Origin: an uncultured Gammaproteobacteria bacterium
Lineage (GTDB): Bacteria > Patescibacteriota > Patescibacteriia > Buchananbacterales > UBA6539
Direction of reading: 5' to 3'
Length of the DNA stretch: 60,986 nucleotides
Assembly: GCA_964535715.1 (NCBI GenBank)
Contig: CAZHUO010000004.1
Coordinates: 1 to 60,986, forward strand
Part shown: one piece after another, positions 1 through 60,986 of the stretch
Layout of the letters: each line of letters starts with the position of its first letter
Numbering within the stretch: position 1 is the stretch's first letter
Program-made: the position numbers and the translations under genes
The notes under the pieces: generated by a model
Database searches by the model: none
Seen by the model: only the letters and a program-made list of their open reading frames with translations
Told to the model about the DNA's origin: nothing

Positions 1-95
1 GTAGAAAAAATTAATCTTGAAAATGATTGATGAGTAAAATAGGTGCGGGACTCTCACCCTACGTCGCCAATAAAAATTTTACCGCTTAATATTCA

Positions 96-980
96 TTACT
101 GAACCTTCATGTATGAATTTGGATTTAAGATATCAACTTCAGGAATAATTTGAATTTTATTTACTGAAGCCATATTTTCATACCAAACCATTTCCACTTC
201 CTTTGTCTGGCCGGAAATAAAATTTTCCAATGTTATGTAATTTGATCCAACAACCTGCTGGGCGGAGAGTAAAATCATTTGAACTCCAACCTGCCAATAG
301 CTATAGCCGGTGTTATTTTTAATTTTGAAATTTAGGGTGCTAATCGGCAGTTTGCCGCGTAAATTTGAATCCGCCGCCGATTTATAATTAATGTCAGTTA
401 TTTCAAACCTAAGCCGCGGAACGGAAAAATCTTGAAACTTATAATCAACTCGTTTCCAGGCAACTTTTGAAATGCTCACTTCCGGGCTGCCCGAACCAAG
501 CTTTTGCCCGAAAAAAGTGAAATATTTTTCTTCATTAGGCAGGATATAACCCTGTTTGCTTTCAACAATTTCTCCGGCAGAATACAGATCAAGATTTATT
601 GCTTTTCCGTAATAATCAGGATTGGGGTTTTTAATTTTTACCGTCAGGTCATATTTTCCTTCCCGGCCGTCTGTCGAATAAAATTCCAAAATTTGAAGAT
701 CTTTTGCTTTTTGCGCTTGCCGCCAATAGGAATAGTCGGTCAAATTACTTTCTAAAACCGCCATATCGGAGTTAAATTTCGGCTCATCGATAAAATATAT
801 GGCCAAAGCCCAGCCAATGGCAAAAACATAAATTCCAACATTAAAAAATATCAAAGAAAAAATCAAAAGTTTTCTCAACTTGAATTTATTTGTTACATAC
901 CAATAACTCGCCTTAAGCCTGAAATTACTGACCTGGCTTGGCTCACTTATCGGCTCATTTGGCTTTACATTATTTGCCAT
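96..980 (-). CDS. hypothetical membrane-anchored protein
   Basis: 294-aa ORF with one N-terminal hydrophobic helix (LLIFSLIFFNVGIYVFAIGWALAIYFI). No family recognised. Confidence 0.55.
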   Translation of the reverse strand: MANNVKPNEPISEPSQVSNFRLKASYWYVTNKFKLRKLLIFSLIFFNVGIYVFAIGWALAIYFIDEPKFNSDMAVLESNLTDYSYWRQAQKAKDLQILEFYSTDGREGKYDLTVKIKNPNPDYYGKAINLDLYSAGEIVESKQGYILPNEEKYFTFFGQKLGSGSPEVSISKVAWKRVDYKFQDFSVPRLRFEITDINYKSAADSNLRGKLPISTLNFKIKNNTGYSYWQVGVQMILLSAQQVVGSNYITLENFISGQTKEVEMVWYENMASVNKIQIIPEVDILNPNSYMKVQ

Positions 981-1181
981 ATATGAATAATACCATAAAT
1001 AAAAACGAATTTAAAGTAAAAATAGACCGTTCAGAAAACCATATAAATGGCAAAAAAATTATTTGGTTTTGTTTTTCAGATAAGTCTTTAGTAATTTTTG
1101 GCGCTTGAATAATTTGTAAATTTTGATATAATTAAATTATAAAAAATCAATTAAAATTCCTTTTAATTTAGATGAATTTAA

Positions 1182-3281
<2,100 letters not shown>

Positions 3282-3309
3282 TAAAAAAACGATAATTTAA
3301 ATATACTCT

Positions 3310-3586
3310 TCATCTCGCCCCGCACCAATTTGCACAATTTAACTTTAATAAAGGCTATTAAACCGCGGAGCAAGTCGCCGACGCTCTAAAGCTGGATAAT
3401 TACAGCTTTGGCGACGGAGCGCTTTCGGGTATTGACCCTTTGATGGCTCCTCGGCTCGGAAACAAAAAGTTGTTTACTTTTTGTTTCTCTCGCCCTACGT
3501 CGCCAATAAAAAATTTCAAGCCGAAGGCGAATTTGCGCGCTTGATTTTTTTTAAAAAAATTTGTTTTTTCGCAAAATTGGTGCGGG
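3310..3586. mobile_element. MITE-like non-coding insertion between the two gyrB 3'-end copies
   Basis: Terminal inverted repeats: gccccgcaccaattt (about 3316-3330) versus aaattggtgcggga (3573-3586). Internal 11-bp hairpin gaaacaaaaag/ctttttgtttc. The segment ctctcgccctacgtcgccaataaaaaattt recurs at window positions 51-80. Confidence 0.4.
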
Positions 3587-3628
3587 ATCCATTCCCATGC
3601 GAAATATGTAAAAAATCTCGATATATAA
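3587..3628 (+). repeat. gyrB 3'-end copy 2 (displaced, followed by a terminator)
   Basis: atccattcccatgcgaaatatgtaaaaaatctcgatatataa also translates to [13 protein letters not shown]. All 5 differences from copy 1 are synonymous third-position changes. Confidence 0.85.
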
Positions 3629-3642
3629 ATTTAACAAATAAA

Positions 3643-3674
3643 AAAGGCCCCCTAGCATCTGCCATGGGGCTTTT
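3643..3674. terminator. bidirectional intrinsic terminator
   Basis: aaaggcccc...ggggctttt hairpin flanked by an A-run and a T-run, lying between the displaced gyrB end and the stop of the minus-strand ORF. Confidence 0.55.
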
Positions 3675-3675
3675 A

Positions 3676-4149
3676 TTAATCATCGATTTGACTGGCTGCT
3701 TGCCTTTTAAAGGTGACATTTTTCAATTTATGCCTGAATAAATCAAAATCCAAATCATTAATCGGAGGTTTGCCTGAGGATCTGAGCAAATTGATTTCCG
3801 AAATCTCGGTACAAATGCGATTCCGTATTTGGCCTTCTTTTAATTTTTCATTGTGTGAAACAATCTTTTGATTATTCCAGTTTGCAATGATATTTAAAAT
3901 ATGAGCCAATATTTTCTGCCATCTTTGAGAATTCACAACCTCTCGATTTAAAGGAAAAATCTTAAACTTTGCTAAATTTCGAAAATTCGGCCAGTAAATT
4001 AAAATTGGCTTAATACAAAACTTACAGGTAATAATCGAATATAAAATACCTTCCAGCCTCTTTCTTGGCGGTTTTTTACTCATGTCTACACTATAGCAAT
4101 CTTCCTGTCCACAATGAGGGCACGAAACATAAACCGTGATATTTATCAT
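3676..4149 (-). CDS. hypothetical protein with N-terminal zinc-ribbon-like CxxC...CxxC
   Basis: 157-aa ORF containing CPHCGQEDC ... CKFC. Confidence 0.45.
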   Translation of the reverse strand: MINITVYVSCPHCGQEDCYSVDMSKKPPRKRLEGILYSIITCKFCIKPILIYWPNFRNLAKFKIFPLNREVVNSQRWQKILAHILNIIANWNNQKIVSHNEKLKEGQIRNRICTEISEINLLRSSGKPPINDLDFDLFRHKLKNVTFKRQAASQIDD

Positions 4150-4253
4150 TTTAATTCCCTCCTTGTTGTTTTAAGGAACATTTCACGAACCTAACATAAT
4201 TCTTGAACTTATCTTAAACCTTTAAGACAGAATTGGCAAATTAACATTTGCCC

Positions 4254-4283
4254 TTGACTTATTTAAAACTTCCATGTTAGAAT
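4254..4283 (+). promoter_or_regulatory. sigma70-like promoter upstream of secE
   Basis: TTGACT, 18 nt spacer, TAGAAT. Confidence 0.4.
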
Positions 4284-4350
4284 ATCATTAGATAGTAAAT
4301 AGCCCCTCGGGGCTTTTTAAAATACGATAATTTGACTAAATTTAAACAAT

Positions 4351-4539
4351 ATGAACATTTTAGAAAGACTAACCAATTACATCAAACTATCCCATCTGGA
4401 GCTGAAAAAAGTCGTTTGGCCGTCAAAAAAAGAAATTATCCAGCACACCATGCTGGTTGTGGGCATCAGCCTTGGCGTCGCCGCTTTTTTGGGAGTAATC
4501 GACTACATTTTAAACATAGCTTTAGGATTTATCATTTAA
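4351..4539 (+). CDS. secE: preprotein translocase subunit SecE
   Basis: 62 aa with a single C-terminal TM helix, the KVVWPSKKE motif, and a position directly upstream of nusG. Confidence 0.85.
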   Translation: MNILERLTNYIKLSHLELKKVVWPSKKEIIQHTMLVVGISLGVAAFLGVIDYILNIALGFII

Positions 4540-4595
4540 TTTATTTTATTTTAATTATTGTTAATTATTATAATTGATAGTTAACTTTTAAAAAT

Positions 4596-5141
4596 ATGCC
4601 AAAACAAACATTACAACAAGGCCGCCGCTGGTATGTAATCCATACCTATTCTGGATATGAAGAAAATGTCAAGCGGAATTTGGAGCAAAGGATCGAATCA
4701 ATGGACATGGAGGATAAAATTTTTAATGTTTTAATACCGACTGAAAAGAAAATTAAAATTAAAAACGGCAAAAGAAAAGTCGTCACCGAAAAAATATTTC
4801 CCGGCTACGTCTTAGTAGAGATGGTTGTTGACGATAACTCCTGGTATGTTGTGCGGAATACTCCGAATGTCACCGGTTTTATCGGATCAGGAACAACTCC
4901 AACGCCGATTTCCGATTCTGAAATAAAAAATCTCCAAAAGAGAATGGGCGTTGAAGAACCGACTTTCAAAATTGATGTTACACTCGGCTCGCCGGTAAAA
5001 ATCATTGACGGACCTTTCAAAGGCTATGAAGGAAAAGTGAATAAAATTGATGAGGACCGCGGAAAAATTAAGGTTTTGGTTAACATGTTCGGCCGGGAAA
5101 CTCCAGTTGAATTGGATTTTCTTCAAGTCAAAAAAATCTAG
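4596..5141 (+). CDS. nusG: transcription termination/antitermination factor NusG
   Basis: WYVIHTYSGYE NGN start, KOW motif (GPFKGYEGKV), and secE-nusG-rplKA synteny. Confidence 0.95.
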   Translation: MPKQTLQQGRRWYVIHTYSGYEENVKRNLEQRIESMDMEDKIFNVLIPTEKKIKIKNGKRKVVTEKIFPGYVLVEMVVDDNSWYVVRNTPNVTGFIGSGTTPTPISDSEIKNLQKRMGVEEPTFKIDVTLGSPVKIIDGPFKGYEGKVNKIDEDRGKIKVLVNMFGRETPVELDFLQVKKI

Positions 5142-5177
5142 TACCTAATTTCATAATAACCTAATACTTAAACAAAT

Positions 5178-5603
5178 ATGGCAAAAAAAGTAAAAACAGT
5201 TATAAAATTACAAATTCCTGCCGGGCAAGCAAATCCGGCTCCTCCGGTCGGACCAGCCTTGGGTCAGCATGGCTTGAACATTGCGGAATTTTGTGCAAAA
5301 TTCAACGAAGCAACCAGGCAGAATATGGGAGAAATCACGCCAATTGAAATCACCGTTTTTGAAGACAGAACATATACTTTCGTCACAAAAACTCCGCCGG
5401 CTGCGGAATTACTCAAAAAAGCCGCCGGCATTTCAAAAGGCTCAGGACAGTCGCTGAAGAAAAAAGTCGGAAAAGTAACCAAGGCTCAAATAAAAGAAAT
5501 AGCTGAAAAGAAAATGGCGGATTTAAATGCCAAGGATGTTCAGGGCGCCTGCCGAATTATTGAAGGCACTGCAAAACAAATGGGACTTGAAATAATCGGA
5601 TAA
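5178..5603 (+). CDS. rplK: 50S ribosomal protein L11
   Basis: [23 protein letters not shown] signature. Confidence 0.97.
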
Positions 5604-5687
5604 ATCTTAATAATTAAATATTTGCGGGACCCCAGCTCCGGGGATTTACCGCGAATCTGCCAAAACGGCAGAAGTTGGAGAAAAAAT

Positions 5688-6368
5688 ATGAAACGTTCAA
5701 AACGCTACCAAGAAATGGCAAAAAAAGTGGACAAAAATAAAAACTATCCGATTGAACAGGCGATAAGCCTTGTCAAAGAAACCGGAACCGCCAAATTTGA
5801 CGCATCGGTTGAAGTCCACATTAAGCTTGGCATTAATCCCAAAAAAAGCGATCAGCAAGTCAGAACCGCTTTTACCCTGCCAAACGGCACCGGAAAAACC
5901 AAAATAATCGCCGCTTTTGTTTCGCCTGACAAGGAAAAAGAAGCAAAAGAAGCCGGAGCAGACATTGTCGGCGGCCAAGATTTAATTGATAAAATAAAAA
6001 GCACCGGAAAAATCGAGTTTGAGCTGACCGTATCAACGCCCGATATGATGCCTAAACTTGCAATAATTGCTAAAACATTGGGACCAAGAGGCCTAATGCC
6101 TTCGCCGAAAAACGAAACAATCACCACTAATCTTAAAAAGACGATCGGCGAACTTAAAAAAGGCAAAGTCGACTTTAAAAGCGACGACACCGGAAATGTC
6201 CACCAGACAATAGGCAAAGTTTCTTTTGATCAAAAAAAGCTTTTGGAAAACTATAACGCTCTAATAGATGCCCTTAAAAAGGCGAAACCGTCAACGGCCA
6301 AAGGAACTTTCATCCAAGGAATCAGCATTGCTTCCTCAATGGGTCCTGGAATTAAAATTCAACTTTAA
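5688..6368 (+). CDS. rplA: 50S ribosomal protein L1
   Basis: L1 sequence starting MKRSKRYQEMAKKV. The start was moved to ATG 5688, which is preceded by GGAG. The 5622 extension in the track crosses a hairpin leader. Confidence 0.93.
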   Translation: MKRSKRYQEMAKKVDKNKNYPIEQAISLVKETGTAKFDASVEVHIKLGINPKKSDQQVRTAFTLPNGTGKTKIIAAFVSPDKEKEAKEAGADIVGGQDLIDKIKSTGKIEFELTVSTPDMMPKLAIIAKTLGPRGLMPSPKNETITTNLKKTIGELKKGKVDFKSDDTGNVHQTIGKVSFDQKKLLENYNALIDALKKAKPSTAKGTFIQGISIASSMGPGIKIQL

Positions 6369-6393
6369 AATTTCGATTTTAAATACTGCAATA

Positions 6394-6416
6394 AAGCGAC
6401 AAATGTCGCTTTTTTG
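6394..6416 (+). terminator. intrinsic terminator after rplA
   Basis: aagcgac-aaat-gtcgctt followed by tttttg. Confidence 0.7.
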
Positions 6417-6612
6417 TTTCTTAAAAAATGTAAGATTATAATATCAACCGTCAAACAAATTTCCAAAAATATTCATGACTTTTTTTAGCCAATTATAAGA
6501 TCCGACATAAAAAATTTAGGTTATATTAAAAAATATTAAGTAATATTGGCAAAAACAAATAAAATCTGTTAAAATATAAGGGTTAAGTAATTAATACCTA
6601 CCCCCTGAATTT

Positions 6613-7155
6613 ATGCCCGAAGAAAGAAAACACTATAGGCCATCTTGGGACGATTATTTTATGGCGGTTGCCAAGATTATTGCCAGCCGCGGCAGCTGCG
6701 ACCGGCTTTATTCCGGTTCTGTTTTAGTTAAAGAAAACCGAATTATTTCCACCGGCTATAACGGTTCACCGCCTGGTCTTCCTCATTGCAATGATATCGG
6801 CCACCTTTTGGAAGAAGGACACTGCGTCAGAACAATTCATGGCGAGCATAATTCGCTTTTGCAGGCGGCGCTTCATGGCGGCACCAGTACCAAGGATTCA
6901 ACAATGTATACCAAATACAGCCCGTGCATCCATTGCGCCAAATATGTAATTGCCTGCGGCATTAAGCGCGTGGTTATCGGCAAGGTTTATCGGAATGACA
7001 AAGCAATTGATATGATGAAAGAAGCCGGAATCACGATTGATTTCTACCAGGAAAATTCCGAATGGAATGAGGAAATTATTAAAATATTTTCCGAAGCAAT
7101 TCCAACGAGAATAAACGAAGGCAAGGTTAAGCTGGAGGAAAAAAAGGATGAGTAG
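6613..7155 (+). CDS. dCMP deaminase (ComEB/DctD family)
   Basis: HGEHNSLLQA (HxE) and PCIHCAK (PCxxC) zinc-site motifs. Confidence 0.9.
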   Translation: MPEERKHYRPSWDDYFMAVAKIIASRGSCDRLYSGSVLVKENRIISTGYNGSPPGLPHCNDIGHLLEEGHCVRTIHGEHNSLLQAALHGGTSTKDSTMYTKYSPCIHCAKYVIACGIKRVVIGKVYRNDKAIDMMKEAGITIDFYQENSEWNEEIIKIFSEAIPTRINEGKVKLEEKKDE

Positions 7156-7702
7156 AATAATACTGGGTTTTGTCGGATCAATCGCATCAGGCAAAGGAAC
7201 AACTTGCGAATACCTAAAAAAAAACCACGATGCCTCCGTTTACCGTTTTTCAACAATACTGAGGGATATTTTAGATAGAATATATATTGAACAAAGCCGA
7301 GACAATCTGCAAAATTTGTCTTTGGATTTAAGAAAAAGGTTTGGCGAAGATTTGCTGGCAAAAGCAATTTCCAAAGATGTAAAAAATGAAAAAAATTACA
7401 TTATTGCAATTGATGGCGTCAGACGGGAACCGGATATCAAATATTTAAAAGAAATACCCGAATTTAATTTAGTCTTTATTGATGCAGACCAAAAAATCCG
7501 TTTTGAAAGAATTACTAAGCGCGGCGAAAATTCCGACGATACAAAAAAAACCTTTGCTGATTTCCAAAAAGATGAACAAAAAGAAGCGGAACTTCAAATC
7601 AAAGACGTCTCTAAGCTGGCAAAATTAAAAATTGATAACAACGGCACATTTGGCGATCTTTACCAACAGATTGAAAAAATAATAAAAAAATTAGAAAATT
7701 AG
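7148..7702 (+). CDS. P-loop nucleotide kinase (dNMP-kinase / dephospho-CoA-kinase-like)
   Basis: Walker A GSIASGKGT. It overlaps the deaminase stop by 8 nt. Substrate is unknown. Confidence 0.6.
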   Translation: MSRIILGFVGSIASGKGTTCEYLKKNHDASVYRFSTILRDILDRIYIEQSRDNLQNLSLDLRKRFGEDLLAKAISKDVKNEKNYIIAIDGVRREPDIKYLKEIPEFNLVFIDADQKIRFERITKRGENSDDTKKTFADFQKDEQKEAELQIKDVSKLAKLKIDNNGTFGDLYQQIEKIIKKLEN

Positions 7703-7776
7703 TAAGTCAAAAATTTATATTAACTAACTAATACCTGTCTCCTACTTACTAATTTTTACTTCCTACTTCCTAAACA

Positions 7777-8199
7777 ATGAAAGTTAAAATAAAAAAACTT
7801 AAACCTGACGCAATCATCCCCTCTTATGCCCATCCGGGAGACGTCGGATTGGATTTATATTCGCTGGAAGATTATGAACTTAAGCCGGGAGAAAACAAGA
7901 TTTTTTTTCTAGGCTTTGCCTTGGAATTCCCAAACGGCTTTGCCGCAATAGTTAAAGACAAAAGCAGTCTGCCAAAAAACGGCTCTATTCATACCATGGG
8001 TGGAGTTTATGATGCCGGTTACCGCGGAGAATATAATGTTAATTTAATAAACCTTGGCAAAAAATCTTATTTTATAGAAAAAGGCAATAAAATCGCCCAG
8101 CTGATAATAATTCCTATTGAACTGGCTGAACTGAAAGAAACAGTCGATCTGTCTGAAAGTGAACGTGGCCAGGGAAACTTCGGCTCAACTGGCAAATAA
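7777..8199 (+). CDS. dut: dUTP diphosphatase
   Basis: dUTPase motifs GDVGLDL, GVYDAGYRGE and RGQGNFGSTG. Confidence 0.92.
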   Translation: MKVKIKKLKPDAIIPSYAHPGDVGLDLYSLEDYELKPGENKIFFLGFALEFPNGFAAIVKDKSSLPKNGSIHTMGGVYDAGYRGEYNVNLINLGKKSYFIEKGNKIAQLIIIPIELAELKETVDLSESERGQGNFGSTGK

Positions 8200-8254
8200 A
8201 TAATACAGTAAATTATTTAAAAATCGGCTTTAGCTTATGCATAGGGTGAATAAC

Positions 8255-8285
8255 CTAAAAGCTAAAAGCTAAAAGCTAAAAGCTA
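8255..8285. repeat. heptamer tandem repeat (ctaaaag x4.4) abutting the next start codon
   Basis: Read directly. It ends 4 nt before ATG 8290, and no Shine-Dalgarno sequence is visible. Confidence 0.9.
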
Positions 8286-8289
8286 TCAT

Positions 8290-10650
8290 ATGGAGGACAA
8301 AAAACTTTTGTACATTACCGCGATCATTATTGTGGTAATTATGATAATTATAAGCGGAGTCGGCCTGTTTTTTTACATAAAAAATACTTCACAGCCGGAC
8401 ATTCCAAAATTACCTGAAACCAACACAAATACAAATGAAGGCACATTCCTTCCCGATTTTCCAACTTTACCGGTAAACCCCGATCAACCGATTAACGCCG
8501 ATAATATGCAACGCCTGCAAAAAGAAAAAGAATTTATATCATCATTTTGGAAAGCACCGGAGATTTCATACGCTGCCTCGCCGGCAAGCTACAAAATTCC
8601 CCTGGAAAAAATTAAAGAGCAAGTTTTAAATTATCAGGATTTTTCCAGAAAAATTAATATGGAGCCGATGCTGCCAAAGCTTTCACAAAACGGATTTATC
8701 ATTGTCAACAATGCGATTAATGAAAACGTCAACGACTGGGAAAACAGCTATCGCCTAATAAAGGAGAAAGAACTGCCGCTTTTTATCACTTCGGATTCCG
8801 TAGTCGGACTTTATCAGGACACCCTACAAATCTTATACAAAGAGATTGAGGAAGATATATTTTATGACTCGCTTTGGCATGTATTGCGTAATATGTACGA
8901 CATATCAAAAGAACGCTATGAGCCGCTGTTTAAAGAAAAAGGAATCGAATCAGATATAGCAACCGAGGCTGCCAGGCTTCAACTTTCCTATCTGACAGTC
9001 GCTTTAGAAATTTTAAGGCCAAAAGAAGATCAAATCAGAGAATCAATCGGATCCGACCAAAGATATTTTACTCCTTTAGAGTCATCAAATTATTCCTTGT
9101 CAATACCGCCATATATCAAAAATGAAATATACTCTGAGATAAAACTGATAAATTCAAGGACTAAAACCGCAGAATCAATAGTTTTTGGCTATGAAAAAAG
9201 CTATGAAATATATAATATTCCTGCTTACTACCAAACTTCGGAAAAATTAAAAAATTATTATTTGGCCGTCACTTGGCTTCATGATGTCTTATTTCCCCTT
9301 TGGAATAAAGGAAACGACTGCGCAAGCTGCATCTTTGATGAATATGACCATGCAATAAATTTTGTTGCATCGCTTTACATAAGCGATGATTTATCAAAAA
9401 ATCAAAATCTAAAAAACAGCTGGGCAAATATTTACAAATCAATTTCTTTTTTCAGCGGTTTGGAATCAAATTTAACATATATAAACTACAATAACTCAAT
9501 TAAAGAAATATTCGGCCAGGATTATGACCTAATAAAGCTTTTCAGCGCCGATTTTGAAACCATAAGGAAAAGAATTAGCTTGCTTCAGCAAAAAATAAGT
9601 TCTTACGGCTTTTCATCCGCATTAAGCGGAAGCAATAATACAAAAGAAGAAGCTGGACTTAGACTGGCCGGCTTAAGACTTTTAAGAAGGCACCTTTTTT
9701 TGGAAAAAGAGCTTTTTGACACTCTTTCCGGACAAGAAGTCGGACCATATTTGAATAAAGTTACAGATACAATGCCCAATCCATTTACTTCTTGTCAGAT
9801 AAAAAGAGCTTATTACCGCTGTGTTCCTATTGGTCTTGATATATTCAGCTCCTTAGACAGCAAGCTGGCAAACAAAATTATTCATGACGGGAATGACGAC
9901 CAATATTCGAATTACGAAAATATTTTAAACAGTTTTAAAAATGAATTAAATAAGTTCAACGATAATACATGGCACGAAAACGCGTATTTAAGCCTCCTTT
10001 TTTCCTTAAAAAATCTTGACGGCAATATTTTAAATTACCCTGGCTTTATGCAAAGCGAAAATTGGCTTAAAAAATCATTAAATACTAAACTCGGATCTTC
10101 GGTCGGTTTCCGTAAAGAAACAAATCTTGAAATAGTCGGCTTAAACGAAGATATCGGTTTTGATAAGTATTTTCCTTATGGATACATTGAACCGCAATTT
10201 GAATTTTATTCTCAGCTTCTCACAAATACTAATATGATAACTGACGGCTTTATTAATTTGCAAATAATTAATGATAAAAGCAAGCACTACAAGAGAATTT
10301 TAAACTTAAAGCGTGTGTTGGAAAGGATTATTGAAATTTCAAAAAAAGAGCTTGAGAATAAAGAATTGGCTTACGAAGACTATATTTTTATTAACAGCTT
10401 TTACCGAGAGATAAAAGGAGTGACCGGGGATGTAAAAAAAGAAAACCTTCAAAATCAGGCGAGTTTTATATATGAAGGCATAGAGGGTGAAAAAATGGGA
10501 ATGCATATTAGCGGTTTAAACCATATAATAGCAGTCTACCCTGATTCTTCCGGAAAGCTTTTTTTAGCAATCGGCCCGGTATATAATTATCGCGAAGGAA
10601 AAGGAAGTAGAAAAAATATTCCTTGGTGGGAAGCAGATATCAGACAATAA
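8290..10650 (+). CDS. large membrane-anchored protein, DUF3160-like (family assigned from memory)
   Basis: 786 aa with an N-terminal TM helix. It is embedded between dut and thyA, 6 nt before the thyA start. Confidence 0.6.
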   Translation: MEDKKLLYITAIIIVVIMIIISGVGLFFYIKNTSQPDIPKLPETNTNTNEGTFLPDFPTLPVNPDQPINADNMQRLQKEKEFISSFWKAPEISYAASPASYKIPLEKIKEQVLNYQDFSRKINMEPMLPKLSQNGFIIVNNAINENVNDWENSYRLIKEKELPLFITSDSVVGLYQDTLQILYKEIEEDIFYDSLWHVLRNMYDISKERYEPLFKEKGIESDIATEAARLQLSYLTVALEILRPKEDQIRESIGSDQRYFTPLESSNYSLSIPPYIKNEIYSEIKLINSRTKTAESIVFGYEKSYEIYNIPAYYQTSEKLKNYYLAVTWLHDVLFPLWNKGNDCASCIFDEYDHAINFVASLYISDDLSKNQNLKNSWANIYKSISFFSGLESNLTYINYNNSIKEIFGQDYDLIKLFSADFETIRKRISLLQQKISSYGFSSALSGSNNTKEEAGLRLAGLRLLRRHLFLEKELFDTLSGQEVGPYLNKVTDTMPNPFTSCQIKRAYYRCVPIGLDIFSSLDSKLANKIIHDGNDDQYSNYENILNSFKNELNKFNDNTWHENAYLSLLFSLKNLDGNILNYPGFMQSENWLKKSLNTKLGSSVGFRKETNLEIVGLNEDIGFDKYFPYGYIEPQFEFYSQLLTNTNMITDGFINLQIINDKSKHYKRILNLKRVLERIIEISKKELENKELAYEDYIFINSFYREIKGVTGDVKKENLQNQASFIYEGIEGEKMGMHISGLNHIIAVYPDSSGKLFLAIGPVYNYREGKGSRKNIPWWEADIRQ

Positions 10651-10656
10651 TTTTTT

Positions 10657-11529
10657 ATGAAAGCGTATTTAGATATTGTTCAAAAAATAATCAGAGAGGG
10701 ATCAAAAAAAGAAAATAGGACCGGAATCGATACGATTGCTATTGCCGGGGCTTTTTTTCAGCATGACATGAAAAACGGATTTCCCCTGCTCACCACTAAA
10801 AAAATACCTTACCGCTTGGTTTCTTCCGAACTTGAATTTTTTATCAAAGGAATTACCGACAAAAAATGGCTTCAAGACAGAAATAATCACATCTGGGATG
10901 AATGGTGCACGCCGCTTAAAATACCCTATGCCAACGATGAAAAAACTAAGGCCAGAATGCTTGCTGAAAGAGACTTGGGAACAATTTATGGCTGGGAATG
11001 GCGGCATTTCGGCGCTAAATACCAATCTTATGAAACTGATTATTCTGGACAAGGCATTGATCAGCTAAAAAATCTAGTTAATACCTTAAAAGAAGATCCA
11101 CAAAGCCGGCGGATGCTCGTTTTGGCATGGAATCCGCTTGATATTGAAAAAGCCGTACCGCCTTATTGCCATTATGGTTTTCAGGTAACCGTTACTGGCG
11201 GCCGCTTAAATCTTTTTTGGAACCAGCGTTCTGTTGATGTCGCTTTAGGTTTGCCTTTTAATATAGCAAGCTATGCCACTTTGCTTCATTTGCTTGCCAA
11301 AGAATCAGGATACCAAGAAGGTATTTTAACCGGTTTTTTAGCAGACACCCATATTTATGTAAACCACCTTGAAGGAATGAAAGAACAGCTTTCCCGAAAT
11401 CCAAATAAATATCCCCCTCCAAAAATTGAAACAAAAAATTTCAAGTCAATTTTTGACTGGCAGGCAACAGATACTGAATTAATTAATTACCAAAGCTATC
11501 CCGGAATTAAGTTTGAGATAGCAGTCTAG
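10657..11529 (+). CDS. thyA: thymidylate synthase ThyA
   Basis: RTGIDT, the active-site region PPYCHYGFQ, and the DTHIY motif. Confidence 0.95.
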   Translation: MKAYLDIVQKIIREGSKKENRTGIDTIAIAGAFFQHDMKNGFPLLTTKKIPYRLVSSELEFFIKGITDKKWLQDRNNHIWDEWCTPLKIPYANDEKTKARMLAERDLGTIYGWEWRHFGAKYQSYETDYSGQGIDQLKNLVNTLKEDPQSRRMLVLAWNPLDIEKAVPPYCHYGFQVTVTGGRLNLFWNQRSVDVALGLPFNIASYATLLHLLAKESGYQEGILTGFLADTHIYVNHLEGMKEQLSRNPNKYPPPKIETKNFKSIFDWQATDTELINYQSYPGIKFEIAV

Positions 11530-11539
11530 TTATTCCCAA

Positions 11540-11612
11540 TATTGTCACCCTGAACTCGTTTCAGGGTCTCATTAGTAAGTTTATGAGATTCCGAACCAAG
11601 TTCGGAATGACA
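11540..11612. repeat. compound palindromic intergenic element
   Basis: attgtcaccctgaa-ctcg-tttcagggtctc plus attccgaac-caa-gttcggaat, with termini attgtca/tgacaat. The first half resembles 19945-19990. Confidence 0.6.
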
Positions 11613-11625
11613 ATGATTAAAAAAT

Positions 11626-12144
11626 ATGAAACTCATCCTAATGATGGCAATGACCTTAGACGGAATCATTGCAAAAAATAAAAATCAAAATGCCGACTGG
11701 ACAACAAAGGCGGATAAGAAAGTTTTCATTGCCGAAACCAGAAAAGCCGGCGCCATTGTAATGGGCGACACGACTTTTGAAGCTATGGGCAGAAAATCCT
11801 TACCAGGCAGGCTAAATTTGATTTTAAGCTTAAACCCCGATAACTATGAAAATTTGGTTAAGCCGGGCGAGCTTGAATTTATGAAAGCAACGCCAGATGA
11901 GGTAGTTAAATATCTGGCAGACAGAAATTATGAATCAGCAATCCTTGGGGGCGGTGCTCGGACTAATTCATTTTTCCTAAAAGCCGGGCTGGTTGATGAA
12001 ATTTTAATTACGGTTGAACCGAAAATTTTCGGCGTTGGAATGAATTTTACCGAAGGGGAAGATTTAAATTTAAATTTGAAACTGATTGAATGCAAAGAAA
12101 TCGGTGATAATGCCGTGCAGCTTCGGTACAGAGTAATAAAATAA
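11626..12144 (+). CDS. dihydrofolate reductase-like protein (RibD C-terminal domain family)
   Basis: 172 aa with LDGIIA ... GGGARTNSFFLKAGLVDE. It sits between thyA and tmk. Confidence 0.75.
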   Translation: MKLILMMAMTLDGIIAKNKNQNADWTTKADKKVFIAETRKAGAIVMGDTTFEAMGRKSLPGRLNLILSLNPDNYENLVKPGELEFMKATPDEVVKYLADRNYESAILGGGARTNSFFLKAGLVDEILITVEPKIFGVGMNFTEGEDLNLNLKLIECKEIGDNAVQLRYRVIK

Positions 12145-12188
12145 GAAATTAAGAAATTGTTCAATTGTTTAATTGTTTATCGTTTTTT

Positions 12189-12788
12189 ATGAACATCTTG
12201 GGAAAACTAATTGTTATTTACGGTTCGAATAACCTGGGTAAAACCACCCAGGCTAAATTGTTAGTGAAAAAATTAAACCAAGAAAATTTAAAAACTGAAT
12301 ACTTAAAATATCCAATCTATGACTCTGAACCGACCGGACCGCGGATCAACCAGATTCTGCGCGGTGGGCAAACTCAGCAAATATCCGAATTAGAATTGCA
12401 GCAGCTTTATGCCCAAAATCGCCTTGACTATGAATTTAATCTAAAAGATAAATTAAACCAGGGCATCAATGTCGTTGCTGAAGATTATATTGGTACCGGT
12501 TTAGCTTGGGGCGTAACCAAAGGTGCACCGCTTGCAGAACTAGAAAAACAAAATCAAGAATTAATAAGGGAAGATATGGCTATTCTTTTGGATGGCGAAA
12601 GATTTTTAGATGGTAAAGAAAAAAACCATCTGCATGAGCAAAGCGATGAATGGATGACAAAGAACCGCCAGATTCACTTGGATTTAGCAAAAAAATATGG
12701 CTGGCAAATTATTAATGCAAACCAGTCAAAAGAAGATGTCGCCGATAAAATCTGGCAAAAAATTAAGCCGATGTTGACGGACAAATAG
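12189..12788 (+). CDS. tmk: thymidylate kinase-like P-loop kinase
   Basis: P-loop YGSNNLGKTTQ. The start was moved to ATG 12189, because the track start 12165 is a TTG inside an 8-mer repeat. Confidence 0.75.
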   Translation: MNILGKLIVIYGSNNLGKTTQAKLLVKKLNQENLKTEYLKYPIYDSEPTGPRINQILRGGQTQQISELELQQLYAQNRLDYEFNLKDKLNQGINVVAEDYIGTGLAWGVTKGAPLAELEKQNQELIREDMAILLDGERFLDGKEKNHLHEQSDEWMTKNRQIHLDLAKKYGWQIINANQSKEDVADKIWQKIKPMLTDK

Positions 12789-12951
12789 TTTGATGCTAAT
12801 ATCATTATCTAAATAAAATTTTTTTAAAAACGAAGCCAAGGTGGACAAAAATGAAGCTGGGTTTGAAAAGATTATCAGTTAAAGCCGTAAAAAATGACAC
12901 CGGACACTGACATTAGCATCGCTTTTTTATCATAATTAATATAAATTTATT

Positions 12952-14487
12952 ATGAAATTAACCCCAATAATTGGTCTAGAAATACATGTCCAGCTGAAAA
13001 CAAAATCAAAAATGTTTTGCGGTTGCGATAATTGTGGCGAAGAAAAACCAGCTAATACAACCGTCTGTCCGGTCTGTATGGGTCACCCCGGTGTTCTACC
13101 GGTAATAAACCGCCAAGCAATTGAATGGTCGGTAATGTCGGCTTTGGCTATCAAATGCCAAATACCAAAAATTTCCAAGTTTGACCGAAAAAGCTATTTT
13201 TATCCCGATTTGCCCAAAGCATACCAGATTTCCCAATACGACAAGCCGATTGGGCAAAAAGGATTTTTAATAATCGATACGCCGACTGGCCGGCGCCGGA
13301 TCGGCATTACTCGCCTTCACCTCGAAGAAGATGCGGCAAAAAATTTCCATTCAGCCGATGGTAAAAATACATTAGTTGATTACAATCGCTCAAGCACTCC
13401 TTTAATGGAAATTGTAACCGAACCCGACATTAGAACTCCCCAGGAGGCAAAAATATTCATGCAGGAGTTAAGGTTAATAATGCGCTATTTGGGAGTTTCA
13501 GAAGCCGATATGGAGAAAGGCCATCTGCGCTGCGATGCCAATATTTCAATGACTGATCAGCCGGCGGAAGCGGTTGATATTAAAAAGCTTAACCCAAAAA
13601 CAGAGATTAAGAATATTAATTCTTTCCGCTCGGTTGAGAAAGCGTTGGAATATGAAATCAAGCGCCAAACCGAGCTTTGGAAAGATGGTAATTTGCCAAA
13701 AACACAAAGCACCCGGGGCTGGAATGAGAACAAAGGAATAACCGAGGATCAAAGGACAAAAGAAGAAGCATCTGACTACCGTTATTTCCCCGATCCCGAC
13801 TTGCCGCCTTTAAATTTCACCCGTAATGCCCCAAACGGTTTTGATGTTGAAGCGATTAAAAACAGCTTAATTGAATTGCCCCAGGCAAAAAGGCAGCGGT
13901 TCAAGAATGAATATGAGCTAAGCGCAGAAAATGCAAAAACTTTGGCTGACGATAAAAACATGGCTGAATTTTTTGAAAAAACAATATCAGAGCTTCGGGC
14001 TTGGCTTATCTCGCTTGGAGAAATAGAAGGAACAAATGAAGAAATTTGGCAGAAAGGCAAGGGAAAATTAACTAAACTTACTGCCAACTGGCTTACAAAC
14101 AAATTATTGGCAATAATTTATAAAGACGGAAAAGACCTAGTTGAAATAGTAAATATAACCGCGGAAAATTTTGCTGAATTTATTACAATAATCTACCAAA
14201 ATAAAATAAATTCTTCAATTGCACAAAAAATCTTAGAAAAAATGTACCAAACCGGCAAGGATCCTTCAGACATTATGAGTGAAGAAGATTTAAGTGAAGG
14301 CACAAACGCTCAAGATTTAGAAAATATTACTGATCAGATAATAAAAAACAATCACAAACAGGTTGAACAATACAAGTCAGGAAAAGAAACTGTTATTCAA
14401 TTTTTTATCGGCCAAATAATGAAAGAAACAAAAGGCAAGGCCAACCCAAAAGAGGTCAAAGATATTTTAATTTATAAATTAAAATAA
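12952..14487 (+). CDS. gatB: Asp/Glu-tRNA amidotransferase subunit B
   Basis: IGLEIHVQL, CPVCMGHPGVLP and a C-terminal YqeY-like tail. Confidence 0.95.
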   Translation: MKLTPIIGLEIHVQLKTKSKMFCGCDNCGEEKPANTTVCPVCMGHPGVLPVINRQAIEWSVMSALAIKCQIPKISKFDRKSYFYPDLPKAYQISQYDKPIGQKGFLIIDTPTGRRRIGITRLHLEEDAAKNFHSADGKNTLVDYNRSSTPLMEIVTEPDIRTPQEAKIFMQELRLIMRYLGVSEADMEKGHLRCDANISMTDQPAEAVDIKKLNPKTEIKNINSFRSVEKALEYEIKRQTELWKDGNLPKTQSTRGWNENKGITEDQRTKEEASDYRYFPDPDLPPLNFTRNAPNGFDVEAIKNSLIELPQAKRQRFKNEYELSAENAKTLADDKNMAEFFEKTISELRAWLISLGEIEGTNEEIWQKGKGKLTKLTANWLTNKLLAIIYKDGKDLVEIVNITAENFAEFITIIYQNKINSSIAQKILEKMYQTGKDPSDIMSEEDLSEGTNAQDLENITDQIIKNNHKQVEQYKSGKETVIQFFIGQIMKETKGKANPKEVKDILIYKLK

Positions 14488-14488
14488 T

Positions 14489-14803
14489 ATGGATAAATTA
14501 ATGTCAAGACATGTTGAAAGACAATTTAACAAAGAAGCATCACAATCAAATAAAAGTGAAAAAGATCAGATAAGAAAGGAGATAGAAAAAAATCTATTAT
14601 CAGCAATACAAACGCTTGAAGACTTCAAGCATGGCGATGCAAATGTCTGGAGTTTGCCGACTGGATCAGAATTTAAGAGATATGCCGATGCAGCAAGAAC
14701 TTTTATTAAGGCTGACGAATTGGGTATAAATGAGGCGGTAACAAGAGAAGAACTGCTAAGGCCGGCAAATGAGATATTGAATGCCGAAAATACAATGAGC
14801 TAA
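14489..14803 (+). CDS. hypothetical protein
   Basis: 104-aa ORF starting 2 nt after the gatB stop. Confidence 0.45.
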   Translation: MDKLMSRHVERQFNKEASQSNKSEKDQIRKEIEKNLLSAIQTLEDFKHGDANVWSLPTGSEFKRYADAARTFIKADELGINEAVTREELLRPANEILNAENTMS

Positions 14804-14814
14804 AATTACAAAAA

Positions 14815-14834
14815 ATTTCGAAGAAAATCGAAAT
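14815..14834. terminator. weak bidirectional hairpin between convergent genes
   Basis: atttcg-aagaaaa-tcgaaat flanked by A and T runs. Confidence 0.35.
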
Positions 14835-14847
14835 ATTTTATTTCAAT

Positions 14848-17031
14848 TTAATTTTTAGCTAAAAAATCAGAAATGATTTTTTTTATTTTAGAAAAATTAT
14901 TTTCCCAAATTATTTCCTTATTACGCTTAAACCAGGTTATTTGGCGCTTGGCAAAATCTTTTATTGCCCGGCTTAAAAATATAAGCAATTTTTCCTTGCT
15001 GATTTTTTGTTTCAAATATTTTGAAACAAAGCGATATTCCAAACCAAATTCATCAAGCCTTTTATAGCTTAATCCCCTCTTTTTCAAATCTTTTATTTCA
15101 TCAATCATACCCTCATTAAATATCCGATGTTCCAGGCGCCTGTCAATTCTTCGGTGTAAAACATTTTTTGGATAAGTAACGCCGATTTGCAAAAAATCGT
15201 ATGGCGGCTTTAAATTAGCCGGCCGCTGCGACTTAGGTATTCCGGTCTCGTAATAAATTTCCAAAGCCCGCTGAACTCTCCGCCGGTTATTTTTGTCGAC
15301 TACTGAATAAGTTTTAAAATCAATAACCTTTAACCTTGTCAATAACTGTTTTAAAGTTAGCCTGTCAAGTTTTTTTCTGATTCTTGATTCATGATTCTTA
15401 ATTCTTGATTCTTGCAAATTGTAGCCATCAACTAATGCGGAAATATACAAGCCGGTGCCGCCGCAGACAATCGGCAGCTTGCCCCGCTTCAAAATATCTT
15501 CGATTGCCAAAATCGCCTGCTTTTGCCATTTTGCCATCGTAAATTGCTCTTTAGGATCAGCCACATCTATAAGATGATAAGGAATTCCATCAGATTTAAC
15601 TTTTAACTTTTGACTTTTGAGATTTATTTCATACTCAGCCAGATCCTTGCCAGTTCCTATATCCATTCCCTGATAAACTTGCCGCGAATCAGCCGAAATT
15701 ATTTCGCCATTGAATTTTTTGGCCAGCTTGACTGCAATCTTAGTTTTACCCGAAGCGGTAGTCCCTAAAACGACTAAAACTTTAGGCAACTCGCCGCTTA
15801 AACCCCATTCATAACAACCTATCACTTTAACCAAAATAATTTTGCCGGTGTAATCAGCTCCTGATTTAAATTTTATATTTTTGAAATTATAAGTTTTTCC
15901 AAAACAATAACCGTTTTTGCATTTATCAACCAGCACTTCAATTGTTTTACCAACCAGCCGCTTATTTTTTTGCAGTGCGGTCTTTTTTAATATGTCCGTC
16001 AAAATCCTTTCGCGGTTTCTTTTTTCTTCCTTTGAAACGTTATTAGAGAACTTTGCCGAAGCTGTACCTATTCGGGGCGAATATTGGGCGATATAGGCCA
16101 TGTCAAATTTTACCTCTTTGAAAAGTTTCGCTGTATTTAAAAATTGCTTTTTTGTCTCTCCCGGAAAGCCAACAATAATATCAGTTGATACTGTAATTTC
16201 GGCAATAACTTTTCTGACTTTTTCAACTAATTTTATGTAATGTCGTACGGTATAATGCCGGTTCATAAGGCGCAATATTTCATCATCTCCCGATTGAACC
16301 GGCAAATGAAGGTACGGTATCAAATGTTTTGCCAAAGCCATTTCTGCTATAAGACTGTCTGACATATCTTTTGGATGGCTGGTAGCAAAAGAAAGCCAGT
16401 AATTTCCCGGGATACTATCAACCATATTCAATAATTTTGGAAAGTCAATATTTTGGTCTTTGTAGCTGTTTACATTTTGTCCTGATAAAATTATTTCTTT
16501 GTAGTCTTTTAAGACAAGTTCGCGACATTCTTTTAAAATATCAGAAGCTTTTCTAGAAACTTCCCTCCCGCGAGTATAAGGGACAACGCAATACGAGCAA
16601 AAATTGTTGCAGCCGGTCATTATCGGAACATAGGCTTGAAATTTTGATTGGTAGCTTGGGTGAATTTTGAAATAATTATCAGCTTTTAGCTGATAGCTTT
16701 TAGCTTTTAGAAGTTTCGGTAGAGTAGCTAAGTCCTTAATATCAAAAATAATGTCAAAAATTTGATTCATTTTAGATAAATCTGATTTTAAAACACAGCC
16801 GGATAAAACCGTAATTAAAGGCCGGCTTTTTTTGATTTGTTGAAATTTTTGTTTCAGGCCGAAAATCCGGTCAATTGCCGACTGGCGAACCGAACAGGCC
16901 AAAACAATAATTAAATCAGCCTCAGATTGATTTGAGGTTTTTTCATAATTTAAATTTTTTAAAACTGCCTGGATTTTTTCGGAATCGGACTGATTAAATT
17001 GACAGCCAAAAACAATTGAGTAATATTTCAT
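14848..17031 (-). CDS. miaB-miaA: fusion protein: MiaB-type radical-SAM methylthiotransferase (N) plus tRNA dimethylallyltransferase MiaA (C)
   Basis: Residues 1-415 carry N-terminal Cys10/46/79, the CNNFCSYC radical-SAM motif and a TRAM domain. Residues 416-727 begin VVLGTTASGKTK...ADSRQVYQGMDIGTGK (MiaA). Confidence 0.9.
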   Translation of the reverse strand: MKYYSIVFGCQFNQSDSEKIQAVLKNLNYEKTSNQSEADLIIVLACSVRQSAIDRIFGLKQKFQQIKKSRPLITVLSGCVLKSDLSKMNQIFDIIFDIKDLATLPKLLKAKSYQLKADNYFKIHPSYQSKFQAYVPIMTGCNNFCSYCVVPYTRGREVSRKASDILKECRELVLKDYKEIILSGQNVNSYKDQNIDFPKLLNMVDSIPGNYWLSFATSHPKDMSDSLIAEMALAKHLIPYLHLPVQSGDDEILRLMNRHYTVRHYIKLVEKVRKVIAEITVSTDIIVGFPGETKKQFLNTAKLFKEVKFDMAYIAQYSPRIGTASAKFSNNVSKEEKRNRERILTDILKKTALQKNKRLVGKTIEVLVDKCKNGYCFGKTYNFKNIKFKSGADYTGKIILVKVIGCYEWGLSGELPKVLVVLGTTASGKTKIAVKLAKKFNGEIISADSRQVYQGMDIGTGKDLAEYEINLKSQKLKVKSDGIPYHLIDVADPKEQFTMAKWQKQAILAIEDILKRGKLPIVCGGTGLYISALVDGYNLQESRIKNHESRIRKKLDRLTLKQLLTRLKVIDFKTYSVVDKNNRRRVQRALEIYYETGIPKSQRPANLKPPYDFLQIGVTYPKNVLHRRIDRRLEHRIFNEGMIDEIKDLKKRGLSYKRLDEFGLEYRFVSKYLKQKISKEKLLIFLSRAIKDFAKRQITWFKRNKEIIWENNFSKIKKIISDFLAKN

Positions 17032-17079
17032 AATAATTTTAAAATATCAGAAATAGTAAATTTTTTCAAGGATATTTAC

Positions 17080-17108
17080 TTGACTAAACTTGCTATTTGG
17101 CTTAATAT
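17080..17108 (+). promoter_or_regulatory. sigma70-like promoter
   Basis: TTGACT, 17 nt spacer, TAATAT, upstream of three small membrane ORFs. Confidence 0.4.
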
Positions 17109-17171
17109 AAGCTAAATGTGCCTTTGCCCTTTAAAATATAGTACCCCCACCAAACAATAAAGGATCAACCG

Positions 17172-17300
17172 ATGGATAAAAAATTCCATAAAAAACAAAG
17201 AAATGACGGACTGGATAGCCTGATAAAAAAAATTCTGGTTATCTTTTCAATAGTTCTGATGGCTATAATGATATTTTATTTTGTTAAAAGCTGGTTTTAG
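17172..17300 (+). CDS. small single-TM protein (42 aa), not in the ORF track
   Basis: MDKKFHKKQRNDGLDSLIKKILVIFSIVLMAIMIFYFVKSWF, preceded by AAGGA. Confidence 0.35.
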   Translation: MDKKFHKKQRNDGLDSLIKKILVIFSIVLMAIMIFYFVKSWF

Positions 17301-17342
17301 GACTTTTTGCATAAAATAAAAATCAAACTGAAAGGAGAGCTG

Positions 17343-17474
17343 ATGATGACAATAAAAATCATTATTTCTCTGGCAAAAAAAGGATCAGTTATTTTGGCAA
17401 TAATCATTGCGCTGATAATTATTTATTATGCAAATGATTATGTCCGCAATTGTTTTTTGCCGGCAAACCCTTAA
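17343..17474 (+). CDS. small single-TM protein (43 aa), not in the ORF track
   Basis: MMTIKIIISLAKKGSVILAIIIALIIIYYANDYVRNCFLPANP, preceded by AAAGGAGAG. Confidence 0.35.
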   Translation: MMTIKIIISLAKKGSVILAIIIALIIIYYANDYVRNCFLPANP

Positions 17475-17505
17475 AAAAATTTGGCGAAAGCCAAAAGGAG
17501 AAAAC

Positions 17506-17952
17506 ATGAAGAACTTGATGATTTTGCTACCGCTTATTTTCTGCGCTGGCTGCGCTAATCTTAGCCAGCAATACGACAACAACAGCCAATACACGACAAA
17601 CGGCCTGATGTTTCCCTTCATAACTTATCAAGAAGCTGAATTTGCGGGCATGCCGTTTTATGTAACTTCGGCAGTGCAGCCAAATTCAATGCTTAAGCCA
17701 CAAGTATTCATCTTAAATGCTTGGAAAGGCAAAAAAAGCTTGGGCATCATCGGCAAAGGCACGCTTCAGGAAGATGGAATAGTTTGGATAAACTTCAACG
17801 ATGGAAAATTTCAAACTGAAGCAATGACAAAATACCTTTTCATCGTTATGCCTGAAAAAAAGGAAAATGAGGTGCTTGTCAGGCAAATTGTTTTTTTAGC
17901 CGACCGGATGCTGGAATGGGACGGAAGCGATCCCAAGAATCCTCCCGAATAA
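17506..17952 (+). CDS. lipoprotein, function unknown
   Basis: Start moved to ATG 17506, which follows AAGGAG. Lipobox LIFCAGC. Confidence 0.6.
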   Translation: MKNLMILLPLIFCAGCANLSQQYDNNSQYTTNGLMFPFITYQEAEFAGMPFYVTSAVQPNSMLKPQVFILNAWKGKKSLGIIGKGTLQEDGIVWINFNDGKFQTEAMTKYLFIVMPEKKENEVLVRQIVFLADRMLEWDGSDPKNPPE

Positions 17953-17958
17953 TTTCAA

Positions 17959-17991
17959 AACCCCGCTGTTATGCATGGCGGGGTCTTTTTT
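17959..17991 (+). terminator. intrinsic terminator
   Basis: ccccgc...gcgggg hairpin followed by tcttttttatt. Confidence 0.7.
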
Positions 17992-18019
17992 ATTCCAATA
18001 CAAATTACAACCAACTCCT

Positions 18020-18120
18020 ACAAATACGAATAATTACGAATATACAAATTGGAATGCCAAGTTATTCGTATATTCGTATGATTCGTATTCGTAGTAATAT
18101 TAAAAATTCGTATTTCGTAG
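18020..18120. repeat. tacgaata/attcgta palindromic element (copy 1)
   Basis: Core 18035-18078 is tacgaatatacaaat-tggaatgccaag-ttattcgtatattcgta. A near copy lies at 59054-59098. Confidence 0.7.
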
Positions 18121-18125
18121 TGATA

Positions 18126-19904
18126 TTATTTTCTATCCTTAATCTCTTTTACAACTCTTTCAATAAACTTTTGCCGGCTGATTGCTTCCATTTCCTTCTG
18201 CCCCCTGATTCTAACACTTAAGTCTTTGCTTTTTGCTTCTTTTTCGCCGATGACCAAAGTATAAGGAACCTTGGCTTTTTCGCTTTTTCTGATTTTATAG
18301 CCGACAGTCTCGTTCAAGTTGTCAACAAAAACCCTAATTCCCTGATCTTTCAATTCAACGGCAAGCTTTTGGGCGTCTTGAATAAAATTTGCAGACACCG
18401 GCACGACTTGTACTTGAACTGGCGAAAGCCAAACCGGAAAAGCACCCGCATAATGCTCAATTAGAAAGCCAATCAACCTTTCGTGAGTGGAAAGGGGCGC
18501 ACGGTGAATGCAGATTGGCGTTTTTTCTTTTCCATCACTATCAACAAAAACCAAGCCGAATCTTTCGGGAACCGCAAAATCAACCTGATTTGTCGCTAAG
18601 GTAAACTCACGGCCGATTGCGCTGTATATCTGCACATCAATTTTAGGCCCGTAAAAAGCCGCTTCGTTAGACACTTCAATAAATGGCACTTTATTTTTGG
18701 TCAAAATACTCCTGATCATTTTTTCAGTTTTCAGCCAAAGTTTTTCATTATCAATATATTTTTTTCCCAAACCTTCCTTGCCGTGAGTACTGAATCTCAT
18801 GACATATTTTTCAATATTAAATATTTTAAAATATTTCAAATACAGGTCAACCACCGCCATAAATTCGGATTCAAACTGTTCTTCAGTGCAATAGATATGG
18901 GCATCGTTCATTTGCATCGACCTTACTCTCATTAAGCCGAAAAGTTCGCCGCTTTTTTCATACCGGTAGCAGGTGCCGTATTCGGCCAAGCGAATCGGCA
19001 AATCGCGGTAGCTTCTCATTTCAGAAGCGAAAATCAAATGGTGATGCGGGCAATTCATCGCCTTTAAATAATATTTGGTCTTTTTTCCATCTTCATCCAT
19101 AATCATCGGCGGGAACATGCTTTCTTCGTAATATGGCAAGTGACCGGAAGTTTTGTACATTTCTTCTTTAGCCAAGTGCGGAGTTTTTACCCGGCTATAT
19201 CCGCCAGCTTCTTCGGCTTCTTTTGCCAATTTTTCGATTTCTTCAATTATTATTGCGCCGTTTGGCAGCCATAAGGGAAGACCCGGGCCAACCATATCAT
19301 GAAATGAAAAAATCTTCAGTTCTTTGCCAATTTTCCGATGATCGCGCTTTTCGGCCTCAGCCAGCATCTTTAAATACTCATCAAGCTCCTTTTCTGAAAA
19401 AAATGCCGTTCCGTAAATTCTTTGCAGCATTTTGTTTTTTTCATCTCCCCGCCAGTAGGCGCCGGCGATTTTTTGGATTTTTACGGCGCCGATTTCTTTG
19501 GTGGATTTGACATGGGGACCTGCGCACAAATCAACAAATTTCTTTTTGCCATCTGGCATTTCCATCCGGTAAAAACTTAGTTTTTTTTCCCCTTCTTTCT
19601 TTAAGTCCTCGGCCATTTCCAGCTTGTAAGGCTGTTTTTTTGTTTTTAAATACTTTATTGCATCTTCAACTTTTACTTCGTATTTTTCAAATTTCTGGTT
19701 TTGCTTGATAATCTGCTTCATGAGTTTTTCAATTTTGACCAAATCATCCGCTGAAAAAGTTTTGCCGCCTAAGTCAAAATCATAATAAAAGCCGTCACTA
19801 ATGGCCGGGCCGATTGCCAGCTTGGCATCGGGAAAAAATTCTAAAACCGCCTGGGCCATTACATGGCTTGCGGAATGCCTGATTGTTTCTAAGTCTTTGG
19901 ACAT
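18126..19904 (-). CDS. thrS: threonine--tRNA ligase
   Basis: Editing-domain HxxxH motif (RHSASHVMAQA), class II core, and a C-terminal anticodon-binding domain. Confidence 0.95.
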   Translation of the reverse strand: MSKDLETIRHSASHVMAQAVLEFFPDAKLAIGPAISDGFYYDFDLGGKTFSADDLVKIEKLMKQIIKQNQKFEKYEVKVEDAIKYLKTKKQPYKLEMAEDLKKEGEKKLSFYRMEMPDGKKKFVDLCAGPHVKSTKEIGAVKIQKIAGAYWRGDEKNKMLQRIYGTAFFSEKELDEYLKMLAEAEKRDHRKIGKELKIFSFHDMVGPGLPLWLPNGAIIIEEIEKLAKEAEEAGGYSRVKTPHLAKEEMYKTSGHLPYYEESMFPPMIMDEDGKKTKYYLKAMNCPHHHLIFASEMRSYRDLPIRLAEYGTCYRYEKSGELFGLMRVRSMQMNDAHIYCTEEQFESEFMAVVDLYLKYFKIFNIEKYVMRFSTHGKEGLGKKYIDNEKLWLKTEKMIRSILTKNKVPFIEVSNEAAFYGPKIDVQIYSAIGREFTLATNQVDFAVPERFGLVFVDSDGKEKTPICIHRAPLSTHERLIGFLIEHYAGAFPVWLSPVQVQVVPVSANFIQDAQKLAVELKDQGIRVFVDNLNETVGYKIRKSEKAKVPYTLVIGEKEAKSKDLSVRIRGQKEMEAISRQKFIERVVKEIKDRK

Positions 19905-19907
19905 ATT

Positions 19908-19942
19908 TTAGGAATTAGGAATTAGGAATTAGGAATTAGGGT
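19908..19942. repeat. heptamer tandem repeat (ttaggaa x4 plus ttagggt) abutting the thrS start
   Basis: Read directly. It begins 4 nt upstream of the thrS ATG, with no Shine-Dalgarno sequence. Confidence 0.9.
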
Positions 19943-19944
19943 TT

Positions 19945-19990
19945 TGTCATTCTGAGCCTGCCAGCAAGCAGGGGTTTGTTTCAGAATCTC
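19945..19990. repeat. palindromic element tgtcattctgag...tttcagaatctc
   Basis: Outer arms attctga/tcagaat with an inner hairpin cctgc-cagcaa-gcagg. Same family as the first half of 11540-11612. Confidence 0.6.
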
Positions 19991-20012
19991 TTAATTCATA
20001 ATTCTTGATTCC

Positions 20013-20570
20013 TTATTCTTTATTCTTATTTTGCCATTCACTGCGCAATAAATCCATCCTAATCTGGTCATGGAAACATTTATTCAAATAGATTGCCTGC
20101 CTGATTCTACCAGCTTTTTTAAAACCAATTTTCTTATATGATTTTTCGCCCCTGACATTATAAGCGATATAACGCAAATAAATCATATGCAATTTCAATT
20201 TTTTAAAACCATAGTCAATTATTAATTTGCCGGCCTCAGTACCAAAGCCCTGCCCCCAATATTTTTTATCTCCAATAAAAATTCCATATTCGGCGTTTTT
20301 ATTTTCTTGGTCAATATTTTTCAAACTGACAGTCCCAATATGAACTCCGAAAGCGGTATCTATGGCAAAAGCCAGATTTTTTTTGTCTTTTTTATCCTCC
20401 ATCAGCCATTTACGCTCTTCTTTTAAAGTCGGCGGACCCTGGTGGTGCCAGCGGGATAAAAACTGAGTTAACTCCGGGTCGGCCAGCCAACGACAATAAT
20501 CGGCAGCGTCTTTTAATGACAACGGCCTTAGGGTTACGAGTTTGCCTTTTAGAATTACCTTGTTTTTCAT
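20013..20570 (-). CDS. GNAT family N-acetyltransferase (RimJ/RimL-like)
   Basis: 185 aa with WGQGFGTEA (Q/RxxGxG/A acetyl-CoA site). Confidence 0.85.
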   Translation of the reverse strand: MKNKVILKGKLVTLRPLSLKDAADYCRWLADPELTQFLSRWHHQGPPTLKEERKWLMEDKKDKKNLAFAIDTAFGVHIGTVSLKNIDQENKNAEYGIFIGDKKYWGQGFGTEAGKLIIDYGFKKLKLHMIYLRYIAYNVRGEKSYKKIGFKKAGRIRQAIYLNKCFHDQIRMDLLRSEWQNKNKE

Positions 20571-20572
20571 AT

Positions 20573-21090
20573 ACCGATGCTAATCTACTAATATATGCGA
20601 ATGATGCAAATAATTTATTACTCCTTTGGGTTTTAAATGTCTATCTCTAAAATTCACAAGAAGACCCAATTTTATTTCTTTAGCCCTTAGATATCTTTGC
20701 ATTTGATAATAATCATCCCGAGTGATAAAATTTTTGGCCTTGCATTCAATAATAATTTTATCTTCCACAATGAAATCGGCTATATTTCCGCCAATACAGT
20801 TGTCGTCATTATCAAATGATTCAAAATATATACTTACTTCTCGCTGATATTTTATGTTCGCATCTTTTATTAGTTGCTCTAACCTGTCACAATATTGTTT
20901 TTCTTTGACAAATCTTCCTAATTCATTATGAACTTAAAAGCACAAACCGGTGATTTGAAAAGAAAGTTGTGGAAATATTAGTTTTTGTTGCATATCAACA
21001 TAGCATTAATAATAAGAAGTGCTATGTTGATTTATATACTAAACTGCTATTCGTATCATTCGCATTTATTCGCATTCATTAGTATCGGCT
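20573..21090. mobile_element. inverted-repeat-bounded (IVS-like) element carrying a GxxExxY gene remnant
   Basis: The 45-nt arms are about 20573-20617 (ccgatgctaat...atgcgaatgatgcaaata) and 21047-21090 (its reverse complement, ...tattcgtatcattcgcat...attagtatcgg). The element fills the gap between the T-box terminator and the GNAT start. Confidence 0.5.
20580..20933 (-). pseudogene. GxxExxY-family (PD-(D/E)XK-like) protein, N-terminally truncated
   Basis: The frame is open from just after a TAA: VHNELGRFVKEKQY...ADFIVEDKIIIECKAK...LGLLVNF. There is no ATG, and the first usable start is GTG at 20768. Confidence 0.55.
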
Positions 21091-21271
21091 AAAAAAAGAC
21101 CAACCAGAAAAATTATCTGCTTGGGACTCCGTCTATAATAGCGGGGCGGTTCCACCCAAGTTCCCAAAGCCGACAATGCGTTGGGCACTTTAGTTTATTC
21201 AATTTATCGAAAGCTTAGCCGATTTGGTCCAAACGGAGTAAAGTTGGTGACTTTACCAATCACTTTGCGAT
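21091..21271 (-). promoter_or_regulatory. T-box riboswitch leader (candidate Thr specifier ACU)
   Basis: T-box core GGGUGGAACCGC (21157-21146). Antiterminator CUUGGG-[UGGAACC]-GCCCCG...CGGAGU-CCCAAG. Competing terminator CCAAGCAG...CUGGUUGG followed by UCUUUUUUU. GAAUAAACUA (ACU at 21194-21192), an AGUGA box and an F-box-like CCGUUU are also present. Confidence 0.75.
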
Positions 21272-21277
21272 ATTAAT

Positions 21278-21306
21278 AGTATAAAGCTAATAGCAGGTGA
21301 TGTCAA
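21278..21306 (-). promoter_or_regulatory. near-consensus sigma70 promoter driving the T-box leader
   Basis: Minus strand: TTGACA, 17 nt spacer, TATACT. Confidence 0.6.
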
Positions 21307-21367
21307 GAAAACAATTTTTGAATTGCTGAATTGTTTAATTGTTAAATTGTTCCATTGCTTAATTGCT

Positions 21368-21422
21368 TAATTGTCCTATTGAGATTGCTTCGTCGCTACG
21401 CTCCTCACAATGACCGGAGTTA
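21368..21422 (+). other. short solo attC-like hairpin site
   Basis: TAAT-t-gtcctattgag ... ctcacaatgac-cgga-GTTA, with loop cgtcgctacgctc. Confidence 0.35.
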
Positions 21423-21458
21423 TTAAACTAATTAAGAAAATCAAGTGTTTTCATGATA

Positions 21459-21486
21459 TTGACAAATAAATATTATATGCTACAAT
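21459..21486 (+). promoter_or_regulatory. near-consensus sigma70 promoter, antisense to the recombinase operon 3' end
   Basis: TTGACA, 16 nt spacer, TACAAT, followed by the gtggtttataaaccac palindrome and ggtcttttt. Confidence 0.4.
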
Positions 21487-21554
21487 GATATTGAAAAAGG
21501 CTTTCGGCCGTGGTTTATAAACCACAATTTGGCGGAAGGTCTTTTTCGTTTATT

Positions 21555-21971
21555 TCATTTTTCGACGGGAAATGTCGAGATAAGCCATTTTTGTCCAGAT
21601 CTTTTATCCTCCTTTATCTGCACAAAAAATAAATCTTTATCTTTGGTTACACCAGCAAATCGATGAAAAATTTCTGAACTCTTATTGGGGTTTTCTTTAG
21701 ATACCGGTTCATATCGTGATTTTTGAATAAGCTCAATGGCACAAGGAAAATATTTAACGCGTCTTGTTTTATCAGCTAAACTTAATTTTTGATGCAAATG
21801 GTGCCAATATAAATCTAAAAATATTTTATCTTTATTAAAATAGGCTGATCTAACATAAGGCTTTCTTTTTGTTTTGATTTTAATTAATTTATAAAATACA
21901 AATGCTTTTTTATAAGATTCTGACCATTTTGTTCCGGCAACCTTACTTGTATTAGTTTGATATATCTTCAT
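21555..21971 (-). CDS. hypothetical protein co-transcribed with the recombinase
   Basis: 138-aa ORF starting 5 nt after the recombinase stop. No motif recognised. Confidence 0.6.
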   Translation of the reverse strand: MKIYQTNTSKVAGTKWSESYKKAFVFYKLIKIKTKRKPYVRSAYFNKDKIFLDLYWHHLHQKLSLADKTRRVKYFPCAIELIQKSRYEPVSKENPNKSSEIFHRFAGVTKDKDLFFVQIKEDKRSGQKWLISTFPVEK

Positions 21972-21975
21972 AATT

Positions 21976-22851
21976 CTACAATGGCGACTTAATCTGACTT
22001 AAAAACTTATTGGAAACTCTGGTATAAATCTGAGTAGTCGTCAGACTTTTATGGCCAAGCAAAGTCTGGATATAACGAATGTCTACCCCGTCTTCAAGCA
22101 GATGGGTGGCAAAGCTATGTCGCAGGCTATGGCAAGTTGCTGATTTTCTAATTTCGGCATTGGCCAAGGCTTGTTTGAAAATTTTTTCAACCGACCTTGC
22201 AGAAAGGTACAAATTATTATAACCGGAAAAAATGTATTGCCCAAATTCTTTTTGGCAAATGAAATTTTGCAGATCAGAGACAAGTCTTTCCGAAAATATC
22301 GTCTGTCTGTCTTTTCTGCCCTTCCCCTGCCTCACCCATAATATTTTATTTTCCAAATCAAAATCCTTGACTTTCAGCTTAACGACTTCAGATACTCTTA
22401 AGCCGGCAGAATACATTAAAGCCAAAATTAATTTGTGCTTTTTATTATTTACCACATCAAGGAGTTTTCCTATTTCAGCTTTAGACAAAACCACAGGCAG
22501 CTTTTTTTCGCCCTTTGGCAGGCGGAAACTATAATAAAACCGCCTTTTTTTAACCTGGCGGTAATAAAATTTTATGGCATTAAAAGCCAAGCGGGAAGTT
22601 GAAGCAGAAACCTTCCTTTTTTCCAACAAATACCACAGATAATCCTTAATATCTGAGGCAGTAATTGAGGTCGGATCTTTTTGACAGTACCTGATTAAAT
22701 CGGTATTATAAAATAAGTAGGCCTGAACGGTTTTTGGGCTAAAATTACGAATTTCCAGTTCTTTTTTTAGGGATCCCCGCACAAAAACACTATCGAATTT
22801 AATGTGTTCGGGTTTTTCCGCACTTTTTGTATGGGGTAAATCAAAAAACAT
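21976..22851 (-). CDS. tyrosine recombinase, IntI/Xer-like, without the IntI-specific insertion
   Basis: Catalytic set is present: AGLRVSE (R), GKGRKDR (K), [10 protein letters not shown] (HxxR), LLGH, QIYTRV (Y). The N-terminal [21 protein letters not shown] and LPVVLS resemble IntI1 (recalled from memory). Confidence 0.9.
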   Translation of the reverse strand: [291 protein letters not shown]

Positions 22852-22901
22852 AGCGTTGTTCGGTTAATAATTAGAGATATAACCTAGTTATATGCGCTAT
22901 G

Positions 22902-22931
22902 TTGATAATCAAATATTAGCTAATTTATATA
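22902..22931 (+). promoter_or_regulatory. candidate outward (Pc-like) promoter facing the cassette array
   Basis: TTGATA, 18 nt spacer, TATATA. Confidence 0.3.
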
Positions 22932-22941
22932 TAAAAGTCAA

Positions 22942-22963
22942 CAACTTCGCCTAAAAGAAGTTG
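22942..22963 (+). other. attI-like junction
   Basis: caacttc-gcctaaaa-gaaGTTG. The GTT at 22960-22962 begins the first cassette's end-complementarity. Confidence 0.5.
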
Positions 22964-23033
22964 TACGAAATAATGAAAAATTCTTTTTGCCCTATCGGGC
23001 AAAATAATCGGGCTAATTTTAAATTTCTCTTTT

Positions 23034-24032
23034 ATGTATAATCCAGAAAAAAATATTCCATTTGAAAAATCTTCGGCTAGTGCTTCAACGGAAGAAATTT
23101 CTAAATCTTTTGAAAATGAAGAATCGGAACAAAATGATACATCGGAAGCTCAAAGTCAACCTATGCTCGAAAAAAATAAATACAGCCCCGAAGCCAGACA
23201 AGAACAAATTACAGAGCAAGCAACAATGATTCGCAAATGGGCAACAGAACAAGGACTTCAAGAAGGTAAGGACTTTTTAATAATCGAGAATATTAAAGAT
23301 GTTATTGGCAAAGATGAAGAAGTTGTACCGCATGAAACTAAAGCGTTTTATATGGCTATTCACGAAAATCAATACCGAAAATTTCGTGATTATTTTATAT
23401 CAAGATACAACGATGAAATGAAAGCAAAAGATTCAAAAAATGAAGTTCGTTTGGATTATAGTTGGGGTGGACGTTTCCTGGTCGGCTGGGCAGGAGTTCC
23501 TTGTGATACTGTTGCAGCTTCTGATATAGAAAATATAACAGTCCCTACTCATCATCAAGAGTTTAAACGTTTCTTTAAAAGTAAGGCAGGATTTGATTTT
23601 CCAACAGCAGAAACGCTAAATCCGATACTAAGGGAAATGTCAGACAAAGGTTTGGCATTATACGAAACTGCGCTAACCAAATTAAATGAATTAAAAGAAT
23701 CAGAAACTCTTCCTGACGATGGATATGGCTTAATCGATAGCGTTGTTCATGCTATTGAACTACTTAAAAAGGCTCAAAAAGGAAATGCGGTTACAGAACT
23801 CCCCGAAGAGATTCGTGGCACAATGCCAATAGAAACGCGCACTTATGCAGATCTGACATACAACGCAGAAGATATTGCCAACTTTGATCGCGTAATAAAA
23901 ATAACAGGAATAAAAATCCCTACTGAAGCAAGAATTGATAAGATATTTGATCAATTCAATTTTGATAGAAACCAAATGGAACAAATATGTAAAGATTTTT
24001 CTGATTATTTGATGGTAAAAAGAGAAATTTAA
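23034..24032 (+). CDS. cassette 1: hypothetical protein (332 aa)
   Basis: ORF bracketed by about 60-nt inverted repeats at 22961-23020 and 24031-24094. Confidence 0.6.
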   Translation: MYNPEKNIPFEKSSASASTEEISKSFENEESEQNDTSEAQSQPMLEKNKYSPEARQEQITEQATMIRKWATEQGLQEGKDFLIIENIKDVIGKDEEVVPHETKAFYMAIHENQYRKFRDYFISRYNDEMKAKDSKNEVRLDYSWGGRFLVGWAGVPCDTVAASDIENITVPTHHQEFKRFFKSKAGFDFPTAETLNPILREMSDKGLALYETALTKLNELKESETLPDDGYGLIDSVVHAIELLKKAQKGNAVTELPEEIRGTMPIETRTYADLTYNAEDIANFDRVIKITGIKIPTEARIDKIFDQFNFDRNQMEQICKDFSDYLMVKREI

Positions 24033-24090
24033 AATTAGCCCGATATATAATTCGCCTATCGGCGAAATAAGAATTTTTCATTACATCGTA

Positions 24091-24186
24091 CAACACGGCA
24101 TATCTGGTTACGGCTTTTATACAAAAGCCTCCACCCATATTTGCCTCTGCTACGCTACGGCAAACATCAGATATGCCGAAACGTTA
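24091..24186 (+). other. attC-like site 1
   Basis: CAAC-a-cggcatatctg ... cagatatgccg-aaac-GTTA, 96 nt, with two inner hairpins. Confidence 0.7.
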
Positions 24187-24325
24187 TATGAAATACATGT
24201 TTTCCTTTTGGGGCTATCGCCCCAGCTCTTAAAAAAGAATCCGATTTTGTTTTTCTTTTATTATAGAGGGGAAATTCGGTGTTTCCTCCGCTTCGCTCCA
24301 GAAACGATTTTAATTTTAGGGGAAA

Positions 24326-26728
24326 ATGAATACAATAAACCTGCATTACAACAAAATTATGACTGATAAAAAACAGCTCTCTGAGCAAGACATAAGAACA
24401 AAATTCATAACACCGGCTATTAAAAATGCCGGATGGGATGAAATGACACAGCTTCGTGAAGAAGTCTATTTTACTGCTGGACGAATTGAGGTTAAAGGAA
24501 AAATCGTCAAACGAGGTGAAGCCAAAAAAGCTGATTATATCCTTTATCACAAACATAATTTCCCAATTGCGGTTATTGAAGCAAAAGACAACAAGCATTC
24601 AATCGCAAGTGGAATCCAACAAGCACAAGACTACGCTGAAATTTTAGATATACCTTTTGCATATAGCTCAAATGGAGATGGTTTTTTAGAGCATGATTTT
24701 TTTACAGGAAAAGAAAGAAAACTATCTTTAGAAGAATTACCAAGCCCTACTGAACTTTTTGAACGATACAAAAAAGCAAAAGGAATTGATCAAGAAATAG
24801 AAAAAGTTATTAGCACGCCTTACTATTCTGACGGCTCGGGGAAAACTCCGCGATATTATCAAGAGGTTGCTATCAACAGAACTATTGAAGCAGTCGCAAA
24901 GGGACAAAAAAGAATCATGACAGTAATGGCTACCGGAACAGGAAAAACGCTTGTTGCCGGTCAAATTATTTGGCGACTTTGGAAATCTCGAAAAGCAAAA
25001 CGAATTTTATTTTTAGCAGACAGAAATATTTTGGTTGATCAGACAATGGTCAATGATTTTAAACATTTTGGCGACAAAATGATAAAGATTCAAAGAGGAA
25101 AAATCAGTAAAGCCCACGAGATTTATTTAGGACTCTATCAATCGCTCACCGGAAATGATGAAGAAAGAAACGCCTACAAGGAATTTAGTCCGGATTTTTT
25201 TGACTTAGTTATTATTGATGAGTGCCACAGAGGCAGTGCATCGGCAGATTCAGCGTGGCGAGAAGTTTTATCATATTTTGATAATGCCGTGCATATTGGC
25301 TTAACAGCAACACCAAAAGAGACAAATAAAATATCAAATCAAGAATATTTTGGAGAGCCTATTTATACCTACTCACTAAAACAAGGTATTGATGATGGAT
25401 TTTTGGCTCCATACAAAGTGATAAAAATAATGCTTAATAAAGACGTAGGAGGCTATCGACCAAGTATTTTTGATAGAGATCGAGAGGGGCGTGAAATTGA
25501 AGATAAAGAATATACGGAAAAAGATTTTGACAGAACGCTCGTTTTGACCGAAAGAACAAAAACAGTAGCAAAAGAAGTTTCGCAGTACTTAAAAAAGACT
25601 GATCGCTATGCAAAAACGATTATTTTTTGCGTTGATATTGAACATGCCGAACGAATGCGTGAGGCTCTTATTTCTGAAAATAGCGATCTTATAAAAGAAA
25701 ATCGTAAGTATATCATGAAGATTACAGGTGACGATAAAGAAGGAAAAGACGAACTAGACAGCTTTATTGATCCTGAAAATCCCTACCCGACAATTGTTAC
25801 CACGAGCAAGTTGATGACAACCGGCGTAGATGCTCAAACATGCAAACTCATTGTTTTAGATTCAAATATCAACTCAATGACTGAATTTAAACAGATTATT
25901 GGGCGCGGTACTCGTATCAATGAACCATACGGAAAAACACATTTTACAATTCTTGATTTTAGAAATGTAACCAAATTATTTGCCGATCCTGATTTTGACG
26001 GAGATCCTATTCAAATTAAAGAAATGAAACAAGGCGAAGAAATGGAAGTGGAAGAAGCGGATATTAGTGCTGAAATGGTAATCGAGAAAGAACCGCCAAC
26101 AGAAGAAAAGCCAGATATAATTGAAGGTGGTGAAATAGAAGAAGGACACCGAGAAAAGATTTATGTCGATAATGTTCCGGTAAATGTTGCTTACAAACAC
26201 ACGCAATACCTTGACGCAAGCGGAAAACTCATCACAGAATCGCTAAAAGACTATTCTCGCAAACAAATTCGTCAAAAATATGCTTCGTTAGATGACTTTT
26301 TGCAAAATTGGGACAAACACAAAAGAAAGTATTACATTTTTGAGGAACTCTCAAATCAAGGAATAATGCTTTCTGAACTCCAAAAAGACATGGGAGAAGA
26401 AGTCGGAAAAGATCTTGATTTGTTCGATATTGTGATGCACGTGGCTTTTGATAAGAAAAAACTCATGACACGCTCCGAACGTGCCAAAAAAGTAAGAAAG
26501 AAAAACTATCTAACAAAGTACTCGGAAAAAGCACGAAAAGTGCTTGATGCTTTACTGGATAAATACGCAGATGAAGGACTGGAATATATTGAAGATATTA
26601 ATATCCTTCGTATTGATCCGTTTATAACATTCGGCTCACCAGTTGAGATTGTAAAGGAATTTGGAGGAAGAGAACGCTATTTTCAAGCGGTCGAGGAGCT
26701 AGAACGAGAAATTTATGCTTTTAACTAA
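24326..26728 (+). CDS. hsdR: Type I restriction enzyme R subunit
   Basis: N-terminal nuclease region (ADYILY...VIEAK), helicase motifs MATGTGKT and DECHRG, TATP. Confidence 0.93.
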   Translation: MNTINLHYNKIMTDKKQLSEQDIRTKFITPAIKNAGWDEMTQLREEVYFTAGRIEVKGKIVKRGEAKKADYILYHKHNFPIAVIEAKDNKHSIASGIQQAQDYAEILDIPFAYSSNGDGFLEHDFFTGKERKLSLEELPSPTELFERYKKAKGIDQEIEKVISTPYYSDGSGKTPRYYQEVAINRTIEAVAKGQKRIMTVMATGTGKTLVAGQIIWRLWKSRKAKRILFLADRNILVDQTMVNDFKHFGDKMIKIQRGKISKAHEIYLGLYQSLTGNDEERNAYKEFSPDFFDLVIIDECHRGSASADSAWREVLSYFDNAVHIGLTATPKETNKISNQEYFGEPIYTYSLKQGIDDGFLAPYKVIKIMLNKDVGGYRPSIFDRDREGREIEDKEYTEKDFDRTLVLTERTKTVAKEVSQYLKKTDRYAKTIIFCVDIEHAERMREALISENSDLIKENRKYIMKITGDDKEGKDELDSFIDPENPYPTIVTTSKLMTTGVDAQTCKLIVLDSNINSMTEFKQIIGRGTRINEPYGKTHFTILDFRNVTKLFADPDFDGDPIQIKEMKQGEEMEVEEADISAEMVIEKEPPTEEKPDIIEGGEIEEGHREKIYVDNVPVNVAYKHTQYLDASGKLITESLKDYSRKQIRQKYASLDDFLQNWDKHKRKYYIFEELSNQGIMLSELQKDMGEEVGKDLDLFDIVMHVAFDKKKLMTRSERAKKVRKKNYLTKYSEKARKVLDALLDKYADEGLEYIEDINILRIDPFITFGSPVEIVKEFGGRERYFQAVEELEREIYAFN

Positions 26729-26733
26729 AAACT

Positions 26734-28164
26734 ATGTCTAATCTTTCAGGAATTATAAAATCAATCCAAAACATCATGCGTAAAGATCATGGTGTAGATG
26801 GTGATGCCCAAAGGCTTTCACAACTTGTTTGGATGCTTTTTCTTAAAATTTTTGATGAAACCGAAGAAGAAAAAGAAGTTTTGAATCCAAAATACAAATC
26901 ACCAATTTCTGAAGAATTACGCTGGAGAAATTGGGCGGAAAATGACGAAGGAATGACAGGTGATGACTTACTTGAATTTATCAACAACAAACTCTTTCCA
27001 GCATTCAAAAATTTTGAATACACCGCCAAAGATAATGAAGCTGGTTTTATTGTAAAATCTGTTTTTGAGGATAGTTTTAACTACATGAAAAGCGGAACGC
27101 TCATCCGCCAAGTGATCAATAAAATAAACGAGATAAACTTTAATCGAAAAGCCGACCGCGACCAATTCGGAACAATTTACGAGGAACTTTTGAGAGGCCT
27201 GCAAAGTGCAGGAAATGCTGGAGAATTTTACACTCCGCGCGCCTTAACTGAATTTATCGTCGAAATGGTAAATCCCAAATTGGGTGAAAGTATTTTTGAT
27301 CCGGCTTGTGGAACTGGCGGCTTCTTGACTTCGGTTATTGAACACGTGAGAAAAAATGATGTACATACCGCAGAAGACGAGGCGCTTATAAAGAAAACAA
27401 TCAAAGGCAGTGAACTCAAACAGCTTCCGCACATGCTTTGTGTAACAAATATGATGCTTCATGGAATTGCGGCACCGACCAATATCAAACGTGGCGATTC
27501 TTTAGCTCAACCGATTAAAGACATTAGCCCGGAGCAAAGAGTAGATTGTATCGTTGCAAATCCGCCTTTTGGAGGAACAGTTGGAGACGGAATTTTGGCA
27601 AACTTTCCTGCGACTTTAAAAACAAAAGAATCCGCCGACTTGTTTTTGATTCTTTTTATGAAACTCCTCAAGCCAAATGGCAGAGCTGGAATTGTTTTGC
27701 CTGACGGTTCGCTCACTGGTGATGGTGTAAAGGCTCGTATTCGTGAAAAATGGCTGGAAGAATGCAATTTGCACACAATAATCCGACTGCCAAATTCAGT
27801 TTTCTCTCCATATGCGACTGTTGCCACAAATTTATTATTCTTCACCAAAGGCGAACCTACAAAAGAAATTTGGTATTATGAACACCGACTTCCCGAAGGT
27901 CAAAAGTCATATTCCAAGACAAAACCAATTGAAGTCAAAGAATTTGAACCGATCAAAAACTGGTGGAACAATCGTACAGAAAGCGACATTTCATGGAAAG
28001 TTTCAATAGCTGACATTAAAGCCAAAAATTGGGAATTGGACATTAAAAATCCAGCTCAACAAGATGAGGAATATGAACACACAACCGAAGAACTAATTCA
28101 AAAACTAGAAACTTCACTTGATGAAAGCAAACAAATTTTAGAATCTTTAAAAGCCGAATTATGA
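26734..28164 (+). CDS. hsdM: Type I restriction-modification methyltransferase subunit
   Basis: HsdM N-terminal domain, the SAM site DPACGTGGF, and the catalytic NPPFG motif. Confidence 0.95.
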   Translation: MSNLSGIIKSIQNIMRKDHGVDGDAQRLSQLVWMLFLKIFDETEEEKEVLNPKYKSPISEELRWRNWAENDEGMTGDDLLEFINNKLFPAFKNFEYTAKDNEAGFIVKSVFEDSFNYMKSGTLIRQVINKINEINFNRKADRDQFGTIYEELLRGLQSAGNAGEFYTPRALTEFIVEMVNPKLGESIFDPACGTGGFLTSVIEHVRKNDVHTAEDEALIKKTIKGSELKQLPHMLCVTNMMLHGIAAPTNIKRGDSLAQPIKDISPEQRVDCIVANPPFGGTVGDGILANFPATLKTKESADLFLILFMKLLKPNGRAGIVLPDGSLTGDGVKARIREKWLEECNLHTIIRLPNSVFSPYATVATNLLFFTKGEPTKEIWYYEHRLPEGQKSYSKTKPIEVKEFEPIKNWWNNRTESDISWKVSIADIKAKNWELDIKNPAQQDEEYEHTTEELIQKLETSLDESKQILESLKAEL

Positions 28165-29396
28165 GTGAATTGATGCCAATAAAAAAAATTTTCAATTTCG
28201 AAAAAGGAAGTTTGCAAAGTACTAAATGCACGCCAGGTGCTTTTACTTTTGTAACCGCAGGTACGGATTGGAAAACCCACAATGAATTCACTCATGAGAC
28301 AGAAGCTTTGATTTTGGCTGTAGCCGCTGCCGGATCATTAGGCCGTTGTCATTACATAAAAGGTAAATTTATCGCAAGCGACCTTTGCTTTATACTAACC
28401 CCAAAAAATAATGAATTATTACCAGTCGATTTAGAATTTTATCATCAACTTTTTAAAGTATTAAAGGACGACTTGGTCCAAAAAACAGCCACAGGAACAT
28501 CTAAACTATCAATTAACAGATCAAACTTTGGCAATTACAAAATTCCCTATTTTGACATATCGCATCAAAGAAAGTTTAAAAATATTTTAAATAAAATTAT
28601 CGATAAAAAAGAAAAGTTATTATCTTGCAGTAAAAACCAAGAAAATTTAATTGATTTTTTAAGAAAACAAGTTCTTCATGATGTGATTTCTGGTAATCTT
28701 ACTACTGATCAAAAAACAAAAAAATATACTATTGAATCTACAAGCGAGATGTTTGAAAAAATCAGAGAAGTAAGAGAAAAAATGATAAAAGACAAAAAGA
28801 TTAAAAAAGACAAACAACTTCCACCAATCTCAATGAATGAAGTGCCGTTCGAGATACGCTCACAATATTTATGGGCAAGAGTAGACAATTTATTTTTTAT
28901 CAAAAAAGGAGAAACGGGTATAAAAAAGGCCAATCCCGGAATTTATCCATTAGTTGTTACTGCCGAAGAGCGATTAACACATAATGTTTATGAAATTGAC
29001 GGCGAGGCTATTTTAATACCAATGGTTTCGTCTACGGGACACGGTCATGCATCACTTAAAAGAATTCACTTTCAAGATGGTAAATTTGCACTAGGCTCAA
29101 TCCTTTCAGCTTTAATACCAATTACTCCAGAGTTTATCTCTGCAAAATTTTACTACTATTTTTTAAACAACTACAGAAACCAATTAATCGTAAGTAGAAT
29201 GGGTGGAGCCGCAAATGTTGCACTTACGCAAAAAGCATTAAGAAGTATAATCGTTCCTGTATTACCAATAGAGGTTCAACAGAAAGCAGTTAGATTGTTA
29301 GAGTGCGCTAATTTAATAGAAGGAAAAATAAAACAAAACAAACAAGATGCAGAAATGCTGATGCAAAGTTTTTTGGTTGAGGCTTTTAAAAGTTAA
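28161..29396 (+). CDS. hsdS: Type I restriction-modification specificity subunit
   Basis: Two target-recognition halves separated by a coiled spacer, with an ATGA overlap onto hsdM. Confidence 0.85.
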   Translation: MSELMPIKKIFNFEKGSLQSTKCTPGAFTFVTAGTDWKTHNEFTHETEALILAVAAAGSLGRCHYIKGKFIASDLCFILTPKNNELLPVDLEFYHQLFKVLKDDLVQKTATGTSKLSINRSNFGNYKIPYFDISHQRKFKNILNKIIDKKEKLLSCSKNQENLIDFLRKQVLHDVISGNLTTDQKTKKYTIESTSEMFEKIREVREKMIKDKKIKKDKQLPPISMNEVPFEIRSQYLWARVDNLFFIKKGETGIKKANPGIYPLVVTAEERLTHNVYEIDGEAILIPMVSSTGHGHASLKRIHFQDGKFALGSILSALIPITPEFISAKFYYYFLNNYRNQLIVSRMGGAANVALTQKALRSIIVPVLPIEVQQKAVRLLECANLIEGKIKQNKQDAEMLMQSFLVEAFKS

Positions 29397-29398
29397 TT

Positions 29399-30871
29399 AT
29401 GGATATATACTTTTCAGACTATTTTAAGATAAAACCGGAAGTACTTGAAAAGTATGGTGCATTTAACATTTCCCTTGTTTCCGATTTACCATTATTTATT
29501 GATCCCTTTTTACTTTTCAATAGCAAAAAACCTGAATACCAAGAATTGCATAATCAGATCATTGAATACCTAAAATTTTTAAAACAAAAATCAACAACTG
29601 GCGAAATAGAAAAAGGTGCACTTGAATCTTGGTATAAATTTAGCGAGGTAGAACAAAATTGGCTTGGTTTTGCAAAAGGTGGGAACAAGGGTAGTGGTCT
29701 TGGCATGGACTTTGCAAGTGCGCTAAATGGAAACTTGCATAAAATTTTTAAAAAATTTGGAGAGGAAGAGATAACAAAAGGCAGTCATCTTGAAAAACTT
29801 TGCCTTATTAAAGAAGGTGTAGGTAAAGATAGTATCAGCGATTTTGCGACAAATTTAATCAAAGAATTTTTACTTACATACACAGAAGAATTTGCAAAAG
29901 AACACATAGATCAATCTTTAACCGATATTTTCCGTGTTCAGAGAGTAAAATTTAATACTGAAACTGAAACTTGGGAGGAAAAAGAATTCGTTTTGCCTAA
30001 ATTCAAAAATGATTACGTATTACTTACACCAAAAGAATTATTAACAAAGGACGATACTTGGATTAACAAAACTGACTTAATAGAAGATTTTGACAGAATC
30101 CCAAATGCAATATCGAATGAACAGCTTAGATTTCAAGTAAATAACTACCTACAAAGCCAACTCACAAACGAGCCCGACAAAGAGCCAACAAAGAAAGAAA
30201 AGGGAGCTGCAATCTTTGCAACATTACAAAAGTTTCCAGAACTTATAGACTTTTTCATTAAATACAAGGAAGAAAATGGAGATTTGGCAGAGAGCATAAG
30301 TAATCAAAAAATCATTTTTTCTGAACAGGTGTACATCGCCAATGTTCAAAATTTTGTAAAAGGACTAAAGAAAACAGAATTTTATGATAGCCCACCCACT
30401 GCAAGCTTTGAAGAAGCAAAAAAGAAAATTGAGATTCTAAAAAAATTCGTTGAAAACAAAGATGGTTATCGTCTTTTTTACGACAAAAACGGAAATGTAA
30501 TCTCAAATGAAAGTGATCTACAGCTACTTTTTATGCTAGCATGTAGTGAATCAATTTTTGACATAAACAGAGAGCCAAACAATGGACGTGGTCCGGTAGA
30601 TTTTACAGTTTCATTCGGGAAAAAAGACAAAACACTAGTCGAGTTTAAATTGGCTGGCAACAAGCAATTAAAAAGAAACTTACAAAAACAAGTTGAGATA
30701 TATCAAGAAGCAAACGAAACTGACATGGCATTTAAAGTCATAATTTATTTTACTGAAGATGAAGAAAGTCGAGCAAAGAGAATTTTAAAAGAAATTGGAC
30801 TTGAAAATCAGAAGAATATAATATTAATAGACGGACGAAATGATAATAAGCCATCAGCATCAAAAGCATAA
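29399..30871 (+). CDS. hypothetical protein coupled to hsdS, with a C-terminal PD-(D/E)XK-like motif
   Basis: 490 aa, starting 2 nt after the hsdS stop. The C-terminus reads ...ESDLQLLF...GRGPVDFTVSF...LVEFKLAG (D...ExK pattern). Confidence 0.6.
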   Translation: MDIYFSDYFKIKPEVLEKYGAFNISLVSDLPLFIDPFLLFNSKKPEYQELHNQIIEYLKFLKQKSTTGEIEKGALESWYKFSEVEQNWLGFAKGGNKGSGLGMDFASALNGNLHKIFKKFGEEEITKGSHLEKLCLIKEGVGKDSISDFATNLIKEFLLTYTEEFAKEHIDQSLTDIFRVQRVKFNTETETWEEKEFVLPKFKNDYVLLTPKELLTKDDTWINKTDLIEDFDRIPNAISNEQLRFQVNNYLQSQLTNEPDKEPTKKEKGAAIFATLQKFPELIDFFIKYKEENGDLAESISNQKIIFSEQVYIANVQNFVKGLKKTEFYDSPPTASFEEAKKKIEILKKFVENKDGYRLFYDKNGNVISNESDLQLLFMLACSESIFDINREPNNGRGPVDFTVSFGKKDKTLVEFKLAGNKQLKRNLQKQVEIYQEANETDMAFKVIIYFTEDEESRAKRILKEIGLENQKNIILIDGRNDNKPSASKA

Positions 30872-31073
30872 CGAATTGTTTTCGGTCGGGGCAATTCCCC
30901 CTTTTGTTCCCCTCTTGCCCCTCCCTCAAACAAAAAAGAAATAATGTGTTTTGGGCTTCGGGCATTCACCCCTTTAGTTCCCCTCTGCTCTTCGCCCAAA
31001 ACGGAAAAACAAAACCGGATTCTTTTTTAGAGCGATTTGCTATCGCAAATCAAAGGAAAACATGTACATCATA

Positions 31074-31169
31074 TAACACGGCATATCTGGTTACGGCTTT
31101 TATACAAAAGCCTCCACCCATATTTGCCTCCGCTACGCTACGGCAAACATCAGATATGCCAAAACGTTA
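31074..31169 (+). other. attC-like site 2
   Basis: TAAC...aaaacGTTA. It matches site 1 at 93 of 96 positions. Confidence 0.7.
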
Positions 31170-31242
31170 GTTGCAATTTTTGAGTCGGCCTACTACACGA
31201 ATTAACAAACTTTATAAACATTCAATAACTGATAATTATATT

Positions 31243-31725
31243 ATGAAAAAATTTCTTAAGAACCCTCTGGTCAAGAACATTTTATCGGCATTAGCCGTGG
31301 CCATTTTCGGCTTTATACTGTTAATTCTTACATTTCTCTTTGATGCCATTTTCCAAAGTTTAGTAGATGGTATCATTAAACTTTTTACGCCAGTTGATAT
31401 CAATATGACCTGGTATTGGTTTCCGCCAATAAAACACGCTTCATTTATTGTCATCATTAGCCTAATTTCATGGCTTGTTTTCAGATCAAAACTAAAAGTG
31501 CTTTACAAAGCGATTTATATGACTGTGCCCGTTGCTACTGTTTTAGTGACTGTAGGAATGTTTTTGTATCGCTGGCCGATAGTTGTTTATTCTGTTGGTA
31601 GTTTACTTTGTATTGGCACTTTATACTATTTCTATCGCACCAAACAGCCATGGCTTTATTATTATACTGTGGTTTTAGTAGGGTTTACCTTGGCAATTTT
31701 TACTCTATTGGGTGGAGAAATCTAG
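31243..31725 (+). CDS. cassette 3: multi-TM membrane protein
   Basis: Start moved to ATG 31243, because the track start is a TTG inside the cassette-end repeat. About 4 hydrophobic helices. Confidence 0.6.
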   Translation: MKKFLKNPLVKNILSALAVAIFGFILLILTFLFDAIFQSLVDGIIKLFTPVDINMTWYWFPPIKHASFIVIISLISWLVFRSKLKVLYKAIYMTVPVATVLVTVGMFLYRWPIVVYSVGSLLCIGTLYYFYRTKQPWLYYYTVVLVGFTLAIFTLLGGEI

Positions 31726-31849
31726 TACTTATTTTTTCAAACGCAATAACCTAAATTCTTATTGATTAACGGCCGACTCAAAAACTTTGATTTTTTGCCT
31801 TCGGCATCGTTGCACTAAAAATCAACCACTCCAAGTATTCGTGGGCAAC

Positions 31850-31942
31850 TAACAGGCATTAACCGACTTCGCTCGGTTGCACCTCACTCCGTCCAAATTT
31901 GCTCCGCTACGCTCCACAAACTTCGGTTAATGCCATACGTTA
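31850..31942 (+). other. attC-like site 3
   Basis: TAAC-a-ggcattaaccga ... tcggttaatgcc-atac-GTTA, 93 nt. Confidence 0.65.
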
Positions 31943-31983
31943 TGTGAAATTTTTCTAAGGCGAGCTTCTAAATAACAACGATT

Positions 31984-32397
31984 ATGAAACTTTGTAGTGC
32001 ATGTCTATTGGGTTTAAAGTGCCGTTACGATGGCAAAAGTAAGCCCCATGAAAAAGTTATAAATTTGGCCACCAAGGAAACTTTGATTCCCGTCTGTCCT
32101 GAACAGTTGGGTGGCTTATCTACTCCGCGAAAACCTGCTGAGCAAAAAAATGGTCGAGTTATAACTGAGGATGGCGATGATATTACGATAAATTTTGAAA
32201 ATGGCGCGAAGCAGGTTTTAGAATTGGCCAAATTATACAATATAAAAAGCGCTATCCTCAAACAGCGAAGTCCTTCTTGCGGATGTGGCCAAATTTATGA
32301 CGGAACTTTTTCAGGGGCTATTATTGAAGGTGATGGTATCACTACAAAGTTTCTTAAAGAAAATGGTATCGAAGTGCTAACAGAGGATGATCTATAA
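31984..32397 (+). CDS. cassette 4: DUF523-family protein
   Basis: N-terminal CSACLLGLKCRYDG, characteristic of DUF523 (family assigned from memory). Confidence 0.7.
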   Translation: MKLCSACLLGLKCRYDGKSKPHEKVINLATKETLIPVCPEQLGGLSTPRKPAEQKNGRVITEDGDDITINFENGAKQVLELAKLYNIKSAILKQRSPSCGCGQIYDGTFSGAIIEGDGITTKFLKENGIEVLTEDDL

Positions 32398-32426
32398 TCG
32401 ACGGCTCGCTTTAGAAAAACATCACA

Positions 32427-32606
32427 TAACAAAGAATATCCGGCTCAAAAATTTTTCACTAATATATTTTTAATGTAAGAAAAATTTTCTCGACCCAAAT
32501 CCCGCGCGGTGTGAAATTAAGCCATTTGCCACTTAAAAAGTTTGGGAATAGAATAAGTTTTACGCTCTTAATATGGGCGCGGGACTTCGGATATTCTTAA
32601 ACGTTA
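32427..32606 (+). other. attC-like site 4 (long, 180 nt)
   Basis: TAAC-a-aagaatatccg ... cggatattctt-aaac-GTTA, with inner pairing cccgcgc/gcgcggg. Confidence 0.6.
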
Positions 32607-32683
32607 GAAGAAACTACTAGAAAACTTAGAAATTTCTTATGTATATCTGCTAACTAATAAAATTAATCAATAAATAAAACAAC

Positions 32684-32947
32684 ATGGAACAAGAAAAATA
32701 CAAGCCACAAGAATTCTATAAAGATACTGAAATTAACAGAGAAGACATAATTGCCGAGACGGCAATAATTTTAGAAAACACCAAAAAATTTCCTGATCCA
32801 ACCAGGGCTGATATAGTTGGAATTACCAAGGCAAAAGTAGAAATCAGAAAGGTATTAAGAAACAAAGGACTTAGTGAATGGAATATTGAATGCCTTGAAC
32901 CTGAAATTCGCCAAGATGCCCAAAAACTTCTAACTTTGTTTAAATAA
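32684..32947 (+). CDS. hypothetical protein (87 aa)
   Basis: ORF only. It is the first unit after the last attC-like site. Confidence 0.45.
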   Translation: MEQEKYKPQEFYKDTEINREDIIAETAIILENTKKFPDPTRADIVGITKAKVEIRKVLRNKGLSEWNIECLEPEIRQDAQKLLTLFK

Positions 32948-33066
32948 TTCGTTTTATTTAGGAGTAAGAAGAATTTTAGGCAAACATTTTCCCGATGTGT
33001 ATAAACTTAAACGGCCAATCATCGCATGTCAATTACCAAAAGACTTTATTATTAACTATAAATAAT

Positions 33067-33612
33067 ATGCCTCCACATTGCGACACAATGGACGGTCCCA
33101 TTGTAAAAATGGCCCAAAAGGCACTTGACGAAAAAAATATAGATTTAATTTTGCCTTATGCTTACAAAGATGGTGAAAAAGAAATTAAAGACGCTTTTCA
33201 AAAAGTTATTGCCATTAGAAATACCAATGATTCTGTCAGAAAAATTGCGGATTTATATTTCTTTGAAACAGTAGTAAGAGTTCATCGCGCAGGCGAAGGG
33301 GCTCCATATACGGGGCTAAAGCCTGCCGGCTTAAGCGAGGGTCCGATAATCCCCATTGCCGAAAAAGCAATAGAAACTGAATCGGCAGTCGAATTAATCA
33401 ATACTCTGTGCCATTATGTAGAAGAATATGTCGGCAGCCGTTTCAAAAAAATGTTAGAACTAAAAAAAGATAAAGATGCAAATGTCGATAAAGCGCGCGA
33501 ATATGTTGAGGCTATGCTTGGCCTTCAAGTTTACTCGCATAAAGTTTATTTATCACTTATAGCGGATCCCCATGCCAAAGTTGAACATAAGGCAGAAGCT
33601 CATAAACATTAA
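33067..33612 (+). CDS. conserved hypothetical protein (MPPHCDTMDGP N-terminus, DUF6448-like from memory)
   Basis: Start moved to ATG 33067. His-rich C-terminus. Confidence 0.55.
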   Translation: MPPHCDTMDGPIVKMAQKALDEKNIDLILPYAYKDGEKEIKDAFQKVIAIRNTNDSVRKIADLYFFETVVRVHRAGEGAPYTGLKPAGLSEGPIIPIAEKAIETESAVELINTLCHYVEEYVGSRFKKMLELKKDKDANVDKAREYVEAMLGLQVYSHKVYLSLIADPHAKVEHKAEAHKH

Positions 33613-33661
33613 TAATATCATGGACAAAAATCCTATAAGCGTTTGACTGTAGCCAATAACA

Positions 33662-34033
33662 ATGGATATTATCATAAAAAAATCAAAGCTAAACAAAAAG
33701 GGCATTTTTGCGGCCAGAAATTTTAAAAAAGGTGATGTCATAATAATATGGAAATCTAAAAAAATTTTATCAAAAAAGGAACTAGGCCAACTTCCCAAAT
33801 CAGAACTCCATTATATATCCAACTACAAACCAAATGAGTTTTTGCTTCAACAAGCGCCTGAAAGGTATGTAAATCATTCATGTAATCCGAATACCAAAGT
33901 AAGAAACAATAGCGATATTGCAATCAATGATATAAAAAAAGGAGAAGAAATAACCTCGGACTATTCAGTTGCCAACATCCAACAGCACTTTGTTTGTAAA
34001 TGCGGCAGCAAAAACTGCAAAGGATTCATATAA
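33662..34033 (+). CDS. SET-domain protein (putative lysine methyltransferase)
   Basis: YVNHSCNPN, GEEITSDY and a C-terminal CKCGSKNC post-SET-like motif. Confidence 0.85.
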   Translation: MDIIIKKSKLNKKGIFAARNFKKGDVIIIWKSKKILSKKELGQLPKSELHYISNYKPNEFLLQQAPERYVNHSCNPNTKVRNNSDIAINDIKKGEEITSDYSVANIQQHFVCKCGSKNCKGFI

Positions 34034-34131
34034 AAAAACAACACTTAATTATTTATTTAAATTTGAAAGGAGGCAGACCTTGATTTTAGCCTCTTTTTTG
34101 CTATAATTATATTAGAAATAACTGAAATAAT

Positions 34132-34488
34132 ATGGAAAATGAAAACTTGGACACATTTACCCTGGAAGAGCAAAATGAATTAATTGAAAGGCATTTTAGA
34201 AACGGCAAGGGATTAAGTGCTGATTATATTAACGCCTATGCTTATATTGACGCACTGCTGCGGGATATGGAGCTTGAAAAAATTAAGCCGGTGAAAACCT
34301 ACCGCGAATATTTGATGAATACGCCGGAATACTACCACCATACAATGGAACTAAGCGACGATAAGGCAATTGCCGAACTGGACCGGTTGGTTAATGAATT
34401 CAATTCGGATGTGGAAAGGATAAAGAGAGAAAAAGATGCAAATACAGTTAGAAATTTTATCCGGTCTGTAAATGATTTGGTAAAATAA
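34132..34488 (+). CDS. hypothetical protein
   Basis: 118-aa acidic helical ORF. Confidence 0.45.
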   Translation: MENENLDTFTLEEQNELIERHFRNGKGLSADYINAYAYIDALLRDMELEKIKPVKTYREYLMNTPEYYHHTMELSDDKAIAELDRLVNEFNSDVERIKREKDANTVRNFIRSVNDLVK

Positions 34489-34618
34489 AATAATAATTAA
34501 TAATAAATAATAAATTTTTAATCAATATTTAATATTAAATATTTTAATATTTATTTCAAATTTATTATTAATTATTTGATATTCTAACTTTAATTAACTA
34601 TTATATTTTATTAAACTT

Positions 34619-35308
34619 ATGAAAAAAATAACCTTATTTTTGCTGACGGTTTTTGCCATGGCTTTGGCCGGCTGTGGCCAGCAGGTGCCTGGGCTAAACC
34701 AAAACACAAACCAGCCAACGGCAAATTTAAATGAAAACACAAACGCACCCTCACCACAAAAACTGATCTATTTGGTTTCTACCGAAGATTCATTAAAATA
34801 TTGTAATGGCGCGGAAATGGATAGCGAAGGCTTCAAAAAGACAATTACAAAAGAAGTCACAACTGATATATCGGTTGAAGGCAAGACAACCTTGGAAATA
34901 GCTAAAATGATTATTGCTAATGCCACTACCGGCCAGTGCAAAAATACCTTGGAAAAAAATGATTTAAGAATAGAAGGAAACACCGCCTATTTTGCGCCGA
35001 TAGACGGCTGGACCGGAGTATCAATTGCAATGTGCAGCTGCATCCCGCAGATTGAGGTAAATTTCATGTATTTGCTTGGCATAGAAAAAGTGGTCTTTGA
35101 AAGTTCAATACAAGCTGAAGCGGCTGATTCTTTAACAGCGGAACAAAAAAGAGCATTTGAAAAATGCAAAACGCTAAGCGGCGAAGCCCGTTTGGAATTA
35201 AGCGCTTTATATGGAGAAAAGCAAATATTTTGCGCTTTTGCCGGCACTTCAGGGGAATGCACGCAGGGCGAGTTGAATAGCGGAGCTTGCTTTAAAGAAA
35301 AAAAATAA
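34619..35308 (+). CDS. lipoprotein, function unknown
   Basis: Lipobox MALAGC followed by an N/Q-rich linker. Confidence 0.65.
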   Translation: MKKITLFLLTVFAMALAGCGQQVPGLNQNTNQPTANLNENTNAPSPQKLIYLVSTEDSLKYCNGAEMDSEGFKKTITKEVTTDISVEGKTTLEIAKMIIANATTGQCKNTLEKNDLRIEGNTAYFAPIDGWTGVSIAMCSCIPQIEVNFMYLLGIEKVVFESSIQAEAADSLTAEQKRAFEKCKTLSGEARLELSALYGEKQIFCAFAGTSGECTQGELNSGACFKEKK

Positions 35309-35329
35309 TTTCAATTGTTAAACTAAAAT

Positions 35330-35794
35330 ATGGGAAAAAATAAATCTTTTTATCTATACCGCAGGCCGGTGCAGGCGTTAGTACTTAGGCCTTTGCCGTC
35401 TTCTGAAGACGAGTATCTGATTTCACAAAGAATGCCTGAGGGCTATTCTTACAGTGATGCAATGTATAGATTTCCTGCTGGTTACAGAGAATCATGCATA
35501 ATTGATTATAAAGACTATAATTATGACGGGTCGCATTCCTTGGAAAAACAAAAGGAATTTATCCTCAAAGACTTTACTGATGAGGGTTTTATGCCAGAAG
35601 AAGTCCAAGAGCTTATTGATAATCTAGAGGTAAAGGAAGGAGATACTCTTAGCTTAGGATATGACGAATCAATAAAATGGCTAAAACTTCATCCGGAATT
35701 TGAAAGCGAAGCCGGGCAAATATTCAGTAAAATAAGAAATGAAGTTCAGGCGGAAATAAGCTCAGAAAGAAACAAACATTCAAAGAGAAGATAA
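35330..35794 (+). CDS. hypothetical protein
   Basis: 154-aa ORF. Confidence 0.45.
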   Translation: MGKNKSFYLYRRPVQALVLRPLPSSEDEYLISQRMPEGYSYSDAMYRFPAGYRESCIIDYKDYNYDGSHSLEKQKEFILKDFTDEGFMPEEVQELIDNLEVKEGDTLSLGYDESIKWLKLHPEFESEAGQIFSKIRNEVQAEISSERNKHSKRR

Positions 35795-35907
35795 GAAAAA
35801 TAAAGTAAAAAAATAATAAAATAAAATAGGATTGCATTAATTTCTTGTTTCTTAATTTTTTATATAATTTAATTTATAAATTTTAACTTATTAATAAACA
35901 AAAACTT

Positions 35908-36552
35908 ATGAAAAAAATTACCGCCATAGCTTCACTCATTATAGTTATAAGCCTTGCAGGCTGTACTGCAAAACAATCTAATAAATTAAATATGGATACA
36001 AATAAAGACAGCACGATTAAATGCAATCAGGATTGCCAAAAATCAGCTTCGACCGATTTAATTCTCAATCCGGTATGCGTATACTACCCCGAAAATGGAA
36101 ATTCGGAAGAATATAAACATATATTTACAAATGAAGATTCCGATTATTTTTCGAGATTTGAAAAGCGTCTCAAAGAGCTAGAAAAAGAAGAGGATTTTTT
36201 GAATATACAACAAATATGTAAATATAATGAATCTACTATTGGCTTTTCGGCCCGAAGTAAAAAATCTGAAAAGTGGCTTGTCGGTGGCTATAAAATTATC
36301 GGGGATTTTGTTGAAGGCGATAAAGAATATTTTGCTTACGAAAAACTTGATAATAACATACAGATTAGTGGCTTTATAGACAATGGCAATAAAATAATAT
36401 TATCATCAATTAGTGAATATTACGGAATTGAACTTAAAAATTATGCTTTTGACATAATGGAAGACAAATTATTAACAATAAAAGATTGCGAAATAAATAA
36501 TAATGCAGGTGACCAAACGGTTTTTTGTTCAATAGATTTATTAAAGAATTAA
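35908..36552 (+). CDS. lipoprotein, function unknown
   Basis: Lipobox ISLAGC. Its 5' leader is similar to those of 34619 and 36592. Confidence 0.65.
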   Translation: MKKITAIASLIIVISLAGCTAKQSNKLNMDTNKDSTIKCNQDCQKSASTDLILNPVCVYYPENGNSEEYKHIFTNEDSDYFSRFEKRLKELEKEEDFLNIQQICKYNESTIGFSARSKKSEKWLVGGYKIIGDFVEGDKEYFAYEKLDNNIQISGFIDNGNKIILSSISEYYGIELKNYAFDIMEDKLLTIKDCEINNNAGDQTVFCSIDLLKN

Positions 36553-36591
36553 AATTATTAATAATTTAACTTATTAATAAATTAATAACAT

Positions 36592-37263
36592 ATGAAAAAA
36601 ATAATTTTAACAGCGTTAATCGGGACAAGCCTAATTTTGGCCGGCTGTGCCCAACAAACGCCTTTACAAAACCAAAATACAGAACAGCCGGCATTAAACC
36701 AAAACACCAACTCGGCTGATTCTGAAATAGATCAAATTGAATCAAGATGCAGCTTAGAGCCGCAAAGCGGAAACTGCAAAGCCTATATGCCAAAATATTA
36801 CTTTGATCAGAAAGAAAATGCCTGCAAGGAATTCGTCTGGGGCGGCTGCAACGGTGTAGTTCCGTTTGAAACTTTAGTTGAATGCCAAAATGCCTGCGAA
36901 AATAAAGCGGCAATGGCCAATCCCGCTTCGACTAACTGTCTTGAAAAAGGCGGGACAATTGACATCCGAAAAAACAAAAACGGCGAATACGGAGTCTGCC
37001 TTTTTGAAGACAACCGGCAGTGCGAGGAATGGGCGCTTTTACACGGCGAATGTCCTTCTAATGGAGCAAAAATTACCGGCTTAGAAAATGAAGCGGAAAT
37101 TTACTGTGTTATTACCGGCGGGCAACTTCAGGGTCTTGATACAGAAACTCCGATGTGCAAGCGAATAGACGGTACACTTTGCAATGCCCAGGCAAACCTG
37201 GACGGCGACTGTCCAAATCCGCATGATCCAAATCCCAGCGCCGGCAACGTGGAAGCATTGTAA
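36592..37263 (+). CDS. lipoprotein with a Kunitz/BPTI-like domain plus two DUF333-like repeats
   Basis: Lipobox LILAGC. Cysteine spacing is 8/15/7/11/3 with FVWGGC (36748-36897). This is followed by NPASTNCLEKGG...CEEWALLHGEC and a second, degenerate repeat. Confidence 0.7.
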   Translation: MKKIILTALIGTSLILAGCAQQTPLQNQNTEQPALNQNTNSADSEIDQIESRCSLEPQSGNCKAYMPKYYFDQKENACKEFVWGGCNGVVPFETLVECQNACENKAAMANPASTNCLEKGGTIDIRKNKNGEYGVCLFEDNRQCEEWALLHGECPSNGAKITGLENEAEIYCVITGGQLQGLDTETPMCKRIDGTLCNAQANLDGDCPNPHDPNPSAGNVEAL

Positions 37264-37296
37264 ATTAATAATAGTATATTTTAAAATTATAAAAAT

Positions 37297-37530
37297 ATGA
37301 ACAACGAAAAAGAAATAAAATTTGAAAATTATTTGGATAATGAAGAAAGGGAGGCTAGAGATTGGCTTAAATCGGGAATGGAAGAAATTGGACTACAAAA
37401 AGATTTGATTGAAAGTCGTTTGGCGCTCTTTATTCAGTTTATAAGAACCATAAAGCAATCATCTGGATTTAAAAAACCGATGGAAATTGCAAAAGATTAT
37501 TTGGAAGACATAAAAAAAGCGAAAGAATAA
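37297..37530 (+). CDS. hypothetical protein
   Basis: 77-aa ORF. Confidence 0.4.
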   Translation: MNNEKEIKFENYLDNEEREARDWLKSGMEEIGLQKDLIESRLALFIQFIRTIKQSSGFKKPMEIAKDYLEDIKKAKE

Positions 37531-37626
37531 CACAGTTGACTTTAAATATTTTTTGTGTTAACCTTTTTTTATTAATGTTTTTTTATTGGCCTTTTTAAAA
37601 ATGGACTTTGTCCAAGGAGTAAAGCA

Positions 37627-37998
37627 ATGATTGCACAAGTTAATGATGTATTGTATTTTTCTTCTGACAGATTGACGATGCAGGGCTTTAAAGCCGGCGA
37701 AAAAACAAAAACCAGAGGCGGACTTAAGTTTGAAGCAGTCGGTTTTGGCCGGGGCCAGCACCTGCGGGCCGGGCAGCTTTATGCGCATTTATCTGCCAAC
37801 GGCGAGGATTTCTCGATTCAAATTGACCATTATTTCCGAAACAGGCTCGGCAATGGCGGTAAGGCCAGGCTCACCGGCTTAAGAATTAAGCAAATCATTA
37901 CTGCAAAACCGCAGGATGTCACAGTTGAGGAAAATTGTGGTAAACGGCAAATAGCCGAATCTGACCTGGACGCCTGGTATAATCGTGCCTTCAACTAA
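37627..37998 (+). CDS. hypothetical protein in a G+C-richer patch
   Basis: 123-aa ORF whose composition visibly differs from its surroundings. Confidence 0.4.
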   Translation: MIAQVNDVLYFSSDRLTMQGFKAGEKTKTRGGLKFEAVGFGRGQHLRAGQLYAHLSANGEDFSIQIDHYFRNRLGNGGKARLTGLRIKQIITAKPQDVTVEENCGKRQIAESDLDAWYNRAFN

Positions 37999-38014
37999 CC
38001 CAGAAAGGCGTCAA

Positions 38015-38244
38015 ATGGAAATAAGGGTAATTGACAACCTCGGCAATGTTCTAAAAAAGCTCCGGCTTGAAAATAATTTAAGCCAAGATGAACTGGCCTA
38101 AAACTAAATTTTAGCCAAGCATTTATCTCTCGGCTGGAGAACAATGACGAAACAGGGACTTTAGCAACCTGGATCAAAATTGCCATTAATTTCGGCATAA
38201 AATTATCTGAATTTTTTCAAATGGCTGAATGCCAAAGGGATTAG
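38015..38244 (+). pseudogene. XRE-family HTH regulator, frameshifted
   Basis: MEIRVIDNLGNVLKKLRLENNLSQDELA stops at 38099. The HTH continues in another frame as KLNFSQAFISRLENNDETGTLATWIKIAINFGIKLSEFF. Confidence 0.65.
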
Positions 38245-38262
38245 CAAATCCCTTTTTTTATT
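38234..38262 (+). terminator. intrinsic terminator
   Basis: aaaggga-ttagcaaa-tcccttt followed by tttt. Confidence 0.65.
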
Positions 38263-38273
38263 ACCAATAAAAA

Positions 38274-38282
38274 TGGTATAAT
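38274..38282 (+). promoter_or_regulatory. extended -10 promoter element
   Basis: TGgTATAAT, 38 nt upstream of the next ATG. Confidence 0.4.
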
Positions 38283-38319
38283 ATACGAATGATGAATATT
38301 AAGCATAAATTTTATAACT

Positions 38320-39063
38320 ATGTTTGACATTCTTTTTGCCCGCACATTCCTTATAGTCGGAGGAATGCTGGTTATTACTTCATTTACGGCCAGAATAAAC
38401 AAATCTTTTGAGACAAAAAAAGAAATGTGGATTACAATTATTGCCACTTTTGTCTTTTTATTTGCCATAGTTTTCCTTGCCAATTTTTATCCGCTTAATC
38501 TTTTTTTGGTTGCCGCTTTTTCCGCTCTAATGGGCTGGGAAATCGGCCCAACTATTGAGTCCATAGGAAAAACATACAAAATGAAAAAATTTTTAAAAAG
38601 CCGCGGAATCAACCTAAAAAAAGGCCATACAATAACAGCTGATTTAAAAAAAGAATTTGGAAAGTCTTTCAACGCAGATGAATACTACAATGAATGGCGC
38701 AATGTCGTATTTCAGGCATTGTTTGCCACTGCTTTTGCCGTTTTTGCCACTGCAGGGATAGTATTTTTAACCAGCATTGATTTCAGCTTTTTGGGCGGAT
38801 TTCTGTTTATCGCCCTTTTAATGCTTGTTGTCATGGCTTTATTAAATATTTTTGTTTTCCGTTCAAGAATATTTTCGTTGATAAGGGCTTATATTGGGGT
38901 TATAATTTTTACTTTATATCTCATTTTTGATTTCAACCGACTTGAAAAAATGGCCGATGACAAAACTTGGGGAACCGCAATTGATATTGCTGTTAATATA
39001 TATCTTGACATTATTAATTTATTTTTAGATTTATTGGAGATACTCGGCGATTTATCGGACTAG
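38320..39063 (+). CDS. Bax inhibitor-1/YccA family membrane protein
   Basis: About 7 TM segments and a C-terminal NIYLDIINLFLDLLEILG motif. Confidence 0.8.
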   Translation: MFDILFARTFLIVGGMLVITSFTARINKSFETKKEMWITIIATFVFLFAIVFLANFYPLNLFLVAAFSALMGWEIGPTIESIGKTYKMKKFLKSRGINLKKGHTITADLKKEFGKSFNADEYYNEWRNVVFQALFATAFAVFATAGIVFLTSIDFSFLGGFLFIALLMLVVMALLNIFVFRSRIFSLIRAYIGVIIFTLYLIFDFNRLEKMADDKTWGTAIDIAVNIYLDIINLFLDLLEILGDLSD

Positions 39064-39099
39064 TTGTCATAAATAATTTAGTCTTACACCAAAAAACAT

Positions 39100-39441
39100 A
39101 TGAGATGGTTTTTACATGCCAAAATCCACAAAGCAACTGTCACTAAGGCTGACTTGGAATATATAGGCAGTATTGCGATTGACCAAGTCTTAATTGAAAA
39201 AGCCGGCTTTTTAGTTGGCGAAAAAGTCTTGGTGGCAAGCAACACTTCCGGCGCGAGGCTCGAAACTTATATTATCGCCGCCAAAAAAAATTCAGGCATA
39301 ATCTGCATGAATGGCGCCGCCGCCCATATAATTAAAGCCGGAGAAGAAATCATTATTATGGGATTTGAATTGTCTGAAAAGCCGATTGAAGCCAAAAATA
39401 TCCTGGTTGATAAAAAAAATAAATTTATAAAGTATTTGTAA
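39100..39441 (+). CDS. panD: aspartate 1-decarboxylase
   Basis: KIHKATVTKADLEYIGSIAID contains the G-S self-cleavage site. NGAAAH is also present. Confidence 0.9.
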   Translation: MRWFLHAKIHKATVTKADLEYIGSIAIDQVLIEKAGFLVGEKVLVASNTSGARLETYIIAAKKNSGIICMNGAAAHIIKAGEEIIIMGFELSEKPIEAKNILVDKKNKFIKYL

Positions 39442-39466
39442 AAGTTTTGATAAAATAATTTATAAT

Positions 39467-40474
39467 ATGAAAACATTTGAAAAACCAGTGGAATATTTAA
39501 GCCCAAAAGAAAAGGAAGTTATCGAGCTTTGTTCAGAAATTATCAGGTGGACCGGCCAGACCCAAGATAAAACTTTATCTTCGGAAAAATTTGATCTTCG
39601 AATTAAAGCAACAAAGCTTTATGAAACTTTGGGCAATATTGATTTTCATAATAACGATTCTTATTATCGGGTCTATGAAGAGTTTAGCGAACTAAAAAAA
39701 GATTATGAAAGACTAAAAGCAGTTTCCAATACATATGAAAATCTAAGTGACGAGCTTGAATTTCTGAGCAATCCCTTGAAAAAACCAAATGAAAAAGAAC
39801 AAGAAATGTCCGACCTTTGCCGGGAAATATGCATTTGGCTTTCAAACGTTTCATCTGCACATCAAGACGAAGCAATTTACGCCACTGAAGAGGATAAAAG
39901 AGTAAAATTAAAAAATCAGGTAAGGCAATTTTATGAGCTTATTAGACAAAGAAATTCCAACAAAAGCACGGATACTTCCGACATCAAAATCAAATATGAA
40001 GAAATCAAAAAAAATTTTGAGGAAAGAAAATTAGAAAGAGAAAAAAATAAAATTTTTCAAATTAAATTTGCCGAAGAAAAGACGGAAGAAATTATTGATG
40101 GTATGCTTTTAAGAGTCGCAGAATACGGCAGATCCACTTTAAAGGAAACGGCCAGCTATGTAAATTCTTGGGGAGGAGATAGTGTAAAGATAGATTTGAA
40201 CAAAGATGTCAACAATACTTACATCCTTGTTGTTGAAGAATTTTGGAATTATGCTGAACATGAACCGCAAATTTACTTATCAAAAAACACAACCGATAAA
40301 TTAAAATCAGACAAAGAATTAACAGTAGATTTTACTCATTATCTTCATGACTATGGAAGCGTCTGGCAATTACGGTTAATAATAAAAAATATGACAGAAG
40401 AAAAAGTGAGTCCCACCTTACAGTTTATAATAGAAACAATAAAATCAACTCCCCGAATAAGAAAAAAGAAGTAA
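39467..40474 (+). CDS. hypothetical protein with an internal duplicated module
   Basis: 335 aa. There are two KEKE..(L/M)C.EI..W...QD modules, near residues 13-75 and 105-170. Confidence 0.5.
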   Translation: MKTFEKPVEYLSPKEKEVIELCSEIIRWTGQTQDKTLSSEKFDLRIKATKLYETLGNIDFHNNDSYYRVYEEFSELKKDYERLKAVSNTYENLSDELEFLSNPLKKPNEKEQEMSDLCREICIWLSNVSSAHQDEAIYATEEDKRVKLKNQVRQFYELIRQRNSNKSTDTSDIKIKYEEIKKNFEERKLEREKNKIFQIKFAEEKTEEIIDGMLLRVAEYGRSTLKETASYVNSWGGDSVKIDLNKDVNNTYILVVEEFWNYAEHEPQIYLSKNTTDKLKSDKELTVDFTHYLHDYGSVWQLRLIIKNMTEEKVSPTLQFIIETIKSTPRIRKKK

Positions 40475-40564
40475 AAAATTAGGTTAATATTATTTGCTTT
40501 TAGCTTAGCTGGGGTAAAAAAACGATTGGCAATGCTATAAATAATCAATCTCAAATTACAAATT

Positions 40565-40597
40565 AAAAAAATCCCTAAAAGTTTCAGGGATTTTTTT
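40565..40597. terminator. bidirectional intrinsic terminator
   Basis: aaaaaa-tccct-aaaagtttc-aggga-ttttttt between convergent genes. Confidence 0.7.
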
Positions 40598-40607
40598 ATT
40601 ACTTATA

Positions 40608-41747
40608 TTATTTGCTAATTTCTATATTAATTTTATCCTTGTTTTTTGGGGCTTTGCTGATCAATGACGGCTGAAAAATAATTTCTATTTCCTTAATTTT
40701 TGAGAATTGGGCAAAATATGATCTGATTTCATTTTCAGATAGGCCAGTAATTTTTGATTTATCAATTGAATCAATATCGCCTGTTGAGACTTCACTTTCA
40801 AATTTCACTTTTACCGAAGCGGTTTTATTTTCCAAATCATAGCTTTGAACTTCATATGAAAAGCTCTTTTTATCAAGACTGACCGTTTTTTGTCCTGAAA
40901 CCATTTTTTCCCTGATCCGGCTTTCAGCCAAATCCGCCAGTTTATCTTCAGCAAAAGCGATAACTACCGCCTTAAGCTTGATGTCTAAAGTAAATTCGGA
41001 AGCTTCCTGTCCAATTTGCGCACTACTGGTTGAATTTTCAGTTTTAAAGGTGAATAACTTAGGCCATAATAACTGGCTTGAATCAAGCTTTTCGCTTGTC
41101 TCATCCAGTGCCTGCTTTTGAAGTTTTTCTTTTAACTTATTTTCTGCATCTTTTATGTCATTTTCCGCCAAAATCGAAATTCCAAAGCTTCCTTTTGTTA
41201 AAATTTCCTGGTTTTCCGCATAAATTTTCTCGCGAAGCGGCTCCCAAAGTCCGGGAATAATGAATTTCATCGGCTTAATTTCAACAAAAGTGTCGGGATT
41301 TTCCGCATAAACTTGGACTTTCACCGATTTTCCCGGCAGTACCGTAACGTCGTTTTTGAGCCTGACTAAAACCAAATCAGGCTTATCAAAAGAAGCAAGC
41401 CTGGTTGTTGCAATCATTTTTTGTTCTTTACTGTAGTTGTTTACTATTGTCACTTCGCCGACAATATCAGTGGAAGCCTGTTTTTTACCGGTAGCCGGAA
41501 AATTTGCACTCTCTTGCATGTCAATTTCCAAAATTCGCCCGGGTACGCTGCCCGGGGCTGAATCAGAATTTTCCGAGATATTAAAAATCATTTCCTGACC
41601 AACTTTTTCTGTTTTTAGCGTTAATACTATTGTCAGCTTGGTCCAGCTTAAATAAAATATCAAGAAAAGAGCGCCAATTGAAATCAAAAAGAATAATATT
41701 GCCAAATTCCTGTAAAACTTGGGTAAAATGTAAGATTGTTCGTTCAT
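40608..41747 (-). CDS. hypothetical membrane-anchored protein
   Basis: 379 aa with an N-terminal TM helix (LAILFFLISIGALFLIFYL). It lies immediately downstream of dnaE. Confidence 0.55.
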   Translation of the reverse strand: MNEQSYILPKFYRNLAILFFLISIGALFLIFYLSWTKLTIVLTLKTEKVGQEMIFNISENSDSAPGSVPGRILEIDMQESANFPATGKKQASTDIVGEVTIVNNYSKEQKMIATTRLASFDKPDLVLVRLKNDVTVLPGKSVKVQVYAENPDTFVEIKPMKFIIPGLWEPLREKIYAENQEILTKGSFGISILAENDIKDAENKLKEKLQKQALDETSEKLDSSQLLWPKLFTFKTENSTSSAQIGQEASEFTLDIKLKAVVIAFAEDKLADLAESRIREKMVSGQKTVSLDKKSFSYEVQSYDLENKTASVKVKFESEVSTGDIDSIDKSKITGLSENEIRSYFAQFSKIKEIEIIFQPSLISKAPKNKDKINIEISK

Positions 41748-41788
41748 ACTTTAATAATATAAAAAAAATAAAAATCTGGCAACAGTAC

Positions 41789-44700
41789 TTATTGATATTC
41801 CTCTATTTTGAAGCAACCGGGTCCTAAAAGATTTTTAATTTCCTCTTTCAACTCGGAAGAATCGCTTATCAAAAAATTAGTCATTATTTTTTTAAAGCCG
41901 TTCTCACCTTTAATTACCAAAAATACTTTGTTTTTCCCCGGATACATTTCAAAAATAGCTTTCAGCTTTTGATTGATATCTTTATCAGTTGCAGTCGGCA
42001 ATAAAACATAAGCTGTTCCATTAATTAAAATCTCTTGAACATCAGGCTGCTTTTTAAAAAAACTTCTCGCCAAATAGCCTTTGCCGTTTTCTCTAGACAA
42101 TTCATCCAGCTCTTTTAAAATCGATGAAACATTTTTTATATCAAGTTCTTTAGCCTGATTGCAAATAAGCTTATTTTCGCCGTCTTTGTCCGAGAGCCTG
42201 CAGTTCATCATGATTATTTTGTCTTCCTGCCAAATTTCTGAATCTTTTTTAAGCAAGCTTGGGAAAACTAAAACCTCTATTCCGGAAGTGCTGTCTTCAA
42301 TCCTGACAAAAAGCATGGGCTCGCCTTTTTTTGTTATAATTTTTTTTACTTTACTTATCACGCCGGCAACTTTTAAAACTCTGTCTGATGTCATATGGCC
42401 GTTAACCACCCGATCAATCGGCACAATCCCATTATTAAGATGAAAGTTGAATTCGGAAAGAGGGTGGGCGGAAACATAAAGACCCAAAAATTCTTTTTCC
42501 CAATTCAGTTTCTGCTTGTCGTCGGCCGGATTAATGTAGTCAAGAGTCAGCTTGGGCAAGACCGCCTCTGTTGCCATCATGCCAAAAAGGCTTTTTTGCT
42601 GGCTGTCGGCTTCCTGATTTATATTTTTTATAAAGACCAAAAGTTTGTCAATATTATAAAGCAGCCGGCTTCTTTCTCCCAGATTATCCAAAGCACCTGA
42701 TTTAATTAAGGCTTCGAGGGATTTTTTATTCAAGTCCTTAGTTTTTACTCGGCTTAAAAAATCTTCCAGACTTTTATAACTACCGTTTTCTTTGCGCTCT
42801 TTTATTACTTCTTTAATAATATTTTCTCCCAGATTTTTAACAGCGCTTAGACCGAAGCGAATTTTTCGGCTTTCTTTGTCCTGTTTTACTTCCAAAGAAT
42901 CATAAACTACCGTGAAAGTGGAAAAGCTTTCATTAATATCCGGTGGCAAGACCTCTATGCCCATTTGACGGCATTCCTCGACTTCAATGGCAATTCTGTC
43001 GGTATTTCCATGGTCAGCGGTCAAAAGCGAAGCAATAAACTCAGAAGGATAATTGGCTTTCAAGTATGCCGTTTGATAGGCAATCATTGCGTAGCAGGCA
43101 GCATGAGAGCGGTTGAAGCCGTAGCGGGCGAAAGGCAGAATATAATCCCAGATCTGTTTTGCCACTTTCGGCTCGATTTTATTATTGATCATTCCGGAAA
43201 TCATTTTCTCTTCTTGTTCATTAAGCAATGAAGCAATTTTTTTGCCAACCGCTTTTCTTAAAACATCGGCTTGGCTGTAAGAAAAGCCGGCCAGTACTCT
43301 TGCAATTTCCATTAGCTGTTCCTGATAGACGATAATGCCGTATGTTTTTTCCAAAATCGGCTTCATTCTTTCATCCAAATAATATACTTTCTGACGACCG
43401 TGCTTAGAATTGATGTAATCCGGAATCAGCTCCATCGGACCGGGACGGTAAAGTGAAACCATTACAATTATATCTTCTAGCTCTGTCGGCATAAGCTGTT
43501 TTAAATAGCGCTTCATACCCGAACTTTCAAGCTGAAAAACGCCGGTAGTCTCGGCCTTTTGCAATAAATTGAATGTTTTTTTATCATCAAGCGGAATATT
43601 GTCTATTTTAATCTCAAGCCCTCTGGCCTTTTTCAAAATTTCCAAAGTATTTTCGATGATTGTCAAATTTTTCAAGCCAAGTAAATCGATTTTCAAAAGC
43701 CCCAAATCTTCAACCGCATGCATTTCATATTGGGTTGTAATTTCATTTTCATTTTGACTTGAACGCTGGCGCGGTATATAGCTGTTCATTGAATCGGGGG
43801 TAACCACTATTCCGCAAGCATGAGTGGAGGCGTGGCGGGCGCAGCCTTCAAGTTTTTTGGCAATTTCTATAAGCCTTCGACCATCAGGTTCTTGCATCAT
43901 ATCCTGCAGCTCGGGAATCGTTTCGGCTGCTTTATTCAGCGACATGAACATCGGGATTAATTTTGAAGCCTTATCGCAATAAGCATAAGGCAGACCCATT
44001 ACCCTGCCGACATCTCTAATAGCGGCTCTGGCAGCCATTGTTCCAAAAGTAATGATTTGAGCGACATGATCTTGACCGTATTTTTTTGAAATATAATCAA
44101 TGACTTCATCGCGTCTGGTATCGGCAAAATCGGAATCAATATCAGGCATTGATATTCTTTCAGGATTTAAAAAACGTTCAAATATAAGATTATATTTTAA
44201 AGGATCGATATTGGTAATATTAGCAAGATAAGCGACCAAACTGCCGGCGGCCGATCCCCGGCCGGGACCGACAACTATTTCATTATTTTTAGCCCAATTG
44301 ATAAAGTCCGCAACTATTAAAAAATATGAGGCAAAGCCGGTCTTTTCAATTATTCCAAGTTCATAAGCCAATCTGTCGTTTATTTCCTTGCTGATATTTT
44401 GACCGAAGCGTTCATTAAGATTTTTTTGGCAAATGTCAGACAGATAACCGATATCGGTTTGGCCTTTTGGCACTTCAAAATAAGGCAGCTGGGTTTTGCC
44501 TAATTCAAGCTCGACATTGCATTTATCGGCAACTTCCAATGTATTTTTTAGAACCTCAGGATGATTTGCCCATCTTTGCGCCATCTGTTCTGGTGTTGGC
44601 ATTGAAAAATCCTCACCCATATAAGACATCCGGTCAGTATCGGCAAGCGTTTTTTTAGTTTGGATACAAATTAAAACGTCCTGGGCATAGTCATCCTCCT

Positions 44701-45334
44701 TGTCTAAATAATGGATATCACAAGTGGCAACAATTGGAATTTCAAGCTCTTTGCCAAGCTGAAAAATTTTTTTATTTACAACATCCTGACGGCTAATTGT
44801 TGGATGATGCTGAACTTCCAAATAAAAATTTCCTTTGCCAAAAATTTGCTGGTACCTTAATGCCGCTTCTTTTGCTTTATTGTCGTCGTTATTAATGTAA
44901 TTTCTTGGAACTTCTCCAACTAAGCAGGCACTTAAAGCGATAATTCCATCATGGTATTTTTCCAAAAGTTCATGATCGACTCTCGGCTTATAATAAAAAC
45001 CATCCAAATGCGCGATGGTTGTCAGTTTAATCAAATTTTTATAGCCCTCAATATTTTTTGCCAAAAGCACTAAATGATAAGGCGCATCATCAATCCGCGG
45101 TCTTTTGTTGGTGTGGCCATTTCTAGCAACATAGGCTTCAACCCCCAATATCGGCTTAATCCCGGCTTTTTTTGCTTTCTGATAAAACTCAATTAGGCCA
45201 TACATTACGCCATGGTCAGTCAAAGCTAAGGCCGGCATGCCGGAGTCTTTGGCCTTTTTAACCAGGCCGTCAATTTTTGCTAATCCGTCTAAAAGAGAAT
45301 AATGCGAGTGAGTATGAAGGTGGACAAATGACAT
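41789..45334 (-). CDS. dnaE: DNA polymerase III alpha subunit
   Basis: PHP domain start MSFVHLHTHSHYSLLDG, polymerase core, and an OB fold. The start was set to ATG 45334, because the track start 45370 is a TTG. Confidence 0.93.
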   Translation of the reverse strand: MSFVHLHTHSHYSLLDGLAKIDGLVKKAKDSGMPALALTDHGVMYGLIEFYQKAKKAGIKPILGVEAYVARNGHTNKRPRIDDAPYHLVLLAKNIEGYKNLIKLTTIAHLDGFYYKPRVDHELLEKYHDGIIALSACLVGEVPRNYINNDDNKAKEAALRYQQIFGKGNFYLEVQHHPTISRQDVVNKKIFQLGKELEIPIVATCDIHYLDKEDDYAQDVLICIQTKKTLADTDRMSYMGEDFSMPTPEQMAQRWANHPEVLKNTLEVADKCNVELELGKTQLPYFEVPKGQTDIGYLSDICQKNLNERFGQNISKEINDRLAYELGIIEKTGFASYFLIVADFINWAKNNEIVVGPGRGSAAGSLVAYLANITNIDPLKYNLIFERFLNPERISMPDIDSDFADTRRDEVIDYISKKYGQDHVAQIITFGTMAARAAIRDVGRVMGLPYAYCDKASKLIPMFMSLNKAAETIPELQDMMQEPDGRRLIEIAKKLEGCARHASTHACGIVVTPDSMNSYIPRQRSSQNENEITTQYEMHAVEDLGLLKIDLLGLKNLTIIENTLEILKKARGLEIKIDNIPLDDKKTFNLLQKAETTGVFQLESSGMKRYLKQLMPTELEDIIVMVSLYRPGPMELIPDYINSKHGRQKVYYLDERMKPILEKTYGIIVYQEQLMEIARVLAGFSYSQADVLRKAVGKKIASLLNEQEEKMISGMINNKIEPKVAKQIWDYILPFARYGFNRSHAACYAMIAYQTAYLKANYPSEFIASLLTADHGNTDRIAIEVEECRQMGIEVLPPDINESFSTFTVVYDSLEVKQDKESRKIRFGLSAVKNLGENIIKEVIKERKENGSYKSLEDFLSRVKTKDLNKKSLEALIKSGALDNLGERSRLLYNIDKLLVFIKNINQEADSQQKSLFGMMATEAVLPKLTLDYINPADDKQKLNWEKEFLGLYVSAHPLSEFNFHLNNGIVPIDRVVNGHMTSDRVLKVAGVISKVKKIITKKGEPMLFVRIEDSTSGIEVLVFPSLLKKDSEIWQEDKIIMMNCRLSDKDGENKLICNQAKELDIKNVSSILKELDELSRENGKGYLARSFFKKQPDVQEILINGTAYVLLPTATDKDINQKLKAIFEMYPGKNKVFLVIKGENGFKKIMTNFLISDSSELKEEIKNLLGPGCFKIEEYQ

Positions 45335-45493
45335 AAATTGTTTAATGGTTTTGAAAGTCTTGATTAACAATGGACTTTCAAGGGAAGCAGGCTCCCCTGT
45401 AAATTAAGTAAAGTAAGAATTAAGCGAGATAAGAATTAAGTCACCCAGCTCTTGCTGCTTAATTCTTAATTTACTTAATTCTTAATTCTATTT

Positions 45494-45793
45494 TTATTTC
45501 TTCCTCTTTTTGCTTGCTGCGTTTCTACCTTGCTTTTCCATAACAAACCCAACCAGCTTAATCAGCGAATCAGTAACCATTGCCATATGGCTACTGCCTT
45601 TTTCCAATTTTTCCTTGATTAACTTCAAAATCTTGTCAAAAGTTTCCAACTTTTCTCTGACGCTTACAGTCATTTTGCTGACATTTTTCAGCATCACAAT
45701 CACGTAATAAATTCCCCAGCAGGCAAAGATGGTAAATAGTGCGACCGAACCGGCAATAGTCAGCAAGAGCACGTCTTTTGATGTTTCAAACAT
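45494..45793 (-). CDS. small membrane protein
   Basis: 99 aa with one TM helix followed by a helical tail. Confidence 0.45.
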   Translation of the reverse strand: MFETSKDVLLLTIAGSVALFTIFACWGIYYVIVMLKNVSKMTVSVREKLETFDKILKLIKEKLEKGSSHMAMVTDSLIKLVGFVMEKQGRNAASKKRKK

Positions 45794-45833
45794 AAATTTA
45801 GCTTTTAGCTGTTAGCTACGAGCTTTTAGAAAC

Positions 45834-45864
45834 CTACAAGCTACAAGCTACAAGCTACAAGCTA
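45834..45864. repeat. heptamer tandem repeat (ctacaag x4.4)
   Basis: Read directly. It overlaps the pheT stop and lies upstream of ORF 45494-45793. Confidence 0.9.
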
Positions 45865-48231
45865 TCTCAACTTCGCCCCAAAACTGCTTTGAAGCTTCTG
45901 AACAACTTTTTTGATCACCTCGTCAACCTCTTCGGATTTTAATGTCCGGTCTTTAGCGCGGAAAACTATTCTGAAAGCCAAGCTCTTTTTATTGCCGCCA
46001 AGCGAAGAATCGGTAAAGGTGCTTAAATATTCAATGCCGGCAATTAACTGATCAGCTTGATTAACTGAATCACTGACTTGACCCCAGCTGATTTTATCAT
46101 CAACAACTATAGCCAGGTCTCGGACAATTGACGGAAATTCCGGAATCGGCAAAAAAGACTTTACCGTAGTGGCAAAATTCATAAGCGATGAAATTTCAAA
46201 ATCAAAAATGCCGACTGGCTTTTTGATGCCGAATTTTTCCAAAATATCATTTTTAATAATTCCAAACTGACCTAAAAATTTTCCTTCCTTTAATATGTCC
46301 AAACACTGCCCGGCTTCCCATAGCGGACAGGCGGAATCGGTTGCTTTCAAATTATACCCAGAAATGCCAAGTTTCTTCAGCAAAAATTCAACTATCCCCT
46401 TTGCCTCTAAATAAATTTCATTTTCCCAAACAACAGCACCAGTCACTTTTGAAACCTCGGCAGGCAATTCAGTCTCTTTATTTTTTAAATATACATTGCT
46501 TAGCTCAAAAATCTTTATTTCGGAAAAGTTATTCAGGTTTTCCGAAACATTCTGCAGAATTCCGCTTAATAATGTCGGACGTAGGTATTCCAGTTCTTCA
46601 TTTAAAGGATTGTGAATTTTAAGCGCTTCGCTAGGCTTAAATTTTGTTTTTTCTAGCAAATTAGCAGAAATCATTGAATAATTCAAAACTTCGGTAAAGC
46701 CCAGACCGGCAAGCGAATTTTTAATCAGATTTTCCCAAAAAAATGTCAGATCTTTTTTTTCTTGCGGAATTTCTCCCTGTGGCAAATTGACTGGCAGATT
46801 ATGGTAGCCATAAATTCTGGCTATTTCTTCAATCAAATCATAGTCATAAACTACGTCGTTTTGCCGCCACCAAGGAACCGTCACACTTAAAGTTTTTGAG
46901 CCAGAAACCGTAAAGCCAAGGGAATCCAAAATATTTTTTATCATACTTATTGGTATTTCAATTCCCAAATGACGCTTGACACCATTAGTATCAAATTTTA
47001 TCTTATTCGGCTGGAATTTATTCTTATTACTGTCAAAAACGACGCTTGCCACTTTACCGCCGGCAAGTTTCTGTACAAGCTCAATCGCTTTGAGCATACC
47101 GGCTATTGTAGTTTCCGGATGCAGATTTTTTTCAAATAAATCGGAAGATTCAGAATGTAAGTTCAGCTCGCGGGCGGTTTTTCTGATTAAGACAGGATCA
47201 AAGGTGGCTGATTCAAAAACAATCGTCTTTGTCATTTCAGTTGCTCCGGAAAGCTCCCCGCCCATCACACCGGCTATAGCAACCGGCGCTTTTTCGTCAG
47301 CAATCACCAAGTGTTGTGGCTTTAACTGGTAAATTTTGCCGTCCAAAGCCAAAATACTTTCACCGGCTTTTGCTTTTCGGACAATAATTTTTTGACCATT
47401 AAGCTTATCATAATCAAAAACATGCATCGGCCGGCCGTATTCCAAAAGAATGTAATTGGTGATATCGGCTAAATTATTTATCGGCCGCAAGCCGGACGCA
47501 AGCAACCTGGTCTGAAGCCAAAGCGGAGATGGACTTACTTTGACATCAGTTATAACTATTCCCAGATATTTTGGACAAAGCTTTGGTTCCTTAACTTCAA
47601 CACTTAAAGGCAATTTTTTTACCACTTTTAAATCAGGCTTTGGCATTTTCCAATTCAATTTCACACCCAAACACGCAGAAGCTTCGCGTGCCAAGCCGAC
47701 CACTGACATTGCATCCGGGCGGTTGGAAGTGACTTCGACTTCCAAAATATAGTCATTCAAATCCAAAACTTTTTCAAGTGGCTTGCCAAGCGGAGTATCG
47801 GATGGCAGTATCATTATTCCGGTGTGGTCTTGACCGATTCCAAGCTCTTTTTGCGAGCAAAGCATACCGTTACTTTCAACATCCCTGATTTTTGCCTTTT
47901 TGATCACAAAAGGATTGCCTTGCGGGTCGGAAACTTCCGCACCTTCAACTGCCAATGGCACAACTTGCCCGACATTGATATTAGGCGCCCCACAAACAAC
48001 CGTTGACTTAAATTTTCCCGCATTAACTGTTGCCAATCTTAGTTTGTCGGCATTGGGATGCTTTTGAATATCTAAAATTTTGGCAGTAATTACGCCCTTA
48101 AAAGCCGGCTTGACTTCATTAACCCGGTCAACACTTTGCCCTTTAAGCGACAATTCCTTGGCAACCTCAAAAACCGACTTTTCAGTCTTTAGGTATTCTT
48201 TGAGCCAGTTGTAGGATAGTTTGAGATTCAT
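45862..48231 (-). CDS. pheT: phenylalanine--tRNA ligase beta subunit
   Basis: N-terminal tRNA-binding OB domain, followed by B3/4, B5 and a C-terminal FDX-ACB domain. Confidence 0.95.
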   Translation of the reverse strand: MNLKLSYNWLKEYLKTEKSVFEVAKELSLKGQSVDRVNEVKPAFKGVITAKILDIQKHPNADKLRLATVNAGKFKSTVVCGAPNINVGQVVPLAVEGAEVSDPQGNPFVIKKAKIRDVESNGMLCSQKELGIGQDHTGIMILPSDTPLGKPLEKVLDLNDYILEVEVTSNRPDAMSVVGLAREASACLGVKLNWKMPKPDLKVVKKLPLSVEVKEPKLCPKYLGIVITDVKVSPSPLWLQTRLLASGLRPINNLADITNYILLEYGRPMHVFDYDKLNGQKIIVRKAKAGESILALDGKIYQLKPQHLVIADEKAPVAIAGVMGGELSGATEMTKTIVFESATFDPVLIRKTARELNLHSESSDLFEKNLHPETTIAGMLKAIELVQKLAGGKVASVVFDSNKNKFQPNKIKFDTNGVKRHLGIEIPISMIKNILDSLGFTVSGSKTLSVTVPWWRQNDVVYDYDLIEEIARIYGYHNLPVNLPQGEIPQEKKDLTFFWENLIKNSLAGLGFTEVLNYSMISANLLEKTKFKPSEALKIHNPLNEELEYLRPTLLSGILQNVSENLNNFSEIKIFELSNVYLKNKETELPAEVSKVTGAVVWENEIYLEAKGIVEFLLKKLGISGYNLKATDSACPLWEAGQCLDILKEGKFLGQFGIIKNDILEKFGIKKPVGIFDFEISSLMNFATTVKSFLPIPEFPSIVRDLAIVVDDKISWGQVSDSVNQADQLIAGIEYLSTFTDSSLGGNKKSLAFRIVFRAKDRTLKSEEVDEVIKKVVQKLQSSFGAKLR

Positions 48232-48382
48232 AATATCAATTTTGAATTTCCAAATTCTAATTTCGATTCAATTTTGAATGACTTAATTTTTAAAAATTCT
48301 AAATTATAAAATTAAATCTGCGCCAAAGGCGCATCCTTGGCTACATCCGCCTCTGACGGAAAAAATTCAAAATTCAAAATTA

Positions 48383-49444
48383 TTAGAATTGGTTAAGAAA
48401 ACGTAAATCGTTCTGGTAAAGCATTCTGATATCCGGAATACTTAAGCCGGCTTTCATCATATAGGTCCGCTCAACTCCCCAGCCAAAAGCAAAACCGGAA
48501 TACTTTTCTGGATCAATCCCGCCGGCTTTCAAAACGTTTGGATGAACCATGCCGGCGCCGCCCAGCTCCAGCCAGCCGGCTTTGCACATTTTACAACCTT
48601 GGTCGCCGGAACCTTGGTGTAGGCGACCTACGCCATTACATAAGCCGCAGGAAATATCAACTTCAAAACTTGGCTCGGTAAACTGAAAATGAAACGGCCT
48701 AATTCTCGCTTGACGGCTTGGTCCAAAAAACTGCTTAGCAAAATAGTCCAGTGTTCCTTTTAAATCGGCAATGGTGACATTCTTATCAATCAATAAGCCT
48801 TCAAACTGATGAAACATCGGCACGTGCGAAACATCAATCTGACGCCGATAGCACTTTGAAATATTTGTCATTCTTATCGGCAAATGTTTTTTTTCCATTT
48901 CTCTGACCTGGCCAGAAGAAGTGTGCGGGGTTAAAACTCGCTGCCCTTTTAATCCAACCGGTTTAGAATCAATAAAAAAAGTCTCCCATTCGTCGCGGGC
49001 AGGATGATCAGACGGCATGTTCAAAGATTCAAAGGCATAATAGTCCCATTCAACTTCGGGATAACGCCGGCGAATAAAGCCGATCTTTTCAAAAATTTCT
49101 GAAATTTCTTTTATTGCCTGAGTTACTAAATGAAGATGACCTTGCGGCATTTTTGTACCGGGCAAAGTAACATCTAAAAATTTATTGCCAACCGATAAGC
49201 CTTTTAAATCCAGGCGTTTTTGATTAATTTCTTGCTCAATGAATTTTCTTAATTCATTCGCCTGTTTTCCAACATCCTTTTTTTGGCTTTCCGGCATATC
49301 TTTTAAACTGCGCAAGACATTATTCAATATCCCCGCCTTGCGTCCCAAATAGTTGATTTCCAGCTGTTCCAAAGACGGCAAGTCAAAAACAACTGCAATT
49401 TCCTGCACAAATTTATCATTAAGTTGTTTAATCTGTTGTGTCAT
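48383..49444 (-). CDS. pheS: phenylalanine--tRNA ligase alpha subunit
   Basis: Class II motifs HPARD, FRPFHFQFTEPS and GWGVERT. Confidence 0.95.
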   Translation of the reverse strand: MTQQIKQLNDKFVQEIAVVFDLPSLEQLEINYLGRKAGILNNVLRSLKDMPESQKKDVGKQANELRKFIEQEINQKRLDLKGLSVGNKFLDVTLPGTKMPQGHLHLVTQAIKEISEIFEKIGFIRRRYPEVEWDYYAFESLNMPSDHPARDEWETFFIDSKPVGLKGQRVLTPHTSSGQVREMEKKHLPIRMTNISKCYRRQIDVSHVPMFHQFEGLLIDKNVTIADLKGTLDYFAKQFFGPSRQARIRPFHFQFTEPSFEVDISCGLCNGVGRLHQGSGDQGCKMCKAGWLELGGAGMVHPNVLKAGGIDPEKYSGFAFGWGVERTYMMKAGLSIPDIRMLYQNDLRFLNQF

Positions 49445-49862
49445 AAGATGGTCGTTGTTGTTTTTGGTAAGATATAAAAAAGAATTCCAAAACAGTTAAA
49501 ATCATTATTAATATCAAAATATTCCACCATCTAAACAGGCCCTGGCTTTTCAAAAGCGCCCAGGTAAGTATTAAAATTGAAAAAAATATGGCATGGCGGG
49601 CTGAATTTCTAACCCGGTAGTACATAAGCTGCTTTCTGAAAAACTTTCTTTTTAAAAAATTGGATGACAAAAAAATAAATCCGCAGAGCCATAAAAACAA
49701 ACATAAATAAAAAAGAATAAATCCGAAAAATCCTATTTTTTCCGGATCAAAATAAAATATTATCATCAGCCAGGAAATAAAGGAAATGGCCGTACTAAGC
49801 ATTATTAAAAATGAAAATATTCTTGCGCTCATGATGGTTTTATTATAACAAAATAAATTCAA
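49428..49862 (-). CDS. hypothetical integral membrane protein
   Basis: About 4 TM helices. It overlaps the pheS start by 17 nt. Confidence 0.5.
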   Translation of the reverse strand: MNLFCYNKTIMSARIFSFLIMLSTAISFISWLMIIFYFDPEKIGFFGFILFYLCLFLWLCGFIFLSSNFLKRKFFRKQLMYYRVRNSARHAIFFSILILTWALLKSQGLFRWWNILILIMILTVLEFFFISYQKQQRPSYDTTD

Positions 49863-49897
49863 TAAAGCAATATAAAAAATTAGGTAAATTTATTACA

Positions 49898-51418
49898 TTA
49901 TTCGCTGAAAACTATCGCTTCATAAGACATTGTCTGAATATCTTCGTTCTTGTAGCAATTTTTGTCTAAACCTCCTTTTAAGCAAAGGCTTTGAAAAAAT
50001 TGGGTCGGATCGGATAAATCTTCCCAAACCTGTGGCAGATAAGTCGCTCCCCTGTTTCCTTGGCGCAAAACAACGCCTTTTTTGAATTTAATAATTTCAT
50101 CAATTGTATCGGTTTTTGGCGGGGTCAAAACGGAAATTTCAATTTTAATATCTTTAAGTTCTGAAGATTCAACCGGCATAAAACGATTATCATGCGCTGC
50201 CGCTGAAATGGCATTGTCCCTGACCGCCTCAATCAAAGCTTCAATTGGCTCTATATAACCGATACACCCCCTAAGCTGGCCGTCTTTAGTCAAAGTGACA
50301 AACACTCCCCGCTTTTCCAATAACTTTTGATAATCAGTCTTTGGCTCATAAGTTTTGCCAGTTTTAACATATTGTTCCAAGGCAGTTCTGGCAACTTTCA
50401 GCAATTCGCTTTTTTCCGCCTCACTGTATTCATCTTTATTGTTTTCTTGATTTATTGCCTGCCCGCCGAAGCCCACTGGGCGTAGGTGGGATTTCTTGAT
50501 TTCTTGAAAAAACCCTATCGCCGAATAGCCAACCACGGCCTTTTTATCACCTGTTACGTCGCCGGAATTCATATACTCCAAAAGTTTTGGCACCAAGCCA
50601 TTCTGCCGGGCAAGTTCCAAAATTGAAGACACCGCCCAGGGCGCATCTATTTCGTCGTCTAATACATCTTCGCTATTTAAATCCAAAATATTCTGTATTG
50701 ATTTCTTGTCCAATTTAACCGCTTCATCATAAGGATGATAATGGGAAAGATCAAGACTGACAATCAAAACGGTCTGAGAATCCAAATAGAGGTTTAAAAC
50801 TGAGGCAAAATCAGATCTCTGTTTAGAATCCAATTGACCGACAATTATTGGAATGATTTTTATACTGGGCAGAACTGTTTGTAAAAATGGAATTTCAAGC
50901 TCCAAGGAATGCTCGGGCTGATGAATTTTATCATTAATTTCAAAATTATTTTCTTTGGCTAATTCCGAATTCATTGCCGCAATATCAACTGAGCCCAAAG
51001 GCGTCTGCCAAATACCAGCGCCTGATAAAAATAAGCCGGAAAGCGGAAAGTGATGGGACGGACCGATTATTATTGCCTGTTTAATATCTTTTCCTAAAAG
51101 CGGTTTGAAACCATGGGCTGCCACCCCGCCGGAGTAAGCGTAGCCTGCGTGAGGCACAATTATAATTTTTGGACTACCGGTTGCCGCCTGGCTTGAAGCT
51201 TCGGCTAAAAAATCATTAATCATCTTGCTTAATTCCGTTTTATCAGCCGGATAAAAAGAGCCGGCCACCGCGGGCTTGCGGATTATTTCTTTTTTGGTCA
51301 TATTTATATTTTCCTTCTGACTTATTTTTGAAGTATTTAAATTGTATTTCAATATTAATGCGAGAATAATAACCAAAAAAATAAGTAATAGAAATAGGCT
51401 GATATACTTTTTTGGCAT
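49898..51418 (-). CDS. fusion: AmmeMemoRadiSam system protein B (Memo-like) plus protein A (AMMECR1-like), with an N-terminal TM anchor
   Basis: PAVAGSFYP...VPHAGYAYSG (Memo), then RGVFVTLTKDGQLRGCIGYIEP (AMMECR1). The start was moved to ATG 51418, because the upstream 77 codons translate a repeat element and overlap the helicase gene. Confidence 0.8.
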   Translation of the reverse strand: MPKKYISLFLLLIFLVIILALILKYNLNTSKISQKENINMTKKEIIRKPAVAGSFYPADKTELSKMINDFLAEASSQAATGSPKIIIVPHAGYAYSGGVAAHGFKPLLGKDIKQAIIIGPSHHFPLSGLFLSGAGIWQTPLGSVDIAAMNSELAKENNFEINDKIHQPEHSLELEIPFLQTVLPSIKIIPIIVGQLDSKQRSDFASVLNLYLDSQTVLIVSLDLSHYHPYDEAVKLDKKSIQNILDLNSEDVLDDEIDAPWAVSSILELARQNGLVPKLLEYMNSGDVTGDKKAVVGYSAIGFFQEIKKSHLRPVGFGGQAINQENNKDEYSEAEKSELLKVARTALEQYVKTGKTYEPKTDYQKLLEKRGVFVTLTKDGQLRGCIGYIEPIEALIEAVRDNAISAAAHDNRFMPVESSELKDIKIEISVLTPPKTDTIDEIIKFKKGVVLRQGNRGATYLPQVWEDLSDPTQFFQSLCLKGGLDKNCYKNEDIQTMSYEAIVFSE

Positions 51419-51439
51419 AAGCGTTTCTCTTTTCTGTAA

Positions 51440-51535
51440 TTGTGAAATCCCAGACTTTCGCAAAAGGCTAAGACCGAAGCAATCTAGATTGCTTCGTCGT
51501 CGCTTCGCTCCTCCTCGCAATGACAAAACGTTATA
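51440..51535. repeat. solo hairpin / half attC-like element
   Basis: cgaagcaatc-tag-attgcttcg, then gtcgcttcgctcctcctcgcaatgac-aaaac-GTTA. The TTA doubles as the helicase stop codon. Confidence 0.55.
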
Positions 51536-54500
51536 GTGATCTGAATTCGCAAATATTCTTAAAATCGCACCACTGACAGAGCATACTGGGCTTGGGCAAA
51601 AATTCTCCTTTTTTGATTTCCAAAATTGTATTGATAATCTTTTTTTCAATCGCTTTAAGCTCTTTTTCCGTACCTAAAAATGATACTTTATTTCCGGCTT
51701 CAATATAATAAAAAGAAAGATTTTTAACTTTTTCGCCCAAAACCTGCTGGGCGGCCAGCTGGTAAATTAAAAGCTGTTCTTTGTCTTCGGCGGTAAAATT
51801 CTTTTCAGTCCGGCCAAAGCCTGTTTTATAGTCAATAATTTCTATCCCGCCATCTAAAATATCTATTCGGTCAATTACACCCTTGATTGTATACTCCTCT
51901 CCGTCCGCTTCAATTTTTAAATTAAACGGACGCTCCAAATATTTTGGTATTGGAATATTTTTTTCAATTTTTTTATAATACTCAGTTAAAGCCTTTTTGC
52001 CTTTCTGTTTATATTCATCGTGTTCTTCGCGGCTTTGGTACCAATCATCAATCCAATTTTTTTCATAGATCCCCAAAAGCTCCTCTAGTTTTACTTTGGT
52101 CTTCTGTTTTCTGTTTTCTGTTTTCTGATCTCTAATCTTATTGCCAAACAAATCAACCTGCTTAACATTTTCTCTTTCCAAAACTAACTCAAAAAATTGC
52201 TGTAAAGTCGCATGAATCGTTTTACCAAATGAAAAAACCGATTTTCCCCGAACCGGCACTTTCAAAATATGGGCAAACCGGTACTGATAAGGACAGCTTT
52301 CAAAAGCCCGAAGCTGGGTAAAAGAAAAGCGGGTCGGCACAATCGGCAAAAACTCTTGTTGTGTAATCTCAGTATTAAATTTTTTTGTCCCTTCAGCAAG
52401 CAAGCCCTCGCCTTTATCAGGTTTTTTGTCTTCTTTAACAGCAAAGCCGATATCTTTAAGTTCGCATAGAAAACGGGATATTTTTTTCTTACGCGCGCCG
52501 CCGTAGTCAGATGCAGTTGTAAAAAATAAGCCAGTTTTGGCGCGCGTCATGGCAACATAAAAAAGACGGCGTTCTTCCTGCAGGTGAGCATCGCCAGAAG
52601 GCAAAATTTCTTTTATCAAGGCTTCGGGCAAGGCAATTTGATCTGATCGGTCACTAATTGGAAAACGGCGGTCAACCAAGCTGACGATAAAAACATATTT
52701 GAATTCCAAGCCCTTGGCTCCATGGACAGTCATAATTTTTACGCTGTCAGGGCCTTCATCCATATTATTCTGCAAAGAACCGGCTTCACCGGCTTCCAGC
52801 TCAAGCTCTATTAATCTCAAAAAACTTTTAACGGATTTGTCCTCACTGGAATTTTCAAAGTCAGTGATTTTTTTATAAAACTGATTTAAATAGTTTACCG
52901 CTTGCTGAGATTCTATTGAATCGTTCTTGGTTAATTTTTGCAAATAGCCGGAGTCTTCTAAAAAAGCAACAACAATTTGACCGACTGTTTTTTCCTTAAT
53001 TAAAACGCTATGGCTTTCAATCAGCTTAATAATATTTTTTAACTTTTCACGGACTTCTGACTCAGTATTTTGAGAAATTATCGCATCTTTTAAAGCCTGA
53101 TAAATTGAAATTCCTTTGCGGCTCGCCCAATAATTCAAAGTATTGATTACTGAAAAATCAAGCTCAAAAACTTCAAAACCAAGTACTCGGTACATTGCCG
53201 AACTTTCCCGGTAGTTATCCAAAAGCTTCAAGTAGGCCAAAACATCTAAAATCACGGGCTTGCCATAAAGCCCGCGCGAAGCTAAAAACTGATATGGAAT
53301 TTGGGTTTGAGAAATCGCATTGACAAAATAATTCGCCACTTCGTTAGTCCGAGCCAATATCGCAAAATCCGACCAAGCGATTTCTTTGTTTTTTTCTTTC
53401 AGTTCCGCAATTTGCTTAAGCGTGCCCCTAACTTCATCATCAGCCGTATCAAAAGCCAAATGGGTAATTATGCCTTTTTCTTTATTTTGAGCAGCCAATT
53501 TCTTTGTAAATTTTCGTTTTTCTGTTTTCTGATTTCTGTTTTCTGATTCTAACTTACATTCCAGCCTGTCTGGATTATTCTGCTGAATAAATTTATATGA
53601 CAAATCAAGGATTTCTTGAATCGAACGGTAATTTTTATTCAAAAAAATTTCTTCGGCTTTGGGATAGTCTTTTTTAAATTCCAAAATATTAGAGACTGAG
53701 GCTCCCCTGAATTTATAAATTGAATTATGAACAACAATTTCATCAGCGATAAAATTATGAGTGGTCTTAACCTCTAAATCATAAACTATAACATTTTTTT
53801 CTATATTTTCGGCTTTATTAATTACTCTGTCATAGACCACGCCATTCTTATTCATCACAGGCAAATACTGACCAACCAATACATTTTTTGCCGGAATTAC
53901 CAAAGCTTTTCTGGTTTGAATATTTTCCTGTCCTAATTTCGCACTAACTTCCAAAATTCCGCCGGTAATTTTTTCGATCCTAAGTGCAATCCGACCTAAT
54001 TTTTTTAAATCAATGCTTTCGAGACGCAAACGATAGCCCTTTTTGGCCTTTCGTAATATAAATCCGGCTTTCTTTAATTTTTTGATGATGTTTAAATCTG
54101 AACTCTCCAAACCTAAATAATGAGTGACTTTAGGACTTACTAACTTATTGTCTTTGGCATACTTACTCCGATAACGGCGATAACACATTTCTAAATTTAC
54201 TTTTACCCTTAATTTCTCTCCTCTGTTAACCGCGGCTAAAGAGTAATGATGGGTACTTAAATCAAAATTTAAATCATTAGCCAGTTTTCTAGCATTACTT
54301 TCACTATCAATTTCCTGATAAAGCTTAGACAACCATTTATCTTTTACTACTACTTTGTTTCGTGCCTTAAAGCAAACGGTTGGAATATTATATTTTAGTG
54401 AATATAAAGTTTCATAAAATCTAGCCTCTGTTTCACCAAGACAAGTTTTGATCCCTAAAATCCGATCAGCCGATCTTTCCAGTCGAAGCCGCATTGACAA

Positions 54501-55685
54501 ATCATTAGTCACACCTATTCGCCAGCCTAAATTTTTGCGGTGCATTAAGTAAACATAATAATATTTTTTATCATCAATCGCCGGAACAAAACAAAACATT
54601 TTATGATTATCAGTAACTTTAATTTGATGGCCATTAGCTGTTTTAAATGTTATAAACTTTACATCCTTTTTATTCTTAAAAACTTTAGTAACTGGCGCAT
54701 AGCTTAAATAACCTCGACCAACTGCCGTTGACACTTTCTGTCCAACTTTTATATCCTTAATTTTCTTTCTGCCTTTATCAGTTTCAACTAAAGAGTCAGG
54801 GGGTAGACATTGATCATCATCCCCGACAACCGTAATATTATTCTGCGGCTTTGCCAAAAGCTTAACCAGCTCATATTGGGCGTAATTCGTGTCCTGAAAT
54901 TCATCAACTAAAATATACTTAAACTGCTGGCGGTATTTTGCCAAAATCGCCGGCCGATCCTTAAAAAGCTTAAGGCAATAATTTATCAAATCGCCAAAGT
55001 CCATTGCGCTATTATCAACAAGCAACTGCTGATAAATATGATAAGCATCGGCAACTTCCTGAGTTTTTTTAATTTCCTGGGCAACTAATTCCTTTTTTTC
55101 CTTCTTGCTTAGTGATTTTAATATTTCCGGCTCCAACAAGTCTTTAATAAAATCATTTGAATCGGAATTTAATTTCAAGTCCTTGGCGTATTTCAAATAA
55201 TCCGAGGAACTTACAACTTCATCTTTGGCGCGAGAAAACAATTTAATCAAGGCATGAATAAATTTTGTCGGATTACCCAGCGGTCGATAGTATTCTAAGT
55301 TGAATTTATTCAAATTCTGCCTAATTAACAGCCACTGCTGGGTTTGGTTCAATAATTTAAAATCATTGGGAATTCCGATTTCCAGGGCATGATTTTTTAA
55401 AATTTTTTCGGCAAAGGAATGAAAAGTCGAAATCCACAAATCCACATAGCCAAGCGGCAAAAGCTTATCAACTCGCTCTTCCATTTCACCGGCGGCTTTG
55501 TCGGTAAATGTCAAAGCCAATATTTCATCGCTTTTGGCTTTGCCTTCGGTAATCAGCCAGGCAATACGCTGGGCAATTACCGTAGTCTTGCCGGTGCCGG
55601 CTCCGGCCACGATTAAAAGAGGCCCCTTGTTAAAAATAACTGCCTTTTTTTGTTCAGGATTCAAGGTTTTCAGGTTAATTTCCAT
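51531..55685 (-). CDS. UvrD/PcrA-type SF1 helicase fused to a C-terminal PD-(D/E)XK (Cas4/AddB-like, 4-Cys) nuclease, interrupted by an intein
   Basis: GAGTGKT, DEFQDTN, VGDDDQ|intein|SIYKFRGA, and VAMTRAK. C-terminal motifs are ESCPYQYRF, IDYKTG and CQWCDFKNIC. Confidence 0.9.
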   Translation of the reverse strand: MEINLKTLNPEQKKAVIFNKGPLLIVAGAGTGKTTVIAQRIAWLITEGKAKSDEILALTFTDKAAGEMEERVDKLLPLGYVDLWISTFHSFAEKILKNHALEIGIPNDFKLLNQTQQWLLIRQNLNKFNLEYYRPLGNPTKFIHALIKLFSRAKDEVVSSSDYLKYAKDLKLNSDSNDFIKDLLEPEILKSLSKKEKKELVAQEIKKTQEVADAYHIYQQLLVDNSAMDFGDLINYCLKLFKDRPAILAKYRQQFKYILVDEFQDTNYAQYELVKLLAKPQNNITVVGDDDQCLPPDSLVETDKGRKKIKDIKVGQKVSTAVGRGYLSYAPVTKVFKNKKDVKFITFKTANGHQIKVTDNHKMFCFVPAIDDKKYYYVYLMHRKNLGWRIGVTNDLSMRLRLERSADRILGIKTCLGETEARFYETLYSLKYNIPTVCFKARNKVVVKDKWLSKLYQEIDSESNARKLANDLNFDLSTHHYSLAAVNRGEKLRVKVNLEMCYRRYRSKYAKDNKLVSPKVTHYLGLESSDLNIIKKLKKAGFILRKAKKGYRLRLESIDLKKLGRIALRIEKITGGILEVSAKLGQENIQTRKALVIPAKNVLVGQYLPVMNKNGVVYDRVINKAENIEKNVIVYDLEVKTTHNFIADEIVVHNSIYKFRGASVSNILEFKKDYPKAEEIFLNKNYRSIQEILDLSYKFIQQNNPDRLECKLESENRNQKTEKRKFTKKLAAQNKEKGIITHLAFDTADDEVRGTLKQIAELKEKNKEIAWSDFAILARTNEVANYFVNAISQTQIPYQFLASRGLYGKPVILDVLAYLKLLDNYRESSAMYRVLGFEVFELDFSVINTLNYWASRKGISIYQALKDAIISQNTESEVREKLKNIIKLIESHSVLIKEKTVGQIVVAFLEDSGYLQKLTKNDSIESQQAVNYLNQFYKKITDFENSSEDKSVKSFLRLIELELEAGEAGSLQNNMDEGPDSVKIMTVHGAKGLEFKYVFIVSLVDRRFPISDRSDQIALPEALIKEILPSGDAHLQEERRLFYVAMTRAKTGLFFTTASDYGGARKKKISRFLCELKDIGFAVKEDKKPDKGEGLLAEGTKKFNTEITQQEFLPIVPTRFSFTQLRAFESCPYQYRFAHILKVPVRGKSVFSFGKTIHATLQQFFELVLERENVKQVDLFGNKIRDQKTENRKQKTKVKLEELLGIYEKNWIDDWYQSREEHDEYKQKGKKALTEYYKKIEKNIPIPKYLERPFNLKIEADGEEYTIKGVIDRIDILDGGIEIIDYKTGFGRTEKNFTAEDKEQLLIYQLAAQQVLGEKVKNLSFYYIEAGNKVSFLGTEKELKAIEKKIINTILEIKKGEFLPKPSMLCQWCDFKNICEFRSL
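53724..54809 (-). mobile_element. intein (362 aa) in helicase motif III
   Basis: It starts CLPPDSLVETDKG and has block B VTDNHKMF. It ends VYDLEVKTTHNFIADEIVVHN and is followed by Ser. The flanks rejoin to GDDDQSIYKFRGA. Confidence 0.88.
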
Positions 55686-55823
55686 AAAGTTAAGTTAATC
55701 AAGAGATTAAGAAATCAAGAGATCTCTTGATTAACTAGATTACTTGATCAACTTAATTTTAACATAAATTTAGGTAAGAAAAAACCCATCTTTTTCCTAA
55801 AGACGGGCTGAATTAATTTTTAT

Positions 55824-56318
55824 TTACCACTGCCACCTCGCTTGAGATAAGCCAGGCGATCTGCGGCTACTTAATGTCTCTCTTGTCTGCCTGACTGCTT
55901 GCTGCTCTCGACGCTTGGCTTCAGCAATTATATGGGATGCTTCTTCAGCCAGTTTAAATTTGAGCTGGTCAGTAGTCAATCCTAAAATTTTGGTGCGCCG
56001 GGTAAGTTCAACTAAGCGCTCTTGGGCTTTATATTTTTTGCGGGCTTTGGCATTGGCTGAGTTCCAGGTGGTCTTGCCCTTTCTGAACTTCATCAAGTCA
56101 TGCCAAGGCCTTTTATAAGACTGGCTGGCTGATACCGTTTTAACAGCTTTGGCTTTATCCTGACCACTGGATCCAAAACTGCCTGCTGGCACTGCCGGCT
56201 TATGCAATGCCTCAGAAACAGACTGGCTGGCAACCGATTTGTTGGTACGACCTTGACTCTTTTCCTTCCTAGACTTATCTTTTTCATAACCTTTACCTTC
56301 CCGAGTACTTCCTCTCAT
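55824..56318 (-). CDS. hypothetical basic protein (G+C-richer island)
   Basis: 164-aa K/R/S-rich ORF. Confidence 0.4.
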   Translation of the reverse strand: MRGSTREGKGYEKDKSRKEKSQGRTNKSVASQSVSEALHKPAVPAGSFGSSGQDKAKAVKTVSASQSYKRPWHDLMKFRKGKTTWNSANAKARKKYKAQERLVELTRRTKILGLTTDQLKFKLAEEASHIIAEAKRREQQAVRQTRETLSSRRSPGLSQARWQW

Positions 56319-56359
56319 TTCATATCACCTGCCTTTCTTTTTACTATCGCTTAAAAAAA

Positions 56360-56560
56360 TTAAAAAGGACAACCTCTGCATTGCCGTCCACCAAAACGAC
56401 GCATTGCCGCATGGCAGTCATGAGAGTTTTGTTTATACCCATGTGGGCACTTTTTTTCAGACGATCCCTGACTAGCCAATAGCTTTTGAAGGCTGCTTCC
56501 TCCGCCATTGCCATTGTGTTGCTTTAGCTTAATTTTATTTTTCGGCGAATTATCACCCAT
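56360..56560 (-). CDS. hypothetical small Cys/His-rich protein
   Basis: 66 aa ending CPHGYKQNSHDCHAAMRRFGGRQCRGCPF. Confidence 0.35.
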   Translation of the reverse strand: MGDNSPKNKIKLKQHNGNGGGSSLQKLLASQGSSEKKCPHGYKQNSHDCHAAMRRFGGRQCRGCPF

Positions 56561-56645
56561 CTTTTTCTCCTTCTACGGTTAATGATATGGCTTTATGGCT
56601 TCTTCTATTTTTAGGACGTTTTATTTTTTGTTATCTTCCTTCATT

Positions 56646-57299
56646 TTATATTTCAACCACTGCTGCTAAATCATTAATGCTAAATTCTTTTTTCAACGGC
56701 CGAAAAATCGGCTTCCAAAATCCATAGTATAGATACATCCCGCGAATATAGGATTCACCGGCTTGATCGGCAAAAATGGCACTCCAAAAATACGTTCCAT
56801 GACTGAAACCTTTTTCGTGGTATTTCCAATCGGCCGGGACAAACTCCAGGAATCTCAAAAGGGTGTCTGAAATATTCGGGTGCAAAACCGGCATATCTTT
56901 AATTTGGCTATAAACTTCATAGCCAGTAGCTTGATTACCGTTATTTTGGCAATTTGCAAGATGCAAAGAAACCATTTTGCCGTTAATATATAATCCATCT
57001 GGACGTTTTTCAAGCTCCACCCAGCCACCGCCCTGGTTAGCAAAAACAACTGCGGAATCAAAAGGCAAAATTGGAGGCGTGTCCAAGTTTACTCGGATAA
57101 TTCCTTTGTTCAAATCTCTTAAGTCCCTAACGGTAATGATTTCAGCTGACCCTTGAACATAATCGAGAAATTTTCCAAGCATTCCATTTTCTGAAATGAT
57201 ATTTATATCTTCAAAAGTCCAGCCATGCCTAATTAAAGCATCTTCAAGCTTTACCGTCAGGCGGGGTGTCAAAACAAATCTTTCACTTTCATTGTCCAT
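56646..57299 (-). CDS. hypothetical protein
   Basis: 217-aa ORF with no recognised motif. Confidence 0.45.
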   Translation of the reverse strand: MDNESERFVLTPRLTVKLEDALIRHGWTFEDINIISENGMLGKFLDYVQGSAEIITVRDLRDLNKGIIRVNLDTPPILPFDSAVVFANQGGGWVELEKRPDGLYINGKMVSLHLANCQNNGNQATGYEVYSQIKDMPVLHPNISDTLLRFLEFVPADWKYHEKGFSHGTYFWSAIFADQAGESYIRGMYLYYGFWKPIFRPLKKEFSINDLAAVVEI

Positions 57300-57505
57300 T
57301 ATTTGTCATTCCTTTGGTTTTTGCAACAATTTAATACTAGTTGCAGATTGTATTTAATCCGGTCGCTAAAAAGCAACCTTATTTACACAGATATTCGTTT
57401 CAAAGAGCCTTTATTGGTTATTAAAGATTAGTTAATATTGCGCGAAAAGTCAATACGGCAAGCAAAATAAATTGCGCCTTTGGCTTATTCTTATTTTTTA
57501 TAGTT

Positions 57506-58960
57506 TTATTCTAGATTGCCAAGATCTAGATAATCATCAATTCTTATTTCTTTTACAAAATCAGGCATGTGGCTGATTAATATAATCGCCCCCTCATAAT
57601 CATTAATCGCTTTGGCAATAATCGGAATATGGCGGAAGTTTATATGATTAGTCGGCTCGTCCAATACCAGCAATCCCGGCTTCATTAAAACCAATTTAGC
57701 AAAAGATAAAAGGCCTTTTTGACCCTCAGATAAATGAGAAATCTTGCTTCCCATTACTTCTCCGGTAATTAAAAATCCGGCAGCAATTGATCTCATATCT
57801 TGGACGTCAAAACCCTCAATTATGACATTTTTTAAAAAATCAAAAACCGTATCATTAAAATTCAAATTGGTAAAATCCTGACTATAATAACCCACTCTGA
57901 CGCCTTCTTTAATTTTGACACCGTCGCTTTTGCCGCCGACTAATTCCCTAAAAAAAGTAGTTTTGCCTATTCCGTTCGGACCCAAGACAAGCAGCCGGCT
58001 TTTTTTATGCAAAACTTTTTCAACTTTTTTTATAATCGGCTCATGGTCTTTAATGATTTTGACCGAGGAAATTTTGACAATTTCGCCGCCAATATCCTGG
58101 GCAGAAATGGTAAAATTGCGGATTGTTTTGTCTTCCTTTCTGACATCAACAATGTTGTCCTCCATTTCCTTGGTTTCCTCTTTTAATTTTGCCGCCAACC
58201 GGCGCATTTTTCCGCCCTTGTTGGCAAAGAAATTTACTTTTTCTTTTCTGTCAATTATCTTTTTTTCCAGCTGGGCATTTTTTTTAATTTCCCTTTCTAT
58301 CCTTTTTTCAATTTCTTCAACAACCGAATAATAGTCGCCAACATAAGTCTCCAATTTTTTTGTAAAAATATCAAGGTAAATAACGCCATCGGTAAAACAG
58401 TTTAAAAAATCGGCATCATGAGAAATAACAATTACCGTTTTATCATACATCACTAAAAACTGAATCAAATGATCAATTCCTGTTTGATCTAAATTATTCG
58501 TTGGCTCGTCAAGCAATAAAATGTCAGGATCCAAAATTAAGGCCTGTGCCAGCAAAAGCCTGGCTTTTTGGCCACCAGATAAAACGCCGACTTTTCTTTC
58601 GGTTGGAACAGTTAAATTGACTGCATCCATCACCTTGCTGATTTTGCTTTTTATGCCAACTGGCTGCATTTCAAACGCTTTGGAGAAATATTGTTCAATT
58701 GTCAAATCAAAATCTTTTTGGTCAATCACTTGTTTGGCAATGCCCACGGATGCATTATCAGTAATGGAGATATTGCCGCTTTTGGGTTTTAACTTTTTCG
58801 TTATCAAGGCAAACATCGTACTTTTACCGGCGCCGTTTTGACCCATTAACGTTATTTTAGAGCCTTGGCGAACGCTAAAACTAGCCTCTTCAAGCAGGGG
58901 TTTTTTCTCAACATATTCAAATGTCACTTCATTAAAGCGCAAAATTACTTCATTTGCCAT
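57506..58960 (-). CDS. ABC-F family ATPase (two NBDs, no TM domain)
   Basis: Two sets of Walker A (GQNGAGKS, GPNGIGKT), signature (LSGGQ, LSEGQ) and Walker B motifs, joined by a charged linker. Confidence 0.88.
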   Translation of the reverse strand: MANEVILRFNEVTFEYVEKKPLLEEASFSVRQGSKITLMGQNGAGKSTMFALITKKLKPKSGNISITDNASVGIAKQVIDQKDFDLTIEQYFSKAFEMQPVGIKSKISKVMDAVNLTVPTERKVGVLSGGQKARLLLAQALILDPDILLLDEPTNNLDQTGIDHLIQFLVMYDKTVIVISHDADFLNCFTDGVIYLDIFTKKLETYVGDYYSVVEEIEKRIEREIKKNAQLEKKIIDRKEKVNFFANKGGKMRRLAAKLKEETKEMEDNIVDVRKEDKTIRNFTISAQDIGGEIVKISSVKIIKDHEPIIKKVEKVLHKKSRLLVLGPNGIGKTTFFRELVGGKSDGVKIKEGVRVGYYSQDFTNLNFNDTVFDFLKNVIIEGFDVQDMRSIAAGFLITGEVMGSKISHLSEGQKGLLSFAKLVLMKPGLLVLDEPTNHINFRHIPIIAKAINDYEGAIILISHMPDFVKEIRIDDYLDLGNLE

Positions 58961-59053
58961 ATACTCATAATTAATATATACCTAAACTTATCAGGCATTT
59001 ATACCATAGTTTTTTTAAATAGTAAATAGATACTCTCCTACGAATACAAATCT

Positions 59054-59098
59054 TATGAATATACGAATTTGAATGCTAAGTTATTTGTATATTCGTAT
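59054..59098. repeat. tacgaata/attcgta palindromic element (copy 2)
   Basis: tatgaatatacgaat-ttgaatgctaag-ttatttgtatattcgta. The loop and arms match copy 1 at 18035-18078. Confidence 0.7.
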
Positions 59099-59179
59099 AT
59101 TAGTATTTATTCGTATTCGTAGGAATAAAAAAGAACCGCCCAGCACTTGCTAAACGGTGGTTGTTTATTTTAACTCAAA

Positions 59180-60022
59180 TCATTGTGCCGCAAGTTCGGC
59201 CTCAATCTGATTGCGTAATATCTCAGCTTCCCGGGCAGCAGCTTGGGCAAAATCATCTTCTTGCGAAGCATGAATAATTCCGCTTGAAGAATTAACTACA
59301 AACGGATGATTGCCGATATTTTTTATCGTTTCGGCAAGATCACCTCCTTGTTTGCCAATGCCGGGGATCAAATAAGGAACTTCATGGGAAAAATTTCCAT
59401 CAAGGCTGCTAATTTGGCGAGGAAATGTTGCACCGGCAACCAGCCCGACCGTTGCTGTATCCGGTTTTGCCATTGAAGTCACTTTTCTTGCCAGATGCAA
59501 GTAAAGTTTTGTATTTACAGCCGATGACAGTCCGGGAGACACTTCAAGATCCTGAAAATCTCCGGCACCCTTATTGGAAGTATGACAAAGCGCGAATATC
59601 GCTTTTGATGGACCCCAAGCAAGCCATGGCTCCAAAGTATCACATCCAAGGTAGGCGTTCACCGTTGCAGCATCAGCATGATAACGGTCAAAGCATTCCA
59701 TCGCATAAAACTTTGCGGTATTCCCAATATCACCGCGCTTGCCATCCAGAATAACCAATAAACCGTGCCTGTCGTGCGCATAACGGATCAATTCTCTAAG
59801 ATAATCTTCCGCGCCAATACATGCCCAAAAAGCATGGTTTGGCTTGATAATGCAAGCATATTGAGCAACGGCATCCAAAACCCGTTTGGAGAATTCCAAA
59901 TGACCGCGTGGCGTACCTCTTAGACGCTTGGGCATCTTCTCCAAATCAGGATCAAAGCCAATACATAAGTGACTGCACTTTTCTCGTTGCGCTTCCAAAA
60001 GCCGATCGATAAATGTTTCCAT
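59180..60022 (-). CDS. pyrF: orotidine 5'-phosphate decarboxylase, type 2
   Basis: ILDGKRGDIGNTA motif, about 280 aa. Confidence 0.85.
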   Translation of the reverse strand: METFIDRLLEAQREKCSHLCIGFDPDLEKMPKRLRGTPRGHLEFSKRVLDAVAQYACIIKPNHAFWACIGAEDYLRELIRYAHDRHGLLVILDGKRGDIGNTAKFYAMECFDRYHADAATVNAYLGCDTLEPWLAWGPSKAIFALCHTSNKGAGDFQDLEVSPGLSSAVNTKLYLHLARKVTSMAKPDTATVGLVAGATFPRQISSLDGNFSHEVPYLIPGIGKQGGDLAETIKNIGNHPFVVNSSSGIIHASQEDDFAQAAAREAEILRNQIEAELAAQ

Positions 60023-60045
60023 CCTTCAATTCCTTTCTGTTCGGT

Positions 60046-60765
60046 TTATTTATTTGCTTTTTCGGTCAGTTTTGCCCAGCCTTCAGGCGTATTCGGCCGG
60101 ACTGCTCTTGACCCAATTGCACAAAGTGGACAATCTTTTGTCCACGATTTTATCTTATACTGAACCAACGGAAGAATTATAACATCGTCAACTTTAAAAT
60201 CTGTCAGCTGTTCTTCGGTACGGCGATCAACAATCAAAGGCAAAAACGGAATAAAATCAACACCTGGACAGGCCTCATTAAAGCCGTCGCGAACCAGCCG
60301 AAACGTTTTGGCAGTCGTCATCAGCTCTTCTACTTGCAGGACTTTTGTTCCCGGCGGCATCTTCGGGCCGGTATAAGTCTGCCTTTCAATCTTTGCACCA
60401 TCTTTCTCGATAGTGACTTTGTGCATCGGGTAGACTTGGGCATTAAAAAGACTGCCTAAAGCATAAGCCAGATTTAAAGATGCAGTGTCGGAACCGACCA
60501 CAAATTCCACCTTGCCATCATAGTATTCCCGCAATTTTCTCGCCAAAGCATGGGCAAAAACTTTGCATAAGTTTGTACGACAAATTACATTGCGCAAATT
60601 GACAAAACCATTACTACAAGCGCCGGATGTTAGTTTGGCATGCGGGCCGTCTTCTTCATAAAGCCAAAGCGAATCTGCGGCTTTTATTATTGCCGTGACA
60701 TCACCGGCAGAAAGCCGACCCTGCACCATTCGATTTTCAAGCAACAATAAATCTTCAGTACCCAT
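60046..60765 (-). CDS. phosphoribosyltransferase, orotate PRTase-like
   Basis: PRPP-binding loop VLQVEELMTTAKT. Adjacent to pyrF. Confidence 0.6.
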   Translation of the reverse strand: MGTEDLLLLENRMVQGRLSAGDVTAIIKAADSLWLYEEDGPHAKLTSGACSNGFVNLRNVICRTNLCKVFAHALARKLREYYDGKVEFVVGSDTASLNLAYALGSLFNAQVYPMHKVTIEKDGAKIERQTYTGPKMPPGTKVLQVEELMTTAKTFRLVRDGFNEACPGVDFIPFLPLIVDRRTEEQLTDFKVDDVIILPLVQYKIKSWTKDCPLCAIGSRAVRPNTPEGWAKLTEKANK

Positions 60766-60986
60766 CGTCGTGTCTCCTTAAACTGTTTTTCAGACAAAAA
60801 AATTGGAAGGAACAGACCCTCCAGTCTGGAATCAGCTTAACAAAATAAATAAAGCAAGTCAATAATTTAAGCAAGATAAGTTTTAAGTAAGACAAGAGAG
60901 ATAAGTAGCGAAATTATATTTTTAGTACTTATCCGTTATATTCTAAATAGAAATTCGACATAGAATGATATAATTACAAGGTATCA

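Follow-up and report, generated by a model that had tools for sequence, protein, structure and literature searches.

T-boxes are the model in which recognition of an entire tRNA by another RNA is studied. [quoted passage not shown] Transcriptional T-boxes are held to need a long Stem I platform for sufficiently fast tRNA capture, and the Stem II S-turn is held to be required in variants whose Stem I is truncated, which are known only from translationally regulated ileS of actinobacteria (PMC7583486). These variants are the ultrashort ileS T-boxes that Sherwood et al. (2015) reported from M. smegmatis and M. tuberculosis, here following bioRxiv 10.1101/2023.02.28.530422 and PMC7583486.

A leader of ~180 nt was analyzed on the minus strand (21306-21091) of a 60,986-nt stretch of DNA, referred to here as the window; all features below lie on this strand unless a position rises from left to right. 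Judged from sequence and its comparison, the leader is very probably (roughly 85%) a transcription-attenuating tRNA-Thr(GGU) T-box riboswitch that controls a GNAT-thrS unit of Patescibacteria (CPR) and belongs to a compact class with its own type of decoding domain. Members of this class would read tRNA-Thr through a codon displayed in the loop of a small hairpin, where a large Stem I and Stem II are usual. The class is apparently a widespread, seemingly undescribed and new architectural variant of the transcriptional T-box; a search of open-access papers found none joining T-boxes with CPR, Patescibacteria, Parcubacteria or Saccharibacteria.

Promoter, attenuator and downstream genes

An initial annotation, made from the letters alone, had proposed a T-box leader of about 180 nt behind the promoter TTGACA-17-TATACT. 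This promoter was found at 21306-21278 and is of the sigma-70 type, with TTGACA at 21306-21301, a 17-nt spacer and TATACT at 21283-21278. It agrees with the consensus at 11 of 12 positions; no promoter-like site on the minus strand within 19800-22000 scores better. Transcription would start near 21271. Downstream of the terminator, no further promoter-like site at 9/12 or better lies on the minus strand before the GNAT gene. The -35 element is retained in the nearest relative (L205), and most family members carry a TTGACA...TAnnnT promoter 10-15 nt 5' of helix P1 (described below). In four runs labelled metatranscriptomic the region was present only as contigs, with flat, DNA-like depth over both strands.

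The elements of the 3' half are those of a T-box. Stem III (CCCAA...UUGGG, 21185-21163) folds at -11 kcal/mol and shows a compensatory change in L205 (CCCGA/UCGGG); an equivalent hairpin is aligned in relatives by RF00230, the Rfam T-box model. The T-box core that had been claimed is present as an exact 12-mer, GGGUGGAACCGC, at 21157-21146. Measured against the 14-nt T-box consensus AGGGUGGNACCGCG, the window sequence uGGGUGGAACCGCc agrees at 12 of 13 specified positions at face value. With one mismatch allowed, GGGTGGAACCGC occurs twice in the window against 0.19 expected. The second of these occurrences (29201-29212) lies inside a 411-aa ORF.

The antiterminator (21160-21120) is built from A1 (CUUGGG, 21160-21155), the bulge UGGAACC (21154-21148) and A1' (CCCAAG, 21125-21120), with an inner helix A2 (GCCCCG...CGGAGU, 21147-21126) containing one C.A mismatch. 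Folding of the segment returns it as the minimum-energy structure (-11.6 kcal/mol), just as first drawn and with its 7-nt bulge unpaired. The terminator that had been described as overlapping its 3' strand and ending in U7 was likewise located at 21124-21091. CCAAGCAG (21124-21117) pairs with CUGGUUGG (21107-21100) around a 9-nt loop, with one G.G mismatch, and UCU7 follows. Since CCAAG is common to the terminator and to A1', the two structures are mutually exclusive. The terminator hairpin is worth -9.5 to -12 kcal/mol in the window, and in the family comparison about -9.5 against a median of -26; L205 keeps an identical stem including the G.G mismatch. A hairpin with a U-tract is found in all 61 leaders, in 54 of 61 its 5' arm contains or adjoins the 3' strand of A1, and family terminators stand 80 to more than 1000 nt 5' of the start codon.

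The bulge reads UGGA in 61/61 leaders, the N having been left free in the search, and this predicts a tRNA-Thr with discriminator U73. The identity of N73 in tRNA-Thr differs between species (PMC9976931). ARAGORN detected zero tRNAs in the window; among ~200 loci of the comparison it detected no tRNA-Thr, and the window ends hold no tuf or ribosomal-protein cluster, a possible neighbour of tRNA-Thr.

Downstream, the gene order leader-GNAT-thrS was as annotated. Of the intact genes behind the leader, GNAT (20570-20013; Pfam Acetyltransf_3) comes first, and thrS (19904-18126; 592 aa; Pfam tRNA_SAD, tRNA-synt_2b and HGTP_anticodon) is the presumed regulatory target. Its product is closest, at 82% identity, to ThrS of a "Patescibacteria group bacterium". 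The same order is seen in L205, L143 and L181. The spacing from terminator to GNAT is ~520 nt, and thrS begins ~1.19 kb downstream. This interval includes an inserted pseudogene cassette (21070-20580) with a GxxExxY (PD-(D/E)xK) gene fragment at 20768-20580, in which the matches to Pfam PDDEXK_3 and TIGR04256 are confined to the C-terminal 47 residues. The cassette is flanked by 23-nt inverted repeats (I3; 20590-20612 and 21048-21070) and is missing at the syntenic locus L205. In other family members, too, thrS can be separated from the leader by a long spacer or by a selfish gene cassette (GIY-YIG, four-helix-bundle).

The leader family and its 5' decoding domain

In Rfam gathering mode the whole window gave 0 matches, RF00230 included, and a permissive search of 20700-21600 returned only noise over the leader, with no RF00230 match at E up to 10. 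In relatives of the window leader, the 3' half is shown to be homologous to RF00230: 8 of 11 scored 29-49 bits (E 5e-8 to 6e-3), in alignments that cover Stem III and the antiterminator and delete Stem I. The RF00230 comparison suggested in the initial annotation was therefore negative for the window copy and positive, through the 3' half, for leaders of its family. The absent match is no valid refutation, because RF00230 models a long Stem I and Stem II with a gathering score of 93 bits, and even the canonical Chloroflexi thrS leader (L012) reaches only 82 bits, under that score, with the relatives at the values given above. At its gathering threshold, the Rfam model misses the compact leaders. 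Covariance model R1, built from 50 related leaders with the window excluded, matches 21268-21140 with 51 bits (E 3.5e-10), which is its sole significant match in 61 kb. R1 scores are bimodal, with members at 55 bits or more and chance pattern matches at 24 or less; the window copy has the lowest score in the family. Model R1 and alignment A3 would permit systematic annotation of compact leaders.

The family comprises at least 61 distinct members, and those with names are all Patescibacteria (Kaiser-, Nomura- and Paceibacterota). A metagenome pattern scan that imposed no protein yielded 57 hairpin-forming leaders. Two of these, L099 and L161, were rejected as chance matches in coding sequence. 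The association with thrS is consistent: it lies downstream in ~52 of 55 pattern-retrieved leaders (37-66% tblastn identity), the other three having no downstream sequence, and in all protein-retrieved leaders. ThrS relatives at 82%, 71% and 70% identity, retrieved by protein only, all carry the leader with loop CUACCAA, as do L009, L010 and L040, which were retrieved by ThrS and the T-box core only. The leader is absent from L005-L008, the closest GTDB ThrS relatives, and from L211-L213, so it is not universal in the ThrS clade. The T-box of L214 is of another kind, its Stem I being closer to the canonical form. In ~0.7 Mb of flanking CPR DNA, a weak test, no compact leader with a codon other than ACC was detected.

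The 5' domain is closed by helix P1, in which AAAGU (21266-21262) forms 5 bp with GCUUU (21214-21210). P1 was neither part of the search pattern nor a filter. It is 83-88% paired over 57-61 leaders, with compensatory changes in all 5 pairs, and sliding the partner by 1-3 columns lowers pairing to 27-42%. Taken together, P1 and Stem I show compensatory changes in 11/11 pairs with 91-93% of cells paired, against 55% in shuffles. P1 is followed by the family-conserved junction strand GAUUG (21261-21257). AUUG was present in all seven leaders that were retrieved without imposing it (the window, L009, L010, L040, L205, L207 and L210), and the G before it is conserved to at least 90%. The AGUGA element reported in the initial annotation belongs to this conserved AGNG-AUUG 5' junction and is not an AG-box.

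Stem I (21256-21238) consists of GUAAAG (21256-21251), the loop UCACCAA (21250-21244) and CUUUAC (21243-21238). At least 5 of its 6 positions are complementary in 57 of 118 pattern matches, against ~3% by chance, and all 6 pairs covary. The compact, non-canonical 5' half that had been noted is a family trait, the consensus being only this 6-bp hairpin with its 7-nt loop. The loop resembles an anticodon loop and reads YYACCAA in 7/7 leaders retrieved independently of it, with UC-ACC-AA in the window and CU-ACC-AA as the family consensus. The Thr codon ACC (21248-21246), followed by the purine A (21245), is the specifier. By this comparative link, codon and 3' purine fit the amino acid of the regulated gene, ACC-A with thrS, and the Thr specificity first proposed was upheld by the loop and by the thrS association of the family. 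The specifiers first proposed were both displaced. The ACU of GAAUAAACUA (21194-21192) lies in a non-conserved linker and recurs in 18 of 57 relatives versus ~29 by chance, and the alternative GUC (21251-21249) overlaps ACC(A) of the same hairpin loop by one base.

Stem I is followed by a variable hairpin, hp2 (CCGUUUGGACCAAAUCGG, 21236-21219). In the family this region spans 2-44 nt with 1-2 predicted hairpins and unconserved sequence, and in L205 a repeat element is inserted there. The CCGUUU that had been called F-box-like lies in this hairpin and is a chance occurrence, with CCGUU[AU] found in 1 of 57 leaders, the window itself. The 3' junction and the P1 3' strand (21218-21210) come next. 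CUAA (21218-21215) was not imposed in the search, and each of its four bases is kept by 58-61 of 61 leaders. An A-rich linker (21209-21186) ends in AAGUG, RAG-type purines before Stem III, and [AG]AGNG is present in the linker of 46/57 leaders. The role of RAG purines 5' of Stem III is treated in PMC11297988.

When the whole leader is folded alone as a single sequence, a different 5' fold is obtained, and comparative data are therefore needed. The consensus 5' fold of the window is 4.9 kcal/mol worse than a competitor that buries ACC; the family median difference is 0. The leader family shows no K-turn, internal specifier loop, distal platform, Stem II S-turn or pseudoknot. [quoted passage not shown]

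Proposed mechanism and rival explanations

In the proposed mechanism, transcription would begin ~7 nt past TATACT, and the first ~57 nt would fold into a P1-closed junction in which GAUUG and CUAA flank the 6-bp hairpin and one variable hairpin. The 7-nt loop UCACCAA, shaped like an anticodon loop, would offer ACC, together with the purine 3' of it, to tRNA-Thr for pairing with the anticodon GGU. Some 90 nt downstream, past Stem III, the bulge UGGA would pair with the 3' end (NCCA) of the uncharged tRNA. The antiterminator would then be stabilized and RNA polymerase would read through into GNAT and thrS, which may be co-transcribed. With charged tRNA-Thr the antiterminator would be left unstabilized, CCCAAG would enter the terminator hairpin, and transcription would stop at U7 (21097-21091). 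There is about an even chance that this represents a CPR (Parcubacteria-type) minimal transcriptional T-box with a P1-closed decoding junction, in which GAUUG and CUAA form a new tertiary motif, stabilizing the codon-anticodon helix in place of the S-turn "purine string".

The window copy is divergent, yet kept in its nearest relative, and both facts bear on whether it still functions. A decaying, non-regulating relic of the compact Thr T-box family, uncoupled by the GxxExxY cassette and by weakened helices, would account for the lowest model score in the family, the 4.9 kcal/mol advantage of the competing 5' fold, the weak terminator and the inverted-repeat-bounded cassette (20590-21070) that, with its pseudogene fragment, separates terminator from GNAT. 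This is unlikely, however, given L205, which retains the cores and an identical "weak" terminator stem and in which Stem III has changed in a compensatory way. Conservation between the two loci extends to the -35 element, the GAUUG-Stem I-loop segment, CUAA-P1, the T-box and the terminator, but not to hp2, loops or the downstream spacer. That cores are kept while flanks diverge to background is a signature of purifying selection, and it answers the initial annotation's call for a comparison with leaders of thrS orthologues, L205 (ThrS 82% identical) having the element. Moreover, long spacers and selfish cassettes between leader and thrS are met in other members too, and an alternative promoter is not predicted.

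A T-box that senses tRNA also has to be weighed against two readings of the 5' hairpin that dispense with anticodon decoding by a codon. The loop ACCA could be a cis mimic of the tRNA 3' end, whose CCA pairs with UGG of the bulge in a self-regulating or auto-inhibited leader; loop CCA and bulge UGG are indeed complementary, and both loop and bulge are invariant family-wide. This was considered very improbable, as UGGA of the bulge and ACCA of the loop would leave an A.A mismatch at the fourth position in 61/61 leaders and canonical Chloroflexi Thr T-boxes likewise read ACC-A. The strict thrS association is explained by ACC as a Thr codon, but a mimic offers no explanation of amino-acid specificity. 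Less probable still would be an operator of the E. coli thrS type, in which ThrRS binds the hairpin as an anticodon-arm mimic and autoregulates, the T-box-like 3' part being incidental. The E. coli operator is known as a mimic of the tRNA-Thr anticodon arm (PMC9976931), and a 7-nt anticodon-loop-like loop upstream of thrS recalls it. Against such an operator, the loop bears the codon ACC, whereas a Thr anticodon would read GGU, UGU or CGU; all start codons are far away from the element; and the T-box core, 7-nt bulge and competing terminator are invariant. A tRNA-Thr-sensing T-box remains the preferred reading.

Comparison with known tRNA-sensing leaders

Class I transcriptional T-boxes (RF00230; B. 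subtilis tyrS and thrS, Chloroflexi thrS L012) likewise have a T-box sequence, an antiterminator with a UGGNACC bulge and a competing terminator. As in the compact leaders, Stem III follows RAG-type purines, the specifier is followed by a purine, and the target is an aminoacyl-tRNA synthetase. In contrast to class I, the compact leaders are without K-turn, S-turn specifier loop and the AG bulge/distal-loop platform that contacts the tRNA elbow, and also without Stem II S-turn, Stem IIA/B pseudoknot or F-box. Their codon is placed in a terminal loop, and P1 encloses the decoding hairpin together with 1-2 variable hairpins. Transcriptional glyQS T-boxes by nature have neither Stem II nor the IIA/B pseudoknot, like the compact leaders, but keep a long Stem I with platform and internal specifier loop, neither of which is found here. 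The E. coli thrS operator is likewise a structured leader upstream of thrS with an anticodon-arm-like hairpin; however, it binds ThrRS and shows an anticodon, whereas the compact leader shows a codon and has a T-box discriminator domain and terminator.

The ultrashort Stem I ileS T-boxes of actinobacteria are similar in leader length and likewise have a terminal-loop specifier in a short Stem I and no elbow platform. [quoted passage not shown] The compact leaders differ from them in their Thr specificity, terminator and P1-closed junction, and in an S-turn motif count of 0/57.

The compact family would bring T-box regulation to Patescibacteria, which have tiny genomes and few known regulators, and would give a small scaffold for structural work and for the engineering of tRNA sensors. 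[quoted passage not shown]

Anatomy of the leader in the window

The leader lies on the minus strand at 21306-21091. Its promoter (TTGACA at 21306-21301, 17 nt, TATACT at 21283-21278) agrees with the consensus in 11 of its 12 positions, and no minus-strand site in 19800-22000 scores better. Helix P1 (AAAGU at 21266-21262, GCUUU at 21214-21210) encloses the 5' junction GAUUG (21261-21257), Stem I (GUAAAG at 21256-21251, CUUUAC at 21243-21238), a second hairpin, hp2 (21236-21219), and the 3' junction CUAA (21218-21215). The Stem I loop UCACCAA (21250-21244) contains the putative specifier ACC (21248-21246). A linker (21209-21186) and Stem III (21185-21163) lead to an exact T-box core, GGGUGGAACCGC (21157-21146); with up to one mismatch the core is matched twice in the window against 0.19 expected, the second match being inside a coding ORF. 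The antiterminator CUUGGG-[UGGAACC]-GCCCCG...CGGAGU-CCCAAG (21160-21120) is the minimum-energy fold of its own segment (-11.6 kcal/mol). Its CCCAAG is also part of the terminator, CCAAGCAG...CUGGUUGG followed by UCU7 (21124-21091).

Promoter, T-box core, antiterminator and terminator were all found where the initial annotation had placed them on this strand. The ACU that it had proposed as specifier is located in the linker (21194-21192), where 18 of 57 relatives have an ACU and about 29 would be expected to by chance; being rarer than chance, it is not the specifier. Similarly, the supposed F-box-like CCGUUU is not a family feature, as CCGUU[AU] was found in one of 57 leaders, that of the window. 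The Rfam T-box model (RF00230) gave no match in the window at its gathering threshold, nor in a 901-nt slice when E values up to 10 were allowed. The initial annotation would have counted this against a T-box, but its refuting force is weakened by the 93-bit gathering threshold, since a canonical Chloroflexi thrS T-box retrieved through ThrS homology scores 82.3 bits (E 2.6e-18). The model encodes a long Stem I, Stem II, the IIA/B pseudoknot and Stem III. The Rfam null was therefore not decisive, and the question needed comparison with related sequences.

A compact family of thrS leaders

Among 185,579 species-representative genomes, ThrS relatives reached at most 65% identity, and in most of the Chloroflexi among them a T-box core precedes thrS by 100-250 nt. 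Three loci (L009, L010 and L040, the last labeled Candidatus Paceibacterota) have short leaders of only ~100-125 nt from promoter to T-box and share with the window an AUUG followed by a 5' hairpin with the 7-nt loop YYACCAA. A metagenome scan with the pattern ATTG-N6-YY-ACCAA-N{60,90}-GGTGGNACC returned 120 loci. N6 was complementary (at least 5/6) to the six bases after ACCAA in 57 of 118 pattern hits (~3% by chance), and the free N of the bulge, left open in the pattern, is A in all 57. Two of these hits (L099 and L161) proved to be chance matches in coding sequence. About 52 of the 55 remaining leaders are followed by thrS (tblastn, 37-66% identity to the window ThrS), usually after 80-300 nt in the pattern-retrieved loci; in the other three the contig ends first.

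Homology searching with ThrS identified an 82% identical closest relative (locus L205, NCBI name 'Patescibacteria group bacterium'), followed by matches of 64-71% from Falkow-, Staskawicz- and Paceibacterota. The contigs of the 82%, 71% and 70% relatives all bear a compact leader with the loop CUACCAA. Named ThrS proteins of family loci come from Candidatus Kaiserbacteria, Nomurabacteria/Parcubacteria, Paceibacterota and Patescibacteria, which indicates that the family is spread across CPR lineages. The compact leader is not universal: seven other ThrS relatives (~61-67% identity) have none. In a further CPR locus (L214, ThrS 64% identical), a different, more canonical T-box was found upstream of thrS (2750-2990), with AGAGA and the distal-loop-like GGCUGAAAG within a longer Stem I. 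CPR therefore has both canonical-like and compact Thr T-boxes.

Read from 5' to 3', family members start with a promoter. P1, of 4-6 bp, comes next, then G-AUUG and a Stem I of 6 bp whose 7-nt loop reads CUACCAA in 56/61. The variable hairpins (one or two, together 2-44 nt), CUAA and the 3' strand of P1 follow, and after these an A-rich linker, Stem III, the T-box, and finally the antiterminator and the terminator. The last bases of the linker are RAG-type purines (AAGAGYG or AAGUG). Stem III is missing in a subclass (L086, L096, L143, L150, L169, L181, L198), where the linker AAGUGAAACUUC directly joins GGGUGGAACCGUC and P1 to T-box spans only ~90 nt. Pairing was found in 91% of cells of a MAFFT alignment of 57 sequences (shuffles 55%, slid partners 27-42%) and in 93% of a model-fitted alignment of 61, percentages that are partly circular for Stem I because its complementarity served as a filter; P1 and CUAA were never imposed. 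In the former alignment all 11 pairs have changed on both sides (covariation score 0.96 vs 0.25). Moreover, all 61 leaders have a hairpin with a U-tract within 220 nt, and in 54 of them the 3' strand of A1 lies in or at the terminator 5' arm, which points to transcription attenuation as the family mode. RF00230 itself matches 8 of 11 members (29-49 bits, E 5e-8 to 6e-3) by aligning Stem III and the antiterminator with Stem I deleted, and these matches tie the 3' half of the compact family to the T-box family.

Genes and repeats around the leader

As initially annotated, a GNAT-thrS unit lies downstream on the same strand, comprising a GNAT acetyltransferase (Acetyltransf_3; SpeG/RimJ/AAC(6')-like; 20013-20570) and thrS (18126-19904). 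The terminator-to-GNAT gap of ~520 nt is mostly an inverted-repeat cassette (20580-21070), made up of a 62-aa GxxExxY/PD-(D/E)xK C-terminal fragment (20580-20768, minus strand) and ~300 nt, flanked by a pair of 23-nt inverted repeats, 87% complementary to each other (20590-20612, 21048-21070). The cassette is missing from the syntenic L205 locus. Its repeats are built of 'AATGCGAAT'-like units, similar ones being found 3' of thrS (18071-18089) and in the A2 loop of family locus L114, and it resembles a small mobile cassette or a repeat family settling in tolerant leader spots. L205 has its own ~30-nt repeat, GAGATCCTTCGCTTCGCTCAGGATGAC, present three times (4895-4925, 5094-5125, 5295-5330); one copy is inside the variable hairpin of the decoding domain, a position that thus tolerates insertions.

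Genes or selfish cassettes stand between leader and thrS in other members too: a GNAT 36-40% identical to that of the window (L143, L181), a GIY-YIG gene (L203), a four-helix-bundle gene (L152), and what, on reading the sequences, we take to be RdgB/Ham1-like (L136) and MazG-like (L040) genes. At least four lineages have the order leader-GNAT-thrS (the window, L205 with its GNAT at 5387-5983, L143 and L181), and the window GNAT weakly matches (E 4.6e-6) the NCBIfam model of an isoleucyl-tRNA synthetase that includes a GNAT domain. GNATs of this type thus seem to have a recurrent functional link with aminoacyl-tRNA synthetases; speculatively, they might acetylate toxic aminoacyl-adenylate analogues or misacylated products. 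On the minus strand, no other promoter-like site (at least 9/12) was found from the terminator to the GNAT gene and no terminator-like site between GNAT and thrS; the two genes are probably co-transcribed.

A tyrosine recombinase (integrase) gene is directly upstream of the leader in both the window (21555-22851, minus strand) and L205 (3263-4622), followed by a 138-aa ORF of no known function in the former and a GIY-YIG gene in the latter; the integrase-leader neighborhood is conserved and prone to insertions. A near-consensus divergent promoter on the plus strand (21459-21486; TTGACA, 16 nt, TACAAT, TG extension) aims into, and antisense to, this 138-aa ORF (21555-21971). The sub-threshold Rfam match there to the Lactococcus leu/phe leader (21427-21591, plus strand; 32 bits, gathering 70, E 0.004) is probably due to chance, and an antisense or leader RNA from this segment is possible. 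Directly upstream of the thrS ATG is a heptanucleotide tandem repeat (TAATTCC/CTAATTC, ~4.6 copies, 19908-19942), at which Logan contigs of several wastewater runs are broken and word depth rises about twofold, which indicates a repeat that varies, or is present in several copies, within the community.

Elsewhere on the minus strand, two enzymes that act in succession in tRNA A37 modification, a MiaB-like radical-SAM methylthiotransferase (UPF0004 + Radical_SAM) and MiaA (IPP transferase), are encoded as a fusion by one 727-aa ORF (14848-17031). L205 has this fusion as well (711 aa), and the genes are separate in two further leader-bearing loci (L207, L210). A 1384-aa UvrD/AddA-type helicase-nuclease (51531-55685; UvrD-helicase, UvrD_C, PDDEXK_1) is split by an intein (Hint + Intein_splicing domains, residues ~291-654), and a 583-aa ORF (49898-51649) fuses Memo-like and AMMECR1 domains.

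Status of the window's copy and relation to known T-boxes

A covariance model built from 50 leaders without the window has its sole significant match in the 61 kb at 21268-21140 (minus strand; 51 bits, E 3.5e-10, a rough value as calibration was shortened). Members reach 55 bits or more and no chance pattern hit exceeds 24; the window copy has the lowest score of the family. Its consensus 5' fold is less stable than a rival one by 4.9 kcal/mol (family median difference 0), the Stem I loop has UC where the family has CU, helix A2 contains a C.A mismatch, and the terminator is weak (-9.5 kcal/mol vs a family median of -26). That such a copy is a relic is nevertheless improbable given the comparison with L205, whose gene order is the same (integrase, leader, ~310 nt of repeats, GNAT, thrS and later the MiaB-MiaA fusion). 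The cores, A2 mismatch and terminator stem are all kept, whereas similarity has fallen to background in hp2, the loops and the downstream spacer, and the change in Stem III is compensatory (CCCAA/UUGGG in the window, CCCGA/UCGGG in L205). Kept cores and a compensated stem amid diverged flanks argue for a leader under selection rather than decay.

The best-supported reading is a Thr-specific T-box that attenuates transcription. The Stem I loop would pair through ACC with a GGU anticodon and the bulge through UGGA with the free NCCA terminus, so that the predicted discriminator is U73; no tRNA-Thr gene was found in the window or the retrieved loci. The antiterminator and terminator would compete. 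The T-box bulge might instead pair with a CCA mimic in cis, an idea given little credence because every member would have A.A as its fourth pair. Least probable of all is an E. coli-type ThrRS operator, since the loop displays the codon and not the anticodon.

Among known systems the leader stands closest to canonical class I T-boxes, whose discriminator domain it has, and to the 'ultrashort Stem I' class. Neither a K-turn nor an AG bulge nor a distal-loop platform was found in family leaders, a sequence-motif search for the S-turn signature GAA...AGUA found it in 0 of 57, and no earlier description of the family was found in the open-access full-text literature. By its published description, the 'ultrashort Stem I' class resembles the compact family in its terminal-loop specifier; that class is described as restricted to ileS, as acting on translation (bioRxiv 10.1101/2023.02.28.530422) and as needing a Stem II S-turn (PMC7583486). 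The compact family apparently has neither the Stem I platform nor the Stem II S-turn, yet it ends in a terminator. Its P1-closed junction with invariant GAUUG and CUAA, for which no counterpart was identified among known T-boxes, may replace the S-turn.

What the first reader, a model, noticed from the sequence alone, without database searches (positions are those of the whole stretch)
21555..22851. Recombinase resembles IntI but lacks the IntI-specific domain, and has a 138-aa partner gene
The 291-aa recombinase shares N-terminal and catalytic blocks with IntI1 as I recall it: [21 protein letters not shown] versus [48 protein letters not shown], LLGH and IYT. Between KDR and HSLRH it has only about 47 residues. 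IntI1 has about 88, including the [23 protein letters not shown] helix that contacts the extrahelical bases of attC. A tightly linked 138-aa ORF (21555-21971) with no recognisable motif sits 5 nt downstream and could supply a missing function. The recombinase start codon lies inside the hairpin aacatagcg...cgctATGtt (22846-22905), which suggests translational control.
Basis: partly seen in the sequence, partly recalled or inferred. Interest (0 to 1): 0.75.

Follow-up and report, generated by a model that had tools for sequence, protein, structure and literature searches.

The report
Integron-like cassette platform, short integrase
The recombinase is real and does lack the integron-specific insert, yet it heads a working-looking array of swappable gene cassettes in an ultra-small (Patescibacteria) bacterium, while the neighbouring 138-aa gene is an unrelated conserved gene and not its partner.

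Summary
Observation confirmed. The 291-aa tyrosine recombinase (21976-22851, minus strand) is most similar to integron integrases. It has 58 residues where IntI1 has 100, so the IntI-specific insert is absent.

The proposed 138-aa partner is refuted. None of 82 loci with homologous recombinases carries it, and its own homologues sit in unrelated neighbourhoods.

From 22960 to 32609 on the plus strand there are four co-oriented cassettes. Each ends in an attC-like folded site: CATC-RNNY-AAC, a stem-loop, then AAAC-GTT-RNNY-GAAAT.

Each cassette's first bases are complementary to its own distal site, which is the hallmark of integron cassettes.

Contigs with the identical recombinase carry different cassettes next to it, and the breakpoints fall exactly at GTT.

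In 82 related metagenomic and genomic loci (43-66% identity), 55 of 62 such sites lie upstream of the recombinase on the opposite strand.

This is an integron-like platform in Patescibacteria that runs without the insert held to be essential. Standard detection tools require that insert in the integrase. I found no description of this in the searchable literature. Recombination has not been shown experimentally.

The parts
21976..22851 (-). IntI-like tyrosine recombinase without the IntI-specific insert (291 aa). The catalytic residues R152, K177, H241, R244, H267 and Y276 are all present.
22847..22903 (-). Hairpin AACAUAGCG / CGCUAUGUU with the recombinase AUG in its 3' arm. Its loop holds ATATAAC-CTA-GTTATAT (22878-22894), two inverted R-box-like heptamers.
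22681..22709 (+). Promoter-like TTGACA-17-TATTAT inside the recombinase gene, pointing into the array (a possible Pc analogue; inferred only).
22935..22966 (+). Candidate attI: GTCAAC-N17-GTT. The cassette junction lies right after ...GCCTAAAAGAAGTT.
22960..24182 (+). Cassette 1: 332-aa ORF of unknown function (23034-24032), flanked by about 75-nt inverted ends.
24084..24194 (+). attC-like site 1: CATCGTACAAC-A-CGGCATATCTG...CAGATATGCCG-AAAC-GTTATATGAAAT.
24183..31165 (+). Cassette 2: type I restriction-modification genes hsdR (24326-26728), hsdM (26734-28164) and hsdS (28161-29396), plus a 490-aa ORF (29399-30871).
31067..31177 (+). attC-like site 2, 94% identical to site 1.
31166..31938 (+). 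Cassette 3: 184-aa ORF (31171-31725), hydrophobic and probably a membrane protein.
31843..31950 (+). attC-like site 3: GGGCAACTAAC-A-GGCATTAACCGA...TCGGTTAATGCC-ATAC-GTTATGTGAAAT.
31939..32602 (+). Cassette 4: 137-aa protein of the 2-thiouracil desulfurase family (PF04463; 31984-32397).
32420..32614 (+). attC-like site 4 (186 nt between R boxes). This is the last site of the array.
21555..21971 (-). The 138-aa ORF. It is a conserved Patescibacteria protein with an LPD3 / MuF-C-terminal-like fold and is NOT part of the recombination system. It carries its own conserved 55-nt hairpin just downstream (21487-21545).

Best explanation
The recombinase is the integrase of a chromosomal, integron-like gene-cassette platform in a Patescibacteria (Buchananbacteria-like) genome.

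The anatomy is shown by sequence. The integrase gene is on the minus strand. An attI (GTCAAC-N17-GTT) lies about 110 nt upstream of it. Four co-oriented cassettes follow on the plus strand. Each is closed by an attC-like imperfect palindrome with these parts:
- an R'' box, CATC-RNNY-AAC;
- one unpaired A;
- an L stem of 9-12 bp with the conserved core G.ATAT..GG;
- a variable loop;
- the L' arm;
- 3-5 unpaired nt (usually AAAC);
- an R' box, GTT-RNNY-GAAAT.

Cassette boundaries lie at the GTT, so a cassette's first bases pair with its own R''. Cassettes next to the integrase differ between otherwise identical genomes. The same cassette ends recur in arrays headed by distantly related integrases.

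The mechanism is inferred. As in integrons, the attC-like sites probably fold from single-stranded DNA (or extrude as a cruciform). Two recombinase monomers bind the R and L boxes. Cleavage occurs at AAC/GTT. attC x attC recombination excises a circular cassette, and attI x attC recombination inserts it next to the integrase. The enzyme has no IntI insert, which in IntI grips the extrahelical bases. Most L stems here have no bulged bases. Strand and orientation choice is therefore probably set by the conserved asymmetric unpaired spacer (1 nt against 4 nt) and by the longer, Xer-like 11-12-nt R arm.

The 138-aa gene is an unrelated conserved neighbour.
For: (1) A strict scan was run for AAC, then a perfect 9-bp stem, its partner, and GTT. 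It finds exactly 4 sites, all on the plus strand within 22960-32609. None lie on the other strand, and dinucleotide shuffles give a mean of 0.19. All four sites fold as predicted.

(2) In 82 loci encoding relatives of 43-66% identity, 55 scan hits lie upstream of the recombinase on the opposite strand. All other positions together hold 7 hits, although more bases were searched downstream.

(3) Positions the scan did not constrain are conserved in 63 sites: ACATC before RNNYAAC, A after AAC, G.ATAT..GG.T, AAAC before GTT, and GAAAT after GTTRNNY.

(4) A search using the flank motifs alone, with no stem requirement, gives 30 hits in the array position against 2 elsewhere. 28 of the 30 fold with a terminal stem, and 27 of those 28 have 1 unpaired nt on the 5' side against 3-5 on the 3' side.

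(5) The variable 4 nt of R'' are fully complementary to the start of the site's own cassette in 15 of 30 cases. They are fully complementary to the adjacent R' in only 2 of 30 (Wilcoxon p = 0.0007). In the window the complementarity runs for 27-75 nt.

(6) Contigs with the identical recombinase are 99.9% identical on the integrase side and 98.2% identical on the distal side. In between, they replace 8.2 kb (cassettes 1 and 2) with 6.7 kb of other cassettes. The proximal breakpoint is at ...AAAAGAAGTT|. Each arrangement is seen in at least 3 independent assemblies.

(7) The ends of cassette 1 recur (89-92% identity) as the second cassette of L101, whose recombinase is 43% identical.

(8) The recombinase groups with IntI1 and IntI4 rather than XerA in 200 of 200 NJ bootstraps. 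The full catalytic set is present.
Against: - No experiment shows recombination, and the folded single-strand substrate is an inference.
- The protein passes NCBIfam's XerA model (234.4 against a cut-off of 220) and fails the integron-integrase model (222 against 265), so a housekeeping Xer role is not excluded.
- About 8 of 29 loci with at least 3 kb upstream have no strict site.
- The tree is a small neighbour-joining tree with five reference sequences, two of them partial.
- Several cassettes carry terminator-like hairpins in their ends, which fits poorly with expression from a single upstream promoter.
- I could not run IntegronFinder, so I do not know whether its attC model already picks up these sites as integrase-less arrays.
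Confidence: 0.8

Rival explanations
1. This is a housekeeping single-recombinase Xer system (XerA/XerS-like). Its dif site lies next to the gene, and the 'cassettes' are elements that exploit Xer and pile up at dif, as IMEX elements do. On this view it is not a dedicated integron.
For: The protein scores above the cut-off of NCBIfam NF040815 recomb_XerA_Arch. Smyshlyaev et al. 2021 (PMC8138268) group such proteins as a Xer-related 'Cand' subgroup that may replace Xer. No second tyrosine recombinase is present in the 61-kb window. With the present first cassette, the attI junction forms an ACAACTTC-N8-GAAGTTGT palindrome with dif-like geometry. From general knowledge, XerS sits next to difSL, and XerCD can recombine a folded single-stranded phage hairpin (CTX phage).
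Against: The repeated sites are 73-198-nt hairpins with covarying stems, not 28-31-bp double-stranded dif copies. The palindrome at attI is not conserved in L016. The polymorphic junction lies at GTT, six bases inside the putative arm, not at an arm/spacer boundary. The locus sits at a divergent switch in gene orientation, not a convergent one. The family groups with IntI rather than XerA in the small tree. The two roles are not mutually exclusive.
Confidence: 0.12
2. One reading: the insert-less recombinase works with the 138-aa protein, which supplies the missing attC-binding function.
For: The two genes are separated by 4 nt on the same strand and co-occur in all 7 contigs of this population.
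Against: None of 82 related recombinase loci carries a homologue. The 138-aa family (568 hits, 60-74% identity) sits next to pyrimidine-biosynthesis, glycosyltransferase, FtsH or transketolase genes. The arrays exist without it. Its fold resembles LPD3 / MuF-C-terminal domains of phage polyvalent proteins. It carries its own conserved downstream hairpin in every lineage examined.
Confidence: 0.02
3. The recombinase is an invertase that switches the neighbouring type I restriction-modification system, as in phase-variable hsdS shufflons.
For: A tyrosine recombinase lies 1.5 kb from hsdRMS. Inverted repeats flank the restriction-modification block.
Against: There is only one hsdS gene and no partial hsdS copies. 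The inverted repeats flank every cassette, including those unrelated to restriction-modification. The variation actually observed is replacement of whole cassettes, not inversion. Most related arrays carry other cargo.
Confidence: 0.02
4. The palindromes are generic intergenic repeats or terminators of Patescibacteria, and lie next to the recombinase by coincidence.
For: Parts of the cassette ends look like intrinsic terminators. Similar elements occur in many contigs.
Against: The sites show a strong bias in strand and side relative to the recombinase: 55 against 7, and 30 against 2. None occur elsewhere in the 61-kb window. R''/R' complementarity follows cassette membership. The breakpoints of the natural variants fall exactly on the sites.
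Confidence: 0.04

Closest known systems
Classical integrons (IntI + attI + attC cassette arrays; chromosomal 'sedentary' integrons)
   Same: The integrase is divergent from a co-oriented cassette array, and attI lies next to the integrase gene. The attC sites have the same layout: R''-(unpaired spacer)-L''-variable loop-L'-R', with AAC/GTT triplets. The crossover is at GTT, so the start of a cassette is complementary to its own R''. Turnover occurs at the integrase-proximal end. The cargo includes restriction-modification systems. The integrase is closest to IntI in its shared blocks, and both have a C-terminal SPL(D) motif.
   Different: The integrase lacks the IntI-specific insert of about 42 aa and scores below the TIGR02249 cut-off. 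The R box is longer (11-12 conserved nt). Most L stems are uninterrupted, and the asymmetry sits in the spacer (1 against 4 nt) instead of in extrahelical bases. Complementarity between cassette ends extends 27-75 nt beyond the R box. Some sites hold a whole gene in their loop. The host is Patescibacteria.
Archaeal XerA / dif and other single-recombinase Xer systems (XerS/difSL, XerH/difH)
   Same: Same length and domain order, colinear with XerA structures 4a8e and 5hxy (about 1e-40). The protein scores above the NF040815 cut-off. The recombination site lies next to the gene, as with XerS (general knowledge).
   Different: There are many tandem sites that are long hairpins with covarying stems. 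The content between sites is variable. No 28-31-bp double-stranded dif was identified.
Xer-exploiting mobile DNA: IMEX elements such as CTX phage, and pdif modules of Acinetobacter plasmids
   Same: Gene modules are bounded by sites for a Xer-type recombinase. From general knowledge, CTX phage uses a folded single-stranded hairpin as a Xer substrate.
   Different: Those elements use the host's XerC/XerD at dif or at 28-bp pdif sites. Here a dedicated IntI-related enzyme sits at the head of the array, and the sites have the attC layout.

Membership tests
Integron (IntI/attI/attC; criteria of Messier & Roy 2001 and IntegronFinder) | Tyrosine recombinase catalytic domain (PF00589) with a complete active site | tested here: met
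   PF00589 at 3.5e-41. R152, K177, H241, R244, H267 and Y276 are conserved.
Integron (IntI/attI/attC; criteria of Messier & Roy 2001 and IntegronFinder) | IntI-specific additional domain (insert around patch III), the basis of the intI_Cterm profile | tested here: not met
   58 residues against 100 in IntI1 between KDR and H(S/T)LRH. 19 residues against 62 in 2a3v. No homologue in alignment A1 has the insert. TIGR02249 scores 222 against a cut-off of 265, in two stretches. The intI_Cterm profile itself was not available.
Integron (IntI/attI/attC; criteria of Messier & Roy 2001 and IntegronFinder) | attC sites: imperfect palindromes R''-L''...L'-R' with conserved AAC and GTT, conserved in structure more than in sequence | tested here: met
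   Length is 73-198 nt (median 104).
Integron (IntI/attI/attC; criteria of Messier & Roy 2001 and IntegronFinder) | Extrahelical bases in the L-box stem that mark the recombined strand | tested here: inconclusive
   Among sites chosen without any stem criterion, 15 of 28 have 11 uninterrupted pairs and 8 have one unpaired base on the 3' side. The conserved asymmetry lies in the spacer.
Integron (IntI/attI/attC; criteria of Messier & Roy 2001 and IntegronFinder) | Co-oriented cassettes in an array next to, and divergent from, the integrase gene | tested here: met
   Window. Related loci show 55 sites in that position against 7 elsewhere.
Integron (IntI/attI/attC; criteria of Messier & Roy 2001 and IntegronFinder) | Crossover in GTT, so that the start of a cassette is complementary to its own R'' | tested here: met
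   15 of 30 perfect matches for the site's own cassette against 2 of 30 for the adjacent one, p = 0.0007. Repeats I1-I5. L010 cassette 1 starts GTTAGAC and ends GTCTAAC.
Integron (IntI/attI/attC; criteria of Messier & Roy 2001 and IntegronFinder) | attI next to intI as the entry point; cassette gain and loss | tested here: met
   Natural variants with the identical integrase differ from ...AAGAAGTT| onward. GTCAAC-N17-GTT is conserved in L016, L017 and L006.
Integron (IntI/attI/attC; criteria of Messier & Roy 2001 and IntegronFinder) | Recombination of a folded single strand by the integrase | not testable with these tools
   Only fold predictions are available.
Integron (IntI/attI/attC; criteria of Messier & Roy 2001 and IntegronFinder) | Pc promoter in or near intI that drives the cassettes | tested here: inconclusive
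   TTGACA-17-TATTAT at 22681-22709, but the total number of hits equals chance. That region is enriched in homologues, 25 of 82 against 10 of 164.
Xer/dif chromosome-dimer resolution (XerA type) | Protein meets the curated XerA model | tested here: met
   NF040815 scores 234.4 against a cut-off of 220.
Xer/dif chromosome-dimer resolution (XerA type) | A single double-stranded dif of about 28-31 bp (two 11-bp arms and a 6-9-bp spacer) at the replication terminus | tested here: inconclusive
   No such site was identified. The palindrome at the attI junction depends on the cassette and is absent in L016. The terminus cannot be located in a 61-kb window.
Xer/dif chromosome-dimer resolution (XerA type) | It is the genome's sole or housekeeping Xer | not testable with these tools
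   The window holds no other tyrosine recombinase, but whole genomes were not available.
Phase-variable type I restriction-modification (hsdS shuffling) | Several hsdS genes or half-genes with internal inverted repeats | tested here: not met
   There is one hsdS, and the repeats flank whole cassettes.
   0 of 82 loci. Contexts of the 138-aa family lack a recombinase.

The most novel reading that the evidence does not exclude
These Patescibacteria platforms may be a deep sister lineage of integrons, or a surviving 'proto-integron', in which a Xer-length enzyme already performs attI x attC cassette exchange. If so, the IntI insert is a later refinement and not a prerequisite for cassette exchange. 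Tools that require the insert would then have missed a whole branch of integron biology, which could also explain the many integrase-less attC arrays reported in archaea (6 IntIs against 539 attC sites, PMC9668308). The long palindromic cassette 'frames' carry unrelated cargo at their apex (window cassette 1 against L101). In one case a gene sits in the attC loop (L010). Together these may show how new cassettes are made, an open question in the field.
Probability: 0.35. Interest if true: 0.9.

Novelty: new variant of a known kind. Interest (0 to 1): 0.8.

Why it matters
Integron integrases are defined by an extra domain reported to be necessary for activity, and detection software requires it. 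Here the full integron architecture is present: attI, attC-type folded sites, cassette-specific core complementarity, and natural cassette replacement. It is headed by an enzyme without that domain, and it recurs across a large, poorly known bacterial radiation.

If the system is active, four things follow:
- The definition and census of integrons must widen.
- The Xer-to-IntI transition and the role of extrahelical bases against spacer asymmetry in strand choice become directly testable.
- There is a route for gene flux, including restriction-modification and other defence genes, in genome-reduced episymbionts.
- The reuse of cassette frames with unrelated cargo gives a concrete lead on how cassettes originate.

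Tried and rejected
- Partner hypothesis: rejected by the co-occurrence test.
- Restriction-modification phase variation: rejected, because there is a single hsdS and the observed variation is replacement, not inversion.
- Function of the 138-aa protein: no match in Pfam, NCBIfam or PHROGs and nothing significant in a PDB fold search. Only a BFVD fold match to LPD3 / MuF-C-terminal domains.
- Rfam on 20400-41000: no family matches the attC-like sites or the conserved non-coding elements.
- More cassettes beyond 32609: none found.
- The motif GTTRTRYGAAAT alone is not significant in the window (5 hits against 3.4 expected). Only the composite architecture is.
- The genome-contig scan gave only two close relatives, both Buchananbacteria.
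- A viral contigs pattern scan returned mostly chance matches. Only L188 and L159 have 2-3 convincing sites.
- Contigs carrying the cassette proteins showed no circular-cassette contig.
- A covariance model of the sites was considered but not built. The loop lengths vary too much for a reliable MAFFT alignment, and the motif-based and stem-based scans already gave independent support.
- Literature searches found no description of such arrays in Patescibacteria. Subscription-only papers are not covered.
Full report
OBSERVATION. The two ORFs are as described: a 291-aa recombinase at 21976-22851 and a 138-aa ORF at 21555-21971, both on the minus strand and separated by 4 nt. Among solved structures the best match is the Vibrio integron integrase 2a3v (1.7e-45). 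It aligns in two blocks (query 27-199 and 219-291), which leaves 19 query residues opposite 62 in IntI. The XerA structures 4a8e and 5hxy align colinearly at about 1e-40, and XerD at 7e-23. I verified the recalled IntI1 sequence as 100% identical to annotated intI1. In an alignment with it, the query and 12 homologues all lack the stretch ARAWWLKDQ...WPWFWVFAQHTHSTDPR. There are 58 residues between KDR and HSLRH, against 100 in IntI1. NCBIfam places the protein above the cut-off of the XerA model (234.4 against 220) and below that of the integron-integrase model (222 against 265, matched in two stretches).

THE 138-AA ORF IS NOT A PARTNER. The protein belongs to a large, well-conserved Patescibacteria family: 568 hits at 60-74% identity, with no Pfam domain. 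I examined seven independent genomic contexts. Its neighbours are pyrimidine-biosynthesis genes, glycosyltransferases, FtsH, transketolase or small unknown ORFs. In one case a recombinase lies 3.5 kb away in a different orientation. Conversely, none of the 82 loci that encode relatives of the recombinase contains a homologue, and 64 of those loci have at least 600 nt downstream. Adjacency is seen only in contigs of this same population. The AlphaFold model is confident (pLDDT 94.5). It has no significant PDB neighbour. It does match LPD3 / MuF-C-terminal domains of phage polyvalent proteins (E = 6e-4, TM 0.51-0.58). The gene carries its own conserved 55-nt hairpin immediately downstream in all six lineages compared, with compensatory changes.

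Repeat analysis of the region to the right of the recombinase showed long inverted repeats flanking each gene or gene block, and a 113-nt direct repeat at 24082 and 31065. Reading the sequence shows four sites on the plus strand with one architecture...CATC-RNNY-AAC, one A, an 11-12-bp stem, a loop, the complementary stem, AAAC or ATAC, then GTT-RNNY-GAAAT. They lie at 24088-24189, 31071-31172, 31847-31945 and 32424-32609. A strict scan for this architecture finds exactly these four. It finds none on the other strand, and dinucleotide shuffles of the window give a mean of 0.19. All four fold as expected as single-stranded DNA. The sites delimit four co-oriented cassettes: a 332-aa ORF of unknown function; a type I restriction-modification operon plus a 490-aa ORF; a 184-aa ORF; and a 137-aa PF04463 protein. 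Each cassette begins with GTT plus four bases that are the reverse complement of the four bases before the AAC of its own distal site. For example, the third cassette starts GTTAGTT and ends AACTAAC. This complementarity continues for 27-75 nt. It is the classical signature of integron cassettes, whose crossover lies within the GTT of the core site. No further sites exist beyond 32609.

NATURAL CASSETTE REPLACEMENT. Seven contigs from two sequencing projects encode the identical recombinase. Three of them (L012, L014, L015) match the window. Three others (L010, L011, L013) match it at 99.9% from 19911 to 22971, and L010 matches again at 98.2% from 31145 to 34346. In between, they carry 6.7 kb of different cassettes in place of the window's 8.2 kb. 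These include an RrnaAD-type methyltransferase, another methyltransferase block and an HNH protein. The proximal junction reads ...GCCTAAAAGAAGTT followed by GTACGAAAT in the window and AGACGAAAT in L010. L010's first cassette starts GTTAGAC and ends at its own GTCTAAC. The distal junction lies at the R' of the site that precedes the shared third cassette. Turnover is thus concentrated next to the recombinase and bounded exactly by the sites.

GENERALITY. A Buchananbacteria genome (L016, 66% identity) has the same layout, with attI ...GTCAACCAGTTCGCATAAACTAA|GTTATATGACAT. One of its attC sites is nearly identical to one in L010. A metagenome scan gave 80 further loci at 43-64% identity, none with an insert. 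In these 82 loci the strict scan gives 55 sites upstream of the recombinase on the opposite strand and 7 in all other positions, although more sequence was available downstream (363 kb against 250 kb). Positions the scan did not constrain are strongly conserved across 63 sites: ACATC before RNNYAAC, A after AAC, G.ATAT..GG.T in the L arm, AAAC before GTT, and GAAAT after GTTRNNY. A second search used only the flank motifs and no stem requirement. It gave 30 hits in the array position against 2 elsewhere. 28 of the 30 fold with a stem next to the R boxes, and 27 of those 28 have one unpaired base on the 5' side against three to five on the 3' side. 15 of 28 have eleven uninterrupted pairs. Across arrays, the four variable bases of R'' fully match the start of the site's own cassette in 15 of 30 cases and the adjacent R' in 2 of 30 (p = 0.0007). 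About 20 of 29 loci with at least 3 kb of upstream sequence have at least one strict site. Cassette-end elements of the window recur in many of these loci. The ends of cassette 1 recur at 89-92% identity as the second cassette of L101, whose recombinase is only 43% identical. The ORFs inside are unrelated.

PLACEMENT OF THE ENZYME. In a trimmed alignment the family is 35-40% identical to IntI1, IntI4 and XerA and about 30% identical to XerD. A neighbour-joining tree rooted on XerD joins the family to IntI1 and IntI4, to the exclusion of the two XerA sequences, in 200 of 200 bootstraps. The tree is small, and two reference sequences are partial, so this is supportive only. Smyshlyaev et al. (PMC8138268) list a 'Cand' subgroup of Xer-related recombinases from candidate phyla and assume a Xer-like role. 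They also note that the insert of the integron subgroup is 'essential for integron function'. Ghaly et al. (PMC9668308) found 539 attC sites but only six IntIs in archaea, using a tool that requires the insert. A 2026 permafrost study reports that 97.4% of contigs with 'integron-type' recombinases are not called complete integrons by that tool. I found no paper that describes cassette arrays headed by insert-less integrases in Patescibacteria. Papers outside the open library could not be searched.

MECHANISM. The following are shown by sequence: the parts list, the site architecture, cassette-specific core complementarity, breakpoints of natural variants at GTT, and sharing of cassette ends between distant arrays. 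The following are inferred by analogy with integrons. The sites fold from single-stranded DNA. Two monomers bind the R and L boxes; the L arm shares TAT..G with the R arm. Cleavage occurs at AAC/GTT. Excision is by attC x attC recombination and insertion by attI x attC. The enzyme lacks the helix that grips extrahelical bases in IntI, and most L stems have none. I therefore propose that the conserved 1-against-4-nt spacer asymmetry and the longer 11-12-nt R arm provide strand and orientation choice. Expression is unresolved. A good promoter-like site inside the integrase gene points into the array (22681-22709), and that region is enriched for such sites in homologues. However, the cassette ends also contain terminator-like hairpins.

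THE START-CODON HAIRPIN. The 9-bp hairpin is real (z = -3.0). Its arms are identical in L016 and L017, and in L006 two pairs are changed on both sides. In L017 the same hairpin also encloses the AUG of a PD-(D/E)XK gene. Translational control is plausible but untested.

RIVALS. A housekeeping Xer whose dif has been colonised by Xer-exploiting elements cannot be excluded and may coexist with the integron-like role (confidence 0.12). Restriction-modification phase variation, a two-protein recombinase, and coincidental intergenic repeats are each contradicted by specific tests.

VERDICT. This is a real and widespread integron-like platform that uses an IntI-related recombinase without the IntI-specific domain, together with a modified attC. 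It fails one defining criterion of 'integron' as currently formalised (the insert) and meets the architectural ones. I therefore file it as a new variant of a known kind and not as a member. Confidence in this reading is 0.8 and interest is 0.8.

Noticed in passing
window 21487-21545; L001, L002, L005, L006, L008 just after their 138-aa genes: A 55-nt hairpin (AAAAAGGCUUUCGGCC-GUGGUUUAUAAACCAC-...GGCGGAAGGUCUUUUU) follows the 138-aa gene in every lineage examined. It is 80-90% identical at the DNA level, more conserved than the protein, and shows compensatory changes. A conserved TTGACA-type promoter (window 21459-21486, plus strand) points into it from the far side. It could be a bidirectional terminator or a convergent small RNA tied to this gene.
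   Followed up: partly
window 21085-21290 and 21048-21075; L017 1060-1330: A non-coding stretch of about 190 nt is conserved between the window and L017, downstream of the recombinase region. It is followed by three GCGAAT repeats. It has no Rfam match and may be an unknown structured RNA.
   Followed up: no
window 20994-21031 and 22847-22903; L017 150-205 and 1350-1390: The same hairpin (CAACAUAGCG...CGCUAUGUU, with the AUG in the 3' arm) precedes two different genes: the recombinase, and a PD-(D/E)XK (PF13366) gene. In the window that second gene has decayed (fragment at 20580-20768).
   Followed up: partly
window 22878-22894; L017 161-177: ATATAAC-NNN-GTTATAT, two inverted R-box-like heptamers, lies inside the loop of the start-codon hairpin between the integrase gene and attI. 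It may be an extra integrase-binding or autoregulatory site.
   Followed up: no
window 22960-23033 and 24018-24189, compared with L101 5396-5334 and 4487-4330: The same cassette ends and attC (89-92% identical) enclose unrelated ORFs (BLASTP E = 2.1). The palindromic 'frame' seems to be reused with different cargo.
   Followed up: partly
L010 about 3197-3865 (reverse-complement coordinates 9077-9745): One attC-like site has its L'' and L' arms about 660 nt apart, with a 173-aa gene inside the loop. That gene is itself flanked by a further inverted repeat.
   Followed up: no
window 24262-24310 and 30950-31000; L006 8349-8400 and 11378-11425; also L010, L044, L045, L071: Cassettes with unrelated restriction-modification genes share two conserved elements. 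The 5' element is GAGGGGAAAT..GGTGTTTCCTCCGCTnCGCT..GAAACGATTT. The 3' element is TTTTGGGCTTCGGGCATTCACCCC..CCCCTCTGC.CTTCGCCCAAA. The two are partly complementary to each other.
   Followed up: partly
L188 7854-10152 (minus strand); L159 1123-1790 (minus strand): Two IMG/VR 'viral' contigs carry two to three convincing attC-like sites in tandem. Either cassettes occur on phages of these bacteria, or these contigs are misclassified host DNA.
   Followed up: no
L002 4788-6206, L003 2288-3706, L004 629-2047: A diversity-generating-retroelement-like pair (bAvd plus a reverse transcriptase) lies a few kb from the 138-aa gene in Magasanikbacteria-type contigs. gyrB in the same loci carries an intein.
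   Followed up: no
alignment A1 (P0168, P0170, P0209, P0218, P0221, P0227, P0237): A sub-branch of the recombinase family (47-54% identity) has an extra N-terminal domain of about 65 aa (..VKFPYNPDYIAKIKSVKGYKWHPDEKYWSIP..). One member of the wider family is from an Aenigmarchaeota (DPANN) assembly.
   Followed up: no

Follow-up and report, generated by a model that had tools for sequence, protein, structure and literature searches.

In the window, by which we mean the whole stretch of 60,986 nucleotides of a Patescibacteria genome analysed here, a gene for a tyrosine recombinase of 291 aa (21976-22851, minus strand) points away from a row of four units. In this row, the sequence following each GTT is the reverse complement of the stretch that precedes the YAAC of the next site. 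What kind of locus carries such a row? We consider it likely to be a chromosomal integron-like gene-cassette platform, with an IntI/XerA-like recombinase divergent from its cassette array. This reading draws on the parts of the locus and their conservation, the exchange point, the association of recombinase and sites found from either side, the turnover of cassettes and the strand asymmetry, all of which are observed in the data.

The array, whose features all lie on the plus strand, opens with an attI-like primary site (22933-22968; aaaagtcAACAACTTCGCCTAAAAGAA followed directly by GTTGTACGA) that was delimited by aligning the junctions of relatives. Relatives share its left half; the right half, starting with the GTT at 22960, is part of cassette 1. 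When the 61-kb window was scanned with a covariance model derived from related sites, exactly four sites came up, all on the plus strand and with 69-90 bits, and the next best match reached 10 bits; a weak match of 10 bits lies on the attI-like site itself (22945-22970). Cassette 1 (22961-24183) carries an ORF (23034-24032, 332 aa) whose product gave no family match, its 5' arm (22960-23033) pairs with its 3' arm (24018-24094), and it ends with attC site 1 (R'' 24086-24094, A 24095, L'' 24096-24106, L' 24168-24178, AAAC 24179-24182, R' 24183-24191; model match 24084-24193, 89.9 bits). Cassette 2 (24184-31166) extends over 6.9 kb and contains four genes, namely the type I restriction-modification genes hsdR (24326-26728), hsdM (26734-28164) and hsdS (28161-29396) and a PDC-M36A-like gene (29399-30871). 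Its 5' arm, starting at 24183, pairs over about 70 nt with a 3' arm ending at 31077, as the first-pass annotation had described, and the extension of cassette 1 is likewise about 70 nt long. The corresponding attC site 2 (R'' 31069-31077, L'' 31079-31089, L' 31151-31161, R' 31166-31174) is about 94% identical to site 1 over 113 nt and was matched with 81.4 bits (31067-31176) by the model, from whose training set it was absent.

In cassette 3 (31167-31939), an ORF of 184 aa begins with TTG at 31171 and runs to 31725; its product gave no family match. The extension stem is formed by 31177-31190 and 31771-31784. Here an insert stands in place of the CA side of the loop; its position is as first annotated, and its length is 60 nt (31785-31844) rather than 61. 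It is followed by attC site 3 (R'' 31845-31853, L'' 31855-31865, L' 31924-31934, ATAC, R' 31939-31947; model match 31843-31949, 69 bits). Cassette 4 (31940-32603) encodes a protein of 137 aa of the 2-thiouracil desulfurase family PF04463 (31984-32397), and its attC site 4 has a long loop of 145 nt (R'' 32422-32430, L'' 32432-32442, L' 32588-32598, AAAC, R' 32603-32611; model match 32420-32613, 77.1 bits). The array then closes with GTTAGAAGAaa (32603-32625), to which nothing downstream is complementary. Neither a full 9-nt complement of this last R' (TCTTCTAAC) nor a strong duplex partner exists anywhere in the window; a search for a partner of the last R' (GTTAGAAGA) gave no 9/9 but an 8/9 match (32927-32934), which lies within an ORF and probably reflects chance. 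Between 32600 and 40700 there are no further sites, decayed attC or attC-like inverted repeats, only AT-rich palindromes. Most simply, the distal end is the right half of the ancestral attI, a remnant of the first insertion.

The first-pass annotation had proposed that each cassette start pairs with the next site and not with its own, and the three complementarities it quoted were all recovered. Over 30 nt of anchored, ungapped alignment, cassette starts matched the 5' flank of the next site at 26, 24, 15 and 24 positions, compared to 7-13 for all non-consecutive combinations. Duplex energies followed the same diagonal (-81.6, -82.0, -29.6 and -67.5 kcal/mol for consecutive pairs, -12.6 to -32.2 kcal/mol for the others). 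When circularised in silico, each cassette folded into one long hairpin with the loops described before. The rule that neighbouring sites are chained also applies beyond the window, where R' and R'' were fully complementary (9/9) in 15 of 27 consecutive pairs and, in a separate count of independent cases, in 28 of 63; random R'/R'' pairs reached this in 2.4-3.5%, with 3.5% as the control for the latter count. Of the two outcomes named in the first-pass annotation as refuting it, neither was seen: cross-unit pairing was better than random, and the conserved loops were not absent from further family members. Among the matching pairs, GC/GC substitutes for GA/TC at positions 8-9 of the R box.

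The folded-site architecture that had been outlined for the four sites recurs, with corrections of detail, in other genomes and in metagenomes, where some 200 more sites have it, the model having recovered the four window sites and additional ones elsewhere, and the loops are present in these additional members as well. The R box comprises 9 bp (GTTRNNNGA over TCNNNYAAC) and is extended by a stem of about 15 bp or more in the family and of up to about 70 nt, including side hairpins, in the window; an ungapped extension of at least 9 bp occurred in 23 of 41 cases (mode 15) as opposed to about 0.5% of controls. The AA/CA loop proposed between the two holds at position 11, where A faces C or G and never pairs (41/41 cases), whereas position 10 is variable, with A.A in 23/41 and a possible A-T pair elsewhere in the family. 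Toward the tip follows an asymmetric spacer, A versus NNAC, in which the R' side is about 3 nt longer (4 versus 7 nt in L045). At site 31166 the annotated 1x4 loop is effectively 2x5 because of a terminal C.A mismatch in the L stem. This L stem consists of 11 uninterrupted bp with an ATAT core and lacks extrahelical bases within these first 11 bp; regular pairing is first disturbed beyond it, by a 2-nt bulge or mismatch, after which comes a partly conserved terminal region. The earlier statement that the L boxes are unrelated was wrong, as they have an ATAT/GTAT core in common (consensus c.g.aTAT.cG).

As the sites recovered by covariance model or by stem were partly selected for pairing, the strong covariation counts obtained on stem-selected sites are circular. 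We rely instead on the count of 63 consecutive pairs and those of 41 cases given above, and on 73 matches picked by the 5' motif alone, all free of this circularity. Of the 73 matches, 33 had an exact 11-nt complement within 260 nt, and in 29 of these 33 A[AT]AC GTTR came next. The underlying 19-nt motif, spanning the end of R'' and L'', had exact matches in at least 120 metagenome contigs. An initial loop-trimmed covariance model (R1) could not span real loops and found half-sites only, and was superseded by a model from full sites (R2).

Where, then, do the units exchange? We aligned the attI junctions of 15 loci (L081, L084, L023, L053, L038, L098, L124, L126, L145, L130, L108, L156, L197, L192 and L045). 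In at least 15 arrays a conserved attI sequence, roughly YTTCGYATAWAA, is followed by 4-6 nt and then by GTT. In divergent arrays this junction precedes the recombinase gene, some 100-220 nt away from its aligned start, and in L045 it comes after the 3' end of the gene. The 9 nt from GTT onward at attI are different in each genome, and in all six cases with an identified first attC they complement the R'' of the first cassette. The AC that precedes GTT is conserved to at least 90% in attC sites and missing from the attI junctions, which read GAA directly before GTT; the exchange point therefore lies 3' of AC, at or inside GTT. The crossover within ACGTT suggested by the first-pass annotation was thereby borne out and narrowed to GTT, with the AC portion falling outside. 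In addition, one cassette is common to two arrays (94% identity over 984 nt); it follows an attC in L166 but attI in L192, and the homology begins exactly at the G of GTTATATGA. Judged from conserved attI left halves, cassette-specific right halves and this homology boundary, the crossover maps to GTT. Both the attI junctions and the common cassette support the proposal that integration and excision of circular cassettes account for the pattern. In classic integron cassette logic, the crossover also lies between G and TT. The first-pass annotation had mentioned neither this logic nor that the recombinase is no canonical integron integrase.

With exchange at GTT, each R' belongs to the next cassette, and R' pairs with the R'' of that same cassette at the following site, as in integrons. 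The likeness to integrons goes further. Next to the recombinase gene comes a primary site, and then cassettes that mostly hold a single ORF, all in one orientation and with boundaries between G and TT. Their sites form imperfect hairpins (R''-L''...L'-R') in which AAC...GTT lies outside and the L boxes inside; within a lineage, these sites are alike in sequence. Arrays vary in what they carry, defence genes included, folding favours the bottom strand, and in both sequence and fold the recombinase comes closest to IntI4. One might hence regard the locus as an ordinary integron, with a regular IntI including its additional domain and regular attC sites that have merely diverged, the more so as the recombinase scores 222 bits against TIGR02249 (integron integrase). 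This score remains below the cutoff of 265, and the match is broken at about profile position 180. The best PDB sequence match, VchIntIA (2A3V), falls into two stretches, 19 query residues taking the place of 62 in IntI4; BLASTP to IntI1 (31% identity) contains 46 gap positions, about 42 of them at the position of the additional domain. In an AF2 model (pLDDT 84.7), H188-199 and H218-231 follow one another with no further helix in between. This protein and all 10 array-linked relatives tested lack the additional (I2) domain specific to IntI (intI_Cterm, around patch III); longer homologues of 343-381 aa, considered as I2-bearing IntIs, owe their extra residues to an N-terminal extension. The recombinase has the full set of catalytic residues (R, K, HxxR, H and Y), which do not vary across the family alignment. 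IntI activity reportedly depends on the additional domain (Messier and Roy 2001, as cited in PMC9668308 and PMC4889954).

The sites differ from those of integrons as well. Their L stems lack extrahelical bases, the spacer is 1 versus 4-5 nt compared to the roughly symmetric class 1 examples in L086, the R box of 9 bp is followed by a conserved A.A/A.C mismatch, both cassette ends take part in the hairpin over 15-70 nt, the L boxes and loops are conserved in sequence, and Patescibacteria and Bacillota are among the hosts. When model R2 was applied to a class 1 integron, none of its five cassette attC sites was matched at E <= 10. Given the lack of an I2 domain and of extrahelical bases and the missed class 1 attC, the locus is not a canonical integron, and a merely diverged one is hardly credible. 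A canonical IntI encoded elsewhere in these genomes may act in trans, our view being limited to the 61-kb window.

The recombinase may equally be looked at from the Xer side. It exceeds the cutoff of NCBIfam NF040815 (recomb_XerA_Arch; 234 versus 220 bits), for which the NCBI product name is 'site-specific tyrosine recombinase/integron integrase', and its top fold matches after 2A3V are the XerA structures 5HXY and 4A8E. The protein lies between IntI and XerA, without the I2 domain, and since the NF040815 cutoff was passed, it could also, or instead, be a housekeeping Xer. Its gene would then encode the dimer-resolution recombinase, 'attI' would be dif, and the array an IMEX-like pile-up of elements hijacking Xer. 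The window attI indeed has dyad symmetry (ACAACTTC-N8-GAAGTTGT, that is, 8-bp arms with an 8-bp spacer), and the recombinase gene of L084 adjoins ruvC. Likewise, difSL adjoins xerS, and XerCD, a Xer-type recombinase without I2, recombine the folded single-stranded hairpin of the CTX phage with a double-stranded chromosomal site by exchanging one strand, replication then resolving the product; elements can pile up in tandem at dif. The dyad, however, is only partly conserved because the right half of attI changes with the first cassette. Multiple copies occur in a single Undinarchaeales MAG (two loci, L009 and L031) and at three places of a single Persicobacter replicon, and the platform is also present in Bacillota and Spirochaetota, which normally have XerC/D, there at the 3' end of the recombinase gene with co-directional arrays. 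A terminus-like GC-skew switch at 22.9 kb is missing, the minimum tracking gene orientation, which weighs weakly. IMEX elements, being phages or genomic islands, bring their own genes for replication or transfer and use the host XerC/D pair and a 28-bp dif at the terminus. The units here are small promoterless cassettes of one hairpin family next to a single, dedicated recombinase gene. None of them encodes a recombinase and all use the same site family, and in this they behave like the cassettes of an integron. Single-recombinase Xer systems (XerA/dif, XerS/difSL, XerH/difH) resolve dimers at one double-stranded site of 28-31 bp, and we know of no cassette arrays or hairpin sites among them. 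The pdif modules of Acinetobacter plasmids similarly have accessory genes bracketed by Xer-type sites in differing contexts, but these are short double-stranded XerC/D sites in alternating orientation, with no hairpin, adjacent dedicated recombinase or attI. Taken together, an exploited Xer/dif system appears improbable.

Could the hairpins instead act in transcripts, as terminators, insulators or mRNA-stabilising pairings of untranslated regions, with recombination being incidental or extinct? In cassettes 1 and 2, the arms take up the whole of the 5' and 3' untranslated regions, and some loop regions are conserved in sequence. Yet in 57 of 62 sites it is the antisense (bottom) strand, not the mRNA strand, that folds more stably (p = 2e-10), and DNA-type C(GNA)G triloop mini-hairpins are found 16 times on the bottom versus 2 times on the top strand; at position 11, A.C on the top strand equals a G.T wobble on the bottom strand. 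No Rfam family was detected in the window, and terminator-like matches lie on the minus strand in numbers not significantly above those of shuffled sequence. Also, attI junctions and the exact GTT homology boundary are left unexplained by functions in RNA, and we regard a purely RNA-level explanation as very unlikely. Roles in RNA and in recombination are compatible and not mutually exclusive.

The association of sites and recombinase was apparent from both directions. Loci fetched by recombinase similarity yielded 85 covariance-model matches (E < 0.01) in about 33 of 85 loci, all but one of these matches in a divergent/upstream or a co-directional/downstream arrangement relative to the recombinase. 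Conversely, among loci fetched by the 19-nt motif alone, 14 had the same recombinase family beside the array start, divergent from the array in 13 and co-directional in L123. The same platform is found in Patescibacteria, Spirochaetota, Bacillota and other phyla. In canonical Treponema integrons, the integrase gene encodes 410 aa and a G protrudes from the attC sites (PMC3607928), which sets these integrons apart from the Spirochaetota arrays with a short recombinase. Array content differs between syntenic relatives (the window and L081), and cassettes are mostly 0.4-1.6 kb in size, with ORF-less units of 148-199 nt also occurring. Such empty units, and the high repetition of the site sequence in metagenomes, would suit a family of passive palindromic intergenic repeats of REP or MITE type that came to lie near a recombinase by chance. 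This hardly accounts for a fixed site orientation and position relative to the recombinase at dozens of loci in several phyla, for neighbouring sites joined by the chain rule or for attI junctions, and we give it next to no credence.

For the integron-like platform, we propose the following mechanism. The recombinase would recombine the double-stranded attI, with its crossover at the GTT at 22960, with folded attC-like hairpins borne on promoterless circular cassettes. Each integration would cut the cassette hairpin in two at GTT, such that the cassette would begin with the 3' side of the stem (R' plus extension) and the 5' side (extension plus R'') would end up directly before the cassette's own L-box hairpin. 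A split of this kind would explain why cassette starts pair with the next site and not with their own. By analogy to integrons and to XerCD and the CTX phage, the bottom strand presumably folds as single-stranded DNA in vivo, two recombinase monomers may bind the R and L arms, one strand, probably the bottom one, would be exchanged between AA and C (between G and TT on the top strand), and replication would resolve the product. The recombinase would act without an I2 domain on sites that correspondingly lack L-box extrahelical bases, orientation and strand choice possibly being set by the asymmetric spacer and the outer mismatches instead.

Both the definition of integrons and the search for them rely on an integrase with the I2 domain, which is seen as the innovation that enabled recombination of single-stranded hairpins. 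In the full-text literature on integrons in CPR/Patescibacteria and on domain-less integron integrases, the coverage of which was incomplete, we found no description of the present platform. Domain-less recombinases beside attC sites were discarded in an earlier survey, which reported no complete integrons in Firmicutes (Cury et al. 2016). If the platform is coherent without I2 and without the extrahelical bases that this domain reads, the host range known for cassette capture would widen to Patescibacteria and Gram-positive bacteria. It would also offer a natural comparison for strand and orientation choice without extrahelical bases, with the asymmetric spacer, the A.C/G.T asymmetry and the outer mismatches as candidate signals, and supply candidates for the ancestral state between Xer and IntI.

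A tentative, bolder proposal is that we are dealing with an unrecognised, widespread integron lineage whose integrase never had or has lost I2, whose hairpin reaches 15-75 nt into both cassette ends, and in which new cassettes arise when an ORF is placed or replaced within a pre-existing hairpin 'chassis'. The same arm pair, with compensatory changes, brackets ORFs of 332, 107, 261, 301 and 214 aa, and the cargo proteins between these cassette-1-type termini had no credible homology by BLASTP and MAFFT. If true, such a lineage would recombine folded DNA hairpins in a manner that is a natural alternative or the ancestral one. It would occur in Patescibacteria and in Gram-positives in which complete integrons are absent by current definitions, and a 'chassis' origin would bear directly on the unsolved origin of gene cassettes. 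The platform is open to experiment, being present in two hosts in culture, Saccharibacillus kuerlensis DSM 22868 and Desulfitobacterium sp. Sab5.

With respect to CPR biology, the array constitutes a depot of defence genes in tiny genomes, here with a complete type I restriction-modification system and a candidate defence gene on one 6.9-kb cassette. Arrays of relatives carry DpnI, Eco47II and methyltransferases. Sigma-70 promoter-like matches in the region are no commoner than in shuffled sequence; one, TTGACA-17-TATTAT at 22681-22709, points toward the array and is conserved in the closest relative, L081, only.

The window, at 36.8% G+C, carries the gene of a 291-aa tyrosine recombinase on the minus strand (21976-22851). 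An attI-like sequence, the primary site, lies on the opposite strand about 110 nt upstream of the gene start and consists of AACAACTTCGCCTAAAAGAA and GTTGTACGA on either side of its junction (GTT at 22960). It is followed by four units (cassettes, each running from one GTT to the next), all on the plus strand. Every unit closes with a hairpin site that reads TCNNNYAAC-A-(11-bp stem)-loop-(11-bp stem)-NNAC-GTTRNNNGA; the GTT triplets of these sites begin at 24183, 31166, 31939 and 32603. Units 1 and 3 encode proteins of 332 aa and 184 aa, neither with a family match, and unit 4 a 137-aa protein of the 2-thiouracil desulfurase family. Unit 2 (24184-31166, 6.9 kb) holds a complete type I restriction-modification system (hsdR, hsdM, hsdS) and a PDC-M36A-like candidate defence gene, together one four-gene cassette; cargo of related arrays includes DpnI, Eco47II, DNA methyltransferases and NUDIX genes. 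The array flanks are ordinary chromosome, with ThrRS, MiaB/MiaA and GatB in synteny with relatives on one side and small accessory-looking genes followed by DnaE on the other. Close homologues of the recombinase are found in Patescibacteria, e.g. Candidatus Buchananbacteria.

The first-pass annotation had claimed that the sequence after each GTT is complementary to the flank of the next site, and this was borne out. Anchored matches between a start and the next end amounted to 26, 24, 15 and 24 of 30, compared to 7-13 for all other start/end combinations, and the duplex energies of consecutive pairs (-82, -82, -30 and -68 kcal/mol) compare to -13 to -32 kcal/mol for the others. When the end of each unit was joined in silico to its own start, a single continuous hairpin resulted, in which the loops listed in that annotation were seen. 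Such pairing is in itself a known signature of integron cassettes, whose attC sites are arranged as R''-spacer-L''-loop-L'-spacer-R', with R' starting at GTT. A covariance model of full attC-like sites (the site model), trained on 3 sites from the window and 21 from relatives (24 in total), gave exactly four matches in the window, all on the plus strand and with 69-90 bits, the next best reaching 10 bits; the site at 31067-31176 was outside the training set, yet is nearly identical to site 1. No partner was found in the window for the last R' (32603, GTTAGAAGA); if this R' is what was the right half of attI in its original state, such a lack is what one would predict. An 8/9 complement of this R', CTTCTAAC, occurs at 32927-32934, at the 3' end of an 87-aa ORF (32684-32947) and with TTT GTT after it. 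This complement represents either a chance match or a degenerate remnant of a terminal site.

The pairing and the sites generalise beyond the window and are not a local accident. Among 85 loci of other genomes and metagenomes (L-numbers; 0.94 Mb) fetched by recombinase similarity, the site model gave 85 matches in about 33 loci at E < 0.01. Two arrangements occurred: the sites are either on the minus strand, upstream of the gene (Patescibacteria and others), or on the plus strand, downstream of it (Spirochaetota, Bacillota and Thermodesulfobacterium). This fixed geometry of site and recombinase contradicts a reading of the sites as passive repeats. Exact matches to the motif YAACACGGYATATCTGGTT (19 nt, taken from the 5' half) were present in at least 120 metagenome contigs, so that loci could be chosen independently of the 3' half. 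An exact 11-nt complement lay within 260 nt in 33 of the 73 evaluable cases (chance about 6e-5), followed by A[AT]AC GTTR in 29 of these 33. In the motif-fetched loci, the site model detected 143 sites in 80 loci, the longest array having eight. Where the array start was on the contig, a member of the recombinase family adjoined it in 14 loci, divergently in 13 and co-directionally in L123; the association between recombinase and sites is therefore two-way. R' of one site and R'' of the next were complementary at 9/9 positions in 15/27 and 28/63 consecutive pairs from two independent site sets, compared to 2.4-3.5% of random pairs, so that the claimed complementarity also withstood the comparison with random unit pairs. 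The platform is widespread and present in cultured bacteria. In cultured Bacillota, the array is located downstream of the recombinase gene and co-directional with it, as in Saccharibacillus kuerlensis DSM 22868 (L045; NZ_KB899282, 10001-12913), where attI (GTTCGTAAATAAGAC joined to GTTATAAGA) is accompanied by three sites chained at 9/9, and in Desulfitobacterium sp. Sab5 (L075; NZ_CP172056, 10001-20792) with at least 10 sites.

The sites share a conserved folded architecture. Positions 8-9 of the R box co-vary (GA/TC or GC/GC). Beyond the 9-bp box, position 10 is A.A in 23/41 sites and position 11 is unpaired in all 41 (A.C in 34 and A.G in 7). The ungapped extension stem after the mismatch reached at least 9 bp in 23/41 (mode 15 bp), compared to about 0.5% of shuffled pairings. 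The R-L spacer is A on its 5' side in 35/50 sites and NNAC on its 3' side, with AC conserved to at least 90%; the spacers of Saccharibacillus, 4 versus 7 nt, display the same 3-nt asymmetry. The L stem consists of 11 uninterrupted bp with an ATAT/GTAT core, and L stems had no extrahelical bases. The scheme of the first-pass annotation was right in its overall layout and has to be corrected for the L box, described there as of unrelated sequence, as the core is shared. The two sides distal to the L stem carry the conserved g(t/c)t(c/a)g and (a/c)AAC(a/t)T, respectively. In the alignment of sites from the window, L017, L030, L080, L084 and others, even the 'variable' loop contains C.CCCAWATTT and, in longer sites, also a GC hairpin followed by ATTATACC; TTTGC.TC.GCTACGCT is common to sites 1-3 of the window. 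These terminal-loop motifs could be promoters, priming signals or candidate sites for a host factor.

The platform is not a canonical integron, a reading that is contradicted by the domain test. The recombinase fell below the integron-integrase cutoff, and the match was broken where the IntI-specific insert (the I2 domain) begins. Compared to VchIntIA, 19 residues stand in place of 62, and compared to IntI1 about 42 residues are missing, including the ALER-motif region. An AF2 model of the recombinase (pLDDT 84.7) displayed no extra helix, the nearest folds being IntI4 and then archaeal XerA. The insert was likewise missing in 10 array-linked relatives from four phyla. Longer homologues were considered as insert-bearing and rejected, as their extra residues form an N-terminal extension. 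This extension of about 65 aa (FPYNP..YI.KIK...GYKWH...KYWS.P) is conserved in a subfamily of homologues of 343-381 aa and about 50% identity (P0048, P0060, P0082, P0089, P0098, P0099, P0101, P0109 and P0117) and may be an extra DNA-binding arm. Conversely, the site model did not match any of the five cassette attC sites of one class 1 integron at E <= 10 with filters off. Recombinases near attC that lack the domain have been classed as 'not IntI', and no complete integrons were found in Firmicutes (Cury et al. 2016); the additional domain was made a requirement for calling archaeal IntIs (Ghaly et al. 2022), and in canonical Treponema integrons the integrase is much longer and a G protrudes from the attC sites (PMC3607928). 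No published description of the platform was found in the literature searched. As far as this search extends, it is an undescribed variant with an I2-less integrase and attC hairpins that lack extrahelical bases and are extended into the cassette ends.

The junctions at attI locate the crossover. In at least 15 arrays they align to the left of GTT and differ to its right, the left halves being CTTCGCCTAAAAGAA in the window, CTTCGCATAAAAGAA in L081, CTTCGTATATAAGGA in L098 and GTTCGTAAATAAGAC in L045. In the six cases with the first attC identified, the 9 nt from GTT at attI are the complement of the R'' of the first cassette. The AC before GTT is kept in attC sites, while attI junctions carry other bases there. 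In addition, L166 and L192 have 984 nt in common (94% identity), and this homology opens precisely with the G of GTTATATGA. What precedes the G is an attC in L166; in L192 it is an attI, whose junction is 187 nt from the start of the recombinase alignment (query residue 28). Together, the left-only alignment and this boundary point to an exchange at or within GTT and support the earlier proposal of cassette integration and excision by crossover inside ACGTT. Integrons similarly cross over between G and TT. The main rival explanation equates attI with dif and assigns the recombinase the role of housekeeping Xer, either solely or as a second function; in its favour are the dyad within attI and the score against NF040815. 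We nevertheless consider it unlikely, given that the right arm of attI is cassette-derived, that some genomes carry multiple copies, that the window contains no terminus signal, and that the platform occurs in phyla that normally possess XerC/D.

Three asymmetries suggest that the bottom DNA strand is the one that folds. It was the more stable folder in 57/62 sites (Wilcoxon p = 2e-10); the invariant mismatch at position 11, A.C on the top strand, corresponds to a G.T wobble when the bottom strand folds; and C(GNA)G triloops, which are especially stable in DNA, cap 16 internal mini-hairpins on the bottom strand and 2 on the top strand. Integrons also use the bottom strand. A function of the hairpins solely as RNA is contradicted by this strand asymmetry and by the attI junctions.

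We propose that one recombinase dimer would sit on a cassette hairpin folded from the bottom strand, contacting its R and L arms, and that a second dimer would bind attI, whose bottom strand appears to offer an R-box complement, 4-5 nt and a TATA(T/A) core, spaced like the AAC-A-CGGC-ATAT side of attC. A single strand exchange between AA and C would follow, with the product resolved by replication. Orientation and strand choice may be encoded by the 3-nt spacer asymmetry and by helix defects on either side of a core of protein size, namely the mismatch after the 9 bp of R and the bulge after the 11 bp of L, unlike in integrons, where extrahelical bases are read by I2. XerCD acting on the CTX-phage hairpin provides a precedent for hairpin recombination lacking I2. 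As the extension stem is present only once the two ends of a cassette are joined, it should act on the excised circle rather than within the array, making the circle's fold more stable and promoting re-integration.

The arms of cassette 1 (5', about 75 nt, 22960-23033; 3', about 62 nt, 24018-24094) have counterparts of 70-85% identity in four further cassettes from metagenomes (L156 4241-4784, shared by L156/L190; L132 247-1272; L172 735-1895; L175 901-1803), with compensatory changes in the distal stem. No credible similarity was found among the ORFs between these arms (332, 107, 261, 301 and 214 aa). The arms of cassette 2 likewise recur elsewhere. Both families carry small hairpins with a C-TATC-G loop at matching positions in both extension arms (window 22985-23004 and 24051-24066; 24210-24223 and 31034-31051); the loop reads C-GATA-G on the bottom strand, and the side hairpins turn the long stem into a four-way junction. 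Such a hairpin was also seen in L002, beside R'' at about 9500. Either cargos evolve extremely fast while the arms stay constant, or different ORFs are placed into one hairpin 'chassis', which, if true, bears on how cassettes are born. Cassettes of 148-199 nt that lack an ORF occur between full sites (L165 2938-3086; L140 about 4285-4535, minus strand).

Several further features adjoin the platform. A second variable slot lies directly 3' of the recombinase gene; it holds a 138-aa ORF without family match in the window (21555-21971), an insertion with a PDDEXK_3 gene in L081 (4787-5639) that is missing in the otherwise identical L082, and a GIY-YIG gene in L085 (3375-3662), which L084 lacks. 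Within the recombinase ORF, TTGACA-17-TATTAT (22681-22709, plus strand) is directed at the cassettes, a placement resembling that of Pc in class 1 integrons. It is kept in L081 and not in more distant relatives, and may therefore reflect coding conservation only. In L083 (889-2266), a diversity-generating retroelement (reverse transcriptase and bAvd) adjoins the cassette array of a relative. Finally, a different, strand-symmetric repeat, TTTCGTCCAAC GT GGAGCTTTG ... AC GTTACGAAAA, with 2-nt spacers on both sides and matched on both strands, precedes the recombinase gene in two loci of Patescibacteria (L029 8532-8670 and 9728-9866; L033 9690-9834).

Follow-up and report, generated by a model that had tools for sequence, protein, structure and literature searches.

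Among the closest described systems to the locus analysed here are sedentary chromosomal integrons, such as the Vibrio arrays with their homogeneous, VCR-type attC sites. In these, a divergent tyrosine recombinase adjoins attI, and the cassettes are co-oriented, each terminating in a folded AAC/GTT site, with a crossover between G and TT (G|TT). Each cassette opens with a sequence that can pair with the inverse core of the site belonging to it, and the chromosomal place is kept while the cassette content varies. Another point of comparison is provided by the Xer-dependent pdif modules of Acinetobacter plasmids, gene modules that lie between Xer-like recombinase sites and have inverted symmetry at their ends; pdif sites are 28 bp long, double-stranded, and of alternating orientation. 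Anti-phage systems as integron cassette cargo have been in print since 2024 (10.1101/2024.07.02.601686; 10.1101/2024.07.02.601719). Darracq et al. reported from 85,204 cassettes that defence systems in integrons never exceed two components, that type II and IV restriction are prevalent, and that long loci (CRISPR-Cas, BREX) are absent (10.1101/2024.07.02.601686). The XbaI restriction-modification (R-M) system is cited as a cassette of classical integrons in Ghaly et al. 2023 (PMC10661359). Archaeal integrons, for their part, extend such arrays beyond the classical bacterial phyla and are known from metagenome-assembled genomes; their IntIs are reported to keep the IntI-specific domain, which is called necessary for integron recombination (10.1101/2022.02.06.479319).

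How does the present locus compare? In the window (the whole stretch of 60,986 nucleotides that was analysed), a divergent recombinase is followed by four co-oriented cassettes, the second of which, at 24184-31166 on the plus strand (6,983 bp), carries an R-M operon. The recombinase and its attI-like site lie 1.3 kb upstream of this cassette. All the Vibrio-type traits listed above recur: the divergent recombinase beside an attI-like site, co-oriented cassettes with folded AAC/GTT sites and a G|TT crossover, cassette starts complementary to the inverse core of their own sites, and a constant chromosomal place with varying content. Unlike Vibrio-type integrons, the recombinase has no IntI-specific domain, the sites have no conserved extrahelical bases, complementarity at the cassette ends covers 27-75 nt as opposed to 7, the cassettes have a conserved leader and trailer, and 9 of 28 intervals exceed 2 kb. 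Archaeal integrons likewise occur outside the classical phyla, but differ from this array in keeping the IntI-specific domain. R-M in a cassette is common to this locus and classical integrons, whose R-M cassettes are two-gene type II systems, in contrast to the type IB hsdRMS and accessory gene here; compared with the defence cassettes of the published survey, a three-subunit type I system and a fourth gene occupy one cassette of 7 kb. In contrast to pdif, the sites are hairpins of 90-180 nt, in one orientation, beside a dedicated recombinase gene. We consider it likely that a CPR bacterium carries the operon as one gene cassette, within a chromosomal array that is sedentary and integron-like.

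What delimits the cassette? An attC-like hairpin site is located at either end. A covariance model (R2) was built from 36 sites taken from the window and from the loci of relatives; in a scan of the entire window, run without filters, it gave four significant sites, at 24080-24195, 31063-31178, 31839-31951, and 32416-32615. These four are the total for the genome, and all fall within the array. Site A (24080-24195, plus strand; 120.3 bits, E=1.3e-24) has its AAC ending at 24094 and the G of GTT at 24183, and its bottom strand folds as single-stranded DNA at -22.2 kcal/mol (z=-5.36). The corresponding values for site B (31063-31178, plus strand; 112.3 bits) are 31077, 31166, and -20.7 kcal/mol (z=-4.47). 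The direct repeats at 24082-24194 and 31065-31177 span 113 nt at 94% identity with a spacing of 6,983 bp, as the sequence-only reading had proposed in describing near-identical attC-like flanks, and the junction sequence ...AAACG|TTA... at 24183|24184 occurs again at 31166|31167. No internal site was found in the operon, the best match inside having E=1.1 in the same R2 scan.

The terminal repeats are a property of the individual cassette. The first ~72 nt recur as an inverted complement in the ~72 nt ahead of the cassette's own attC core, and the claim that the outer ~70 nt (24184-24255 and 31004-31077) are inverted complements held up well: a gapped local alignment of the first 90 nt with the 90 nt ahead of the attC_B core, the latter reverse-complemented, scores 32.5, as against a mean of 7.4 (sd 1.2, maximum 14) in 2,000 shuffles. 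Within these arms, 24183-24208 pairs with 31052-31077 (26 nt, 92%) and 24230-24255 with 31004-31029 (26 nt, 96%). The left terminal inverted repeat, IR-L (24184-24255, plus strand), has an inner hairpin GGGGC-TATC-GCCCC, and the right one, IR-R (31004-31077, plus strand), has GATTTGC-TATC-GCAAATC. IR-L pairs specifically with IR-R and not with the arms of neighbouring cassettes; the modelled circular junction, in which they meet, folds at -83.3 kcal/mol, compared with -42.9 and -33.8 kcal/mol in the two array contexts. Because there is a co-oriented site at each end, neither space for an internal site nor a match to one, and cassette-specific terminal complementarity, the structure supports 24184-31166 as a real single cassette. 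It is the largest of 28 site-to-site intervals and greatly exceeds the cassettes known from classical integrons in size. The suggestion that such a cassette is atypical applies only against classical integrons, because large intervals (>2 kb) are common within this platform.

The cassette encodes four genes on the plus strand, with gaps of 5, -4, and 2 nt between them. The first, hsdR (ORF 24326-26728), matches the EcoAI/FtnUII family R subunit model NF046051 with 1154 bits (cut-off 550) and contains ResIII, EcoEI_R_C, and HSDR_N domains. The true start codon is probably the ATG at 24359; similarity to the loci L061-L063 begins at 24358-24368, and the hsdR ORFs there are 789 aa (L061, L062) and 810 aa (L063) long. 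hsdM (26734-28164) carries HsdM_N and N6_Mtase (E=1.7e-72) and matches PADLOC MTase_I (E=1.2e-205), while hsdS (28161-29396) has Methylase_S in two stretches and matches PADLOC Specificity_I. By gene content, with HsdR, HsdM, and a two-domain HsdS encoded in one operon, hsdRMS is assigned to the type I EcoAI (type IB) family. The fourth gene (29399-30871) encodes a DUF8370/DUF8371 protein of 490 aa that matches the PADLOC candidate defence gene PDC-M36A (PDLC04597) over residues 6-249 (E=6.1e-24); DUF8370 plus DUF8371 are present in the 27 Atlas clusters nearest to it (scores up to 0.99), and searches of Pfam-A and NCBIfam gave no match. A D...ExK motif was spotted by eye at its C terminus. 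The profiles predict that the cassette carries a full type IB R-M system together with a DUF8370/DUF8371 accessory defence candidate. Together with sites A and B and the lack of an internal site, the gene profiles bear out the sequence-only reading of hsdR, hsdM, hsdS, and a fourth gene as an operon carried in one cassette.

Where did these genes come from? hsdR-hsdM is 92.6% identical to the metagenome contig L061, starting from the hsdR ATG (24359); this match picks up again at the end of hsdS and terminates at a common TAATTATG. It had been proposed to look in other genomes for the same operon with these termini: hsdR-hsdM does recur in L061, but no attC-like sites were found in L061-L068. 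The fourth gene has a nucleotide homologue (85%) in another genus (G010:C10), where it is located after a different, type III Res-like gene. The cassette leader (24256-24338, plus strand) has the motif GGTGTTTYC-TCCGCTnCGCTmC-GAAAACGATTT, reaches the start region, and is conserved in 11 cassettes from 9 genomes, ahead of unrelated genes. The trailer (30872-31003, plus strand) comprises two related G/C-hairpin repeats, the first of which accompanies the fourth gene in G010 (30877-30967, 85%), while the second matches, at 85% identity, the trailer that follows an unrelated 970-aa protein in another cassette (G019:C34). The R-M cassette has both its leader and its trailer in common with a cassette for this 970-aa protein. 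By these comparisons, the R-M cargo is a mosaic within a reusable shell, with a leader reaching the start codon and a trailer rich in hairpins. Owing to this shell, the cassette probably acts as an expression unit of its own.

The recombinase (21976-22851, minus strand) is an IntI/XerA-like tyrosine recombinase of 291 aa with Pfam Phage_integrase and Phage_int_SAM_4 domains. It scores 234 bits against NCBIfam NF040815 (cut-off 220) and, in two stretches, 222 bits against the integron integrase model TIGR02249, below the cut-off of 265. Its best solved relative is VchIntIA (2a3v; E=1.7e-45, two-piece alignment), in which residues 183-244 lie opposite only query residues 200-218 (19 residues); the additional IntI-specific domain, located around patch III, is absent. 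None of 12 aligned family members, those of 340-380 aa included, has an insertion at this position. The catalytic residues R152, K177/K180, H241, R244, H267, and Y276 are invariant in the family alignment and align to VchIntIA. Because the recombinase lacks the IntI-specific domain, the array is, judging from its sequence, integron-like and not a canonical integron in the sense of IntegronFinder and the IntI literature. At the end of the intI-attI intergenic region (22852-22962, plus strand) lies an attI-like hairpin, CAACAACTTC...GAAGTTG, whose crossover, G|TT, is at 22960-22962; R2 gives only a weak match here (22928-22972, 15.2 bits, E=0.54). Support for a crossover at this G|TT is comparative. 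In a genome of the same genus (G001), the region is 90% identical as far as GTT and unrelated beyond, and a 975-nt contig of sequencing run X6 agrees with 22045-22962 without any difference (0) and is dissimilar beyond.

The other three cassettes, all on the plus strand, are smaller. Cassette 1 (22961-24183) contains a 332-aa ORF (23034-24032) with no match in Pfam, NCBIfam, or PADLOC and is bounded by ~75-nt terminal inverted repeats; its arms at 23007-23033 and 24018-24044 are 100% complementary over 27 nt, and by BLAST its ends (22960-23033 versus 24018-24094) match at 84%. Cassette 3 (31167-31939) contains a 184-aa ORF and has site C (31839-31951); an X6 contig that coincides with this cassette (31166-31941) adds to the comparative support for crossovers at G|TT. 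Cassette 4 (31940-32603) encodes a member of the 2-thiouracil desulfurase family (PF04463) and has site D (32416-32615).

How would such a cassette move? By analogy with integrons, the recombinase would cut at the G|TT of two sites, releasing the cassette as a circle that would reinsert at the attI-like site or another attC-like site. It is a peculiarity of this platform that the crossover is located deep within a long palindrome, so that every cassette has the outer arms at both of its ends. Once the R-M cassette was excised as a circle, its ~72-nt arms would come together again as a hairpin of ~260 nt. Homologous recombination could be an alternative way to delete or move the segment, because the flanking sites are 94% identical. 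The idea that the platform can mobilise defence systems finds support in the IntI-like recombinase, the attI-like site, and the homologous arrays of relatives, but neither the predicted empty-site joint (24183->31167) nor the circle joint (31166->24184) was present in the contigs of four runs, a search limited by the fact that contigs drop rare variants. The joining of the unique flanks across each ~89-nt repeat depends on the assembly, and the contigs of the probable source run break inside both sites.

These results bear on a different possibility, namely, that the operon is a cassette by descent and now a fixed fossil, too large or too rarely folded to move and retained through R-M addiction. 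The absence of a variant without the operon from the contigs of the four runs agrees with it, as do the mere four sites left in the array, the lack of sites in the 7.9 kb past site D (32604-40474), which belong to the variable zone, and a recombinase-less relic on contig C14. This relic, an intI-5'/attI-like region, shows that decay of such platforms occurs. However, the recombinase still has an intact reading frame, and both sites and both arms are likewise intact. Furthermore, in run X6 the recombinase/attI region and cassette 3 are found in long identical contigs (a 776-nt contig, of a different depth, equals 31166-31941 exactly), while the operon appears only in short low-depth pieces, although depth from contigs is a weak measure. 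We regard the fossil explanation as unlikely.

Could the sites be ordinary intergenic palindromes (REP-like elements or terminators, for example) that take no part in recombination, the operon having come by another route and the platform being coincidental? The missing recombination joints, the lack of an IntI domain, and the very large recombinase family (of 8,000 scored proteins, 7,375 reach E<=1e-20, and XerD is often the name given by their sources) would all suit this explanation. The architecture of the sites argues otherwise. An AAC...GTT box, invariant in 36 of 36 sites, encloses a 1 x 3-4 nt internal loop, a stem of 12 bp that covaries, and a tip that varies; compensatory changes occur in 10 of the 12 stem pairs, and 97.4% of cells are paired in the 36-site alignment, which was fitted to the model, versus 76.1% in shuffles and 25-40% in slid controls. 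In the folds, three nucleotides bulge out between the R and L helices, the L stem runs for 10-12 bp without a break, and no conserved single-base insertion was seen either there or in the stem columns of the alignment. Extrahelical bases of the folded bottom strand, which determine strand choice in canonical integrons, have no conserved counterpart in these sites. Rfam gave no relevant match between 20000 and 42000 at E<=1.

The distribution of the sites also weighs on this question. Relatives of the host, named Candidatus Buchananbacteria, carry the same platform, and their homologous arrays adjoin homologous recombinases. Among the genomes that match the recombinase strongly (E<=1e-50), 24 of 26 contain sites; among those that do not, 11 of 35 do, a point in favour of palindromes. 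Kin among these genomes are not independent. All 21 R2 matches in 19 recombinase loci are on the strand expected for an array reading away from the recombinase. A site is present in 9 of 11 such loci with at least 800 nt of array side, while L028 and L029, with 4-8 kb of array side, gave none at E<=0.01. The intI-GNAT-thrS order is syntenic in G001, and intI-thrS is syntenic in a second genus, in support of a sedentary place on the chromosome. With the host's own four sites confined to the array and the strain and genus comparisons breaking at G|TT, the palindrome explanation seems quite improbable.

Across 19 cassettes, the 5' end scores on average 17.7 against the cassette's own pre-attC arm and 7.8 against either neighbour's arm; the own arm exceeds the control in 15 of 19, so that a long terminal inverted repeat of the cassette's own is seen in these 15. 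That a transposon-like element with 72-nt terminal inverted repeats brought the operon into an attC-like site, duplicating a ~89-113-nt target, is highly improbable even though flanking direct repeats do adjoin the inverted repeats, since these begin exactly at the G|TT crossover, own inverted arms also occur in cassettes with unlike flanking sites (such as cassettes 3 and 4), the four genes of 24184-31166 contain no transposase domain, sites with the same core (94-98% identical) adjoin other cargo in other genomes, and a target duplication of ~90 nt is not known as a footprint of transposition. G019:C26 and G037:C30, for example, have sites that match the core of site B at 97.8% identity. A DNA transposon bounded by terminal inverted repeats was also rejected as a candidate, there being no transposase and the flanking repeats being the 113-nt attC-like sites themselves.

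Beyond this single array, one may tentatively picture a widespread, undescribed sister system of integrons in Patescibacteria (CPR), although we lean somewhat against it. It would combine a short IntI/XerA-like recombinase lacking the IntI patch, sites lacking extrahelical bases, a crossover inside a long palindrome so that cassettes keep matching arms, and a leader/trailer shell that makes whole operons (up to 7 kb here) self-expressing cassettes. Standard pipelines cluster sites within a distance of 4 kb. Similar arrays have likely been missed in surveys, because the platform fails both this filter and the IntI-specific domain profile. The limit of one or two streamlined defence components in classical integrons has been read as a size constraint on how cassettes recombine and arise; with all of a type I R-M system and an accessory gene in one 7-kb cassette, this limit would not be general. 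A dedicated locus for exchanging entire defence operons would let CPR bacteria, which face heavy phage pressure with genomes of ~1 Mb, diversify their immunity economically. The common leader and trailer, unrelated cargo, and exact junctions offer a concrete handle on cassette origin, and if the sister-system reading is true, exact shell/cargo junctions would be footprints of cassette making. In the R-M cassette, base-exact junctions of this kind lie at the hsdR start codon, at the TAATTATG between hsdS and the fourth gene, and behind the trailer of the fourth gene.

The type I restriction-modification (R-M) operon is best interpreted as a single cassette the size of an operon, carried by an integron-like platform whose recombinase, sites, and cassette ends set it apart from canonical integrons. 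The contig, C4, makes up the whole window and belongs to a 1.36-Mb genome in 52 contigs that is 95% complete. Two direct repeats of 113 nt each (24082-24194 and 31065-31177), 94% identical and 6,983 bp apart, enclose four genes separated by intergenic gaps of 5, -4, and 2 nt. The hsdR ORF (24326-26728) scores 1154 bits against the NCBIfam model NF046051 (EcoAI/FtnUII family; cut-off, 550) and carries ResIII, EcoEI_R_C, and HSDR_N; hsdM (26734-28164) carries N6_Mtase and HsdM_N, and hsdS (28161-29396) matches Methylase_S in two stretches. The fourth gene (29399-30871; 490 aa) drew no match in Pfam-A and NCBIfam searches; it belongs to the PADLOC candidate defence gene PDC-M36A (E=6e-24) and is of the DUF8370/DUF8371 kind. 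The sequence-only reading had described hsdRMS and a fourth gene between near-identical repeats, with outer ends that are inverted complements. The repeats bear out the first point, its coordinates for the cassette (24184-31166) are exact, and AAACG|TTA stands at both junctions. The outer ends are indeed complementary, by 92% over 26 nt in one pair of arms (24183-24208/31052-31077) and by 96% over 26 nt in another (24230-24255/31004-31029); the two 90-nt ends give a gapped local score of 32.5, compared with a mean of 7.4 (sd 1.2, maximum 14) in 2,000 shuffles. Foreign origin is not marked by GC content, which is 0.354 in the cassette and 0.366 in the genome.

What defines the sites at which the cassettes are joined? 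Each repeat is a hairpin in which TAAC, an A, and an 11- to 12-nt stem are answered by the second half of the stem, 3 to 4 nt, and GTTA. A strict scan of the window for this layout gave four sites (24092-24185, 31075-31168, 31851-31941, and 32428-32605); a fifth place, 2909-3050, was rejected, as it lies within an ORF and is unsupported by covariance models. When the hairpin criteria were relaxed to a 10-nt stem with at most 2 mismatches, the genome as a whole returned 1,783 matches, which are noise and were discarded. Bottom-strand single-stranded DNA folds reach -22.2, -20.7, and -16.8 kcal/mol (z = -5.4, -4.5, and -2.8), and the predicted fold runs from a short R helix through a 3-nt bulge into a 10- to 12-bp helix without interruptions, and ends in a branched tip. 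A first covariance model, built from the four window sites, recovered 36 sites in the window and the relatives' loci, and AAC and GTT are invariant in all 36. In this alignment 97.4% of cells pair, versus 76.1% in shuffles and 25-40% with slid partners, and 10 of the 12 stem pairs show compensatory change, figures that are favoured because the alignment was fitted to a covariance model. With a second model, made from the 36 sites and run over the whole window with filters off, only the four sites are significant; the best match inside the operon has E=1.1, and the attI-like hairpin at 22928-22972 is a weak match (E=0.54). The structure supports the proposal that the operon forms a single cassette, and the observation is genuine, with its limits correctly drawn. 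A search of the bacterium's own genome for this family found no site beyond the four, and Rfam (20000-42000, E<=1) gave a chance snoRNA match only. In two genomes of other genera, one of another family (L035, G019:C26; L046, G037:C30), attC cores are 97.8% identical to the second window site (31063-31178), which suggests either recent cassette exchange or strong conservation of the site type.

The position of the crossover can be read from several comparisons. The 109 nt from the recombinase gene to 22960 are 90% identical in a same-genus relative, G001, and identity ends at GTT (GTTGTACGAAAT in the window versus GTTAGGCGAAAT in G001). In metagenome run X6, from another study, a 975-nt contig equals 22045-22962 with 0 differences and is unlike the window beyond, and a 776-nt contig is the same as 31166-31941, the span of cassette 3 between its two G|TT points. 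Each cassette has four variable letters behind GTT that complement the four ahead of AAC in its own site: GTTGTAC and GTACAAC in cassette 1 (22961-24183), GTTATATG and CATATAAC in the R-M cassette, GTTAGTTG and CAACTAAC in cassette 3 (31167-31939), and GTTATGTG and CACATAAC in cassette 4 (31940-32603). This complementarity of a cassette's start to its own site is the rule in classical integrons, and it places the cut at or before TT.

The inverted termini are a general, cassette-specific feature. For all 19 cassettes with a model match at both ends, the 5' 90 nt were compared with the 90 nt before the site; the own-site arm scores 17.7 on average and either neighbour's arm 7.8, and the own arm exceeds the control in 15 of the 19. 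Higher scores than that of the R-M cassette occur in two cases only, a 2,905-bp cassette (34) and a 3,225-bp cassette that encodes a 970-aa protein (41). Modelled as a circle, the R-M cassette has a junction that folds at -83.3 kcal/mol, compared with -42.9 and -33.8 for its two array contexts; in the predicted shape, an outer stem leads to a pair of small opposed hairpins with TATC loops, then to an inner stem and the attC core, and the cassette 1 junction has the same predicted shape and energy. Arms and predicted fold together would put the crossover about 75 nt inside a palindrome of about 260 nt, whereas in a classical attC it lies at the outer edge. The arm hairpins (24209-24229, 31030-31051, 22985-23004, and 24051-24066) carry the TATC loop on the same strand in left and right arms; compensatory changes separate their stems, so that the left and right hairpins are not mere inversions of one another.

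What enzyme might act on these sites? Next to the array, and transcribed away from it, is a gene for a tyrosine recombinase of 291 aa (21976-22851). The best relative of solved structure is VchIntIA (2a3v), the Vibrio integron integrase (E=1.7e-45), followed by archaeal XerA-type proteins at E~1e-40 and XerD at E=7e-23. The alignment is interrupted at the IntI-specific domain, where 19 residues stand opposite IntI residues 183-244; an archaeal-integron preprint describes this domain as necessary (10.1101/2022.02.06.479319). The NCBIfam scores agree with the break: NF040815 (XerA/integron integrase) gives 234 bits (cut-off, 220), and TIGR02249 (integron integrase) gives 222 bits in two stretches, under its cut-off of 265. 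The family is large (7,375 of 8,000 scored proteins at E<=1e-20) and its members are mostly 270-295 aa; longer ones owe their extra length to an N-terminal extension, with no insertion at the patch, and the catalytic residues are invariant in the family alignment. Patescibacteria members are named "site-specific tyrosine recombinase/integron integrase" or "tyrosine-type recombinase/integrase" at NCBI.

Relatives of the bacterium go under the name Candidatus Buchananbacteria. Among 61 genomes, the bacterium's own and 60 relatives, 26 have a strong recombinase match (E<=1e-50). Family sites were found in 35 of the 61, made up of 24 of the 26 that have this match and 11 of the remaining 35, in a search that used stricter filters and in which kin are not independent. 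At 19 recombinase loci, all 21 site matches are on the strand that an array pointing away from the recombinase would use, and where at least 800 nt of the array side is available, a site is present at 9 of 11 loci (L028 and L029 have none). The gene order recombinase-GNAT-thrS recurs in G001, a second genus has recombinase-thrS, and the genes at 40608-45370 form the distal flank of the array in another relative, G015. No account of such arrays in CPR bacteria, Patescibacteria, or Parcubacteria was found in open-access papers; the surveys retrieved, on resistomes, defensomes, and other subjects, do not treat them. One relative, G057, has seventeen family sites over 43 kb (G057:C1:227927-270979), with two inter-site gaps of 11-13 kb, and is without a strong recombinase match. 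The bacterium's own genome holds a second copy, about 80% identical, of the intI-5'/attI-like intergenic region (C14:23977-24100), with a degraded hairpin and no adjoining recombinase gene, which looks like the remains of a second platform. From the last site to the conserved distal flank there are about 7.9 kb of small plus-strand genes (32604-40474), including DUF6448, a SET domain, a Kunitz/BPTI and DUF333 protein, Bax1-I, and aspartate decarboxylase; a search of this stretch gave no attC-like site, and its genes may be former cassettes or ordinary variable genes.

How unusual is a cassette of this size? The 28 intervals between consecutive model matches (E<=0.01) have a median of 1,039 bp, 9 exceed 2 kb, and none is longer than the R-M cassette. 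Some intervals could be too long because sites were missed, but not that of the R-M cassette, whose genes leave no intergenic room. A 4,267-bp interval (L031) holds many small ORFs with gaps of about 100 nt; diverged sites may be hidden there, so that it lends large cassettes weak support. In G060:C8, a 5,063-bp interval encodes T5orf172, an EcoRI-like methylase, GmrSD/HNH, a YafQ-like gene, and HTH-IrrE, and a 2,905-bp cassette encodes a ThsB-like TIR protein and a type II methylase/nuclease pair. At L045 (G037:C64, 264-7498), one site and the conserved cassette leader precede a co-oriented gene row of about 7 kb that runs to the contig start with no further site: NUDIX, carbamoyltransferase, HAD, a 3-dehydroquinate-synthase-like protein, NUDIX, and an AAA protein. 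For classical integrons, a survey that covered 85,204 cassettes reports no defence system of more than two components, and names types II and IV as the prevalent restriction systems (10.1101/2024.07.02.601686). Cassettes that carry R-M systems are on record, XbaI being an example (PMC10661359). Judged by title or abstract, none of the open-access papers listed, 10 of 27, deals with a type I R-M cassette.

The operon also shares its outer shell with unrelated cargo. Starting at 24184 and reaching the start region, 142 nt match post-site stretches in at least nine other genomes at 74-86% identity, where the unrelated genes behind them encode a PPDK-like 685-aa protein, a 970-aa protein, a NUDIX/carbamoyltransferase/DHQS-like operon, or T5orf172 with an EcoRI-like methylase and GmrSD. 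The cassette with the 970-aa protein also has a trailer that matches the second trailer repeat at 85% identity; as it has both leader and trailer in common with the R-M cassette, one shell encloses different cargo in the two. From the conservation of the leader we infer that the cargo may be expressed from it; consensus scans of 22700-33000 gave 32 promoter-like sites versus 32.6 in shuffles and 11 terminator-like sites versus 7.4, judged no more than in shuffles. A hairpin in the leader (24256-24338; GTTTYC-TCCGCTnCGCTmC-GAAAAC) is nearly invariant in 11 leaders from 9 genomes and may bind a protein or serve in regulation. The loop carries TCYGCTACGCTAC, a motif that the inner hairpin of the attC cores also has (24139-24166 and 31122-31149).

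Where did the cargo come from? Close hsdRMS relatives occur in metagenome contigs, with 0 family-site matches in 9 loci. Identity is 92.6% for L061, in two stretches (24368-28168 and 29319-29401), and 85%, 84%, and 83% for L062, L063, and L066. The similarity begins at the ATG at 24359, which is probably the true hsdR start, and continues as far as a shared TAATTATG covering the hsdS stop together with the start that follows. In the metagenome contigs the fourth position is filled by a reverse transcriptase, an unknown 459-aa protein, DUF5655, or an OLD-like ATPase, and in three contigs a large serine recombinase adjoins the operon, two of them also having a terminase. Taken with the DUF8370/8371 gene of the window, L061-L066 show a slot after hsdS whose occupant is swapped and which the conserved TAATTATG junction (window 29394-29401) marks. 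A homologue of the fourth gene, 85% identical in nucleotides, lies in G010:C10 after a type III Res-like gene and before hicBA and dnaN, with no attC-like site on G010:C10 (filters off, the best match is 15 bits within the ORF). A CGCCTAAC-A-CGGG string seen by eye after its trailer was considered as a possible remnant and is not supported.

Contigs of four metagenome runs bear on mobility. No excised circle or empty site was seen in them, and contigs drop rare variants. Joints near sites, 24195 to 32481 and 30974 to 31898 in run X5 and 22979 to 24068 in X6, were set aside as repeat cross-matches, having sides of 20 to 23 letters. Run X4, from another study, has pieces at 100% identity over 24187-30873 and 31178-31420, with 22636-23703 uncovered, though missing cover proves nothing. 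Depths in X6 (recombinase, about 19; cassette 3, about 65; operon pieces, about 2) are at most a hint.

Two further features of the window are worth recording. A repeat of about 35 nt at 21382-21414 (..GATTGCTTCGTC..GCTCCTC.CAATGAC), with similar copies at C4:51502, C11:21534, and C16:9917, stands out in the metagenome runs by its many loose ends and its very high summed depth, and is a short element common to many genomes. On the minus strand, a 727-aa ORF (14848-17031) fuses a MiaB-like radical SAM methylthiotransferase (UPF0004 and Radical_SAM) to MiaA (IPPT), placing two successive tRNA A37 modification steps in a single protein.
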